64,000 nucleotides of DNA from Geosiphon pyriformis uo1 (GCA_016748015.1 JAAOMT010000088.1:341663-405662), one strand, 5' to 3'. Positions 1 to 64,000 are shown, counted from the first letter of the stretch. A program made the numbers and translations. The notes: generated from the sequence alone by a model not told the origin.

Positions 1-434
1 AGGAGATTGGACCATGTGATGAATGGAGAGAAAAATATGTCAAAATGTCAACAGCTAAAAACCTATGCGGTTGGATTCTGGAGCCCAATCAATGCTGGTA
101 ACAAGTTTGTCATGCTATATAAAAATCACCAAATAAATAGTTATTCAGTTTGTTTAAAGTTTCCAATTTTTCTTTTTGAATCAAGAAACTAAGTTTAGTA
201 CTTCAAGAAGCGTGTGCGATAAAATCCAATTATTCCCAGTTTTCCCGAATATTTGTACTTCGTTATTATTGGGGCAAATCGCGACCTCTAAACCGAAATG
301 ACGAAAGGCTGAATAAACCTCTTGAAGATAGAGCAATAGTAAACCTCTATAAAAGTCTTACGGGTCCTATCCTTGTTGAAAGAATGAGTTGTTATCGGAC
401 CAAGGTTGAGTTGATGAATTTCCGTGTGAGACAT
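1..434 (-). CDS. ARPC1: Arp2/3 complex subunit 1 (ARPC1/Arc40/Sop2, WD40), 5' part; gene continues beyond the left edge
   Basis: Manual splicing of exons 434-362, 287-202 and 114-63 (GT-AG introns 361-288 and 201-115; third intron starts at 62) gives in-frame [70 protein letters not shown], which matches the conserved ARPC1 N-terminus (PNNNEV...[12 protein letters not shown].SNRI). Confidence 0.93.
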
Positions 435-940
435 TCCAGTGTTTTTGGTTAAATTAAAAATAAAAGAAACAAAAAGCTTAGTATTTTGTTTCGGAATCTG
501 CATCCAAATCAGTAACTATTAATTTGTGACATGTCAAAAATTTTCTATTTATCTTACATAACAATTAGCTCTTTGGACGTAAAAAAAAACAATTATCTTT
601 CTAGGCATGTATCATACAACCAAACAATTTCTGAACACGCACCGTACCAAATCAGATCCCAAAACTAATACTGAGTTTCATAATAGGGAATCTTTCTTTT
701 TCGTTTTCTATAATTTGCTTACCGCTGATTATGAATACAAATAGGTTTTCAGTTGCCGAAATGGTTGTGATCATTGTGGCAGTTTAAAGCCACTTTCTCT
801 GCTAACACAAACACCTTTTCACGCTCACGCATTTACTGCAAACACCCACACTCGAGCTAATAAACGTAAGGACTGAAATTATATGTTTGATTTTTGTAAT
901 TTCTGCTCATTTTCATTCAATTTAGGTTACTCCTTGCTTG

Positions 941-1175
941 TTACACCCATAGTGGGAGTAACTTTGTGAAGTTATCTTCACATAAGAGCACTCTGTATAT
1001 GCTGTTGTCGAGAAAAAGTTGGTCGGCAAAGATATGGTCAAAACATAGGCCGCTTCTTTTCTTTGACCACATTGAGAATAGCGGCAGATTTGGATTTTGT
1101 GACCTCCGCTGTGAACACATGGTTGGCAGGAGGTTTGCCATGAACTAAAAAGTTTAGTAATATACCGTCGGCCAT
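941..1175 (-). pseudogene. Crinkler (CRN) effector-type N-terminal ubiquitin-like domain remnant
   Basis: MADGILLNFLVHGKPPANHVFTAEVTKSKSAAILNVVKEKKRPMF, then a 1-nt frameshift to FDHIFADQLFL. This resembles the AMF CRN N-terminus (LxCLVxG...F.V.I....V..LK..IK.KK...FD...AD.L.LWKV); the LWKV motif is lost. Confidence 0.65.
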
Positions 1176-1619
1176 TTTGAGCTTTCGCGTAAAGGAGAAC
1201 GAGCTCTTTCTGTTACGACCGGACGTTTTGAAATCAATTAAGGAGATTGCTTATGTGGATTCAAGTTCGGGCAAGTTTCTAAAGAAGAGCCCGAGCAGAA
1301 TAAATGGAAAAAATCGCACGAATTAATTATATCTAAATAATATGGGACTCACAATTGAGCTTGATTGGGCGCAGCGGATGTGTTGAGCGTTAGAACTCAT
1401 CGGTGCTTTTGTCACGGTTTGGTGCACTAAACAGAAAAAACTCACAGATTGAGCAGATTATTTAACACGAATATAAAATCGTTGACGGTACCCACAAATT
1501 CTGTGTTTTCTTAGTGAAATGAATAAAGACCATTTCTCTGATCCACCTGCTGATGAACTACTACTCTAGCCCATGGCGATAACTGCAGATTGTAGTATGT
1601 GATTTACAAAATATTCGTT

Positions 1620-2615
1620 AGATGTTGTTCCCTGAAATATAAGTTACCTTTAATTGTTATTTAAATTAGCATTATATTATCTTACAATTTTGTCATTCAA
1701 TATTCCATTATTAAATTAATTATTATATTAATTATTATTCTGATTTGTAATAATTTAAAAAATTTTGAAGTTTATATAAAATAATAACAAATATATTAGT
1801 TAATAAAATCAGTTGGGTATATAAATATTAATTACTTGAAATCATAATTTTAAAACAAAATAAGATCATTTACAAGTTATTAATTTCTTTTATTTCTTTT
1901 TAGTTTTCTTTTTTCTTTGATTTTTTTTGTTTTTTAGAGATTTACTGCTTATATTACAAACAATCAATATTCAACCATTTGAGAATTTAGTACAATATTA
2001 TGAAAATATCTGCAGAAGCCACAAAGAAAAACACAATTAGAAATGTAAAAATACTTTAAGAAATTTTTTTGTTAAACAAAAATAGCAAAAAGCTATTACC
2101 AATAATTTTAACATAAATAACACATATAACAGATTAATGCCACTTATAAAAAAATTATCTAATTTTTGCTAAAAGTTAATAAAATTCATAAACTAATTTT
2201 TAAAATTTTAGATTAATAAGATTATTAGTATTAATATTATAAATTGAGATTTATTAATAAAAAATCTTAGATACAAAACAAATTATATTTGTAATTACAA
2301 GAATAATTCTTTGTAACAGTAACCAAAAACTTTTTAATTTTAATATAAAAAATTATTTATATAATAAATTTATTAATAATTTATTTAATATATATTATTA
2401 ATTATATAATTTATATATATTTTTTTTAACAAAATATAAAATAAAAATTGTATTATTTTTAATATAATAATTTTTATTTTATTTAAAAATTTAAGATATT
2501 ATTTTTTAATTAATTTATTTTTATTGTTTAATATGTTTAAATATTTTAAATTTATAATTTTTAAGTTGTTTTTTAATAATATTTACTACATATTTATTTT
2601 ATTTTTTATTTTTTT
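1620..2615. repeat. Heavily decayed, extremely AT-rich repeat remnant at the left edge of the TE island
   Basis: Abrupt loss of CpG and of G+C after ~1620; no family can be assigned. Confidence 0.5.
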
Positions 2616-3066
2616 ATATATTATTATTATTATTATTATTATTATTTTTAAGTTTAAGTTTAATATGTAGTTCAATTACAATTTAATACTATAAATTAGA
2701 CTAAGTAACAAAAATTAGATATAATTTACATACTTTTTATATATAATTAAATATAAGTTTTAATTTAAACTAAATTAACTTTAATCAAAAAAAATTGAAA
2801 ATAAATTTAGTCTATTAATTTTTTTAATAATATTATTTAAATTTTAATTATTAAAAATAAATTTACTAAAAAACAATTTAGTTTTTTTAATATTATTTTT
2901 AGTATTAACATATATTATAAAATAAAATAATATTTAATAAGCTTAAATAAAAAATCTTTCTCTCTTACTCCCAAAAACCCCAATGAGTTTTTTTCTGAAG
3001 AAGAAGTTTTTGTTTTTCTTTTATTAGTATTATATCAATATTTCTTTAACTAATAACCCTTTTGTC

Positions 3067-4959
3067 ATGGATTCAAAGACTGTTTCTAGTAGCAGCATGT
3101 CTAATAAGAAGGCTTCTAAGGGTGTGTTTCATGGTCCTGCTGGTGGTTCTTTTTCACAAAAAAAGAAGACTTCTCTTGGTAATATTAAACACTCTGGTGA
3201 TGAAAAGGATATTTCTTTGAAGTCTGGTTCTAGTGTTAGTATATATTCCGATGTAGAAAGCTTTTTTGGTAATAATGAGGATGTCAGTATGTCTGGTGGT
3301 TTTGATGGTTCTCTCTTGGACTCGGCTGTTAACACTCCCAAGGCTAAACGTGTGAATACTAGTGTAAATTTTGGTTCTCCTAACTTTGAGATGGATGAAG
3401 AGGTAAAGCCCCTTCTGCCCCTTCTTATGAAAAAGATTCCTTTGGATAAGATCTGAATCGATTCTAAAATTATCAAAACTCCTGTGAAGGTGGCAGTTAA
3501 GAAATCTTTTGCCTTGGATATCAATCTTTCAGCTGTTGAAGACAATTCGGCAACAGCGAAAACTCGATTAATCAGGAAAATTTTTTCAAAGATCAATGGT
3601 TTTGGGAGGGCCACTACCCTCTCAAAATTTGAAGGGATCATCGGATCAACATTTACATCTGAGGAGAGCATGGAAAAGGCCGCGTCATTGGCCAGGAAAA
3701 ATAACATTATTGTAAACAGCGATCTTAAGAAACAAAGAATATGTTCAGATCGGGCCATAGTAATCAAGGAAATTCCCATGGACATGCCAAAGGAAATGAT
3801 CATTACCGCAGTATCCAAGTTTGGAAAAATTAAGTCGATCAAAATCCAGTTGATTGGTTTATGGCAAAAAGCTGTGGTAGAATTTGCCGAATTGGAACAG
3901 GCTGTGTCTTTGGCTGCTAAGTGGTCCTTCCTGATTGATAAAGACTTGGTTTGTGTGGCTATGGCAGTGGGCAATTGTGAAACTTGGGCATCTAAGGACC
4001 AGTTCAGAGCACTTTTGTTTACTTTACCAGTGGGGACTATTGCTCATGATCTTAGGGATCTTCTTGAAGGGACTGGTGGAAAAACTTGTATCATAAATTG
4101 GTCATTGGAGACTGGTAATAGGGTCCACTGTGCTGTTGTGTGTTTTAATTCTAATAAGGTTTTGGAGTCAGCTTTTCACACGGAACCGATCCTTGGTAGT
4201 GTGAAACTCTCATGGGCTAGGCTGGATTTGGTTCGCTGTGAACGGTATGGGAAGTTTGGTCATTCTGTCTTGGAATGTGATGCTAAGGTTGTGTCAGCTT
4301 TCAAATCTTCAAAGTCTTTTATAAGGCCTACCAACTCTGATACTCGTCTCCAGCTGGCCAAATTGTATGCGAAGAAAAATGTGCCAATCTCTCATCCTGT
4401 TGCCTTTAGTGGCAAATCTTGGGCTCAAGTGGTCTCAGTTGCTTCAGTCTCTCATGGTTTTTGTGCTGGTTTTGGTTCTGGTTCCCCGCCTTCCAGTGAT
4501 GTGAGTTCGGATGAAGTGCTCTCCCCTCTATCTGTGGTCAATTCTCTTTTGAGTGCTCCCTTAGCACTTTTGGAATGCTTTGTGGAGCTTCTGTCTGAAC
4601 AAATTTCGAACATTCTTTCTCGTCTTGACAATATTGGTTCGGCACCCTTGGCGCCTTCCTCTCAATTGGCTCCTTCTGTGGTAGTTCCTTAGTCCCCAAC
4701 CCCTGTTCTTCTTGTGGTTGCAAACCCTGACTTAGATTTTGACATGGCGGTTGATGATTCTTTTGTCCAGCCTACTTTTTTCTCTCCAGGTATTACCAGT
4801 TTGCTATTGGGTCCGAGCAGTTCCAAAGTCCTGACTTCCAAGGTTGGTGGTCTGGAATCAAAGCTGGTTGTTTTCGACATCTCCATTGGTTTGATTTTGG
4901 CTAAGTTGGATCAGTTATGTGCTGGCTCGGGTTCTTTGATTATTTTTTTATCACAATGA
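3067..4959 (+). pseudogene. LINE ORF1 (RRM-like region plus degenerate CCHC knuckle)
   Basis: ORFs 3067, 3484 and 4714 share one frame, broken by two stops (3454 TGA, 4690 TAG). RRM-like segment AIVIKEIPMDMPKEMIITAVSKFGKIKSIKI...AVVEF; knuckle CERYGKFGHSVLEC. Confidence 0.88.
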
Positions 4960-7900
4960 CCAGTTTTATTTGGAAAATTGCCATGTGTAATGTTAGGGGA
5001 ATGAACAATCCTGCAAAGCAGGAGAACATTTTTCACTGGCATAAGGAATCTGGTAGCTTGATCTTGATTGTTACAGAAACCAAGTTGTGTTCTGGTTCAC
5101 AATCATGGATCATGAAAAGGTTTGAGGGTGTTTGGGTTTTCACGTCTGGTTTGGATGTTGGGTTTCATGGGGCTGGTGTGGCTATTTTTGTGAATGATTC
5201 TCTGGGTCGTCATGTTTCTAAAGTCGAGGAGGTGAAGGGCAGAGTTTTTTCAATTCGCCTTTTGTTCAAGAACAAACTTTTTGTGTCTGTCATTGGGCTT
5301 TATGCCTGTGCATCTGGTGGTGACCATTTTGCTTAGGCTTCTGTTATTAATTCATTCATTGCTGATACTGTCAACAAAAGTTCTTTTGTTGTTTTGGGTG
5401 GGGACTTCAATGAAGACAATTTAGTCAAGGGGGCAAGTCTTAGGAAATGTTTAGGTTTGGGTTTAGTTAATATTTTTGGTGGTTACTCTCTAGCTAGAAT
5501 TCCAACTTAGAACAATTCAAGAGGTGTTAGCAAGGTTTTGGATTATATTCTAGTTAGTGACTCTTTGATCTCAGTGGTTGTGGATCATGATGTTAATTCT
5601 GTCTCAGAATTTTTCAACATGGATCACTTGGCTGTGTCAATGTTTATTGGATTGGGTGGTCTTCTGGATGCTTGTTTGAACAGCATCCACAAGTACACTA
5701 ATAAGGATCACTGGAAGTTTAAGATTAAGGATGCTGATGAGAAAAAATGGGTGCATTTTAAGGACCTTTTTAAGTGTGTGCTTTTGGGTTCTCTGGATAA
5801 GTTCAAAATGGCTGAGGATAGTGGTAACTTGGATGGAATGTGGGAGATGCTAGCTAATGTCATGACTGCTTCTGCTGATAAAATTTTTTCAAGACATTGG
5901 TATAGTGAATTTGATTGTGCTAAAAATAGACTCTCTTCTAAATTTTCCAGGTTGGAGCTTTTGGTTGCCAAGTTATTAAAAGTGCTGAGACAGGATGATA
6001 CTTTGGGCTTTGATCATCTGGCTGACTCTTGGTTCAAAGTTGACCCTTCTGAAGCTTTCAAAGTTTTTGGTATGGTCACGGATGGTGTGGGTTCTGCTGG
6101 CTTGATAAGTCATCTTTCAAAGATTAGAAAACAATATAGAAAGTTCAAATATTGTGAATCTGAGGTGGCCAAAAGATTTGCTATCAGAGATGCAATTGTT
6201 AAGCATATGGAAAAGTTCAAGACGGACAAAGGTGGGATGATTCGGAGCATCTTGGAGCAGTCCTTTCACAAAGTTGTTCTGGACCATTTGGTTGTTGGTG
6301 ATTCTCTTATTTTAGAACCTGAAAAAGTGAAGCTCAAAGTTGATGACATCATGGTAAATTGGACCAAGAAGCAGAATGTTCTTCCTGTCTTATCTGGTCC
6401 CTGGGCACAACAATATGCCCCTTTGGCTTATGTTAATAATAGCCCCTTCAGTCTGGTTATGTGTGATATTACCATGTGTGAGATGTCTTCAGTTATAAGC
6501 AATCTTCCTGATGGCAAAGCTGTTGGTTTGTCTGGTATCACCAATGAACTTTGGAAACACACTGGCTGCTTGGTTTTGGAGTGTTTGTTGTCTTTGCTGA
6601 ACTTTTGTTTGCATTTTGGTAATGTTCCGGTCCATTGAAAAGAGGCCTGGGTGTCCATGATTCCTAAGCCTTATGATTGGGATGGCATCTTGTCGAATAC
6701 ACATCCTATTGTATTAATTGAAACGACAAGAAAGATTCTGTTAAAAGTTCTCTCAGACAGGATTTCTCTTGCTTGTAGTAGGTTTGATGTCCTCTGTGGT
6801 AACAACTTTTCTGTCTTCAAAGGCACTTCCACTCAGTCACCAATTTCAGCTGTGGGTTCAATTGTGGAGGATGTTTTGGAAAAAGGCTGCAAACTTTGGC
6901 TAGTTCTTCAAGACATGTGCAAAGTGTATGACTCTGTCAGTTGGCCTCATTTAGAAGCTAGTTTACGCTGAATCAAAATATGCAGCAAATTTATCAAGTT
7001 TTTTGGCAACATTCACAACAGTCACTTCAACAGAGTCATGACGGATTTTGGCTTTTCTGATGAATACAAAGTTCTTGATGGTTTGGATCAGGGTGAAGTT
7101 TTCTCACCTCTTTTATGGAGAATTTTTTATGACCCTTTGTTATGTGAAGTTGTGAGACAAGATCATTTGTGTGGTTATCAGATCAATTTGAATTTTGTGT
7201 TAAAGACTGGAAGGATTGAGACTAGTGGGGGTATGACCTCTTTTTTTGCGACTGGTGCCTTTGTCAATGACACTATTTGGGTAAGTAATAGGCAAGCCTT
7301 TACACAGCACATTCTTAATGTGGCCAGCGAGTTTTTTCTCATCAATAACATTAACATAAACAACAAAAAGACAGTTGCCATTCCTATTAACAAAAAAGTG
7401 GGGGTTTCTGTTTTATCCATCAATGGCCAGGCTATTGCTGTTGCCAATCCTAGTGTAAGTTATCAATATTTGGGTATTTTCTTGTCCATTGATGGTTTGT
7501 CTAAGCCGAGTCTTACCAAAGCCAATTCAGATATTAGGTTCTTCTCAAATATGGTTATCCAGAAGGCTGTCTCTGATAAACAATTTTCTTATCTGGTTTT
7601 AGCTGTTTTGCAGTCCATAGTCAGTTATCGAATGCAGTTTAGTTTTGTTTTCAAAGCTGTTTGTCTAAAATGAGACGTTCTGATTAGAAGAGGTCTTAGG
7701 TCAAAAGCCAATTTGCCGAGAGACTTTCCCAATGAGGCATTGCACCATCCCTTTCTTTATGGGCTGAAATCTTTTGAACAGTTGCAAGCTGAATGCAAGA
7801 CAGCTTCTATTGTGCAGTTTGCAAATTCTTCTAGAATTCTTGGCTGACTGTTTGAACATCAAATTTTGGATTTGCAGGTTTTGTGTTGGGCTCCATTGAA

Positions 7901-9641
7901 TCCTCTGCAATATCCTGTTAAGCTAAGAGTGAACACTTCAAACAATTTTTTAGCGGGTGTGGTTCGTATATTTCTTGACAACAAGCTGTCTTTGGATAAC
8001 AGGATTCCCTGTGCCTTTTGCTCTCCTGGCCATTTTCCTATGTCATTGGTATTGGGTGATTTTTTGTATTTCAATGTGGTTTGCTCCTTGAAGATTGCTG
8101 ATGTGGCATATGATGACCAACTTCTGGACAAAAATAGTTTTATTGTTAGTTGGTGTACATTTTGCCAATGGAAAAAACTTGGTTCTAAAGGCCCCATGCC
8201 TTTATGGTTTTTGAAGACCTCTGCTTACTTGAGTAATTGTTTGCATGCTCCCCTTCCCACGAGTTTAGCTTCTGTCTGTGCTAGTGTTTTGGATTCAACA
8301 TCTTTTGCCAACATTCGTGAAAAGATTCATGGATTGTGGACTGATGAGATTGATGTTTATACTGACAGTTCTCTTAGAAGTTTGGGTATGTTTCAGGTGG
8401 CGTGTGGTGCTGCCATTTATTTTCCTGGCTTGAACAAAGATTTAGGAGTGGAGGTACGTGGTGTGCTGTCTTCAACCCTGGCTGAATTACAGGCTGTTGT
8501 CCTGACTTTGGAGTGCATTCCCGCCTCTGTTTCAGTGGCTTTGTACACGAATAGTCAAGCAGTTATCGATGCATGTGTGGCTGAATTGGGTCTGTTACAG
8601 CCAGATTGTCGCAATAGTTGCTGGATAGAAAGGCGTCATGTAGTTAATTTGATTGAATCCAAAGATCTGACTGTCCACTGAATCAAGGTCAAAAGTCATG
8701 CTGGCATTGTTGGTAATATTTTGGCTGACATTCTTGCTGAACAGGCTGCACACTCTGGAGTCTTTCTCCCTGCCAGGATTAATTGTAGATATGTGGTTGC
8801 TAATGGCAGGCCAGTTTCCAGTAATGCCCACCATTTTGTACATGACATTTTTCATTCTATTTGCAAGTTTCAGTGGGAGGTGGGTCCTGGCCAAGGGATT
8901 GTGTCTTGTTTATTTGGTCTGGTTGTCAATTGGAATAGTACTACTCTAGTTTGGCACCCTGACTTTCATATGCTCTTTGGGAGTACATGTCGAGCCACTG
9001 CTGCTCTTCATACGTACTTCATGAAAGCTGTTCATTTCAGGTTGCCTGTTGTTATTCAAAAGAGGTTGTATAATAAGGATTATCCTGGTGTGTCTTGTCT
9101 GTTTTGTGGTAATGTGAAACTCCCAGATCATGGTTTTACTTGTGTTAAGGATGCTTCTGTGTAGTCAGATATTTTGGGTGATTTTGGTGGTTTGTGGAGA
9201 ACTCTGATGGGTCCTAATCTACTGTCGCCATCTTTTGTACTGCAAGATCTCTCTCTGGGAGTGTCTGATGTTGGGTTGTATTCGGTTTTTTGCAAGGGAT
9301 TTGTTCTCAAGAGTTGGATGGATGAGACCACTGCTTCTTTCAGTGACAAGAAAAAAGCGGCTGTTGTGGTGGTGGATTTTGTTTGTCGTTTGGCTAAGAG
9401 TTATAGAACAAACCTCTGGCTCTTTAGAACTAAGTTCAGATCTGACATGGAAAGAAGTGATTTGATTGGTGATGATGTTATTGTGGCCAGTGCTCTTGGT
9501 GTGGGTGCTCCACCTCTCTCAGCTGGCATGGTCCGCCTTATTAGTATACTAGATTCTTTTGACGTCGGTTTCGGTTTTAGGGGTAGGTTCTCGTTTTTGT
9601 CTGGTGCTGTTCATAGAGTTAGTGTTTTGATAAGTGCATAG
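4956..9641 (+). pseudogene. LINE ORF2: AP endonuclease, reverse transcriptase, RNase H, C-terminal CCHC
   Basis: One frame with 8 stops. APE motifs CNVRGMN, ETKL, GGDFN, DYIL, DH; RT motifs IPKP, GLDQGEVFSPLLW, AFV(N/D)DT, YLGI; RNase H motifs VYTDSS, ELQAV, KVKSH..IVGNILAD; zinc knuckle CLFCGNVKLPDHGFTC. The ATG overlaps the ORF1 stop (ATGA, 4956-4959). Confidence 0.95.
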
Positions 9642-10853
9642 TATTGCCTTGATTGGCTTAAGTGGCCAGTCATATGTAGCAAATACATGAACCATGTTTA
9701 GTTGGCTACTTTTTTTTGTAACTTATTCTAGATTTTGGTTGGGCTGCACTCGTTAATAAATAAATAAATAAAAATAAAATAAAATAAAATAATTATATGT
9801 TTAATAGTGTTTTTACTTAAAAAAAAAGTTTTAATAGTTAAAATTTTATTATAATATATATGACCAAATTTTATTTTAAATTTAAAACAGACAATATTCT
9901 TAAAAATACCAACCAAAAAATTAACAAAATTATTAAAAACAGATATTATAAAAAACAAATTTTTTTCTATTTAAAATTTTTGTATGTATTTTTATTTAGA
10001 AAAATAAAAACCAAAATAACCAAAAAACTAATAAACTTTATAACAAACTTAACAAAGTAATTAAGCTTGAAATTTGAAATTCAAAAATTTAATTTAAATT
10101 TAAAGCAAGATTAATAACAAAAATAACCAAAAAAAAACAAAAAAAAAGCCAAAAAAACAAAAACCATAATATAAAATTTATTATTAACAAAAAATAACAC
10201 AAAAAATTTGAAATTAACAATAAACTTAATAAATAATTTAAGAGAAAGAAACAATAATACTTTATAGTTAACAAACAAATAATCTAAATTTTAATACTTA
10301 TAACAATAATAATATTTAAAAGTTTTTTACCAAAAATAATATTTGTATAAAGTACTAGTTTTTATAATAATTAGATACAAAAATTTATAAAACTTAAATA
10401 TTATAACAGTAAAGTATTAATAACAATAAAAATTAGAGAAATAAAAATAAAACAAATATAATTATTAACTTAAAAAATTATATCACTAATTTTAAAAGCA
10501 ATATAACCAAAAAAAAATTGATTAATTTAATTTTAAAATTGTTTTTTAAAGTAATAATTTTTTTTGATTGAATAAAAAAAAAATTCTAACATTATTTTTT
10601 TAATTAGCACAAACTAATTATTAAAAGTAGCAACAATAAATAAAAAGTTCTTAAAATTAACAACAGTATATTATTACAAATTAAGAAAAAAAAATTTGTA
10701 ATTTTAAGTACTAATTAAGAAAAAAAAACTATTTATAACAATATTATTAATAATAATTAAAAAGATTTTAGAAGCAAAATTTATATAAATAAATTTAATA
10801 TTGTTTTTTAAAACTGACTTAAGCTTAACAAAGCCAAATATTAAATAAAACAG

Positions 10854-11679
10854 TATTATGATTTAAGAATTTAGCAAAAGAATTATAAAATAATATAAAT
10901 TATCCAATCATAATATAGTACAGTAATAATCCTAAAAAAATAATGATTAATATAATAGCAAGCACCAACTGATAATAGTGGTCAACACTAACTAGTAATA
11001 GTGACCAATACCAACTGATAATAGTAATAAACACCAGGTTGAAATACCAAAAAAAAATTATTACAATGTGTTTTCTTGTAAAACTACAAACATGTATATA
11101 TACAGTAGCTTTAATATTGAGAAAAACAATATCATCTAACAAAATTATTATCTTCTAGTCTTTACTTTTAAAAATAAATATTCACAAAAACCTTTAATTA
11201 AAAAAAAACGAAATAGAATATTAAAAACTGAATCTAATGTGTTAAGAAACTTACTTGTATTATTTATTGAATAAAACTATCATTCATTAGCTGAATCTCT
11301 TGGAAGAATAATTTCTAATTAAGATTATTCATGTTGTTACTAATTGATAAAAGCTTTATTGTGAGAATTAGGAAAAGTGCTAAAGACCATTAACATTCTG
11401 TATTTTTAGATTAGAAAAACACATTAAGCAATTGCAAAGATAGTCTTAGAAAAAACTCCAGACAGCAGATAGATTTCAGTTCAGCCTCTGAGAAGGAGTA
11501 CATAAATATACACAACAATTAGGAATTAAGAAATAACTTACATCATGATATTAAAGAAAAAGCCTTTAGTATAACAGTAACATTATTACACAAATAGAAT
11601 TAAGAAACTTACAAGAGATTGATTGCAATTAAAATAAGATATTGGCAATTAAATATACCAAGAAAACCATTCTGTAACA
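10854..11679. mobile_element. Solo LTR with 4-bp TSD ACAG
   Basis: Termini TATTA(TGTTA)...GTAACA; ACAG at 10850-10853 and 11680-11683; removing it restores collinearity with the homologous host sequence at ~24290-24330. Confidence 0.8.
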
Positions 11680-12272
11680 ACAGATAATTAACTAAGACCA
11701 ATTTAATTTTAAACATAATATTAAACATTAAAATAAAAACTATTTATTTAGAAAACTTTTAACAATTAGAAATTATTTTTTAAACATTATTAAAAACAGT
11801 ATCAAAAAACAAAAAACAAAAAATTAATTTGGTTTTTATTTGATTAGTCTAATTCTTAAAATTAAATAACTTAATAGATTATTTTGTTTTTAAAATTAGT
11901 AATAATCTGTTAAAAGACATTATATTTAATAATACAACTAATAATTGATTTTAACTTATCTTAAAAAATATGCTATTGTTATTATTATTTATATTAAAAA
12001 AAGAGCTGGTTGTTATTAAAGAGATTTTATCTGAAATTACAAAAAAGTTTAATATAATAATAGCAAATATAAATAATTACTACTGTTTTTTTGAATCTTT
12101 GGCTTTTTTGACTATTTGTAAAAAATAATATTATTATTAATAATAAAAACAAAAAAACCAACTTGTTAATTAATTTATTGTTGAAAACCTTAAAGTTCTT
12201 AAAAAAAGTAAAAACAATATTAGAACTAATTTAAATATATTGTTATTTAAATAAAAAAACTGATTAAAAATT

Positions 12273-12836
12273 TATTAAAAAATTATGTTTAATATATAAT
12301 AATATAAAATAATACATAATAACATAAAATAATACATGATAATATAAAATAACACAAAATAATTAACAATAATATAGAATAATTATTTATAATATAAAAA
12401 AACAAAACAATAATTAATGATAACAAGCAATTAAAAACAATTTTATAAAACTAAAAAATATGTATAAAAATAAATAGTTGTAACAAACAAAAAGAACAGA
12501 ATTAAATTTATTTCAATTTATTTAAAAAAACCTTAAACCAATCTTTTCTATTATTTGTTTATATATTTTACTACTTAAATAAAAATAATATTATTTTTTT
12601 TAATCTTATAATTCTAAACTTATTATTAAAAATTAAATTTTTTATAATTATTTACTTTTATTTCAGACCAAATATAATTAATATAATGTTTTTAAAATTT
12701 TAAAAACAACTTAAACTAATTATTCTTGATTATAATAATTAATAATATACTAATTTTTTTCTTTATTTTCATTTTTTTTTCTTTTAAGAAGTAATAATAA
12801 TGGAAATTAATTGTTTTGGGATTAAATTTTATAATA
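12273..12836. mobile_element. Possible degenerate solo LTR or other insertion in half-LINE copy A
   Basis: Interrupts homology with copy B; TATTA...ATAATA-like ends and short internal tandem repeats; TSD ambiguous. Confidence 0.3.
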
Positions 12837-15269
12837 ATTTGGTAAAAAAAAATTTTCTCTAATTTTAAATATATTAATTTTTTTTATTAACTTATCAAAA
12901 AAGCTAAAAGACATTATTAAATTTTAATAATTATGATTAATTAATACAAAGTAAATAATTACAACAATATTACTATTAAAACAATATTTTTATGTTTTAT
13001 AACTAAGAAACTTAATAGATAAAACTAAAATAACAACAAATTTTCAAAGATTAATAAACTAATTTAATAAGAAAATTAATATATCAAAAGACTTTCAAGC
13101 TTTTTTTTTTACTTTTAAAAACAGATTTTATCTTTAAAACATGAATATCAAATATTATAATATTATTTACCAAGTTTATTCATAATAATATCTCTTAAAA
13201 AAAACTTTAATTAAAAAAAAATCATTAGCCAAAAATAAAAAAATATTTTAAAAACTGTCAAAAGCAGTTTTTTATTATTAATATTTAAAAAAATATTATT
13301 AAAGCATTTTGTTTAACTGTTTCAATAATAAAAAAACTCTTTTTTATTAAAATTTTATTAATTATTATAGAAAAAGTAATATTTAAAACTTTTTTATTCT
13401 TTGTTTTAATTATAGTTATAAAATTAAGAAAAAAAAGAGTGTCTTCATGTTTTTTTATTATTATTTTTATTATTAATTAATAATATTAAAATATTTATTA
13501 ATTTATTATTAATTTTTATTATTAATTATAAAAATATTAATTTTATTTTTTAAGTATTATTTATATATTAATAATAATTAATTAGTTTTTGTTAAAAAAT
13601 TTTATTCCAAATAATTTATTAAAATTAGATATAATATTGTTTTTATTATTATAAAAACTTAATAAAAAATAAAAAACCTTTTTTTTGTATTTTTAAAATT
13701 ACTATACAATAAATACAATAAAAACTTTTTTTTTTATATATTCCGAATTTTTTAAAGAGCATTTTTTGAAAAAGAAGTTTTTTATTTTATTTTTTTATTT
13801 TTGTCTTTTTTGTTCTATTATTTTTAATATTTCTTAAGCAAATAATCTTTTTGTGATAGTCTTAATGGCTAATTTTAATAACAATATGTCTAAAAAAAAA
13901 GCATTCAAAGAAATAATTTATGAATTTAGTAAAGATTTTTTTTTCAAAAAAAGAGAGTTTCAATTGACAATGTTAAATAATTTAGTAATAAAAAATATAT
14001 TTTTCTGGTTAAGTTTAGTTCTGATGAAGGTGTATATTCGAACATAAATAGTAAATCTGGTTACAGTGATAACAAAAATGTTTTAGCTAATATTGATCAT
14101 AGTTTTTTTTTGGTTTAACAACAACAACTCTTAAAGCAAAAAAGATTGTTAAAAACTTAGAATGTGGTTTTTTTCTTAGTAAAATTAACTTTAACATGAA
14201 TGAAAATAGTGGTTCTCTTCTCTTTTCTTTTAATATATCTTTAAAAAAAAGATGAATAGATCTAAAAATAGTAAAAACTTGAGTAGAAATGGCAATAAAA
14301 AAATTTTTTATATTGAACATAAATTTTTTAACAGTAAAAAAAAATCAGTAACAATTAAGACACAATTCATTAAAAAATTTTTTTTATCTGTCAATGGTTT
14401 TATTTTTTTAAAATTTAAAAAGATTATTAAAGCTCTGTATTATCTATTTTTGTATAGACTGAAATTATTTGAACAGATACAAACAGATGACAAGATAACT
14501 TTATTAATTAGATTCTCTAATATAATAGAAATTTTTGGTCATCTATTTGTATACTGGTTTTTGGATTTACAAATTTTAAGTTGAATACCAAAAAATTCAC
14601 TACAATTTTTGGTCAAGTTAAAAGTCAGTTCTGTAAATAATTTTCTGGCAAACATAATAAGAATTTTTTTAGATAACAAGATTTTTTTAGCAGATAAACT
14701 ATCTAGTGTTTTTTATTTTCCTAACCACTTTTTTATGTCTAATATACTAGAAAATTTTTATTATTTTAAAATAATCTGGTTTATAAAACAACTGAATATT
14801 GCTTTTGGTAATAAGTTTTTAGTTAAGTATGGTTTAATTATGAATTGAAAAACTTTTTGATATTAGAAAAAGTTAAGTCCAAAAAATTTAGTGCCAATAT
14901 AATTTGTAAAAACTTTAGTTTATGTAAATAATTTTCTTATTAATCTTAGTAAAAACATGCCTAATTCTGACTGCTCAAATTTTTTTAAATCAAGAAAGTT
15001 TTTAGAGATTTAAAAACATCTACATAAACTATAGAAAGAAGTAATTAATGTATATATTAATAGTTTATTAAAGACTTAGATACTATAAAGATAATAAATA
15101 AAGCAGTAATTTATTTTCCTAATGTTAGATAAACATAAGTGTTAAAGTTTTTGAATTAATGTTATCAATAATATTAGAATTACAAATTATTATCTTGGTA
15201 TTAAAATGTATTTCTTCTTTTTGTTTTGTGATTCTATATACAAACAGCCAAACTGTTATAGATATATGT

Positions 15270-16192
15270 TGTTACTTATAGAAAAGAATACAAAAAAAAT
15301 AGTAGAAAAAACAAATAAGAAAAATAGATTAATAAAAGAATAATATTGAGCATATAAGTATATTGTTAGTAAATTAAGACATATTGTTTAACAATATAAG
15401 CAATATTAGTAGATTAGGACACATTGCTTAACAATATAAGCAATATTAATAGATTAGAGCATATTACTTAGCAATATGAACATTGCTTGAAAAATTAGGA
15501 CACATTGTTTACAAATATGTAAGATTTTGTAAAACATCAATTATGTATATATAGCAAAAGTATTAAAAACAGAAAAGACAAAATTCATAGTTAGAATACA
15601 CAGTTAAAGCTCCCAGTTAAGAAAAGTTAGAAGCAGTTCAAAATTTTCATCATATTTTAATAAATTATTAATTACCACTTGAATTTATGTTATTATCACT
15701 TGATTGAAGAATATTAATCATTTTTACTCTATTAACATAGAGTGTTAATAGAATTTAATATTTAACTACACTGGAACAATAGCTCTTGATTACAGCTATT
15801 GATGGAATACTAATTTTTTCTTTTTATTTTTTTTCTTTTTTTATTTTATTTATTTTTTTTGTTTTGTTGTTTACTAATTGATTAAAAATTAATGCACAAA
15901 GTTATTAATATTAAAAGCACTGGTAAAAAACTCCAGAAAGAAGGTAGACAATTATAAATTAAAGATTACTTACCAGAAAATTACTGGCCATTAAGCTGAT
16001 AAAGAAATTAATAGAATTGAATATTCTGGGAAACAACTAAAACAATCATTAAATTTTTGTCTATTATACAAAAAACTCAAACAAAAATCTTCAGACACTA
16101 AAATCTTCAGATATTACCAACTGTATTAATTATTGAGCACCAAATTACAGGTTTGTTATTTGTATTAACACCCCAAATAATCATCTATAATA
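15270..16192 (+). repeat. E1 5' LTR (contains ~40-bp tandem repeats at ~15345-15510)
   Basis: TGTTAC...TAATA; direct repeat of 20839-21758. Confidence 0.92.
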
Positions 16193-16635
16193 TTTGATGC
16201 TTTCTGTAAGATAATATTGAAAATAATCCAGAACAATTCTATGAACATTATTAAAATTTGGCACTGACTAGAGAAAAGCAAGAGCAGTATTTGGAACAGT
16301 TAAACACAAAACTCTGTAAACACTGCCTAATTTCCAGTGACTTTAAAAATTGTAATAATTGTAACTTTATTTACAATCTACTATTATGCATGATTTATAT
16401 AATCCTAGAAAAAAATAAACTAATCAGTAGTTATACAGTGAAATCAGAATTGTTATTTAATCACAATTCAAACTATAATAACAATAATAATAATAACAAC
16501 AGTTCCAGCTCTGTTTCAAATAGCTATAACAATAAAAATTTAAATTCCAACAAAGACTCAGAACAATATATTGTGCTCTCTGATCTTTCAAAAGAGCAGA
16601 AACTGAAATAGTTCAGTAATAATGACAAAAGTATT

Positions 16636-16930
16636 ATGCTAGAAAGAGTGCATAATACTGATACAAAGTTTAATTTAAGATATTCAAGAAACATTGTTAT
16701 TAAATTGAAACCATATTTACACATCTATATAGATTTAAAATTAGCAATAGAAATTTCAGCAACAACAATGATTCAATTAGTCTTAAGATCTAGTCTAACA
16801 AAAAAAGAAATTAATATCAAAGGAGGAATAATTAATACAGAATATGTAGAATATATTATTGCAATACTACAAAATAACTTGGAAAAAAAATATATTATAA
16901 AACAATATTCCTACTTTTGGTGAAAAAAAA
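16636..16930 (+). pseudogene. Retrotransposon-encoded dUTPase
   Basis: ERVHNTDTKFNLRY (DAGFDL, motif 1), LRSSLTKK (RSS, motif 2), GGIINTEYVEYI (GGIIDAGYxGxI, motif 3); the deviations are consistent with G>A/C>T changes. Confidence 0.85.
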
Positions 16931-17379
16931 CCATTAATAAGAAAAAAATTATTTTCACTTATTAATTAGTTTCTATTCTATTATATAATCAGTACATATT
17001 AGTAATAGAAAGAAAAGTAAAGGGCCAGTTCCAAATTTTTGAAACAGGACCAACTATTTGTAAATCAGAAAAGATTGGAATTACCAATCTCTATATACTA
17101 GTTAAGAACTATAAGCACATCAAAATTCTCATCTATAATACAACTGGAGACATTATTGAAATACCAAGCAGAACAACTATTGAATATTTAAGCACTAAAG
17201 TTGAAAACCAATTACCAAATACTATTTCAAACTTTTCACAACTGTGCAAATATGTAGATATTATATTACAAACAATATATGAATGAAAAGAATATTATTT
17301 GCTTTAACCAAAACAATTGGACCAAATGAACTTAAAAAACTTAGATCCACTTTAACACATATAACTCAAAATATTACTC

Positions 17380-20100
17380 AATAATTTCACTGATATTTTT
17401 GCCAGTGAAAATGAATTTGGGAAAACTAACATTATTTAGTATTAGATTAAGACTGAAAATACAATGTCAATAAAACAATGAGCATACAGAATACTATTAA
17501 CCAGTCACAAAATTATTTGACAAGAAATCAACAAAATATTGAACAATAGATTAATTCAATCATTGATGAGTTCATGGTTATTACTAGTGATACTGGTCTG
17601 GAAAAAGAATAGAAAGATCTGCTTTTGTATAGATTATAGAAAACTCAACAATATGACTTGTAAAAACAGTTATTCAACTCTACAAATTCAAGAATTATTC
17701 AATGTATTTGGAGGGTAAAATGGTTTTCAATATTAAATTTGAACAGTAGTTACTAACAGATAGCCATAAAACCAGAAGATAAAGAAAAAACTACTTTTAC
17801 AATCAGAGAAAAAAATTTCGAGTTTGATGTTATGCCATTTGACTTAACCAATATACCAGTTATCTTCCAACAACTCATGAAAATTGTTTATATTAGACTG
17901 CTATGGAAATTAGTAGTTGTTTATTTGAATAACACCAAAATGTTTTTAAAAACATTTAATGATTATTTTTATTATCTACAGTAAATGTTTAAGAAACTAA
18001 AAAGAGCTGAATTAAAACTAAATACAACCAAATACTTCTTTGGCAAAACAGAACTGAAATTCTTGGAACATGTTATAAGCAAAGATGGCATCAAGACAGA
18101 TCCAGATAAGATTAAGATAATTAAGAACTTTCTAGTACCAACAAATTTCATAGAATTAAGAACATTCTTAGAATTTGCTGAATACTATTGCTGTTTTATC
18201 CAAAACTTTTTCAAACTGGCTTAACCACTTCACCAGTTCTAAGCCAAAAACATTAAGTATGAATGGATTAAAACCCAACAAGAAGCTTTTAATATATTAA
18301 GAAGAAAACTTATTTAAGCTTCAATACTAATTTATCTAAATTACAATAAATCATTTATTATTACTATTAATACATCAGGTCAAGCATTAAAAGCAGTACT
18401 ATTTCAGAGAAAACCAAATAAAAAAGAACACTCAGTAGTATATACCAGCTAAAGCTTAAGCCTAACTAAAAAGAACTATGGAACTTTAATACTGAAATAT
18501 TTGGCTATCTATTGGGTTATTATAAAATAAAAAGAATATTTGAGTCAAAAGTTTGATATATACACTAATTACAAAGGATTGATATTAATTTAAAAGCAAA
18601 AATTTGAAGACAATTATTATGTCAAATAGAAAATAAAACTTTCACTATTTAAATATACAATATATTATAAAAAGAAAAAAAAAAATAGAAATGTTAATAG
18701 ATTGTTGTAAATAAAATAAATCTAAAAACATTTCAACTCAAAATATAACAAAAGATAAACACACAAAAATATTTATAATTTTAACATTATATTAATACCC
18801 AACAATTCAAAAAAAAATTATCTTAAAAAGAATAAAACAACATAAAACAACAATCAAAATATTTTATTACTTACCAAAATATACTGTATTGAAAAACAAA
18901 AAAAATTCGGATCAATTACTTAGAGTAATTACAGAACCAGAAAAAAAAACAATACTATACAACATATACTCAGATCTAACAGCAGGACATTTTCATAAAG
19001 AAACAACCATAGAGAAAACCAGAAAGAGATATTATTGGTATCAATATATCCAGATATCATTTAATATATTCAAAATTGTGATGCTTGTCAAAAAAAAAAA
19101 ACCTTAGTAAACTACTAAACCAATTAGAATAAAACAATCATTTGATCAAATTGGAATTGACTTAGTCAGACCATTAACAATAATCAGTAGAAGTAATTAT
19201 TATATAGCAGTAACCATAAATTATCTCACAAAATGGCCAGAAGCAAAAGCAATTCAAAGAGCAGATGCAAAATTCATAGCTGAATTCATCTATCAAGATT
19301 TAATTTGTCAAAATAAATGTCTGAAAAAACTATTATCAGATCAAAGAACTCATTTTGTGAACAGAATATTAGCAAAATTAAGTCAAAAATTTGGAATCAA
19401 AAAACCATTATTATTATTATATTATCTACAAACAAATGACTTAGTTGAAAGATTCAACAGAACATTATGTAAAGCAATAGCAAAAATCAGTCAAAAAAAC
19501 CAGAATAAATGGGATTTGTTTATACTATTAGTACTATTTGTTTATTAAACAATAAAGCAAGATATCATACAAGCAATACTATTTAAACTTATTTATAGTA
19601 AAACAGCAATATTACCAGTGGAGATAAACATCAACATATATTCAACAGAACTAATAACAAAAGCCAACTTCTAAAGAACATTATTAAAAAGAACATACAA
19701 ACTAATAAAAACATTAAAAAACAAAAGATGAAGAGCAATTGATAATATTCAAAAGTCACAAAAAAAAACAAAAAAAACAACACAATAACTAATTACCAGA
19801 TAAACCAGTTAAATTCAAGATTGGAGACAAAATATTTTTATATCATATCAAAGTAAAAAAACAATGGAGTGGAAAATTTAACTGCAAATAAAACAAACCA
19901 TTCTATATTGAAAAAATTCTAGAAAATGAAGCTTATAAACTAAGATGAGACAACAAAATCTTAGTTAAAGCAGTACATAAAGATCAACTAAAACCATATT
20001 ACAATATAGTATTATTATCTATCAGTAATATTCCACAACTAAGAGTACAAGATATACTAGTCAAATCAGATAAGATTCTATGAAATCTAGAACCAATTAT
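17380..20100 (+). pseudogene. E1 pol: RT, RNase H, integrase (degenerate)
   Basis: ICFCIDYRKLN, FEFDVMPFDLTN, VVVYLNN (YLDD), HFHKETT..RYYW (HHCC region), QTNDLVERFNRTL. Confidence 0.9.
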
Positions 20101-20211
20101 TATTATTGAAGCAAACATATTAAATTAATTTACCAGAACAGTATATAAAAACATGGTATATGTGACAAAAGCAATAACAAAAAAATAAAAATTCCAAACC
20201 ATATCTATTCA

Positions 20212-20815
20212 ATGGCTCAACAATTATTCCAAGCTTTAAATCAACAATAATTAAATATAGAAATCATTATTAATCACCAAACAATCTGCTATTGGAACAC
20301 CAAAAAAAGAAGAAAAGCAGAAAATACATTATATCAGTAACTATTGAACTTAACAAAACATTGGTCAGATAAAATAATAGAAAAAGTGAAGAATATTTTT
20401 GGAAAAATACTCATAATTATTTCAATAGAAGAGCTAACAAAAGAAATTAAAAATATTGAACAGAACAACTTCCAATACTATACTGTTATTATTAGTTAGA
20501 ACAAAAGCTGAATATTTAAGAACTATATACCAACAAATCTAAGAAAATATTCAATTAAGAAATAATACAGCAAATTAAAGACTTTATTGAAAAGAAGACA
20601 AATTTATTATTTCATATTAAAACAATCTATCAGCTATATACAATATTTCAAAATTATCCAAAAATACTATTACATTCAGAAATAGAAACAATAATCATTA
20701 ACCAGTGGGGAAAAATAAACAATTTACAAATAAAAGACATAAAAACCAGAGTTAAACAAACAGTATTAAAAAAAGAAGTATTGAAATTAACTCAAAATAA
20801 AGATTTTGATGGAGC
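20212..20815 (+). pseudogene. E1 extra ORF downstream of pol, unknown function
   Basis: MAQQLFQALNQQ*LNIEIIINHQTICYWNT..., a protein-like frame between integrase and the PPT; same position as the E2 ORF at 34026-34745. Confidence 0.55.
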
Positions 20816-20838
20816 TTAATATTAAAAAAAAATAATAA

Positions 20839-21758
20839 TATTACTTATAGAAAAGAGTACAAGAAAAATAATAGAAAAACCAAATAGAAAAAATAGACCA
20901 ATAAGAGAATAATATTGAGCATATAAGCATATTGCTAATAAATTAAAACACATTGCTTAGCAATATGAGCAATATTAGTAGATTAGGACATATTGTTTAA
21001 CAATATGAGTAATGTTAATAAATTAGGACACATTGCTCAACAATATGAGTATTGCTTAAAAAATTAAAACACATTGCTTATAAATATATAAAATTTCATA
21101 GAACATCAATTATGTATATATAGTGAAAGTGTTAGAAGCAAAAAAAACAGAATTTACAGCTAAAATACACAGTTAGAATCTCTGATTAAAAAAAGTTAGA
21201 AGCAGTTCAAAATTTTTATTACATTTAATAAATTATTAATTACTACTTGAATTTATGTTATTATTACTTGATTGAAAAATATTAATCATCTTTATTTTAT
21301 CAACACTCTATATTGATAGAATCTAATATTTAATCATATTGAAACAATAACTTTTAATCATGGCTATTGACAAGATACTAATTTTTTTTTATTTATTTTC
21401 TTTCTTTATTTATTTTATTTTTTTTTGTTTTATTGTTTACTAATTGATTAATAATTAATACACAGAGTTATTAATGTTAAAGACACTGGTAAAAAACTTC
21501 AGAAAGAAAATAGGCAATTATAAATTAAGAATTACTTACCAGAAAATTACCAGTCATCAAGCTAAAAAAGAAATTGACAGAATTAAATATTTTGGAAGAT
21601 GACTAAAACAACTATTGAATCTCTATCTATTATATAAAAAACTTAAACAAAAATCTTTAAACACCAAAACTTTCAGATATTATCAATTATATCAGTTATT
21701 GAGCACCAAGTTATGGGTTTTTTATTTGTATTAACATTCCAAATAATCACCTATAACA
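20839..21758 (+). repeat. E1 3' LTR
   Basis: TATTAC...TAACA; direct repeat of 15270-16192. Confidence 0.92.
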
Positions 21759-22859
21759 ATATATTTTAGAGCCCAAGCTTTATACATCTGATTTCCAAAG
21801 CAAATATTAGATTAAAAAATAGCATATGACTAAATTAATTAGGTTAAAAAATATTTTTGTAACATGAATAAAGATCAAAGGCCATTTAGAAAATGTTAAC
21901 AATAATTAAACTAATGTTTTAGTATATAATTTAATATAATCATATTTGATTTTCTCTATTGGTGTTTATTAAAAATTTATAATAGCTAATAGTATAGTTG
22001 TGTTGAACAATATTTGTTATTTTGTTTACAATATTTATTAAATAATATGTTATACTTAATGAAAAGTAGTCCCAAAAAATAGAATTTTATAAAGCTTATT
22101 AATTAAAAATATTAACTAGTATTGTACTGTTTTAGTTTGATATCTTAATTTTTATATATATTTTGAGTTTATCTATAAAACTTCAACTGTTTTTTGCATA
22201 TATTTGATAAAAGCAGTCTATAAAAAGCTGTTGACTGTAGTAAAAAAAGACTTTACAACAAAAATTATCTAAGTATATTATGTCTGTTCTATAACAATGT
22301 TAAACTGCCTAATTATGTTTTTATTTGTCCAAAAAATACCTCAGTATACTCTAAAATCTTGTTGAATTATGCTGAATTATAAAAGTTTCTAATAAGATTT
22401 TATTTTTTGTTATTATCTTTAATACTATATACTTTTTCTTTGAGAGTATTAAATTTGGGCATTTATGAAATTTTATGCAAGAGGTTTTGTTTTTAAAGAC
22501 CAAATTGATAAAACAGCTTTGATATTTAAAAATAAAAAAAAATTGTATTAATAGTAACTAATTTTGTTTGCTGTTTAACTAAAAAACATTATAGTAAGTT
22601 GTAAAATTTTAGGTTAAAATACAGAGTTGATATAAAAAAGTGTAAATTAATTAATAATGTAAGAATTTTGCCAAAGATATACAGTAAACTGTTTGGTTTT
22701 TTGTCAGTAAAAATGGTTTATTTGCTTGGTATTATCAAATTTTTTGCAGTTAGTGTAAGTGTATAGTGTAGTTTTAGTTAGTTTGAGTGACTAATTATGT
22801 ATAGTAAATACATAAATTATATCTAATTTAAACCATTTCTGTTTTTATATTTTTTTTTA

Positions 22860-24890
22860 TTAAAGTTTAATAAATATGACCCAACTATTACTTAAAACAT
22901 AAAATTAAACTAAGTGTAGTTTACATGGTTTTTACATATAACTAGTTACTTAAGCCAGTTCAGATTATGTTATATTGCTACAATGAAAGTTAACTTATTT
23001 AAAGCCAATATTTTTTGAACTATATTAAATAATTAAATATTACAAAAAACTAATTCAACCAGCCATTTAACTGTCTTTAAAAAATTAGTCTTAATACTAT
23101 TAAGCTTATATATTCAAAAAATATTAAACTGGAAAATATATTATTATTAATGCCAATTGGATAATTTAAGTTATTATACATGTCAACATTATTTATACAA
23201 TACTTTTTTTTTAGTGAAATCATGTTTCTCTTCAACTTATTAACAACTTTGCTAAAAAAACTCAGATAAACTATAAATTCATTAATTTTAAGACTAAAAA
23301 TACTGCTTGAAACCAAATCACTTTTAATGAACTGTTTAAAAATAGTAACCAGAGAGCTAATAGATTTAAAAATTAATCCAATGAATACAAAAAATTTGAT
23401 TAAATCAGATTTTAAAGAAAATAACCAAGACAGCACTAAAAAATTACCAACAATAGCTAAAGGAAAAGCAGAAGTTGCCAAAAATAAAAACTTAGAGAAG
23501 CTAAAAGAAGCAGAAGCTTTGGCACAAAACTTATAATCCACAAAACATAATGTAAATATCTTGGAAGCTTTAGGAAAAAAAAGTAAAGATACCCTACAAT
23601 TTATAATCAGATGACCTACTTTCTAATATTTAAAATAGTGCCAACAACCAAAAGTTTTTCATCAAATATAATACTATTTAGTGTATTAGTTTTGCTTATA
23701 GCAGCATCCAAATTTATTTGAAATTTAAATGTAACCAAAACAAACTGGAAATAACAACCAGAATCAAAAAAATAAGGAATAAAACATGTCCAATTACCAA
23801 CTTGAGAAATTATATTACTAATTTTAAAGATGATACAACCAAAAAAAGGTTGACCAACTTGGCCTTAAATCTATTATAAGATATAATAGTCTTATTTTAA
23901 TTTACCAACAAAAAGATCCTAACACTATCTTTATCCACTAAAACTAATCAATAATTTAAAACAAATACAGCAGAATCTAGTTTTTTAAAATAAACAATCA
24001 TATATTGCCAAATGTTAATAGGCTTTAGTACAATACAAGTAATTTTATTAAATACACTAAAAGCTGTTTTAATATTAGCAGCAGATACATTCAAAAGCAC
24101 ATTATAAAATAAAACAACAGCAGAAAAGAAACCAAATTCAGAAACTACCAAAAACTTAATAATTTTAAAAATAGTCAAACAAACAAACTTGTAATCTTAA
24201 TTAGAAACACAGTATTTAGAAAATTTTAAGAAGCAAACTTTATATAAAAGAGTTTTATATTGTTTTTAAAAACAGATTTTACACTCAAAAAACCATATAC
24301 AAACTGGAAAACAGTCTTAATATAAGCCAATTTGATTTTAAAATAGCATTAAATACCAAAGTAGAAACTATTTACTCAGCAAATCTTTAATAACTAGTAA
24401 TAATTTTTCAAGTATCATCAATGGCAGCACCAAAAACCAAAGAAAATAATAATGATTTAGTTTTTATTTGATTAGTCTAGTTTTTAAGAACAAGTAATTT
24501 AACAAAAGACTGTTGTTTTACTTTTAAAACTGGTAAGGATTTGTTAAAAGACTTTATATTTAGCAATACAGCCAGTAGTTAATTCTGGCCTATTTTAAAT
24601 AATAGACTAATTGATACAACAAAAATTTTATTTAAGATCTCATTAGAAATCACAAATGAATTCAGTATAATGATAGTAGAGATAAGCAACTATCTCCACT
24701 TTTTTAAATCTTTGGCCTTTTTAATCATTTTATTAAAAGAAGTAATACTAATAATATCAGATATAGAAACTATAAAAGAGAAAACCAGCTTGTTAATTGG
24801 TCTGTTATTAAAAATTTTTGGACTTTTAAAAAAAGTAGAAACAATATTGAGATTAATTTAAATGTGTCTTTTTGAAGAAACTTTAACTAA
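22860..24890 (-). mobile_element. ORF1-only (half-LINE-like) element, copy B, 3' part; its 5' part resumes at 42918-43150 beyond Gypsy E3
   Basis: RRM-like ORF pieces (23948-24178: AVVLFYNVLLNVSAANIKTAFSVFNKITCIVLKPINIWQYMIVYF; 23077-23541) are followed within ~200 bp by a 3' end matching the LINE 3' UTR (TGGCTTAAGT..AGT.ATATGTA...AGTTGGG). No ORF2 motifs seen. Confidence 0.7.
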
Positions 24891-25677
24891 TATTACAGAT
24901 AATTATTTGAAATATTAAAACAAATAACAAATTCATAACTTGGTGCTTAATAGCTGGTAATATTGGTAATTTTTAAAGATTTTGGTTAAGTTTTTTGTAT
25001 AATAAACAAAGATTTAATTAATGATTTCTTCTATAATTTTCTTTTTTTAGCATAATGGCCAGTTTATTTTGACAGTCATGCCTTTTTGGTAAGCTATTTT
25101 TAAATTTCTACTCTTATTCTTGAATTTTTTATCAGATTATCTCTAATGTTAATTATTTAATACTTAATTTTTTTAATCAATTAATAAACAACAAAAAAAT
25201 AAAATAAAAAAAATAAAAAAAAATAAAAAAAGAAAATAAAAAATTAAGATTTTGTTAATAGTTATAATTAAAAACTATTGGTCTAATATAATTAAGTATT
25301 AAATTTTATTAACATAAAGTGTTGATAATATAAAATAAATTAATATTTTTTTAATCAAGTAATAATAATATAGATTCAATAATAATAAATAATTTTATTA
25401 AATAAGGGAATAATTTTATTTTAAGTTATAGAAAACTATCTTTTGAAAAAAAAGTATTGTTTTAAATTAATATAAATTCTATTAAATTCTTCTGGAATTA
25501 CTTTTTTTGCTTTTAATATTTTCATTATATATATATAATTTATGTTATATAAAATTTCTGAAGAATTTTGCAATTTTTTAAGAGAATCTTAGAATTCTGA
25601 AATTTCCTATTTTACTACATCTATTTTTGATTGGCTATTTTATTTATTATTATAATTTCTAATTTTTATGAGTAATA
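24891..25677 (-). repeat. E3 3' LTR
   Basis: Repeat of 41163-41363 plus 42340-42917; its 3' part is homologous to the E1 LTRs. Confidence 0.88.
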
Positions 25678-27752
25678 TTATTCTTTTTTTTTAATATTAA
25701 GCTCTATTAAAATCTCTTAAATTTCCTAAATTTATACTAATACATAAGTGAAGTTTTAATCTGAATGCAGTTTTTCTTAGATGTTTAAGATTAAATTCTG
25801 TTAGTATTATGCATGTATTTTGGCATAATACTTTTATTATTATTCCTAAATTATTTAAGTTTTTGCTCTTGTAAAAGATCTGGAAGTGTGATATATTGTT
25901 TAAAGTTTTCATTAGAGTTTGAATTGTCATTATTGTTATTATTATTGTAAACAGAGTTGGAATTATTGTTGTTATCATTGTCAGAGTCTGAATTGAGATT
26001 AAATTTTGATTTCAATTTTAAAGTGTAGCTGTTAATTGGTTTTTCTTTTTCAGAAATTGAATAGATTATGTGTGATAATGGATTGTAAATAAGATTACAC
26101 TCATTATAATATTTAAAGTCACTGAAAATTGGGCAATATTTACAAAGTTTAGTGTTTAATTATTCTAAATGCTGCTCTTGTTTTTCTCAAATAGGTGCTA
26201 GATCTTGGTAATAAAGTGGTTTTTTTTGATTCTAATGAGTATAAAATATATTACCCATTATTTGTTTTTTTTGTAAAAGTAGTAACTTGTGGTTTGTCTT
26301 TTTTTTTTTTTTTCTTGTTATTCTATAAGAGTATTGTTGATAGCATATTGTGCTTGTTTTCAGTTTATAAAACTTGATAGACTTTTTAGATAAGTTTCTC
26401 TTTTTCTTTTTCAAACTTAATTAGTGGTAATTAAATAGTAGTGTTTGTTTTAAAGTGGTTACAGATAATAGATATCCAAGTTTGCTGACTATTTCGACTG
26501 AGCTGTAGCTTCTGAGTGTTTTAATTAAGCACAGTATTAGTTTTAAACAGCCAGTTATTACCAATGAGAGCTTGGTACTGTGTAATTTTTATTACCAAAA
26601 ACTTTAATTAGCATAAAAATGCTGTTAACTTTGAAGAAAAAGTTATTGATTTTGTCAATAAAAGTCTTGATTGTTCTATTAGCTGTGATAATTCTGGTGC
26701 TGATAGTACAATTAACTTAATAATCTAGTTGGTTTATAAGTTGTTGTGTAATAATACTGCCTGCTAATTTACTATTAAAGATTAACTTGATAGATTGGCC
26801 ATCAACTTTGATATTTGTGTATATTATGGTAATTGGTTTGGCCTTAAAAGCAGCTCCACTAAATAAAGATGTTATTGCTAATTTTTTTAATTTGAAAAAA
26901 AAATGGCTGCAAGTAATTCATTTTTGATAACTATTACTGATGGAATATTGTTGGTAAGTAGTGTTGAGTTAGATTCTAAATTGTTAGATAAGTTGTTTTC
27001 TGAAGTAACCAAAAGACTTAAATTGTTTTAAGAATTTGGGTTTTGGGTATATCTATTTCCTGAACTTTGCTGATATAATTCTAATAACTGGTTTAATAAA
27101 CTAAAAATTGGTTAGTGCATTACCATTATTGATCTCTAATTTTGCTGAATATAAGTGATTCTTGGTCTTAGATTTTTGATTAATATAAGCATAATAATTT
27201 AGAGTGGTGCTTAAATTTGTTGAAGTTAATAAATTACTTGTAGTTGTAGTTGTTAATAAATAATTAGTGCTAAAATTTAATAAACAGAAGATATGTATAT
27301 TGATTGTTGTGTTATTTGTATATAAAATGGTTGGTATTGTTTCTGATTCTGAATATAATTTGAAGTTTGGAACTAACAAGTGAAGTTTTGATATTAATTT
27401 TTCAATTATTGGTTATTTAATCTTGTATAATAGTTTAATTTTAAGTGTTCTTGTTTACCACAATAGTGGCAGATACATATTTCTTGTTGCTATAATTGAT
27501 TGGCTGATAAAAATGATAAACATGGCTGATTTTAGAAATAATTAGAGTTTCTTTGATCATTATAACATTGTGGAAGTTAATAAATTGTCTAATTGTTAGC
27601 TAAGTATCTTTCAATTTTCTAATTAATATAATGCAAACCATTTATAATCATCAAAAATATAGATTAGTCCGAAATTTTAAATGATGATTTTTATGTGTTT
27701 TTATTTATATAATTAAATTTTATTGGTTAATATACATGTGTTTTTAATATAT

Positions 27753-28420
27753 TGTTACAGTTGAAACTTATACTTTTTATTAATTATCACATATATTAAT
27801 CACTGATGTCACATAAATTAGCCACTCTATTTTTAAAAAGTGATTATTGATCTGATCATTGATTTAGTCATTGACCTGATCATTAACTATTTTTAACAGC
27901 TATATAAATGATGAATCTCTTAACTGTAGAAAATTATGTAGAAATCAAAAAAATCAAATAAATAAAAAAAACAACTTTTATCTCAATCTTTCTCTTATTG
28001 CTAATTTTTCTTTTTCTACCTTTAAGTATCTGAATATTTTAGGATAAAAGATCACTTGTTGGTTATTCCCTACCTTTTTCCTAAAATGTATAATTGCAGC
28101 ATTTGAAGATTATTGAATAAAACATGACTGAAAAGTACATTTAATACTTGATATTGAATTCTAAGAGCACTAATGTGAAACATAGAATTATACCAGTGTG
28201 TAATTATTTGTTGACAGTATAGACTATTTCTCTACTTTCAGATTTCCCAGTTATTTTTGAAAAGTATAGTGACTGAGATATTTTATGAGACTGATTTCAC
28301 ATATTAAATCCATACTTATTCAATTCGCTCTTTGAAATTGAATTCTTTTTGATTTCTTTCATCACCCTACAATTCTGTTTTCTCTTACTATCTGTTAACT
28401 TGTTACTCCAATCTGTAACA
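27753..28420 (+). repeat. E2 5' LTR
   Basis: TGTTAC...GTAACA; direct repeat of 34748-35486. Confidence 0.95.
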
Positions 28421-28426
28421 TAAAAA

Positions 28427-28443
28427 TGGTGCTCCCTGTAAAG
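28427..28443 (+). promoter_or_regulatory. E2 primer-binding site (TGGTGCTCCC...; elongator Met or Ile(UAU) tRNA are candidates)
   Basis: TGG-initiated motif 6 nt after the 5' LTR; decayed versions follow the E1 and E3 5' LTRs. Confidence 0.65.
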
Positions 28444-28472
28444 TTGTCAAAATCCACTTTGTTTCCTATTGT

Positions 28473-30025
28473 ATGGATAATTATTTATACCTGCCACAAC
28501 AATCAGAAAAACACTTTGAAACACACAACAAAAATAATCTAGACTTTATTAAACTCAATCTTTTGTCCTCCTGCTTGATTTGTTTCTCTATTAAAGAACA
28601 ATCCAGCAGACAATTCCAAGACTTTTGGAACTGGTTTCTGAATAAACATTTAGCTGAAACCTATACAGCTTATACAACTTATTACTTTGATCAAGCTTAT
28701 TTTGAAAACAACTTTAAAGAAAAAAACAACAGTATCAATCAGCTTTTATATTCCACAACCTTTGAGCAGCAGCTTCTTAATTTCAAATATTTGAATCATC
28801 AAATCCATATTTGGATTGCTGTTCATCAATCAACTAAAACTTCCTTTGAAACAAAAGAAGAAAGCTATCAAACTGCTCTTGTTTTTGACCTTTTATTAAG
28901 CAAATCAGATTCATCCACATAAACAGTTACCCCTAAACTAATGGCTAATGACCCCATACAACAAAACATTCTGATCGCCCTCCAAAAGATACAAACTGCT
29001 CTAGGGCGAAGAAATAATACCTTACTATCATTATTCAGAGACAATGCACAAGATCCAATTAAATGGTTAGATGACTTTGAAAGAGCTGTTACAGCCAACC
29101 AATATAATAATAAATACAAGTTTCAAATCATTGGTGGCTACTTCCAAGACTCTCCTGCTATCTGGTTTTCACAAAAAACTGATGCTAGTGTTTACCAAAG
29201 AATCATTAGATGGGTACCAACAAATGCTGGAGAAGAAAACACATCTTTTACAACCCAGTTTGAAATTAAATTTAAAACTTCTATCTTAATATTCAAATAG
29301 CATATAAAATTAAAAAAAAGAATCCAAGATTCTGGTAAAGTTGTAACTGAGTATGCCAAAGCAATCAGAAAATTAATCAAGTGAGTAGACTTTGGAAGGA
29401 ACTAGACAGAAAAGCAAAAGATTTATTCCTTTAAAAAAGGATTGAGAACTGATCTTTCCTATGTTTTTTGGTCCCTTCTAGTATTAAAAAACAATCCCAC
29501 AATGCTTATGGTCATTGAACTTGTCCAAAGAATAAAAGACAATCAAAGAATACACCTAAGATTCACACTTCCAGTTTTTGTTCCTGCTCCTGTTATGGCT
29601 TCTGCTCTCCAAATGACTGCTACCTCTTTTGCTGTCCAAATTCAAGACTCAAATGAACAGTTAATAGATAGACTCACAGTTAATCTTGCCTGGTTACTGG
29701 AACTCTTAGCTTAAGCAGTTAAAGAGAATCAACAACTCCAAAGACCCAGATTTAAACCCCATTTTAGTCAGCCTCAGCAGCCCTCTTACCAAAAACAGCA
29801 AAATCATGGCCCACCTGTATGCTACCACTGTGAATTAACTGGATATTTTTTAAAAGATTACAACAATTCTTCTTTGCCATCTCCAGCTCTCAGAAACAAT
29901 GATAATTAAAACAACAGAATCAACAACAACAATGTTTCCAATCAAAAATCTAATCATGCCAACATCAATTTCTTTGGAGAGAATCCCTTAGTTAAAGCCA
30001 CTGTTTATTAGTCTTTAAACTAATA
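28473..30025 (+). pseudogene. E2 gag with long N-terminal extension
   Basis: ORFs 28473, 28941 and 29442 share one frame; FRDNAQDPIKWLDDFERAVTANQY (retrotransposon gag); knuckle CYHCELTGYFLKDY. Confidence 0.85.
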
Positions 30026-30109
30026 AGCACACCTTTAAAGGGTGAAAGTGCAAGCCAACCAAAAAAAAACCTCTTTTATGTCTTTAATCTAACTGATGAT
30101 GATTATGAT

Positions 30110-33100
30110 ATGGATAAACTGGCAATTAACACTTCTGACTTGACAAGAAAAAAAAAGAAAGCCAAAGTTGATTTTGTTTTAGATCTCAACAAAGCCTCAA
30201 CCTCCACTGCTAATAACAATGAACCACCAAAGGCTAAAGTTTTTAAGAATTCTTCAAAGTTGGAATCCCCAGAAATTGTACAAAAATCTGGACCCTATTC
30301 TGTTGTGAAAAATCTTATGAAAACCCCAGCACATATTACTTTTGGCCAGTTAATGACCCATTTATAATTTAGAAAAAATCTTCACAAGTCATTGATTCCA
30401 AAGAAAAAGACACCAAAAACCAACAAATGTTCACACCAAGCTGGACTTGTTGACAATACCAATGTTACCCTTCTTATTTGTAAAGCCCAAGTGGCTGGTT
30501 ATTTCATTGATTTGATCCTGAACAATGGATTATCTGTTAGTATTATTGCCAAACACTTTCTTAAAGCAATTGGCAAAAAGATTGATGAGTCTTTCACTCA
30601 ACCAATGACCAACATACATGGTGACAAGAAAAAAGGTTTGGGCATAGCCAAAGCTATTCCTGTTCACATCAATGGTATTAGCATTGAAACTGATATGGAA
30701 GTATTTAAAGCAAAAGAATACACCATAATTGTTGGCAATGAGTGGCTTAAGAAAACTAAAGCACTACTTGATTATGAACTTTGTGAGCTAACCATCAAAT
30801 GTGGTGAAAAACCCATTGTGGTTAAATATTGCCATTGGACAACTCCTCTAGTACTCAAGCAAAACCAAGAAGAAAAACAATTAAATGAATCAGATGATGA
30901 TAAGAGTGATAAAAAAAAAGATCAAAAAGAACAAGAAAAAACTGCTGAACTTACCTATACTATCTTCACCAGCAATGGCAAGCCACTAGACAATGTTAAA
31001 GCTGACAAAAAAGGAATCATAATAAATGGCAAGCTAATCTGCTGGTCCTATTATAATATCCTCAAAAGAACCTTTGATAGAAAGCCTGACAAAAAAGCAA
31101 AATAAAGTTATTAGTAGCATAGTTCTTGTACCAAATGCTGTGTGATAAATTTTTGTATTCTCTTAGTAATAAATGCAAGTCTTGTCTAATCTATTACAAA
31201 GATTGGGAGCCAATTAGTTTAATACCCTAAGAAGAACTAAAAGAAGTACAGAAGTTCTTTGAAAATAAACCACCTAAAATCTAATTACTAGTTGTAGAAC
31301 AAAAAGAACTTTCTCCTAAAGAAAAAAAAGTGGACATTGAAAATTTGTTAGCTAGGAATAGTCTAGTTATCCCAAAAGAAGGTGATACCCTTAAACAAAC
31401 CCATGTAATACAACACACTATCACCACAAAAAAAACTTGTCCCATCTATTTGAAGTCTTATCAATCCAATTGATGCAATGATGAATTTATCAAGAAAGAA
31501 ATAAACCAGATGAAAGATCTTGGATTCATACAAGAAACCAAGAGTGAATGGGTCTTCCCAGTTGTAGTGGTATCCAAGAAAAGTGGAACCCTATGTTTCT
31601 GTGTTGACTATTACTAATTAAATGCCATCACTATAAAAGACATATATTTATTTTCCAAAATTAATGCAATGCTAGATAAATTCAATGGTGCTGCTTTCTT
31701 TTCAACCATTAACTTAACTGCTGGATTTTGGCAAGTAGAAATGGATCCAAAAAACAGAAAGAAAACCACTTTTATTACCAAGTATGACACTTATGAATTT
31801 ACAGTTATGTCTTTTAGTCTTATTAATACTCCTCCCACCTTTTAACACCTGATAAACAAAGTATTTGAATCAGTAAAAAAAAACTTTGTTCTGGTCTACT
31901 TAGATGACATAATGGTTTATTTAAAAACCTGAAATGAACATCTTAAACATTTGCAGAAGGTTTTTGACCTGCTCAGAAATGTTGATCTTAAGATTAGCCC
32001 AATTAAATCTTTCTTTGGATGTCAATCCACCCAGTTCCTTGGTCATCTTATTACAAAAGATAGAATTTTCCTTGACTCAGTTAAAGTTAAAAAAGTCCAG
32101 AATATTAGACAACCAATGAATGTTCTTGAACTATGCTTTTTCTTTGGTTTGGCCTCTTACTACTGCAAATTCATCAAAGATTTCTCCAAAATTGTCTTTT
32201 CTCTTAATAAGCTATTCAGAAAAAATGTTAATTATTACTGAGACACTCATCAACAAAAAGCTTTTGAAATTCTGAAGGAAAAACTTGTTACTGAACCAAT
32301 TATCAAGCAATCTGATCTGGACCAACCTTTTATCTTCCACACTGATGTATCTGGCTATAAACTTGGTGCTGTTCTTTCACAGAAAATGAAAATAGCAGAA
32401 AACATGCTATAGTATATGTCAGTAAATATTTCACACCAGCAGAAAAGAACTATTCAATTACTGAACAAAAATGCTTAACAGTAGTTTGGACTACTAGTTA
32501 CTGAGATCAATATCTTCTTAGTGCAAAATTCTTAGTGATAACAAATTATCAAGCTCTAATTTGGCTGCACAATAAAAAGAAACTAGAACACAAATAAATA
32601 ACTTACTGAATATTTTACTTGAATGAATTCAATTATAATATTCAACACCACAAAGGAGCAAATTATCAAAATGCCAATGTTCTTTCTAGACTTACCATTC
32701 AGTAATAGTACAATCTTTTAAACCAAACCAACTTAATTATTAGTAAATTTTTCACAAACAAACATAATAATAGACTTGGACAACTACTCTGTCTTAATAA
32801 AATTTTTGGGTAAAGGACAATACCCACTAGAATATACTTGACAGCAAAGAGAACATTTGTGTAAACAATCAAATTTTTATTTGATTTGCCAAAACCAATT
32901 TTACAAAAAAAACAGAAAAGATCCTGACTGCTCCCAAAAAGTCATCAGATTTGAAGAAAAAGAAATTATAATATACAACATACATACTGACCCATTAGCT
33001 AGACACTTTGGAAAAACAAAGACAATTCAGAAAACTTTAGCTTGCTATTATTGGCCTACTTTGGAAAAAGACATTATTAAATACATTAAAACCTGTGATA

Positions 33101-34050
33101 TTTGCCAAAGAAGAGACAAACCCAATTGCAAAGAAGATATCCATCTAATCTCTGTTGGTCAACTATTTAACAGAATTGGTATAGATGTTGTTGGATCTTT
33201 AACAATAACTTCTGATGGCAACAGATACATTATTACAGCTACTGACTATTTTACAAAATAAGTAGAAGCAAAAACCACTCCAGACCAAACAACAGTTTCA
33301 ATAGCCAATTTTATTTATGAAGATATCATTTGCCATTATGGCTGCCCCAAAAAACATTTATCTGATAAAGGAAAAGTTTTTTTCAGTACACTGGTTAAAA
33401 AACTTTGTAGAAAAATGAGAATACATTATAAACTTTCCTCCCCTTATTACTTCCAAACAAATGGCTTAGTAGAACGTTTCAATAGAACACTATGTGAAAC
33501 CCTAGCCAAAACCAGTAAAAAAACAAACTTATGGGACAAAGTACTGTTTTTAGTTTTGTTTGCTTATAGAACTGTAAATTATAACATAACAAGTTATGAA
33601 TCTTTTTATCTGTTCTATGAATACATGACAATATTACCAATAGAAATTAACATTGACACAATATCCTTTGAAGAAATTACAATAAGAAATTACAAAGACA
33701 TTTTGCAAAAAAGACTTGATACTATTCTTGACTCCTTAGTAGAAGCATGAATAATTGCTTTTGAAAAGATAAAACAGTTCCAAGAAAAGCTTAAAAGAAA
33801 GAAAACCTATAAAATACTTTCTTTAAGTGTTGGTAACTTAATATTGGAATACTATTCAGACAAAAACAATGTTTATAGTGATAAATTCTCTAGCCAATAG
33901 AAAGGACTTTTTATAGTCAAAGTTTTGAACAATGGTTCTTATATTCTTCAAGATCAATCCAAAACAATCTTTAATGATCATCTTATTTATGATACATGAC
34001 TCAAGAAATATCATAAACAATCTGATTGGTTGTCTATTGTGGTAATACCG
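30110..34050 (+). pseudogene. E2 pol: aspartic protease, RT, RNase H, integrase
   Basis: DLILNNGLSV (LILDSG), IIVGNEWL, CFCVDY, YLDD, HTD.SG..LGAVL, HTDPLARHFG..YYWP..CDICQ, GIDVVG, NGLVERFNRTL. No chromodomain seen. Confidence 0.92.
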
Positions 34051-34745
34051 ACTTAAATAATCAGCAAAAATCAAGTATAAATAAATGCATTATTCTCAAA
34101 ACAGAGATATTTTCAATTAACATAAACAATTATTTTTTGGATCAAAACATTCAAAATACTTTCTATACTCTTCATAAGTATTGGATCAAAAACTATCCAA
34201 ATGCTACTTTGACTATTGGAAAACAAACTATCATAACTGATAACAGCAAAACATATACTATTAGTAGACCAAAGAAAACTACTACCAGAAGAGAAAAAAT
34301 TGGTAGCAAAATAGATAAATATCTGTTAGAAAGTATAATAGCAGTTATACTCCCACTTTTCAGCACAATTGGAAAAACACTTCAAGAAATCTTACTCATA
34401 AACAAAAACTTATCATATGGAAGACAATTAAAACTTTATGGTTGTCTTGATAAAATTATAGAGAATATGAAACTCATGAAGAAAACAACTTTAGAAATAC
34501 AGACAGAAATTTTGGGCATTATATGATTAGATATCCCAAGAGTTTTAACTATTGCTAAAAGAGCCAAAACTCTAATACAAAGATTTGATCTCTTGGATAC
34601 AAAACTTATTTTGTCTCAAGTATTATATATCCTATCCACAAAAGACTTCAACAAACTAGTTAGCTTTGAGTTAGATAAAACTCTTCAAATAGATTACAAC
34701 ATGAATAGCTTAATTTTGCCAGAGCTTAATCTCTTTGGAGAGGAT
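34026..34745 (+). pseudogene. E2 extra ORF downstream of pol, unknown function (~230 aa, one internal stop)
   Basis: ORFs 34026-34526 and 34593-34778 share one frame and run up to the PPT (GGAGAGGATAA, 34737-34747). Confidence 0.7.
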
Positions 34746-34747
34746 AA

Positions 34748-35486
34748 TGTTATAGTTAAAACTTATAATTTTTATTAATTATTACATATATTAGCCATTG
34801 ATGTCACATAAATTAGCCACTTTATTTTTAGAAAATGATCATTGACTTGATTAATAACCTGACCATTAATCTGATTATTGATCTAATCATTGACTTAATC
34901 AATAACCTGATCATTGACCTGATCATTGACTTAGTTATTAACCTGATTATTGACCACTTTTAACAGTTATATAAGTGATGAATCTCTTAACTGTAGAAAA
35001 TTATGTAGAAATCAAGAAAATCAAATAAATAAAAAAACAACTTTCATCTCAATCTTTCTTTTATTGCTAATTTCCTTTTTTTTACCTTCAAGTATCTGAA
35101 CATCTTGGGATAAAAGATTACTTGTTGGTTATTCTCTACCTTTTTTCTGAAATGTATAATTGCAGTATTTGAAGATTATTGAATAAAACATAACTGAAGA
35201 GTATATTTGATATCTGATATTGAATTCTAAGAATGCTGATGGGAAGCATAGAATTATACCAGTGTGTGATTATTTGTTGACAGTATGGACTATTCCTCTA
35301 TCTTTAGATTCCTCAGTTATCTTTGAAAAGTATAGTGACTGAGATATTTTATGAGACTGATCTCATATATTGAATCTATACTTATTCAATTCACTTTTTG
35401 AAGTTGAATTCTCTTTGATTCCTTTCATTACTCTATAATCCTGTTCTTTCTTGCTATCTGTTAACTTGTTACTCCAACCCGTAACA
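34748..35486 (+). repeat. E2 3' LTR with expanded 12-bp minisatellite (CTGATCATTGAC)
   Basis: 739 bp vs 668 bp for the 5' LTR; the difference is about six extra 12-mers. Confidence 0.95.
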
Positions 35487-35559
35487 ATATTATTTATAAT
35501 AAAAAATAAAATTTTATTAAATTTTATATAATATAAAACCAAATACAGTATTACAAAGT

Positions 35560-37570
35560 TTGAATATTATTTAATTTGTCTAATTCTTTAAGAATATTAT
35601 CTGGAATTTTTCTATGAAATTTATACTTTTTTATAGCATATTCTACTAATTTTTTATAAGACTTTTTCTATAAAAATTTATATAACACCAATATTTTCTT
35701 AAAAATTATCTAATAGTTATTAAAGATACTAATTAAAAACTTTCAGACACTATTCTTTGTAATCTTTTCCATAAATAATCACATTTGTTATGTACATATT
35801 TTTTAGCAGTTCACTAATATCTTTCAATAAAATTTAATTCACAATAAAATTTTGGAAAAAAAATGCATTTATGTTCCATACTTTTGATTAATTTTTTAAT
35901 TGCATTTTTTTGAGCAAAAAAATCAGATTCCAAAGATATTACTCAACATACATAACAAGAAACTTTTGAAGAATCTTTGATTTTTTCTTTGCATTTTTGG
36001 CATTCTAATACTAATTCTTTTGATGACCATTTTCTTTGTTCTATTAATATTTGTTTAATTTTTTTAGGCAATCTTTGAAGTTTTTTATCTGAATATGTTT
36101 CCAAAAAGATTATTAATTGTAATTAATTATCTAATCCAAAAGAAGTATCTTGCATTAATAATTGCTTTCCACCTGGACTTAAATTCATCCTGCTTGTAAT
36201 TAAAGCATCTTTATTAAATGCTGCATGATTAGAGCTATTATTAAAAACAAATACAATTGTACAATCCAGATATAATTTTTTAAAAATTGGAATTGCTTTA
36301 CATTTAATTTGTTTAAGAAAATGGTTTGCTGTCCAATAATCATTTTGATTTATACCAGTTTGCAAATAGCATTGTGTTTCTTCTAGTATATTAGAATAGT
36401 TTTTTATATCATTTTGTTGTAAACATAAAAATCAATTAATTTTAGTTAGAAATTTATTGACCATAATTGATCTTACATTTTTTTTTTCTTAGTAGCAAAT
36501 TTTCATGCTCAGTTCATATGTCATGCTTGTCATTATTTGAATAAAAAATGCATTTATCATGGACTATAAGAATTCTTTCTTTCTTTTTATTAAGTAAGTT
36601 GAAACATATTTGATCTATAAATTCACTTTTATACTTTAACATATACTTTTTATGCTCATATATTTTTTTTAAAAATTCTTTTCAAGATTACAAGATGTCA
36701 TTTTTTTCATGTCTATTATAATATAAGTCTTAATAATATTGTTAGAATGAATAACCAAGAATTTTAAGCCATCTTACTGTAGTTATAAAACAAATAGTTT
36801 TTTCCTTTATTATTTCAATATTGGAAAATAATTCATGTTCAATGAATTTTTTAAATGTGGCTGGAGTGTTATTGAAGTTTTGGTTTTTAATTTAAATATA
36901 ACATCTTTCTATAATGTCTTTATCATCAATTATTCTTATCATTTTTTGGTGTTTTCTATGTTTTGATGTTAAAAACTTATTATTAAGCAACCAATACTTT
37001 GCAAGATATCAAATTTTTCTTGCTTTTCATATACTATTATTAATAAAAACTTTTTGGACAATTTTCAAACTGGCATTAATTTTTCCATGTCTATTATTAT
37101 TATTTAACAAGATAAAATATTCAAAAATAACTCTTTTTTGATTATATTTGAAAACAGTTAACTGAACATATTGTTTTTCTAAATGTTCTTTTAACTCTTG
37201 TTATTTTTTTATTTGACTAGCATACAGATCAACCATACTTTCTGAATTGTTTGAAGATTTATTAAATTTGGGCCATTGTAAGTCTGTAGTTTGAGCATCA
37301 TTAATATTAAAGAAAGTGGTAATTTTTTTAGTTCTGGCTGCTGCTTTGATAAAATAATTATTTGGTCTATATTTATTATAATAGATTGACTTTGGTATTT
37401 TTTTTGTTATATAAGAGCCTCATTTTTTTTAGATGATTGTTATTTTTCTATATTAAACTAAGTTTTTTTAAATTTGTATTTATTCTAATTGTGGCTTTTA
37501 TATCTTTTGTATCATTCTATCTACTGTTATCATCATCATTCTACTCTTTATTACTAATATTCAGTCTGTT
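35560..37570 (-). pseudogene. DDE transposase of the IS630-Tc1-mariner type (degenerate)
   Basis: ILIVHDKCIFYSNN (HDE, first D), YWTANHFLKQIKCKAIPIF...FVFNNSSNHAAF.KDAL..SRMNLSPGGKQ (FDNS, second D), PKFYCELNFIERY (E). Ends approximate. Confidence 0.85.
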
Positions 37571-37878
37571 AAATTCATTTACTTCAATATTATGATTATT
37601 TATTAAAGTGGTATAATGTGTTTTTTTATATAATTTTTTTGTATTTCTAACTTGATCTTTAGCTTTTCTTTTTTCTTTAAAATAAAGTAGTATTTTTTTA
37701 TATGATGTAATATTAATCTAGTGTGTAATTGGTACTTGGACAGAATTAAAGGATTTGAACCATGTAATGTTGTACAACAAAGTTGTATCACAATAGAAAT
37801 GGCATTTTTAACTCAGATATATATCTATTCTTTGAATCTTTTTGGTTTTAATTTAAACTTTAATTTTTGTTTTGTAGT

Positions 37879-39220
37879 TCTGAATAAAAAACAATCAAAA
37901 AAAACTCTTTTGGTATTCATTAAAAAAAATTTTTTATTGAAATTAGGGAGATTATCTGAGCCGAAAATTCAAGTAACATTAATAAAAATAGTTACTACAA
38001 AATTTTTTTTAACTTATAACAAAAAATTTGGGCAAAAAAATCTAATATTAATAATTGAATAATCAACTCAAAAAAAACCTGATTTTTAAATTAAAGCTGA
38101 TTTCTTAAAGCTAATGAAAGATTTATTGCAAATAATTGTTAATTAAAAAAATAATAAGTAAGAATATTTGAGATAGATTTCAATTTTAGTATTATAGTTT
38201 AGTTGTAATTTCTTATTTTCATATTCAGGAGTTGACAATATGCTGAATTATTTATGAATTTACTGTTTAAAGAAAAATATTCAGAATATTATGATGTGAT
38301 TAAAAAGCCAAGATTCTTAAACATAATTAAAATTGATACTATGCACTTTTTTCTTATTAGTCACTTAATACTTGACATATGTTTTCTATATTACATCAAT
38401 AAAAAATTTGAAAAAAATATTATCTATTTATGAATTTGATCAGGACTTGCAATTGATTTCAAAAATGCCATGTATTTTAATAATAATTTATGCATTTTTA
38501 AAGATGCCAAATTCTTATAAATAAGAAGTTTATTAGATCTTTACAAAAAAATCTTGGTTTTATCTACTTAAACTAATATATTTTATACATTTTTTGCATC
38601 AAAACAAACTTATTAGAAAATGTACAACATTAACAAAAAAAAGCTATTCAAGATTATAGGCTTTAAGACAATTTCAGTTTTCTCAATTAAAGTAAAGCCA
38701 AAGATTTTTCAATTTTAATTTAATTTTTCTAAATTAACACCAACTGATATAAGTTTTTTGATTATTGTAATAAGCTATTATATATCACATTCTAATAAAT
38801 TGTTGAAATATTCAACAATTGAAATTCTTTTTATAGTCTAGGAAACCAATTCTAAAACTAAATTATAATTTAATCAAATACACAATAGGTATTTTAGTCA
38901 TTATATTTCTCTTTGGTATAATTTATTATTCAAATATTAAATTTAACCAGAAACTTTTATTACAAAAAATTTTGTATATCTCTTAGATCCAAGCAATTTT
39001 TTAAAATACAACATTATAGTCATTGAAAGATTATTTATGAATTTAAAATAAGTATTCATATTATAATAATACAAGATTACAAATAGAATACAAATGATAT
39101 TTTCAAATTCTTTAACAATTACTCATAGTACTTTTATAATTCTTTTGATACTTGATGTGAACAATATTAATATCTGAATTTTTGTCCCAATAATAATAAC
39201 CGAATATGGTGGTAGTGTAA
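37879..39220 (+). pseudogene. Intron-containing bromodomain protein gene carried inside the DNA transposon
   Basis: Exon ~37879-38157, intact GT-AG intron 38158-38228, exon 38229-38331, decayed intron, exon ~38403-38520 give LMKDLLQIIVN*KNNK/S*QYAELFMNLLFKEKYSEYYDVIKKPRFLNIIK/...EFDQDLQLI(F)KNAMYFNNNLCIFKDAKFL. A protein-like frame continues to ~39220. Confidence 0.82.
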
Positions 39221-41162
39221 ATAAAATATTTATGGTTAATAATACCATATTATCAGCAGAAAACATACAGGCTGAGAGATATTATATTTTTATAAAAAAG
39301 TGATCATCTAAAGATTAAATTAATATTAATTGAAAGCTTTTCTGAAAATGATAATATTTTGATAATTTATCATATGATAACATAATTTAAATAATTGTTA
39401 ATTGGTTAAAATCTAATTGATTGACATCTGAAAATTAAAAATTAATAATAAAAGTGGCTAATTTTAAACTTTAATAACTTTATAAATTATAATATAATTC
39501 AAAAAATTAAATTGTAAATATAAAAAAAAAGAACTTAATCTATTATATTTATGGTTTAATTTTTTAATATTATTAAGATTAAAAGACTAAATACAATTTA
39601 AAATTATATAAATTGTTTGATGACTATAAATAGTTTATATCATAGCTTTACCAAATTGCTTTAATTTGGTATTTAATTCAGATAATCTATTTATTATTAG
39701 GTTAACAACTTGAACATAATTGGTTTCAAGTTCAACCAATTTAAAATTTTTGGCATGTGTAATTGTATTTTAAAGAGTATTTGAGTGCATTGAACATACT
39801 TATTATAATAAGCTGTTGTATAATCCACAAATAAACTGGTTTAAAATCTGTGCTTTAGTAAAATAGTCAGCTTGAATTGCCTAAATTTGGCACAAATTCT
39901 TGTGAAAATGTTTTAAGTAAGTAGTAACTACTTCAGTATCATCTTGTTTAATTGTAGTGAGACTAATTAACAAGTAATTTAAACTATTATTATTGCTAAA
40001 ATAACATAAAAATGTGGTTTTAAATGCATTAAAATCTTGAGATTTGTTTACAAGATTTTAATACCATAAGTTGGCAGTGTTTTAAAGAAAGTAAAAGATG
40101 GCTTGAATTACTTTAGTGTTATCTTATCTGTTGGTTGTAATGGTTTTTTTTATGTCATTTAGCCATACTTGAGTATTGTTCTCTTTGCAAGTAAATTATT
40201 CTAGTTTGGCAATTAGTACATATGTTATTAGTGCAAGTTGTTATTATTGTTAAAGTTGTTATTGTAGTACAACAATTGGTGCAACTAACAGATTGATCAC
40301 AATAATTAAAAGTAAGTTTTGCTAAATAATAAGAGTGAAATTTAAATTGTTTGAGTTTTGTAAAGTTTAAACAATCAGAGTTTGTATTTTTAGATTATTT
40401 AAAATTAAGATTTGATTATTATTTTCCTGATTACTGTTTTTTTTTTCTTCTGAATTGATATTTCTCCAACAACTAGTAAATCCAATATCTAATTAAGATA
40501 GCAATAATCAAAGTTTTAATAGTGTTGTTGGTCATGATTTAAATTTTTCAAAATAATTGCTATAAATTCCTAATAATTTGGCTTTTTCTTGATTATTTTG
40601 GAACAAAACTTGAGATAATGGTGTTTTTGTAATTGATAATAATATAAATCTTAATAGTATATATATAGTATTTTTTGGTGTATAATAGTATAATAAGTAA
40701 ATAAATGAAATAATTCTTGGTTTTTTTTAAGTAGACAGTTGTATTTTTCTTAATGTTTTTGTTAGTGTTTATAATTTTTTTTTGTCTGTAAAGGTAATAA
40801 AAAGTCTTTATTAAGTGTAATTTTCAATTTTTCTGTTTATTTTTGTGATTAATAACACAAACAAATAGTTTGGTAGAAGTGTGGTGCTTTGGAATAATTC
40901 ATTGTAAAAATTGTTAAGAGTAGTTTTTGGATCTTTTTGGTTTTTTAAGTAGAATTTAATTTTTTGGTTAACATAGTAATTGAAAACTAATTCTGTTAAC
41001 CAATAGTTACTTGTCAGTCTAAGATAAATTTAGTTATGTTAAAATAAGAATTTCACAAATTCCAAATGATTTTTTTTTATAATTTTTTAATCTGCCACTT
41101 TGCTAAATAATTGATATTAATGTTAGTTCTCTGTTAAATTATATTTTATAAAGAGCATCAAA

Positions 41163-42917
41163 TGTTACAAATAATTATTTGGAGTGTTAAAACAAATAAG
41201 AAACCAATAACTTAGTATTCAATAGCTGGTAATATTAGTAATTTCTGAAAATTTTGGAGTCTAAAGGTTTTGGTTGAGTTTTTTGTATAATAAACAGATA
41301 TTTAATTAATGGTTTTTTTCATAAATTTTTTTTTTCAGTGTAATGGCTAGTTTATTCTAACAATATTATCAGAGGTTTTTGATCTCTTTTCTTGAATGTT
41401 GTTAATGTTTATCTGTTGCTAATTTTACATTTTTCTGAAAACAGTTGAATCTCCAATAACCGAATTTATTTTCAAATTATCTTCTATAATTTGAACTGCT
41501 AGACTTATAAATGGAATGGTTAATTCTGTACCAGTTACTGTATGTAGTTACATTGTAGTAAATGTCAACTTTTTTTCAGAAATTGCTCATTTAGAAGCTC
41601 ACTAAAAATGTGTAGTTATTTTGCTGTGAAAATTAACTCTTCTACAGAAATCTCATCTGTAGACTACCTTAATAATTATGATAAAAAAAAAAGGAATATA
41701 AAATAAATGTAAAAGAAATAAAATTCTAACAAGAGAAATGTTTTCTATTCAGACCTGAAGTTACTAACAGATTACTGAAATTGGTAGCTAATCAATTTCA
41801 AAATATTAGTTGTGTTGAGAAAATTTCAAATATAATAAAATAAAAAATTTGGTTTTTAAATATTTAATTTTTATTTGAGATGTATAAAAGGTGATTTGTT
41901 CTAATTAAGATATCTAAAATAAGATACTATGGTAAGATACTATAAGAAAATACATTTTCTTAAAGAGAGAAGCTTTTCTTTTATACAACTTGTTATAGTA
42001 TTAGTCTTTGAACTTGCACTTTTTTCTTTGCTCTGATTTCAGCAAACTAAAGATATATTTTAGCAAACTACAAGTTATTTCTACAAACTATTAATTATTT
42101 CGGCCAATTTTTATCAATTTCGGCGACTTTTGACTATATTAAATGGTTCAGGGTATTGTGTAATTTAATTATCTTAATTTTTATGGTACAAATCGGATTA
42201 TTAATTAAATAATAATATTTGATAATTTGGTTAAATAATAAGTGATAATTGAAATAATAATAGTATGTGCTAATTAATAATAAGAATTATGAGAATAATT
42301 TCATGCTAATTAATAGCTAAAATTCTATTATAACAACAGTTATGCTCTTCTGATAAGCTATTCTTTAATTTCTACTCTTATTTCTGAGTTTTTTATCAAG
42401 CTATCTTTGACATTAATTATTCAGTGCTTAATTTTTTTAATTAATTAATAAACAACAAAAAAATAAAATAAAAAAATAAAATAAAATAAAATAAAAAATT
42501 AGTATTTTATCAATAATCATAATCAAAAGCTATTGATCCAGTGTAGTTAAGTATTGAATTTTATTAACATAAAGTATTGATAATATAAAATAAATTAATA
42601 TTTTTTTAATTAAGTAATAATAATATAGATTTAATAATAATAGATAATTTTATTAAATAGAGAAATGATTTTACTTCAAGTTATAAAAAACTATTTTTTG
42701 AAGAAAAAAGTATTGTTCTAAATTAATATAAACTCTATTGAATTTTTCTGAAATTATTTTTTCTGCTTTTAACACTTTTACTATATATATATAATTTATA
42801 TTATATGAAATTCTTAAAAAATTCTGCAATTCCCTAAGAGAATTCTCTATTTTACTATGCCTATTTCTGATTAATTATTTTATTTATTATTATAATTCTT
42901 AATTTCTATGAATAACA
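41163..42917 (-). repeat. E3 5' LTR, split by a solo LTR
   Basis: 41163-41363 plus 42340-42917 match 24891-25677. Confidence 0.87.
41364..42335. mobile_element. Solo LTR of another family, TSD ACAA/ACAG
   Basis: TATTAT...ATAACA termini; removing it restores the E3 LTR sequence seen at ~25060-25090. Confidence 0.8.
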
Positions 42918-43150
42918 CTAATAAAAAACCAGTTAAAAATAAAAAAGATATTTTAACAGCCATTAAAAACAGCTTTTCACTAATATTTTTTAAGAGAAAT
43001 ATGGCCAAAAATATTACGTTTAGCTGTTTTAATAACAAAGAAACTTTCTTGTGTTGAAACTTTATTAGTTACTATAGAAAAAATAATATTTGTAGTTTTT
43101 TTACTTTTTGCTTTGATCATAATCATAAAATTAAGAAAGCAAAAAGTTTT
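42918..43150 (-). mobile_element. 5' part of half-LINE copy B
   Basis: Continues 24860-24890 across the CTAA TSD; homologous to 13200-13440. Confidence 0.7.
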
Positions 43151-46000
43151 TTTTTTCTTTTTATATGTTAGATAATGATTAAATTATATTTATAAAACTA
43201 ATAAAAAAAAATTATTATTAATTACATAATTTTATTTTTACAATAATACATATTTATTAAAAAATTAAAAGCTATACAAAAAATAATTTTTTTTAATTTT
43301 TAAAACATTAAAATAAGAATACAATATTTAGAGATATCAATTTCTATTTTAAAAAAAGTTTAATAATTTATTTTATTTACAAACTTTTTATATTATTATA
43401 TATTTAAAAACACAATACAAATTTTATTAAAAGTTATATAATTATTAATTACAAAGTTATAATATTCATTTTAAAAAAATTATAAAAAAAAATTTATTAG
43501 AAAAAAAATAATATTCAAATATGATTTAACAATATTAAAAAAACTATTACAATTAATAATTAAAAAACTATTATATAAGTCAAAAATTTTAAATTAGCCA
43601 AACAAAAAATTAAATATGCTTATATTATAAACTTAACAATAAATAAATTATCTAAATTGAATATTAAATTAAAATAATTTAGTAAATTTATTAATTAAAA
43701 ATTAGATTAATAAATTGATTTTTCCAATATTATAAAAATAATTAGAACAATTATTTTTAAAATCAATTATAGTTATTATTATTAAATTAATAATAAGTGC
43801 AAAAAATTTAAATTTGCAATTATTATTACAAATAGATTTTATATTAAGATTAATAATTAAACTAATAATTAAAAAATATTTAATAATTTATTATACAATT
43901 TTTAAATAAAAAAATACCAGATAAAAACAGTATTATTACAAATTAACAAAGTATATTATAAAAAAAACGTTAATAACTTGTTATAAATAAGACAAGTATA
44001 AAAAATATTGATATTATTATTATTAAAAACCTAAAATAAACAATTATATATATTAATAATTATGTTATTATATTAATATTTAACAGTTTAAAAAGAATTG
44101 TTTTAAAATAAACAAAACAAAATACATTATTAATTTAAATATTATTTTATTTACCAAAATATAATATATTAAAAAAAATAAAAAAGAGCTAAACAAATTA
44201 TTAAAAATAATAAAAAAATAAAAAATAGTTTTATTTAACATATATTTAAATTTAATAATAAAATATTTTTATTATAAAACAATAATTAAAAAAATTAAAA
44301 AACTATATTATTAGCTAATTATATATTTTAATATCATATAATATATACAGAATTATAATGTTTGTTAAAAAAAAATTAAAACCAAGTAAATTACTAAAAT
44401 AAATTAAAATTGATTTAATCAAATTATTATTATTAATTATTAAAAACAATTAATACATAATATTTATTATAAATTATTTTATTAAATAGCTAAAAGTTAA
44501 AGCTATTTAAAGAATTATTACAGAATTAATAACTATATTTGTTTATTAAAATTTGATATATTAATATTAATATTCAAAAAAACAAGATAGAATACAATTA
44601 ATACTATTTAAATTAACATATAATAAACTAGCAATACTATTAATTAAAATAAAAATAATAATATATTTAATTAAATTAATAACAAAAGCCATATTTTAAA
44701 AAACATTATAAGACAAATATATAACTTAATAAAAATATTAGAAAACAAAAAAAACAGTTGATAATATTAAAGCTTTATAAAAAAAACAAAAAAAACAAAA
44801 AAAACATAATAATTAACTGTTAAATAAATATTTTGTAAAATTTTATTTACCTTATATTATAAATTTTTAATTATGTTTATTTTGAAAAAAAATAATTGTG
44901 TTAATTAATTATTATTTTTAAACAACTATTTTTTAAGTTTAAATATTTAAAACCACAAATTTACAATTAAATAATAGTTTTTGCAAATATTAATATATTA
45001 TTAATTTTTTAAAACATTTAAATTAATTTTTGGTAAAAAAAAAATAATATTTTTGTTTAAAAAAAATATATAAAATTTTACTAAATATTTTGAAATTTTA
45101 AAAAACTGTTATAATAAATTAGCATAATAGTAATTACAAATTTTAGATTGTTAAAAAAATTTTTAAGAATTTTTTTTGGCTTTAAAAAATAATTTAATAA
45201 AATAAAAACTAAAAGTTTGACCAGAATTATTGCTATTACAAATTAAAATATAAATCAGAATTACCAAACAGAATTTAAACTAGAATTATTACTAAAAATT
45301 ATTAATAGTGTTAATTATTTTATTATAAAAATTTTTCATTATTTTATTTATTATTAATAAAATATTTTAATTTTTATATCAAATTAACAAATATAAAAAA
45401 ATCCGTATAAAAAAAAGATTTTTTTTTCCAAAAAATATTTATTATAGATATTTGATAGCTAAATAATGGTTTTTATACTTAAAAATAAAATTCAATTTGC
45501 AAAAATATAATTAACAAGGTAAATTTTCTTTTTTATTTATTTATTAAAAATTAACAATTTTATAATCATTTAACTATAAATTGTAGATACATTAGTTTAT
45601 TTTAGAAACTAAATTCAGAAAAAGTAATTATTTAAAAACTTTTAAATTTTAATATAAGTTTGTAACATTTTTTAATTCACTAAAAATATATTATAATAAC
45701 AAAGTTAGGCCAAAATTTTAACAAAAATATATAAGTATTAAATTTGGAATTATTTTCAACAAAATAAATATATGATCAGAGAAACAGTATTTTTAAACCA
45801 AAAAAAGTGGTTTTATTTGTAAAAACCCAATAGTTAAAATTTTCACAGTTATACCAATGTTAATAAATAAAATTTTTTCACAAATTATGTTTTTAATAAT
45901 TAATTTAAAGGCAAAAAAACCAAAAAATCAGGTTTACAAACTTTTTTTGAACATTATGATAATAAATTTTTTAAATATTTATGAATTAAGATATTTTTTT
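43150..46000. repeat. Extremely AT-rich, terminally decayed repeat sequence (possibly an old LINE)
   Basis: Almost no C/G and no ORFs in the track; family not assignable. Confidence 0.45.
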
Positions 46001-47067
46001 GTTAAATTATGATTTCTTTTTAAGATAAATTTAGAAAAGAGTTTAGTATTGTCCCAAGAATAATTTATTTTCAATATCAAAAAGTTTTTTCAAGAAATCT
46101 TTTGGGAATTAATGAGGCAATTTTTAATATTGTTAGTGTTTCGCAATCTTTGAAAAACTTCTATGAAACCAAGTGATAGAAAAAAAAAAGTATTTTCAAA
46201 ATATATGTATATATTTATCTTTAATCAATTGAATTAATATAAAGACTTGCAGTAAATATTTCGAAAATTTTTAGAAATGCCTTTGTCATATTTATGATAA
46301 GAGTTCTGTGAGGAATGTGATGAAAAGCAATTTTATTTTTATTTTTTACACAGAACCACAAGATATCGAAGGTACAATGGAAAAACTAGATTACAAGCCT
46401 GTTTATATTTAATTTACATGAAAGTAAAACTTAAAAGATTAAACTTCAAGACAAAGAAAATTATGCAAGTCATCTTTACTTAATTAATTAAGAAAAACTA
46501 ACATAATCAAAAATTTTAGTGAAAGTATCGGTTGTTTGGAACAATTGAGTTTACGACAGCTTGAATAATACGAGATCAAAATAAATTTTTAAACGATAAC
46601 GTTTTGTTTGCTTCTTATCATTTAATGTTTTTTTTTTACAAGGATCAGAAAAATAAATAAAAAATCATCTAATTTATTGTTTTTCGTCTGAATAGAGTGA
46701 TAATGCGCAACATATTCCGAGCCTTCTCTGTTTACGATTTTCGTTGCTTCCTATTATCTGGATTTGTTTATTATATGTTTTAATTTCGCGAATTTTCGTG
46801 TCAAAATATTAGTATCGGCTGTGTCTATTCCCGGGTAGTTTGAAGTAGTTGAACAAGAGAAGTGATAGGCCACGAGTCGTAATTGGGAGAAAATATACCA
46901 ACCCGAAGCATAGGTCGATTAAAATTAATTAATTCTTTTCGGATGGAATTCTAGAATCTTGTTCGAATAAATAAAATATTCTTTGTGAAAGGAGAAAGGT
47001 TACTTGAAACCAAAAATTTTGTGATATGCAACTTGTGAAAATACTCGTTTTAGAAGAAGGTTTCAAG

Positions 47068-47137
47068 TATATATCATATATCATATATCATATCTCATAT
47101 CTCATATCTCATATCTCATATCTCATATCTCATATCA
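47068..47137. repeat. (ATATATC)n/(ATATCTC)n heptamer microsatellite
   Basis: Directly visible tandem repeat. Confidence 0.9.
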
Positions 47138-50100
47138 TGTAATCATAATCATGATTGCTATTATTGGAAGCAATCTATCAGAGCTTTCAGTTTTTAAATT
47201 AAAAATTAAAAATTAAAAATTAAATGTTATTTTAAAAAAGAAATTTCTTAAGTAGAATATATTCAGGAACTGAAGTGAGAAAGAAATTAAACATTCTTTC
47301 TCAACAAAATAAAAAATATATATTTTATTTTCATTTTTAAAGTTGTAACCCCAATTTGTGAAGCGAGCAAATCTTTTGATTACCAACATTTCTAAATCTC
47401 CATTTTATGAGACCTTTCTCAAAATTGGGTCATTATGATCATGAACATTAATGTTTTTATCCTTAATAGACATAAATATCATAGTAATAGAGTTTTCCTG
47501 AAGTTTATCAGAATGAATTCATTTAATAACAATAACTACAATAATAATAATAATAAGAATAAGAATAATAATAATTGTAATTATGATTGTAATTATGATT
47601 GTTACTATTATTTACAAAAAAAAAAAGCTAATCGAAAAGTATTTATTATTTCTTTATCACCGTAGAAGGTTCGGGTTGAAATCAAAAATTTCCGGACCAC
47701 GTGAGTCTTATCATGAAAATTATTTCAAAAAGATATTAAAGGATAAAATTTCAACTTTAATTAATTGAATCTTTAAATTGTACAATTTTTTTGATCAAGA
47801 CTATTTTTTAATTTTTAAGAGTTATGAGAAACAACAGAACTTTCTTTATCGAAAAATTTCAAATATTTTCAAATACATGAATAGAACTTAATGCAATTCA
47901 ACGTCATTTTAATTAAATTTCGTCTGCCAAGAAAGCTTTTTTTTTTTTTTTTGGTAATCTTGCATAAGCTATAAGAGAGAGGAGTATTGGCTCGATTGTT
48001 AAACCAATGTTGATAATATGGGGAAATGACAATCTGCATGTACGCGCGTGGCCCATTGTTTGAACATCTTTATATAATGATATTCCTTAAAAGACTTCCT
48101 AAATTTTTCAGCATATTGCTAATCTTTGTGAGAAAAAAAATGTATCACATACACACACACACGTATTTAAATAAACTACTTTTTAATTTGATTATCAGTA
48201 ACATTATATCAGGTACAGAATTAGGTTAGAATAATGTGCAACGTGGAAACTCTGCATCGGGACATTTTTAAAACATATAATTTTCCTATCAATCTCTCAT
48301 GTTGAAACAGAAAAAAAAATTCCTTTGGTAAAATTCAATTATTATTATCAAACCCGGTAAATTATTTGAATATAAAGAATATTTGAATTTTAAAAAAAAT
48401 TCTTTTTTTGAAATGTATATATTTATTTTTCTAGAATGATTCAAAAAATAAAAAAAAGTATTTTTATTTTTTTAAAAGATGAATTTATCCAATTAATTAA
48501 AAATCAAATTTACAAAATGAGAAACTGTTTAATTTAAAAATGGCTATGGGGGGTGGGGTTGGGTTATCCTATTGAATTCAACCCATTTAAACTTTCTTTT
48601 TTTTTTTTCATTTCAGATTGTGAATAAGAAATTATTATTTTTTTTACGTCAAGATTTGATGACCTCAATCTTTTACTCAATTCGGTACAAAGCATCAAGC
48701 CCGAAACAAAGCATTATCTTTTTTTTTTGCAATCAAAACTGATTTCCATCATTGAATCGTTCTTCCATATTTTGAAAATGAAAATAGATTTTACTGTGAA
48801 TCTTTTTCAAAACAAATAATAAAAAAAACTGTCCCAAATCTATTAATTTTATGATTTTCCATTTTAATTAGACAAGAATTTCTAGAAGATTACTGATTTG
48901 ATTAATACGAATCTCAACAGGGTCCTCATTTCGTTAAGCCCGGTTCCCAATTCAAATAATGAAATCAAATTACGCATTTATTGCTTCTATTTTAATTATT
49001 GAAAGATTAAAAAAATAATATTATAATATAAATTTAATATAATTCAATAATATTTTTTTTCAAAGTTATTGTTTTCCTTTTTTTTTCTTACTAAAATTTC
49101 TTAATTTGGAAGATAGAGATAAAAAATCTTAACTGTGCTAATGAAAGTTAATTCATTTTAACAGCATCACTACCAACATTACTATCACCACCAGTATTAC
49201 CACAACCACTACCATCAACACCACCACCACCACCACCACCACCACCACTCTCACCCCTCACCCCTATCTCTATCCCTACCCCTATCCCCATCCATAGATT
49301 CAAACATCAAAAAAGAAAAGAAAAGAAAAGAAAAAGAGATATGATATATTTCATAAAACTTAATTAAGAAATTAATTTTTGGATAGGAGTTGTCCGTGTT
49401 GTAATTTCTTTTTGTCTTAGTATAATGAACAAAAACTTAATCGGATAATTGGTTACGAATTTTTTTTTGTTAAAAAACAAAATGGTTTAGCTTTTTTCTT
49501 TCTTAATATAAAAATAATAATAATAATGAAGAAAGATATAAACCAAATCCTGGTATCGAGAAAAGTTTACAAAGATTTAATCATGATTTCATAAGGATAG
49601 AAATTTCCTCAGAAATTTACAATAAACTTTCTAGGTTAAATAAATGCTATCTATCTATCTGTCCGTTATAAAATTAAATGAGGTCAAAGATTAAGCACAA
49701 ATGACAGAATTTTTAATTAATTTATTTTTCTGAAATTATTCAAATGATCGCTAATAACCAATAATGTTTTGTGGAGTTACTTTCCAACTTCAGTAGTATT
49801 CGGGTATTTCAAAAATTTATGTTTTTACTATGATGATTTTTGATAATAGTAATAAATCCTAATTAAGGAAAAACGAAGCTTCTTTAAAATTTGTATGCAT
49901 GAAAGATATTTAGAAAGGATTATCAAAGTTGATTGGTGATTAGATTTTAAGGTTTTTAGGCACCTGAGTCAGCGGTTTTTTTTTGGATCGACGAATGTAA
50001 AATCTTCAATTTCCCTATTTAATTTATACCTAATTCGTTAGGAACTATTAAAAAAAAAGTTAGATTTAAAAGAAATCCTATTTAAAATTCAAAAAATTAA

Positions 50101-52455
50101 ACCAGTAACAAAAAAAAACTCTTTCCCAGGACTAAACACTAAAAAGTTAACATTTCTGTTATAATGACGTATTGAAAATTATAAAAAAAATTATTTTGTC
50201 TGTTTCTTTACTCGATTGAGAATGTCTAATAAATAGACCAACGAGAAAGATAGAAAAGTCAGCCTTCCTTGGAATACCAAATATTTAAATGAAAAACCTT
50301 CCAAGGCATCATTTATTTGTTTGATGAGACTTTCTATTAGATTTTCAGAACACCTATTCTTCAAGGAAAACTCAAAATGAGGATTTTCTGAAATCGCTTT
50401 GAAATACAAAAAAGTCAAGTTTTTAAAAAATTTTCATTATCCAGGTTGTTCATATGTTTATCATTTTATTATTGGTTGATGTTCAAAATGATCCTCATCT
50501 TTAAAAAAAGATTCACTTTTTGTAAGGTGTCAAAGCAACTAGTTTGTATCGGGAATTTTTTATGTTTCAGCACTTTATCGCTTATCAATGCATATTCCTT
50601 TTCTCAAAGGTACAAAAAGATGATGGTTTCACCTCTGACTCCAGATTTGGCACTTTTTATGTTTGGATATTAAAAAAAAAATTTGCTTATGAAAATCTTT
50701 AATAATAATAATAATAATTATAATAATAATAATAATAAATAATTATAATAATAATAATAATAATAATAATTATCATTATTTTATATCGTTATATACTGTG
50801 TATGTAATTATTAAAAATAAAAAATGTTTACTCATTCAACTAATTCATTTAAAAATTCACAATTTTTTTATCTACAGGATTTTTAAGAATTGCCGATAAA
50901 GTTACATGACAAAATCATTAAAGCTTTTTATCACGGATTCCATGATGTTACCTCACAAAATATTGAGGAATTACCAACTAAGACAACGGGATGTTCGTGT
51001 TGATCACAATAGGATGGTCAAGTATGCAATGACAAACCAAAACGTCAATGCGTATCGTATCGAGTTATGCATGTATATGCATAACTCGATTACATGAAGT
51101 ATTAGGCATTTTAAAAATCAACTAAAATGTTTCATTTTTCTTCGGGATTTTTAAACACGCGAAATAACCTAATCTTTCTGCAGCAACGAAATTACAAAAC
51201 CTCTTGAATCATATTTTTAGAAAAAAGTATTGCTTTTTATTTATTTTAAAAATATATTATTCTGGTTATTATTATATTGGTCCTTGGTCGGGATATTAAT
51301 TGTTGTGACCCACGATTATTCAGGTCCGTCTAATACAATCTTTTATTTGTTTTGTTTGTTTTAAATGTCTCCCAACGGAAAATATTTGTTCGAACTTCCG
51401 AAAATCGTGAAAAATTTTACTTTGTTATACAATCATCATTTAATTCAGTTCATATTTGAACCAACGCCGAGGCATTTTTTAACATGCCGGAGCTACGTCA
51501 ACCGACCTGATTTTCTATCTCCGTATAGCTCCGTACCAAACAATTCCCAAAGAAAAATTATATTAATTAGATATCAAACTCATGCAAAACAATGCTAGAT
51601 ATCATAATTAAGAAGATCATTATATGCCATGATAGGAAAGAATATCATTGAGCCCATGTTTATCCTATGGGATTTCTCCAAAAGAACATGGGAAGATTTT
51701 TTTTAAGAGGAAATTCTTTTGAAGATCATCTGAATTTGAACTTAATTTCTAGTTAACATCCTATTTTTTCATCATTCGAATCACTCTATCTATCTCTCTG
51801 AATAATCTTTTTTCTTGTGTAAGCAGCTGATTATTCTACACACCACATGTTATGATTACTATATATATTTATGCACTTTAATAAAAAATCAAATAATTGA
51901 TAATACATTATTATTATTATATCATCAAGAATCATTGATTTGATAATTTGATATTTCAAATAAATTATTTACATATACATATATATATATTAAAATCGGT
52001 TATTGAAAAACTTTAATTAGAATGATTAAATGGAAATCGAAAACACACACGATTACTCTAAATTGAATTTATTCTAGAGAATGTAATTAATAAATAAAAT
52101 AAAATAAAATAAAATAAAATGAAATAATAAATATAAAAAATTCATTAATTTATTAATTCATTAATTCTTTCTTATTACATGGCTCTCCTTACTAATCCGG
52201 AAATAAAATTATACCGTTTTTCGTTTGGTTTACGCTATCTTTTTTAATAAACGATTTTTTGTTTCAAGTTTTTTTTAATGCTGTTACGGAAATCGTTTGT
52301 TTTTTTGAAGATCAAAAAAATAATCTTAAAAGAATTAAAAAAGTAATATAACTTGTGTTTTTATAATAACTTTACTTTAAAAAAAAATTTATTTCTATTT
52401 ATATAATTAATAAACATTATATTCAAATTATATATATACATAATTGAGGAAATTT

Positions 52456-52465
52456 TATATATAAA
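52456..52465 (+). promoter_or_regulatory. Candidate TATA box of the C2H2 gene
   Basis: TATATATAAA followed by a pyrimidine-rich leader, ~380 bp upstream of the ATG. Confidence 0.5.
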
Positions 52466-52839
52466 GGGGACCTGCTGAAGCTATTTCCTTTCGCTTCTCA
52501 AACACATCTCGTGTGTTCAAAAAACTAAATCAATCAATCTTCATTTCTTGATTCTAGATTCTTTTTGAACCCTAGAGTTTTCTTTAGCTTCTTTTAGTTT
52601 CATTTTCAAATTTGTTCTCCACGTCTACTTTTTACTTTTTTTCAGTTTCACTCCAGAATTTTTGCTCTTGAAAATTAATTATAACAAGCTTTAATCTTAT
52701 CATAAACTCTTTTTACTCTTTAAATTTATACGATTCAAAAAATTCTAATTATTAAATTCTAAGCAAAAAATCTTTTTTTCTAAGCAAATCTCTCAAGAAA
52801 CCTCTTTAACCAGCTCAATTTTTTAAATCAAAAAAAAAT

Positions 52840-53430
52840 ATGCAAGCTACAATTCTTCCTCCAATCAAGTTTCTTCTTGACTCTCCCATCGATAATGGTC
52901 ATGGTAAGCTTCTTTTTCTTTTCTAATCTAAAAAAGTCAAAACATCTGGAAAATTTTCTCATTCTAATTATCATTTTATTCTTATTACAGCGACCGATTA
53001 TCTTGCTCATTCATCTAGCTCTCATCCGTTTTCTTCGAATTGTTCATCACCCCTTACCTCATCCCCTCCAATTACTCCTTTATCAACCTCTTTCCGTCTT
53101 CCCTCAATGACTCATCCCAACAAACCATCCCCATTGAGTTTAAGCGGAATTTCTAATGGATATCAAAATACTATTCGATCTCTTATCTCACCCCCAAAGT
53201 CACCTGAATCTTCACCTATTTCTAATTATTTCGATCATTATGGAACCCAGCAAGTTTCTCCTCAAGAAAATCATCAAGAACAACCAAATCGATATTCAAC
53301 TTCCCAACCACAATATAATCCTTACCCAGCTTACACTTCTGCCATTAAACCAAGCAACTTATATCCTTCAATGATCACTTCAAGACCTCAAGAGCATTAT
53401 CATAGTTATTCTCATCACAATCATCATCAT

Positions 53431-53462
<32 letters not shown>

Positions 53463-53500
53463 ACAACATCATCATCAACACCAACAACAACAACAACACC

Positions 53501-53543
<43 letters not shown>

Positions 53544-53988
53544 GCAGCAACAACAGCAATTCATTTCGCAACCTATCCCCCATCATTCTCAATCTTTGAG
53601 ACAGTCACATTGTTTACAATCAAATCCATTATCCCCATTTGATAATCGTAATACCTCAGTCGTTAAGCGCATGACCATACCTAAATCACTTATCGATGAT
53701 CAAACATCTTCCTCCTCATCAAATGCCAACCGTTATCAATGCCCATATTGTTCCAAACGATTCTCCCGCCCAAGTTCCCTTCGCATTCACACATATTCCC
53801 ACACTGGTGAAAAACCATTCATCTGTACAGAACCAGGTTGTGGACGAAAATTTTCTGTACAAAGTAACATGAGACGACATTTAAGAGTTCATCGATTGGG
53901 TCGACCAGTTAAAAAGGTTCGATATGATGGTGAAGTTGAAGGTGTTAAGGTACACATGATTCCTGCCTCAGTTTTACGGACGTGTTAA
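52840..53988 (+). CDS. Two-finger C2H2 zinc-finger transcription factor with polyQ/H tract (~353 aa)
   Basis: Exon 1 52840-52903 (MQATILPPIKFLLDSP...), GT-AG intron 52904-52990, exon 2 52991-53988 in frame with ORF 53107; fingers YQCPYCSKRFSRPSSLRIHTYSH-TGEKP-FICTEPGCGRKFSVQSNMRRHLRVH. Confidence 0.93.
53430..53559 (+). repeat. (CAA)n/(CAT)n coding microsatellite (polyQ/H)
   Basis: Directly visible. Confidence 0.95.
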
Positions 53989-55160
53989 AAAGGTCATTGT
54001 TACGAATGCTCAATTTGGGTTGGCTATTGTTTTCGCAAGGAAAAATGCCTTTCTGAAAAGAACATTAAAAAAGCCGATTTTCTGGGCGATTTTGAGTTTG
54101 AACGAGAAAAATATATAAATTAAATATCATATACACACAAAAAATAAAGATAAATTTCGAATCCAAATAATATATATCATAAAAAAAAAACTCGAAAAGT
54201 TCATTTGTGCTTCTTTTTCAGCAAGGACAATTTTAATATATTTCCTATATAATATTTTTGGACTTTCAATAGTCAATTCAAAACACCATTATTTTATTTT
54301 ATTTTTTAAAATCCTCAATTATTAAACCTTTTATATAAATTCCTAGACTTTTAAAATTTTCTACCACTACTTAACAAGCTTTTTATAAAATAGTAGACAA
54401 TTTGAAGAAGATAATGTTTAAAAAACTAGATATTTATTTCTTCTTCATTTTTTCTACTATCCGCATTTTTTCTTTTTTTTTTCTTCACTATCTTTTCTAT
54501 GCATTTTACACACCAACCGAAACCCATAATTGGGAAAAAATATAATCCTCCTGTTCATACTCTGTTTATCATATGATTCATATAACAACAAATCATTCTA
54601 TGTTTCAATTACAATTATCTGTTCATTCCTGAAAATCCCTGTTCTGTAGTTCTATCTAATCTTTCTAATATTTTCACGCGTAGAAAAAATTCTGTTCTTT
54701 TTTAGTTCCCGTTTTTGCTTATTTCATTCATTGTAAATTTTCTGTATTAAATAAATAAATAAATAAATAAATAAACAAAACAAACAAAACAAACAAACAA
54801 ACAAAACAAACAAACAAACAAACAAACAAACAAAAAAAAGGAGGATATTTTTTCGAGAAATTGTGATTGCTTTTTCGTGTGAAACCTGGAAAAACTTTTA
54901 GCAGATATTCAAACATCAATCATTGAGATGACGCGTTGACCAAATATTATATCATGATTATTATTATTTATCATCATTTAATTTTTCTTTAAACTTTTTG
55001 TTTAGACATTGTTCATTTTCCTGCTCGATACATGTTATATTAATCATAATTAAATTTAAACAGTAACATAAGAACACAAACATTATTTTTCTCAAAGATT
55101 TATTTCAATATTGGGAAAACAAAATGTTCAATTCACAGATTTCCTTTTTAAAACACGGGA

Positions 55161-55192
<32 letters not shown>

Positions 55193-58100
55193 TCTATTCC
55201 TTTCTCCATGATTTTTAGTATAATTAGTTTTGGATAATCTCAATTAAAAAAATTGTGAAAACATGTTGAATAGCATTATCAAGATTTTCTTAGACCTTTA
55301 TGCTAACTGCTGAATCTGGGGAACCCTGTGCTATCTTTCAAAACAAGTTAATTATTACTGACCGAATTTTCTGATATACTAATTAAGCCTTTTTCTTTTT
55401 TTTTTACAATTTACAAACAAGTAAATAGACAACCAATTTTATACTAGATTAATTTTTTTTTTTATCGAAGAAGGATGAATTCTTAGTTTTTTTTTTCTAT
55501 TACACAAATAAAATATCTTTATCCGCCAAACACTTTTCATTTGCCTGATAGCAAACCCAAACATTTAATAGATCAACAGAATTTGTTACATATTTTTGAA
55601 ATTCCAATAATAATTTCCCTTTGACTTTCAAGAGCAACTAATCATATCTTTTAAAACTTTCAACAGAGATTTTATATCGGGAAAAGACAGAGAGGGTTTC
55701 ATATAAATTTTTAAATAGTCTTTCAACTCATCACATATTATAAGTTAGCCAGGGTCAAAAAAAAAAAAAAAAGAAATTTAAATTTAAATTCAAATTTTAG
55801 GCATCCTTTGGCTTAATTTAGGTATTGCTTTCTCTCTTTCTTTCTCTCTCTCTCCCTCTCAATCTCTACCACGTTGTACCGATCCCGGTGAAATTCCCCA
55901 TGTTTATATGCTGCAAAAAACAAACAATAATATCAAATAACCGGTTTCTTTAAAAATGACCTTGAATACCCCAAAGAAATGTTCATTTTCATTTTAGATT
56001 ATTTATGGAGAATATGGTAAGTTGATATCACAATTATTGGCGTCGCTCAATAAATTTCAGGATTATCATTATTTATATAAATAAAAAACCGCCCAACTGA
56101 TGCAGCAAATCGCTATTTTATTATATCCAGTGAATGAGAAGAAGTCAAGCTCTTGTTAGCCAAACTTTCATTGGAAATATATTGTTGAATCCAAATGAAT
56201 CTTTTTCATTTCGTTTTATCCGAAAAACAAGTTGAGAATCCTTTTTGATTAGAACTAATTTTTATTAAGCATTGATTGTGTAAAATTTTTCCTTTTTACT
56301 TCTTTTGCTCTCATGAATGAGGTTTTGGTAAGTATGTTTATAATCTTTTTTGTTAAACTTATTCATATCGATTACTAGAAATTAACGAAATTCTTTCTTT
56401 GTTCCGCTAAAATCAAAGAAATCTTGAATTTATTCAAGTTTTTAATGACTTTGAAATATCAGCGACCAAACGTGCTTGAGTATTCAGGTATCAATAAGTT
56501 TAATTAAAATACTATGAGAGCTAAAGCATTTTTGAGCGGATTTTCAGATTTTTGTCGTCCACAAATCAGATCGGCTTGTTAAACTATTTTAGAACAATGT
56601 CGTAACGTTTGAGAACGGGAGTCAAGAAAAAAAAAATTTAGATCATTTTTTTTATTAATAATGTGTTTAAAAGACTTAAATGATTAAATTCATAAGTAAA
56701 ATAAAAATTAAAAATTGTCAGTTTTAAAGCTGTAATTTTTTCCTTTTCGATCATATATCGGCTAAACATTCAAGCCTTGTTTACAAATGGTTTAAAATAA
56801 TTTAACAAGAGCTGACCCATTTCAAGGATCGAGAGTCCGGGGATTGAAGATACAAGCCGTTTAATATTTACACAATCAAAACCAAGCATAATTTTTTTTT
56901 TCAGTTTTTCTCAGCAAAAATTGAACACATGTCTAGCTTTGCATCAGCATATATTCGTGTCAGTGCGTGATTGCATTTTCGCAAAATCAAAGGGTTACAA
57001 CATGGGTTTTAAGGTAACATTTTGAAAATCTCAGATATTTTTTAATCAAAATTCCAAGTACAAATATAAAAAAAAATAATTACTTGCTCTCAAAAACGAA
57101 TTTCTTTGGTTAATGGCTTCCACTAGAAATTTTATTTGTACTACGTGAACCGAAATTAAAGTTTTTTTTTTTTTTTTAATTGAGCATTTAAAGCTTTCTC
57201 AGGACTAAGAAAAAAAGCTCATCTGATGACAAGAAAAATTTTATGTATTAATCACGATCGATTTTTCCATATTCTAAGAAAAAGAATAGAAAAAATCTTT
57301 CATGATTAATTATAATATTAAGTTCTGGCAAAATATAATATCCATAGAATTTAAGTCTCATTCCTATCGATTATTGCCGATAATCAAAAAATTGTAAATT
57401 CAGGTTTTGTGTTTGTATTTTCATTTTTTGGTTCATTGAACTCATTGGATCCTTTGAAATTAACCAAAGAGACAGGTTTAAAATATACAAAAAAAAAAAG
57501 ATAAACGAGATTGTTTAAGGTAAGTATAGTCTGAACTTTAATATTTGAATCATAATTAGATATGATGAAAATCGACATATAAACTTCGACTTTTTGACCT
57601 ATTTTTTGATTGTTTTTGTGCATGGTTCATTGAGCTATCAACTCTAAATAAATATTCCGCAATTTTGAGAAACAATAGAATTTTTTTCGAAAATCAAAAG
57701 TTTTGCATTAATAAAAAAAATATGTGACCTTACCAAATGCTTCTTATAATTTTAAATAAAAGCTTGATCTTAAAGTGGTGCAAAATAAAATGACGTATTT
57801 CATTTTAATAAGGTTCATTATTCTAAACAAGGTTATTACAGGAGATTTTTATAACTGCCGATGTCCGAGGTTGTCATGGTCATCTGAGACTGCAACAAGA
57901 AATTAATAAAAATGCAAAGGTTTTAATTTTTAAGATACAGGAAACTAATTGGTTTATTGCATAAGAATTATGTCAGTATTACGAAGGTGATTTAATATGT
58001 AACTATCGATTCTAAATAATAATAATAAAAATTGTTGAAATTTTACATAATTCATTTTCACATTTTTGGAAAACTCCATGTCAACACAAGTAGACGATTA

Positions 58101-58374
58101 TAAAGGATTACGGAAAATTTATCGCATAAAAAGGAATTGATTATCTTTCCATTTCAAATTGTGATATAGTTTGAAAATTAAATTTCACTTTTTTAGAAAA
58201 GTTCAACAATGGTCCGTGCAGAGAATCGAATTCAATAGGCTGGATAAGAATGTTTATTGAAAATCCAAGATTGTGGTTGGATAAATTTTTTCATTTTCTA
58301 TAATCTCGTTTTTTCGAACTTTAACATTTTCTTTTTCATTTATCGTCAAAAATAAAAAGTAAAATGGATCTAAG

Positions 58375-58376
<2 letters not shown>

Positions 58377-58410
<34 letters not shown>
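58377..58410. repeat. (GAT)n microsatellite
   Basis: Directly visible. Confidence 0.9.
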
Positions 58411-59467
58411 CAAAAAGTAAATTCTTTATTCAAATGTCTGTTATGTAATGTATCTTCGAATTTTTATTTGGGGATCAGCAAGAAGAAGTAAAAAGTTGAA
58501 GAAAATATCGAGATAGCTAACAGCGAAACCAATTATCAAGAAGAATTTCCAAATATATAAAATTTTTTGGCAAGATTCATTTCAAAGATTTAATAAATTT
58601 TTATTTCCTGAATCAAAGTTGTTTAGCTCAATTATATTAATGGTAAATATTTTTACATGTGACAAAAATTAAATATTTTTCTGGATCTCATTATGTTTCT
58701 GTCCTGGACTCTGACCTAAATAGAAATTTAAATTAAGATTCATTATGTATTTCAAGATCTTTGGATCTTGATAATTTTTAACCGGTCAATTACTTGATTT
58801 TTTAATAATGCTAAAAAATTTGAAACACGTTTTTATGATTTTAAAATAAAAATCAAGAATTTTTTAAATGAAATGATTTTTTAAATAAATAAAAATAAAT
58901 TTTTAGTTTCTGTATATAATTTTTTTGTAAATATGATTAAAAGATTTCCAAAATTTTATTTATTTAAATATACAACATGAATAATTGAAGAAAATTTTTA
59001 ATAAATAAATAAATTAATATTAAATAAATAGAATAAATAGATAACATTTTTTATAAAATATTTTTGTAAATTATATATATATATATATATGTTTTTATAA
59101 TGTGATTTATATATAAATCACATTAAAATTTAATTTTTTAAATTTAAAATAAATTATTTCTTTAATTTTTAATTTTTGTAATAAAATAAATTCTTATTTT
59201 TATTTTATATTTTTTCTAAGTTTTTTTTTTTGTAATAAAATAAATAATAATAATAATTATTATTATTATTATATATTTTAATTTTTCAATAAAGTCTTGT
59301 TAAAACTCCCTCCCTCTCCTCCCCTCCCCTCCCCTCCCCTTCCAAAGAGTCAACATAATTTATGACGAAAAAAAAATTAATAATATTTCAAATTTTGCTC
59401 CGATTAAATTTAGTTCAAAATAAAATATTTTTTCTTGTATATTTATATTTTATTTAATTATAATCAT

Positions 59468-59510
<43 letters not shown>

Positions 59511-59548
59511 CTATATTAATTTTTAATACCAAAAAATTTTGAATTTAA

Positions 59549-59581
<33 letters not shown>

Positions 59582-59930
59582 GATTATTATTAAAATTTTT
59601 TTTTTTTAAATGAATTTATTCGATTATTAGAGTAAAGATTTTATTTTAAAAAAATTTTTTTTTAAAAATATAAATATCAAATATTAAAATATTTATTTCA
59701 CTTAAAAACAATCTGAATAAAATAATATATATATATTTAAATTATTTAAAAATAAATCTTTTGTTATCAATTTTTTAAAAATAATTTAATTTAATCAAAT
59801 TTATTCTAATAAAAAAAGAATAATTTTAATTAAATCTTATTTTCTAAACATTTAAATATTATTAAAATTATTTTTATGTTTTTTTTTATTTTAATTAAAA
59901 ATAAAATAAAAAATAGAATCAAATAATAAA

Positions 59931-59961
<31 letters not shown>

Positions 59962-62596
59962 CTATATTAATTTTTTTATTCTATTTTATTTATTAAACAC
60001 CAAATACAAAATACAAAATAAAGAATATTTAATAGTTTTGTTTTTTATTTATAAAATTAATAGTTAAATAAAGATTTTATTTTCAAATATTTAAAAATTA
60101 ATATTTATTTTTATTTAATCTAATAGCTTTAATTTTTAAATTCAATCAATCTTCATAATAATAAATAGTTATTAAACAAAAAGATTAATCAAAGTGATAA
60201 TAAACATGATAATATTTGACATATTTTTAACTTAAAAAATAATTCACAATTAAATATATTTATTTAAATATAAAGTAAAAGATATATTTTTATTTATATC
60301 ACTTATTGATTAAAATAATATTATAAGTATTAAACACACTTGTAATTATTTGAAAAAAAAATTGATTGATTCAATCAGAATTACATTTACAAATGTGATT
60401 TTAATATTAATAATTGTTGGGGTATTTACATGTGAACGCATAATCTTGGCATAAATTCAAGTTTAAATGGAATTTTTCCAAATTGAGATTAATATATATA
60501 CATATATATACATATATATTTCTTTCTTTCTTTCTTTCTTTACTATGAATATTTCAAAATAAAATATATTAGAGATGCAAAAATACGATTTTCTGTTAGA
60601 TTAATATAAATTTCAAGATAATTTTTTGTTTATTAAATCTAAACATGTATTTCAGATTACTAATATAACAATGGGTTTATTTCTGATTAGTTCAATTATC
60701 AGATATGATCTTTTTTTGTTAGATTCGGGGTTGCTGATTAATTTATGATATACGTCAAGCACTTGATAATTAGTAATAGAAAATGCTCATAGATTTAGAA
60801 AAGTATTCCCAAAATAAGATGGTTGGAGCGACAAGTGTTATCTTAAAATAGGTCATAATTTTTTATAAAAGTCAATGATTTGATCATTCTTATATCATTT
60901 AATTTATCAGGTTTAGAAAGGGGCGCAAACAAATAAAATTTGCATTTTTCGCCTTGAAATTTTCGTTTTCAAGCAGTAAATTATTTAAATTCTGGACACT
61001 TTAAATGACCAATAATAATTAATACAATTTTTTTTATAACAATTTCCAATTTTTTAAAAAAAAAATACTCTAAAATTTTTACTTTCAAGAAGCTGTTAAT
61101 TGAATACTAGTAAATGTATAATAAAATATGTAAAATGACCGAATTTGTAAATATTGAAGAAAAAAATTATTTATTCAAACTTTAGGAAAAATTGCTGAAT
61201 TTTTTTTAGGAAGATCTAATTGCTTTTGACATGGAAAAAAAAAGTGGCAAAGAATTTAGCACGTGATTTTTATTTTCCATTGTTGGTTTTTAATCAAAAT
61301 AACCATTAATACATGCATCATGAATGAAACATTATTAATTAAGGTTACACTGCATAAATGTTTCCACGCGTAAACAAGTAACCATTTCTCAAACATGTAA
61401 CATTCTCCGGAAAAACCAGCTCGAATTTTCGGAAAAAGTATCATTTGAATGATACAAAAAGCTCTTTTATCTTTAGATAATTTTGTGGTTCAACAGATAT
61501 TTTCTTGTAAAGCATTAAAATTCTATCAAAGAAATTCACATTTGTCATTTGTAAGTTGAGTAAATATCAATTTATTAACCTTTAAATGTTTCTATGAGAA
61601 ATAAGGTAATGTGACAGTAAGATTTTTAATAATTTTTGTCATTCAATACGTTTTTCATTATTCTCCTTTTAAATTATAATGATACCTCAAGAATATTAAC
61701 GAATTAACAAAGTAACAAAGTTTAATTCCTAATTTAACCATATATCTTATTCTTAATTTCAAAAAGAAATTTATGGTCTCTTTGAAATAAATTTTAGATA
61801 TTTAAAAAAAAACTTAATTCTCAAAATATTCATACTGATTGGTCACCAAATCTTAATCAACAAAAAAGCCAAGTTTTAAATTAGTTTACTTTTTACCTTT
61901 TTTTTAGAAATTAAAATTTAACCATTTTTTATGCTTTCCTAAAAATTATGACCATAAATAGTTTTCCTTCTCCAAAATAAATTTTTTATGTGTAACAATT
62001 CTAGCAGATGTTCATATTATATCAACGTTTCATATTAAATTTAATACATGGCAGTTAACAACCACCATTGTATTGTTACCCCAGATAGAGCCCGGTTTTT
62101 AAAATCTTTACCAAAAATGCCAGCTTGATAGACTGTGAAAGATCACGTTTCGCTTTCTTAATAAATGGCTTGATACATGTATTAATCAATAAGAAAAAGG
62201 TGTTGCAAAATAACATTCAATATATGAACCTGTCCTGTTTCAAATATTACTTTGTTTTGTGTATAATCATAAGCGCCCTGTTGCATTTAAATAGGGGGCG
62301 AAAACTTATAAATCTGCCGACTGTTTGAAATGTGATAATTTTTTAAAAAGTTTTTTCTTTCATTCTTTTGGTCTCATTGATTGAGAATTAAGTTTTTTTA
62401 ACGAATTTTTTTTAGATATTTAGAATAGAATATAGAGTCTAACTCAAAATAATTGTAAATTCTTTGCCATTTCAAAAACTGAATTTAAAAAATTCCTTTG
62501 AAAAATCCAACCTTTGAAAAATTCATTAAACTTTTTTTTATTTTCCGATTAAATCTTCATTTCATTTCATCACTCTCAAAACTTTCTTCAATAATA

Positions 62597-63406
62597 ATGA
62601 TTCGTTTGCCTTCGTACTTTTATTTCCTTTGCCTTTCCAGTTGGTTATTTACTCATATTTTATCAATACCTCTCACAAAACGAGATCAATTCTCAGGTGA
62701 TGCAACCTTTTACAACCCTGGTCTTGGGGCATGTGGTCAAACGAGTAGTGATAGTTCATTAATCGCAGCCATCAATCGTCCGCAATGGGGAAACCCTTCA
62801 AATCCCAATATGAATCCAATCTGTGGAAAGCAAGCCATTGTCAAAGGACCGAAAGGAACAGTTACTGTAACAGTTGTGGATATGGTGAGTTAAGAATAGA
62901 AAAGATTTGAAAAAATGGTTTAATGAATGCATATAATTTTTTGTAAGAAATCAATTCAGCATCTAATTTTTTTAAATTATCTTACAAAGTGCCCTGTCTG
63001 CGGATTTGGTAGCCTCGATTTATCCCCAGCTGCATTTAATCAAATTGGCGACCCCAACGCCGGTCGAATATCAATAACATGGTCATTTGCAGGGGAAAAT
63101 TCACCAGCTCCATCTTCTTCATCTTCATCATCATCATCATCTTCTTCTTCTTCTTCACCATCTTCTTCACTTCCTCCATCACTATCAACTCCAAATAGTA
63201 ACCAACACACTACAAGCATTAGTTCTGCTCAAAAATTGCCCACTCCAACTTCATCACCTGGAGCGAGCTCAACATCGTCTTCGTTACCTTCGTCGACAAG
63301 TAATGCATCCCACACACCCCTCATGATAAAGAATACTAAATTAGCTGATATTGCTTTTGCTTTCGTTCATGGTGAAGTTTTGATAGAAATCATTAATTTA
63401 AAGTAA
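62597..63406 (+). CDS. Secreted RlpA-like double-psi beta-barrel (expansin-like/loosenin-type) protein with Ser/Thr/Pro-rich tail
   Basis: Signal-peptide-like MIRLPSYFYFLCLSSWLFTHILS and a Kex2-like KR; FSGDATFYNPGLGACG...ICGK....GPKGTVTVTVVDM; intron 62885-62989 (GT..AAG); CPVCGFGSLDLSPAAFNQIGDPNAGRISITWSF. The 3' end is uncertain (possible intron ~63372-63452). Confidence 0.9.
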
Positions 63407-63693
63407 ATTTATTAAATAGATTTTCTGGTCTTTTATTTTGTTCAATAATCAGATTACTTGATGATTTTGAAAATCACAGGACTATCATTTGGGTGATAAT
63501 TCCTGCGAGATTCTAATTATTCAAATTAAAATGTTTAAGAAAAATAACAGTATAGAATTTAATTGAGCTCATATTCTACCAATTGTTGCAAAATCTTTAT
63601 TCAAATTTTATGTTTTAAACAAAAAACAATAAAGATTGACCTAAACTAAAATCTTTCAAGATCTCAAATGTGGAACTTCGCATATTGCAAATA

Positions 63694-63755
63694 TTGGATG
63701 GAAAATCATTCGGCACTTGGATGGAAAATCATTCGGCACTTGGTTTGAAAATCAC
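63694..63755. repeat. 23-bp tandem duplication (TTGGATGGAAAATCATTCGGCAC x2 plus a partial copy)
   Basis: Directly visible. Confidence 0.85.
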
Positions 63756-64000
63756 TTTAGCTCTACCACAAATAAATTGATCATAATCATTGTAAGAATA
63801 TAAAACTCTTCACAAATTTTGTAGGGATGACAAGTGAAGGAGATTGTATTAAAGGGTTACACCTTTTGGTCAAATCATATTTAGATGCTTAGCTGTTATG
63901 ATCGGGAGAAATTATATTCGACTAATCCAAAGATGATGAAAGACAATTAGAAAATGTTAAAGAAATTCTGTTAAACAGAAATATATAAATATTTAAGATA

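Follow-up and report, generated by a model that had tools for sequence, protein, structure and literature searches.

The window, a 64,000-nucleotide stretch of the Geosiphon pyriformis genome, contains a transposon copy bounded by terminal inverted repeats (TIRs) and TA target-site duplications (Table 1). Between the TIRs we identified a transposase pseudogene on the minus strand and, head-to-head with it on the plus strand (about 37793 to 39300), a multi-exon cargo gene exhibiting a bromodomain exon. The copy is split by a retroelement.

Table 1. Features of the transposon copy (window coordinates) and matching blocks of contig C728 (contig coordinates)
Feature	Position	Strand	Remarks
Left TA target-site duplication	27627..27628	.	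sampled termini all preceded by TA beside unrelated flanks; pattern 139 vs control 0
Left 27-bp TIR	27629..27655	+	family consensus TGGTGCAAACCATTTATAATCATCAAA; 2 transitions in window copy
Left arm, separated from the remaining element by the nested insertion	27629..27756	+	in other copies 27627-27756 contiguous with 35487 onward
Nested Ty3/Gypsy-type LTR retroelement, not the transposon's own	27757..35486	+	LTRs ~27749-28420, 34744-35486
Transposase pseudogene	35554..37717	-	family consensus frame 724 codons; 20 in-frame stops in window copy
Spacer between divergent transposase and cargo frames	37718..37792	.	consensus coordinates mapped to window
Cargo 5' exons	37793..38157	+	ATG 37793, putative small intron, exon E1b 37877-38157
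Cargo intron	38158..38228	+	GT..AG, read from sequence; joins frames in consensus
Bromodomain exon a	38229..38331	+	..F..LP....YPEYY..I..P..L..I; Pfam positions ~11-43
Bromodomain exon b, two frames	38402..38520	+	..IYEFDQDLQLI (38402-38458); FxNAMYFN..IFKDAKFL (38452-38520)
Two short linker exons, putative	38617-38691, 38698-38748	+	open frames with GT donors in consensus
BAH domain start, probable, two exons	38837-38887, 38965-39048	+	..VEYTIG / DFVYLLDPS..IIVIERLF
Junction of 537-bp internal deletion	39068..39069	.	removes BAH core exons and first half of C-terminal exon
Cargo C-terminal exon remnant	39069..39300	+	142 codons in consensus
Right subterminal non-coding region	39301..39615	+	conserved among family copies
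Right 27-bp TIR	39616..39642	-	4 transitions in window copy
Right TA target-site duplication	39643..39644	.	TA-flanked termini of other copies; genome-wide TA+TIR pattern
C728 blocks matching the cargo	297982-298116 (53%); 297808-297888 (62%); 297042-297125 (79%); 295558-295941 (51%)

A decayed Tc1/mariner-type element

In a search within the window alone, the TIR pair does not stand out: of 579 AT-rich inverted repeats it is the 17th. Other copies of the family exhibit the same termini: TA followed by TGGTGCAAACCATTTATA(A/G)TCATCAAA is read at 27 of 27 of their ends, beside unrelated flanks, and a transition-tolerant TA+TIR pattern yields 69 + 70 = 139 matches in the genome against 0 + 0 for the reversed control. 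Each sampled copy carries the 27-bp TIR consensus at its two ends. The boundaries are matched to within about 3 bp by diverged paralogous empty sites, which do not suffice to fix the target-site duplication. An earlier reading of the window (hereafter the sequence-only reading) had proposed 27-bp TIRs with a TA duplication at 27629-39642 and had suggested looking for the TIRs in other copies; both the termini and their co-occurrence are borne out.

The same reading took this interval as a single transposon. Its ends are real, but about 7.7 kb of it (27757-35486) is the nested LTR retroelement, a stretch missing from all other transposon copies in the copy alignment. The LTRs are marked by direct repeats, with 65 transitions to 1 transversion between them, and the retroelement exhibits the Pfam domains RVP_2 and Integrase_H2C2. 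More than 40 copies were scored for each half of the transposon, and the two halves adjoin in every case. The native element is 4.3-4.8 kb long, with a full form of about 4.8 kb; the window form is a 4.26-kb deletion derivative. The genome contains roughly 60-70 copies or more.

The minus-strand DDE transposase had been placed at about 35560-37570 and is somewhat longer (Table 1). In a de-mutated family consensus built from 23 copies, its 724 codons are restored as a single stop-free frame exhibiting the motifs HDEC / FDNSSNH / HCELNFIERYW. Read from these motifs, the catalytic residues would be D389, D495 and E629, with spacings of 106 and 134; a canonical DD34E/DD34D/DD37D-like spacing is not found in the consensus when residues are assigned in this way. 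An intact natural relative of 646 aa (P0001) shares 52% identity with the consensus over 612 aa. A natural piece of one family copy scores 21.1 bits for DDE_3, under the cut-off, and some full-length relatives score 30.8-37.3 bits, over the cut-off. The fold comparison was made on P0001 rather than on the broken family copies: the best structural match of its AF2 model (pLDDT 82.5) is Mos1 (E 7e-5), followed by the SB and Metnase catalytic domains (TM by target 0.58-0.65). With its TA duplications, TIRs and DDE_3-type transposase, the element belongs to the IS630-Tc1-mariner superfamily, as first proposed. It has in common with Mos1, Sleeping Beauty and Tc1/Tc3 the TA target duplication, short TIRs and cut-and-paste architecture, but its transposase, with 724 aa, has about double the length, and a second, multi-exon gene lies within its TIRs. 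The spacer between the two divergent frames may act as a promoter.

Every copy of the family is dead. C>T/G>A changes have removed 17-45% of the C/G sites per copy, against 0.1-0.4% for reverse transitions. Transposase and cargo exons have each lost 35%, and cargo introns a similar 32%; the context preference is CpG (57%) > CpC (37%) > CpA (32%) > CpT (26%). Because the decay is of the C>T/G>A type, reverting such transitions, as the sequence-only reading did, is legitimate. The pattern resembles the RIP of ascomycetes in that C>T/G>A accounts for nearly all changes and affects repeated DNA on either strand, but differs in preferring CpG rather than CpA and in occurring in a lineage of Glomeromycotina. 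RIP signatures have been stated to be undetected in Gigaspora margarita (PMC8647823). Deamination of methylated cytosine would be an alternative mechanism.

The bromodomain-type cargo

The cargo lies inside the TIRs in every autonomous copy sampled, and its bromodomain exon was identified in about 58 copies. The plus-strand multi-exon gene, its intron at 38158-38228 and its constant location within the TIRs, which had been put forward as a point to check, thus all withstand comparison with the family. Exon E1b ends in the first helix of the bromodomain. The exon upstream of the bromodomain gave no bromodomain match in a Pfam profile search, and the 5' exon was found in none of 5.8 billion predicted proteins searched.

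Exon a identifies the domain. Against PF00439 (cut-off 21.7 bits) it scores 23-24.3 bits in five copies and 25.8 bits in copy L007, the match covering model positions 10-43 only, and its best PDB sequence matches are polybromo-1 (E 7e-13) and RSC4 (E 1e-6), in line with the Rsc/polybromo type assigned from sequence motifs. The Pfam check thus succeeds in sister copies, but the ORFs of the window copy itself exhibit no bromodomain match. The second half of the bromodomain alone has no match in Pfam or PDB. These two null results, together with a BAH domain that is likewise never significant alone, might suggest that decayed AT-rich sequence yields the bromodomain-like reading by chance and that no gene was captured. 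We regard this as scarcely credible in view of the above-cut-off matches in several independent copies, the E-value of the polybromo-1 match, and the four collinear matches, described below, to a locus with two high Bromodomain scores.

The bromodomain frame is broken. A 1-nt frameshift lies at about 38455-38458, and none of the 22 aligned copies differs in length there. In each of them FxNAMYFN is one base off relative to the ..EFDQDLQLI before it, and a complete four-helix bromodomain with its acetyl-lysine-binding Asn in one frame is found in none. The peptide previously reconstructed (...DLQLIFKNAMYFN...) requires a 1-nt frame change that occurs in the DNA of no copy, and in the multi-copy consensus, where the intactness of the gene was to be checked, the frame is broken at the same site.

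Further downstream, the family cargo extends through probable BAH exons to a C-terminal exon. The BAH start matches PF01426 positions 2-33 (15.3 bits, E 0.019), and another copy (C563) matches positions 48-95 (16.2 bits, E 0.75) in the right order; both scores are below the curated cut-off of 30.8 bits, which the cargo BAH never reaches. Fifteen of the 22 copies, the window copy among them, have the 537-bp deletion with the same two ends; the block is kept in seven, from which alone the consensus across it was built. ORFs of 127-134 aa from the C-terminal exon survive naturally in other copies, and this exon exhibits no match in Pfam or Atlas. The description of the cargo as a small stand-alone protein lacking a BAH domain is therefore to be revised for the family; the window copy has lost the BAH core. 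Since the same deletion is found in so many copies, the truncated form must have kept amplifying.

A collinear locus and a cargo-less sister element

The cargo matches a host locus on contig C728 in four collinear blocks on the same strand, and the C728 exon matches carry no internal stops. The C-terminal exon matches an open 151-codon frame at 295558-295941 (51% identity, E 3.5e-33). The 79% block, corresponding to one cargo exon, overlaps C728's own weak BAH match. The Bromodomain profile gives 45.8 and 65 bits at this locus, which exhibits a layout of two bromodomains, the first lying upstream, and a BAH domain. A pair of bromodomains with a BAH domain after them is the layout of the conserved fungal subunits RSC1/RSC2. 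The cargo resembles these proteins and polybromo in the order bromodomain then probable BAH and in the exon a type (F..LP....YPEYY..I..P), but exhibits one bromodomain only, which is frameshifted, and a sub-cut-off, probably incomplete BAH domain. Its 5' exon has no match at C728, and about 1 kb present there between the BAH exon and the C-terminal exon is apparently missing from the cargo. As the protein-level identity, measured against mutated copies, is only 51-79%, the capture would have to be old, unless the direct donor was a locus other than C728.

Searching other Glomeromycotina, as had been suggested, revealed a sister element (L044) in the assembly GCA_001593125.1. It possesses the transposase and the right subterminal region, and the approximately 2 kb between them are absent. 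L044 aligns to positions 619-2101 and 4622-4779 of the consensus, separated by 482 bp against 2521 bp in the Geosiphon family; the right subterminal stretch of the consensus is 73% identical to it. In four other contigs, no cargo was identified beside related transposases.

The open exons of C728 and the lack of any family transposase near it would also be found in a domesticated remnant, so that the C728 gene, or part of it, could itself derive from a transposon-borne gene. This reverse direction is very improbable: C728 exhibits the two-bromodomain plus BAH layout, of which the transposon holds only the 3' part, and the sister element lacks the cargo. We infer that the cargo passed from the host to the transposon.

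Origin and role of the cargo

Two options had been offered for the cargo, a captured host fragment or a dedicated accessory factor. The former fits better, because of the collinear locus, the cargo-less sister element and the amplification of truncated-cargo copies. In our reading the window contains a dead Tc1/mariner-type copy that probably carries part of an RSC1/2-like host gene as a passenger. The frameshift predates the amplification of the 22 copies, which argues for a passenger rather than an acetyl-lysine reader, and the cargo would have been without function during amplification.

Several observations go against a passenger. No autonomous copy sampled is without the cargo, which possesses a 5' exon of its own, with an ATG and lacking a C728 counterpart, and stands in a tidy divergent arrangement, some 75 bp separating it from the frame of the transposase. 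But for the single frameshift, the consensus shows most cargo exons, as well as the C-terminal frame of 142 codons, to be open; the cargo is therefore more intact than expected of a long-dead passenger. It has also diverged considerably from C728, which would point to a history of its own. All this would suit a selected bromodomain-BAH accessory reader, serving in acetylated-chromatin targeting or anti-silencing, if the frameshift and deletion had arisen in the master lineage shortly before the last burst. We consider such a role doubtful: none of the 22 copies is free of the frameshift, yet the transposase consensus is fully open, the truncated form reached many copies, and the stretch missing relative to C728, the related transposases with no cargo beside them and the failure to find the 5' exon among predicted proteins all speak against it.

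Chromoviruses are Ty3/Gypsy elements with a functional chromodomain fused to the integrase. The Geosiphon family is likewise a mobile element encoding a chromatin-reader module, but here a DNA transposon is the carrier, and the reader is a gene of its own, divergently oriented and broken in frame. Capture of host genes (transduplication) by plant DNA transposons is known from Pack-MULEs, CACTA elements and Helitrons. The Geosiphon element likewise contains, between its ends, a probable host-gene fragment with introns that was co-amplified and is partly degenerate, and both a collinear gene outside the element (C728) and a related element without the cargo (L044) were identified, as in transduplication. 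In contrast to the plant cases, the carrier is an autonomous Tc1/mariner-type fungal element, with transposase and fragment in one unit. A narrow literature search turned up no published element of this kind with a bromodomain or BAH fragment.

Under the passenger reading, the family ancestor would have acquired a genomic segment of about 2 kb, introns included, from a chromatin gene of RSC1/2-like type; the segment would have comprised the second bromodomain, a portion of the BAH domain and the C-terminal exon. The capture would have landed between the transposase 5' end and the right subterminal region, in head-to-head orientation with the transposase. The 22 examined copies descend from a common ancestor in which the bromodomain frame was already broken. 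The composite element would then have amplified to its present abundance, giving rise to deletion derivatives including the form in the window. Heavy C>T/G>A mutation later inactivated all copies, the window copy being additionally split by the LTR retroelement.

Recurrent ends and transposase of the element

Within the AT-rich window alone, the pair of inverted ends is unremarkable, ranking only 17th among 579 inverted pairs, and the demonstration of an element rests on its other copies. The termini from 27 different copies exhibit TA followed by TGGTGCAAACCATTTATA(A/G)TCATCAAA, with unrelated flanks. A transition-tolerant pattern of TA plus terminal inverted repeat finds 69 + 70 matches in the Geosiphon genome, against 0 + 0 for the reversed control. 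The inverted ends and TA duplication proposed in the sequence-only reading are thus confirmed, and these ends recur genome-wide. Each half of the element exhibits more than 40 scored genome matches among 114-120 candidates (83-90% identity), and the two halves adjoin in every case. As 27627-27756 is continuous with 35487-39644 in other copies with flanks, the native element is 4.26 kb long. Pairs of ends spaced by 0.75-1.26 kb are also present, some overlapping short cargo-fragment matches, which indicates that non-autonomous derivatives were mobilised too. Examples of such short derivatives keeping cargo fragments are C354:70589-71443, C651:859322-860579, C657:200543-201801 and C544:175395-176265.

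The window copy was inserted inside another, older repeat, to which its flanks (window 27001-27618 and 39648-40232) belong. Two paralogues of this repeat (L025 1246-2464 and L038 1220-2673) are 67-71% identical and unbroken at the insertion point. The left arm of the window copy is interrupted by a nested retroelement (see the table), itself heavily mutated.

The consensus transposase is a single stop-free frame, while in-frame stops number 9-25 in natural copies and 20 in the window copy. A ciliate genetic code was rejected as the reason for these stops: DNA this rich in AT is open throughout when read that way, and ORFs in the standard code occur elsewhere in the window. A natural 215-aa transposase piece retrieves 1813 cluster representatives (E<=0.001), including a protein labelled by its source as Scutellospora calospora. 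The C-terminal part of full-length relatives matches DDE_3, in some of them above the cut-off; one family-copy piece reaches 21.1 bits, below it. An intact natural relative of 646 aa (P0001) exhibits 52% identity to the consensus over 612 residues. Its model, built from a 35-sequence alignment (mean pLDDT 82.5), best matches the Mos1 mariner transposase in the PDB (E = 7e-5), followed by the catalytic domains of Sleeping Beauty and Metnase (TM by target 0.58-0.65). By this predicted fold, seen on the relative P0001, and by the TA duplication, the family belongs to the IS630-Tc1-mariner superfamily. For this superfamily it is unusually long, with a putative catalytic spacing of about 106/134 by motif reading.

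Structure and probable host origin of the cargo gene

Head-to-head with the transposase, and separated from its frame by about 75 bp, a multi-exon gene starts on the plus strand of the consensus. Its GT..AG intron, as first read from the window copy, was borne out. Seven of the 22 aligned copies keep an extra 537 bp, containing exons reading ..FFFRPDQ and TEHNLFLKFYEKEVFKTS.., followed by a C-terminal frame of 142 codons.

Features of the window copy and of the presumed host locus on contig C728
Feature	Position	Strand	Remark
Inverted ends, 27 bp	27629-27655 and 39616-39642		TA on either flank
Nested Ty3/Gypsy-type LTR retroelement	27757-35486		inserted in transposon left arm; RVP_2 and Integrase_H2C2, broken ORFs
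LTRs of nested retroelement	~27749-28420 and 34744-35486
Transposase frame	35554-37717	minus	724 codons; consensus
Cargo ATG	37793	plus	consensus
Cargo exon, 93 codons	between ATG region and intron 38158-38228	plus	ends in bromodomain first helix
Intron	38158-38228	plus	GT..AG
Bromodomain exon a	38229-38331	plus	followed by second intron
Bromodomain exon b	38402-38520	plus	followed by two short exons
Two exons reading like BAH start	38837-39048	plus	..VEYTIG and DFVYLLDPS..IIVIERLF
Bromodomain exon a, host	C728 297982-298116	minus	53%, E 4e-8; alignment extends into cargo intron
Bromodomain exon b, host	C728 297808-297888	minus	62%, E 0.005; open 59-codon frame
BAH exon, host	C728 297042-297125	minus	79%, E 6.5e-9; open 88-codon frame
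C-terminal exon, host	C728 295558-295941	minus	51%, E 3.5e-33; full length, open 151-codon frame

All cargo searches were run one exon at a time. The bromodomain had been assigned to the RSC/polybromo type, and this assignment holds: exon a scores 23-25.8 bits against PF00439 in several copies (cut-off 21.7), and in the PDB it retrieves polybromo-1 (five domains, E = 7e-13) as well as RSC4 (E ~1e-6). The Pfam match is a property of those copies, whereas the window copy's own bromodomain ORFs exhibit none. The second bromodomain half retrieved nothing from the PDB by sequence or profile search, nor did a profile of the first BAH exon. Against PF01426, the first BAH exon aligns at positions 2-33 (E = 0.019) and the 537-bp block of another copy at positions 48-95 (E = 0.75); both matches are below the cut-off and fall in the correct order. 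ORFs of 127-134 aa persist at the C-terminal exon of natural copies. This exon exhibits no match in Pfam or the ESM Atlas, and the public proteins matching it are only ones named Geosiphon pyriformis by NCBI. No public protein containing the cargo 5' exon was found. An HMG-like domain considered for that exon was dropped, having no Pfam support.

An exon-by-exon protein search of the genome retrieved the family copies and one outside locus, on the minus strand of contig C728, where four matches lie in cargo order (see the table). Two bromodomains score at this locus, the first, upstream one with 65 bits and the second with 45.8 bits, and BAH is matched weakly; this is the RSC1/RSC2 layout. No transposase of the present family was found near it, nor does the cargo 5' exon match it. 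In a different Glomeromycotina assembly (L044, GCA_001593125.1), a sister element can be aligned with both the transposase region and the right subterminal region. The gap between these two regions is 482 bp in the sister element versus 2521 bp in the present family, so L044 is without cargo. No cargo was found beside the related transposases of four further contigs (L041, L042, L043 and L045), the relevant side of L042 ending at the contig end. Together, the collinear C728 matches and the cargo-less relatives point to a formerly single-gene element that would have captured host genomic DNA, introns included.

Another bromodomain of the genome (C340:143555-143816; 28.2 and 30.6 bits) has an intron of about 65 bp at the same model position (~45) as the cargo. 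It is unlike cargo exon a in the protein search, and probably represents a host bromodomain gene of its own.

Decay of the family copies

The consensus was derived from 23 copies, with mixed C/T positions read as C and mixed G/A positions as G. The copies are about 87% identical pairwise and star-like, with transitions outnumbering transversions by about 15:1. Relative to this consensus, 17-45% of the C/G in any one copy has turned into T/A, against reverse transitions of only 0.1-0.4%; transversions amount to about 0.3-0.5% in most copies. Nearly all change thus runs C>T/G>A, which justifies the earlier choice of reverting these changes alone. The loss is highest at CpG (57%), followed by CpC (37%), CpA (32%) and CpT (26%). 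It is equal on both strands, in the family copies (including L002-L040) as well as in the nested LTRs, between which 65 transitions and 1 transversion are counted. It also varies little between the transposase and the cargo exons (35% each) and the cargo introns (32%).

RIP signatures were reported to be undetected in an AM fungus (PMC8647823). The near-pure C>T/G>A decay is compatible with a RIP-like process in the lineage, or with all-context methylation plus deamination.

By a rough hand count, mutated positions per end are about 1.2 in the derivatives of 0.75-1.26 kb versus about 2.8 in long copies; a younger age of the short derivatives, or a length-dependent mutation process, may explain this. 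The copies on C683, C686 and C472 count among the least mutated. One family copy, C689:580053-583376, is closer to the natural queries than most (transposase piece 86%, C-terminal exon 80% identical), and frames of 1098 and 884 codons are reported as open there; masked N stretches may have produced them artificially, or the copy may be unusually well preserved. Window 3457-9800 exhibits about 40% GC, well above its surroundings, and long open frames with RRM and reverse transcriptase; a non-LTR retroelement largely spared by the C>T decay is the probable reading. A 353-codon ORF with C2H2 zinc fingers (window 52927-53985) is apparently an ordinary gene.

Possible past function of the cargo and probable gene capture by a mariner-type element

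Several features would fit a cargo that was once functional. It is retained in all autonomous copies sampled; it has its own 5' exon, is fairly diverged from the C728 locus, and is mostly open in the consensus. The bromodomain segments ..EFDQDLQLI and FxNAMYFN..IFKDAKFL are nevertheless one base out of frame with each other in all 22 copies, while the transposase consensus from the same copies exhibits no defect. The peptide first reconstructed, 'LQLIFKNAMYFN', silently spans this frameshift. Moreover, 15 of the 22 copies, including the window copy, share a 537-bp deletion with identical ends, through which the BAH core is lost together with half the C-terminal exon; a truncated cargo was thus no bar to amplification. 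Genome-wide, the BAH exon is found at about 37 places and bromodomain exon a at about 58. The frameshift, the shared deletion and the mobile short derivatives argue against function during the burst of copies examined, and we regard a once functional cargo as rather unlikely. The interpretation in the sequence-only reading is supported in part: of its two options, a captured host fragment fits better, and a working accessory factor is argued against by the frameshift and the deletion.

Gene capture by DNA transposons is an established phenomenon in other superfamilies, documented chiefly in plants, where the elements are Mutator-like, CACTA and Helitron ones. Tc1/mariner elements, as far as we know, carry a single gene, and the literature searched yielded no description of a DNA transposon with a bromodomain or BAH cargo. 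We read the present case as capture of a host gene in which the capturing element is of Tc1/mariner type. An autonomous mariner-type element of a Glomeromycotina-type genome bore about 2 kb from a multi-exon chromatin gene through dozens of transpositions. The known range of gene capture thereby gains a superfamily and a kingdom, and the case provides a dated, countable example of domain shuffling. The decay seen in both the family and the nested LTRs is relevant to whether Glomeromycotina possess a RIP-like genome defence. It is unlikely, in our estimate, that the element of this early-diverging symbiotic fungus once encoded a working bromodomain and BAH reader from an RSC-like host gene, for choosing acetylated open chromatin or resisting silencing, of which today's copies would be the frameshifted, hypermutated remains. 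Had the cargo ever been functional, it would be, as far as we are aware, the first known transposon-borne bromodomain-BAH reader.
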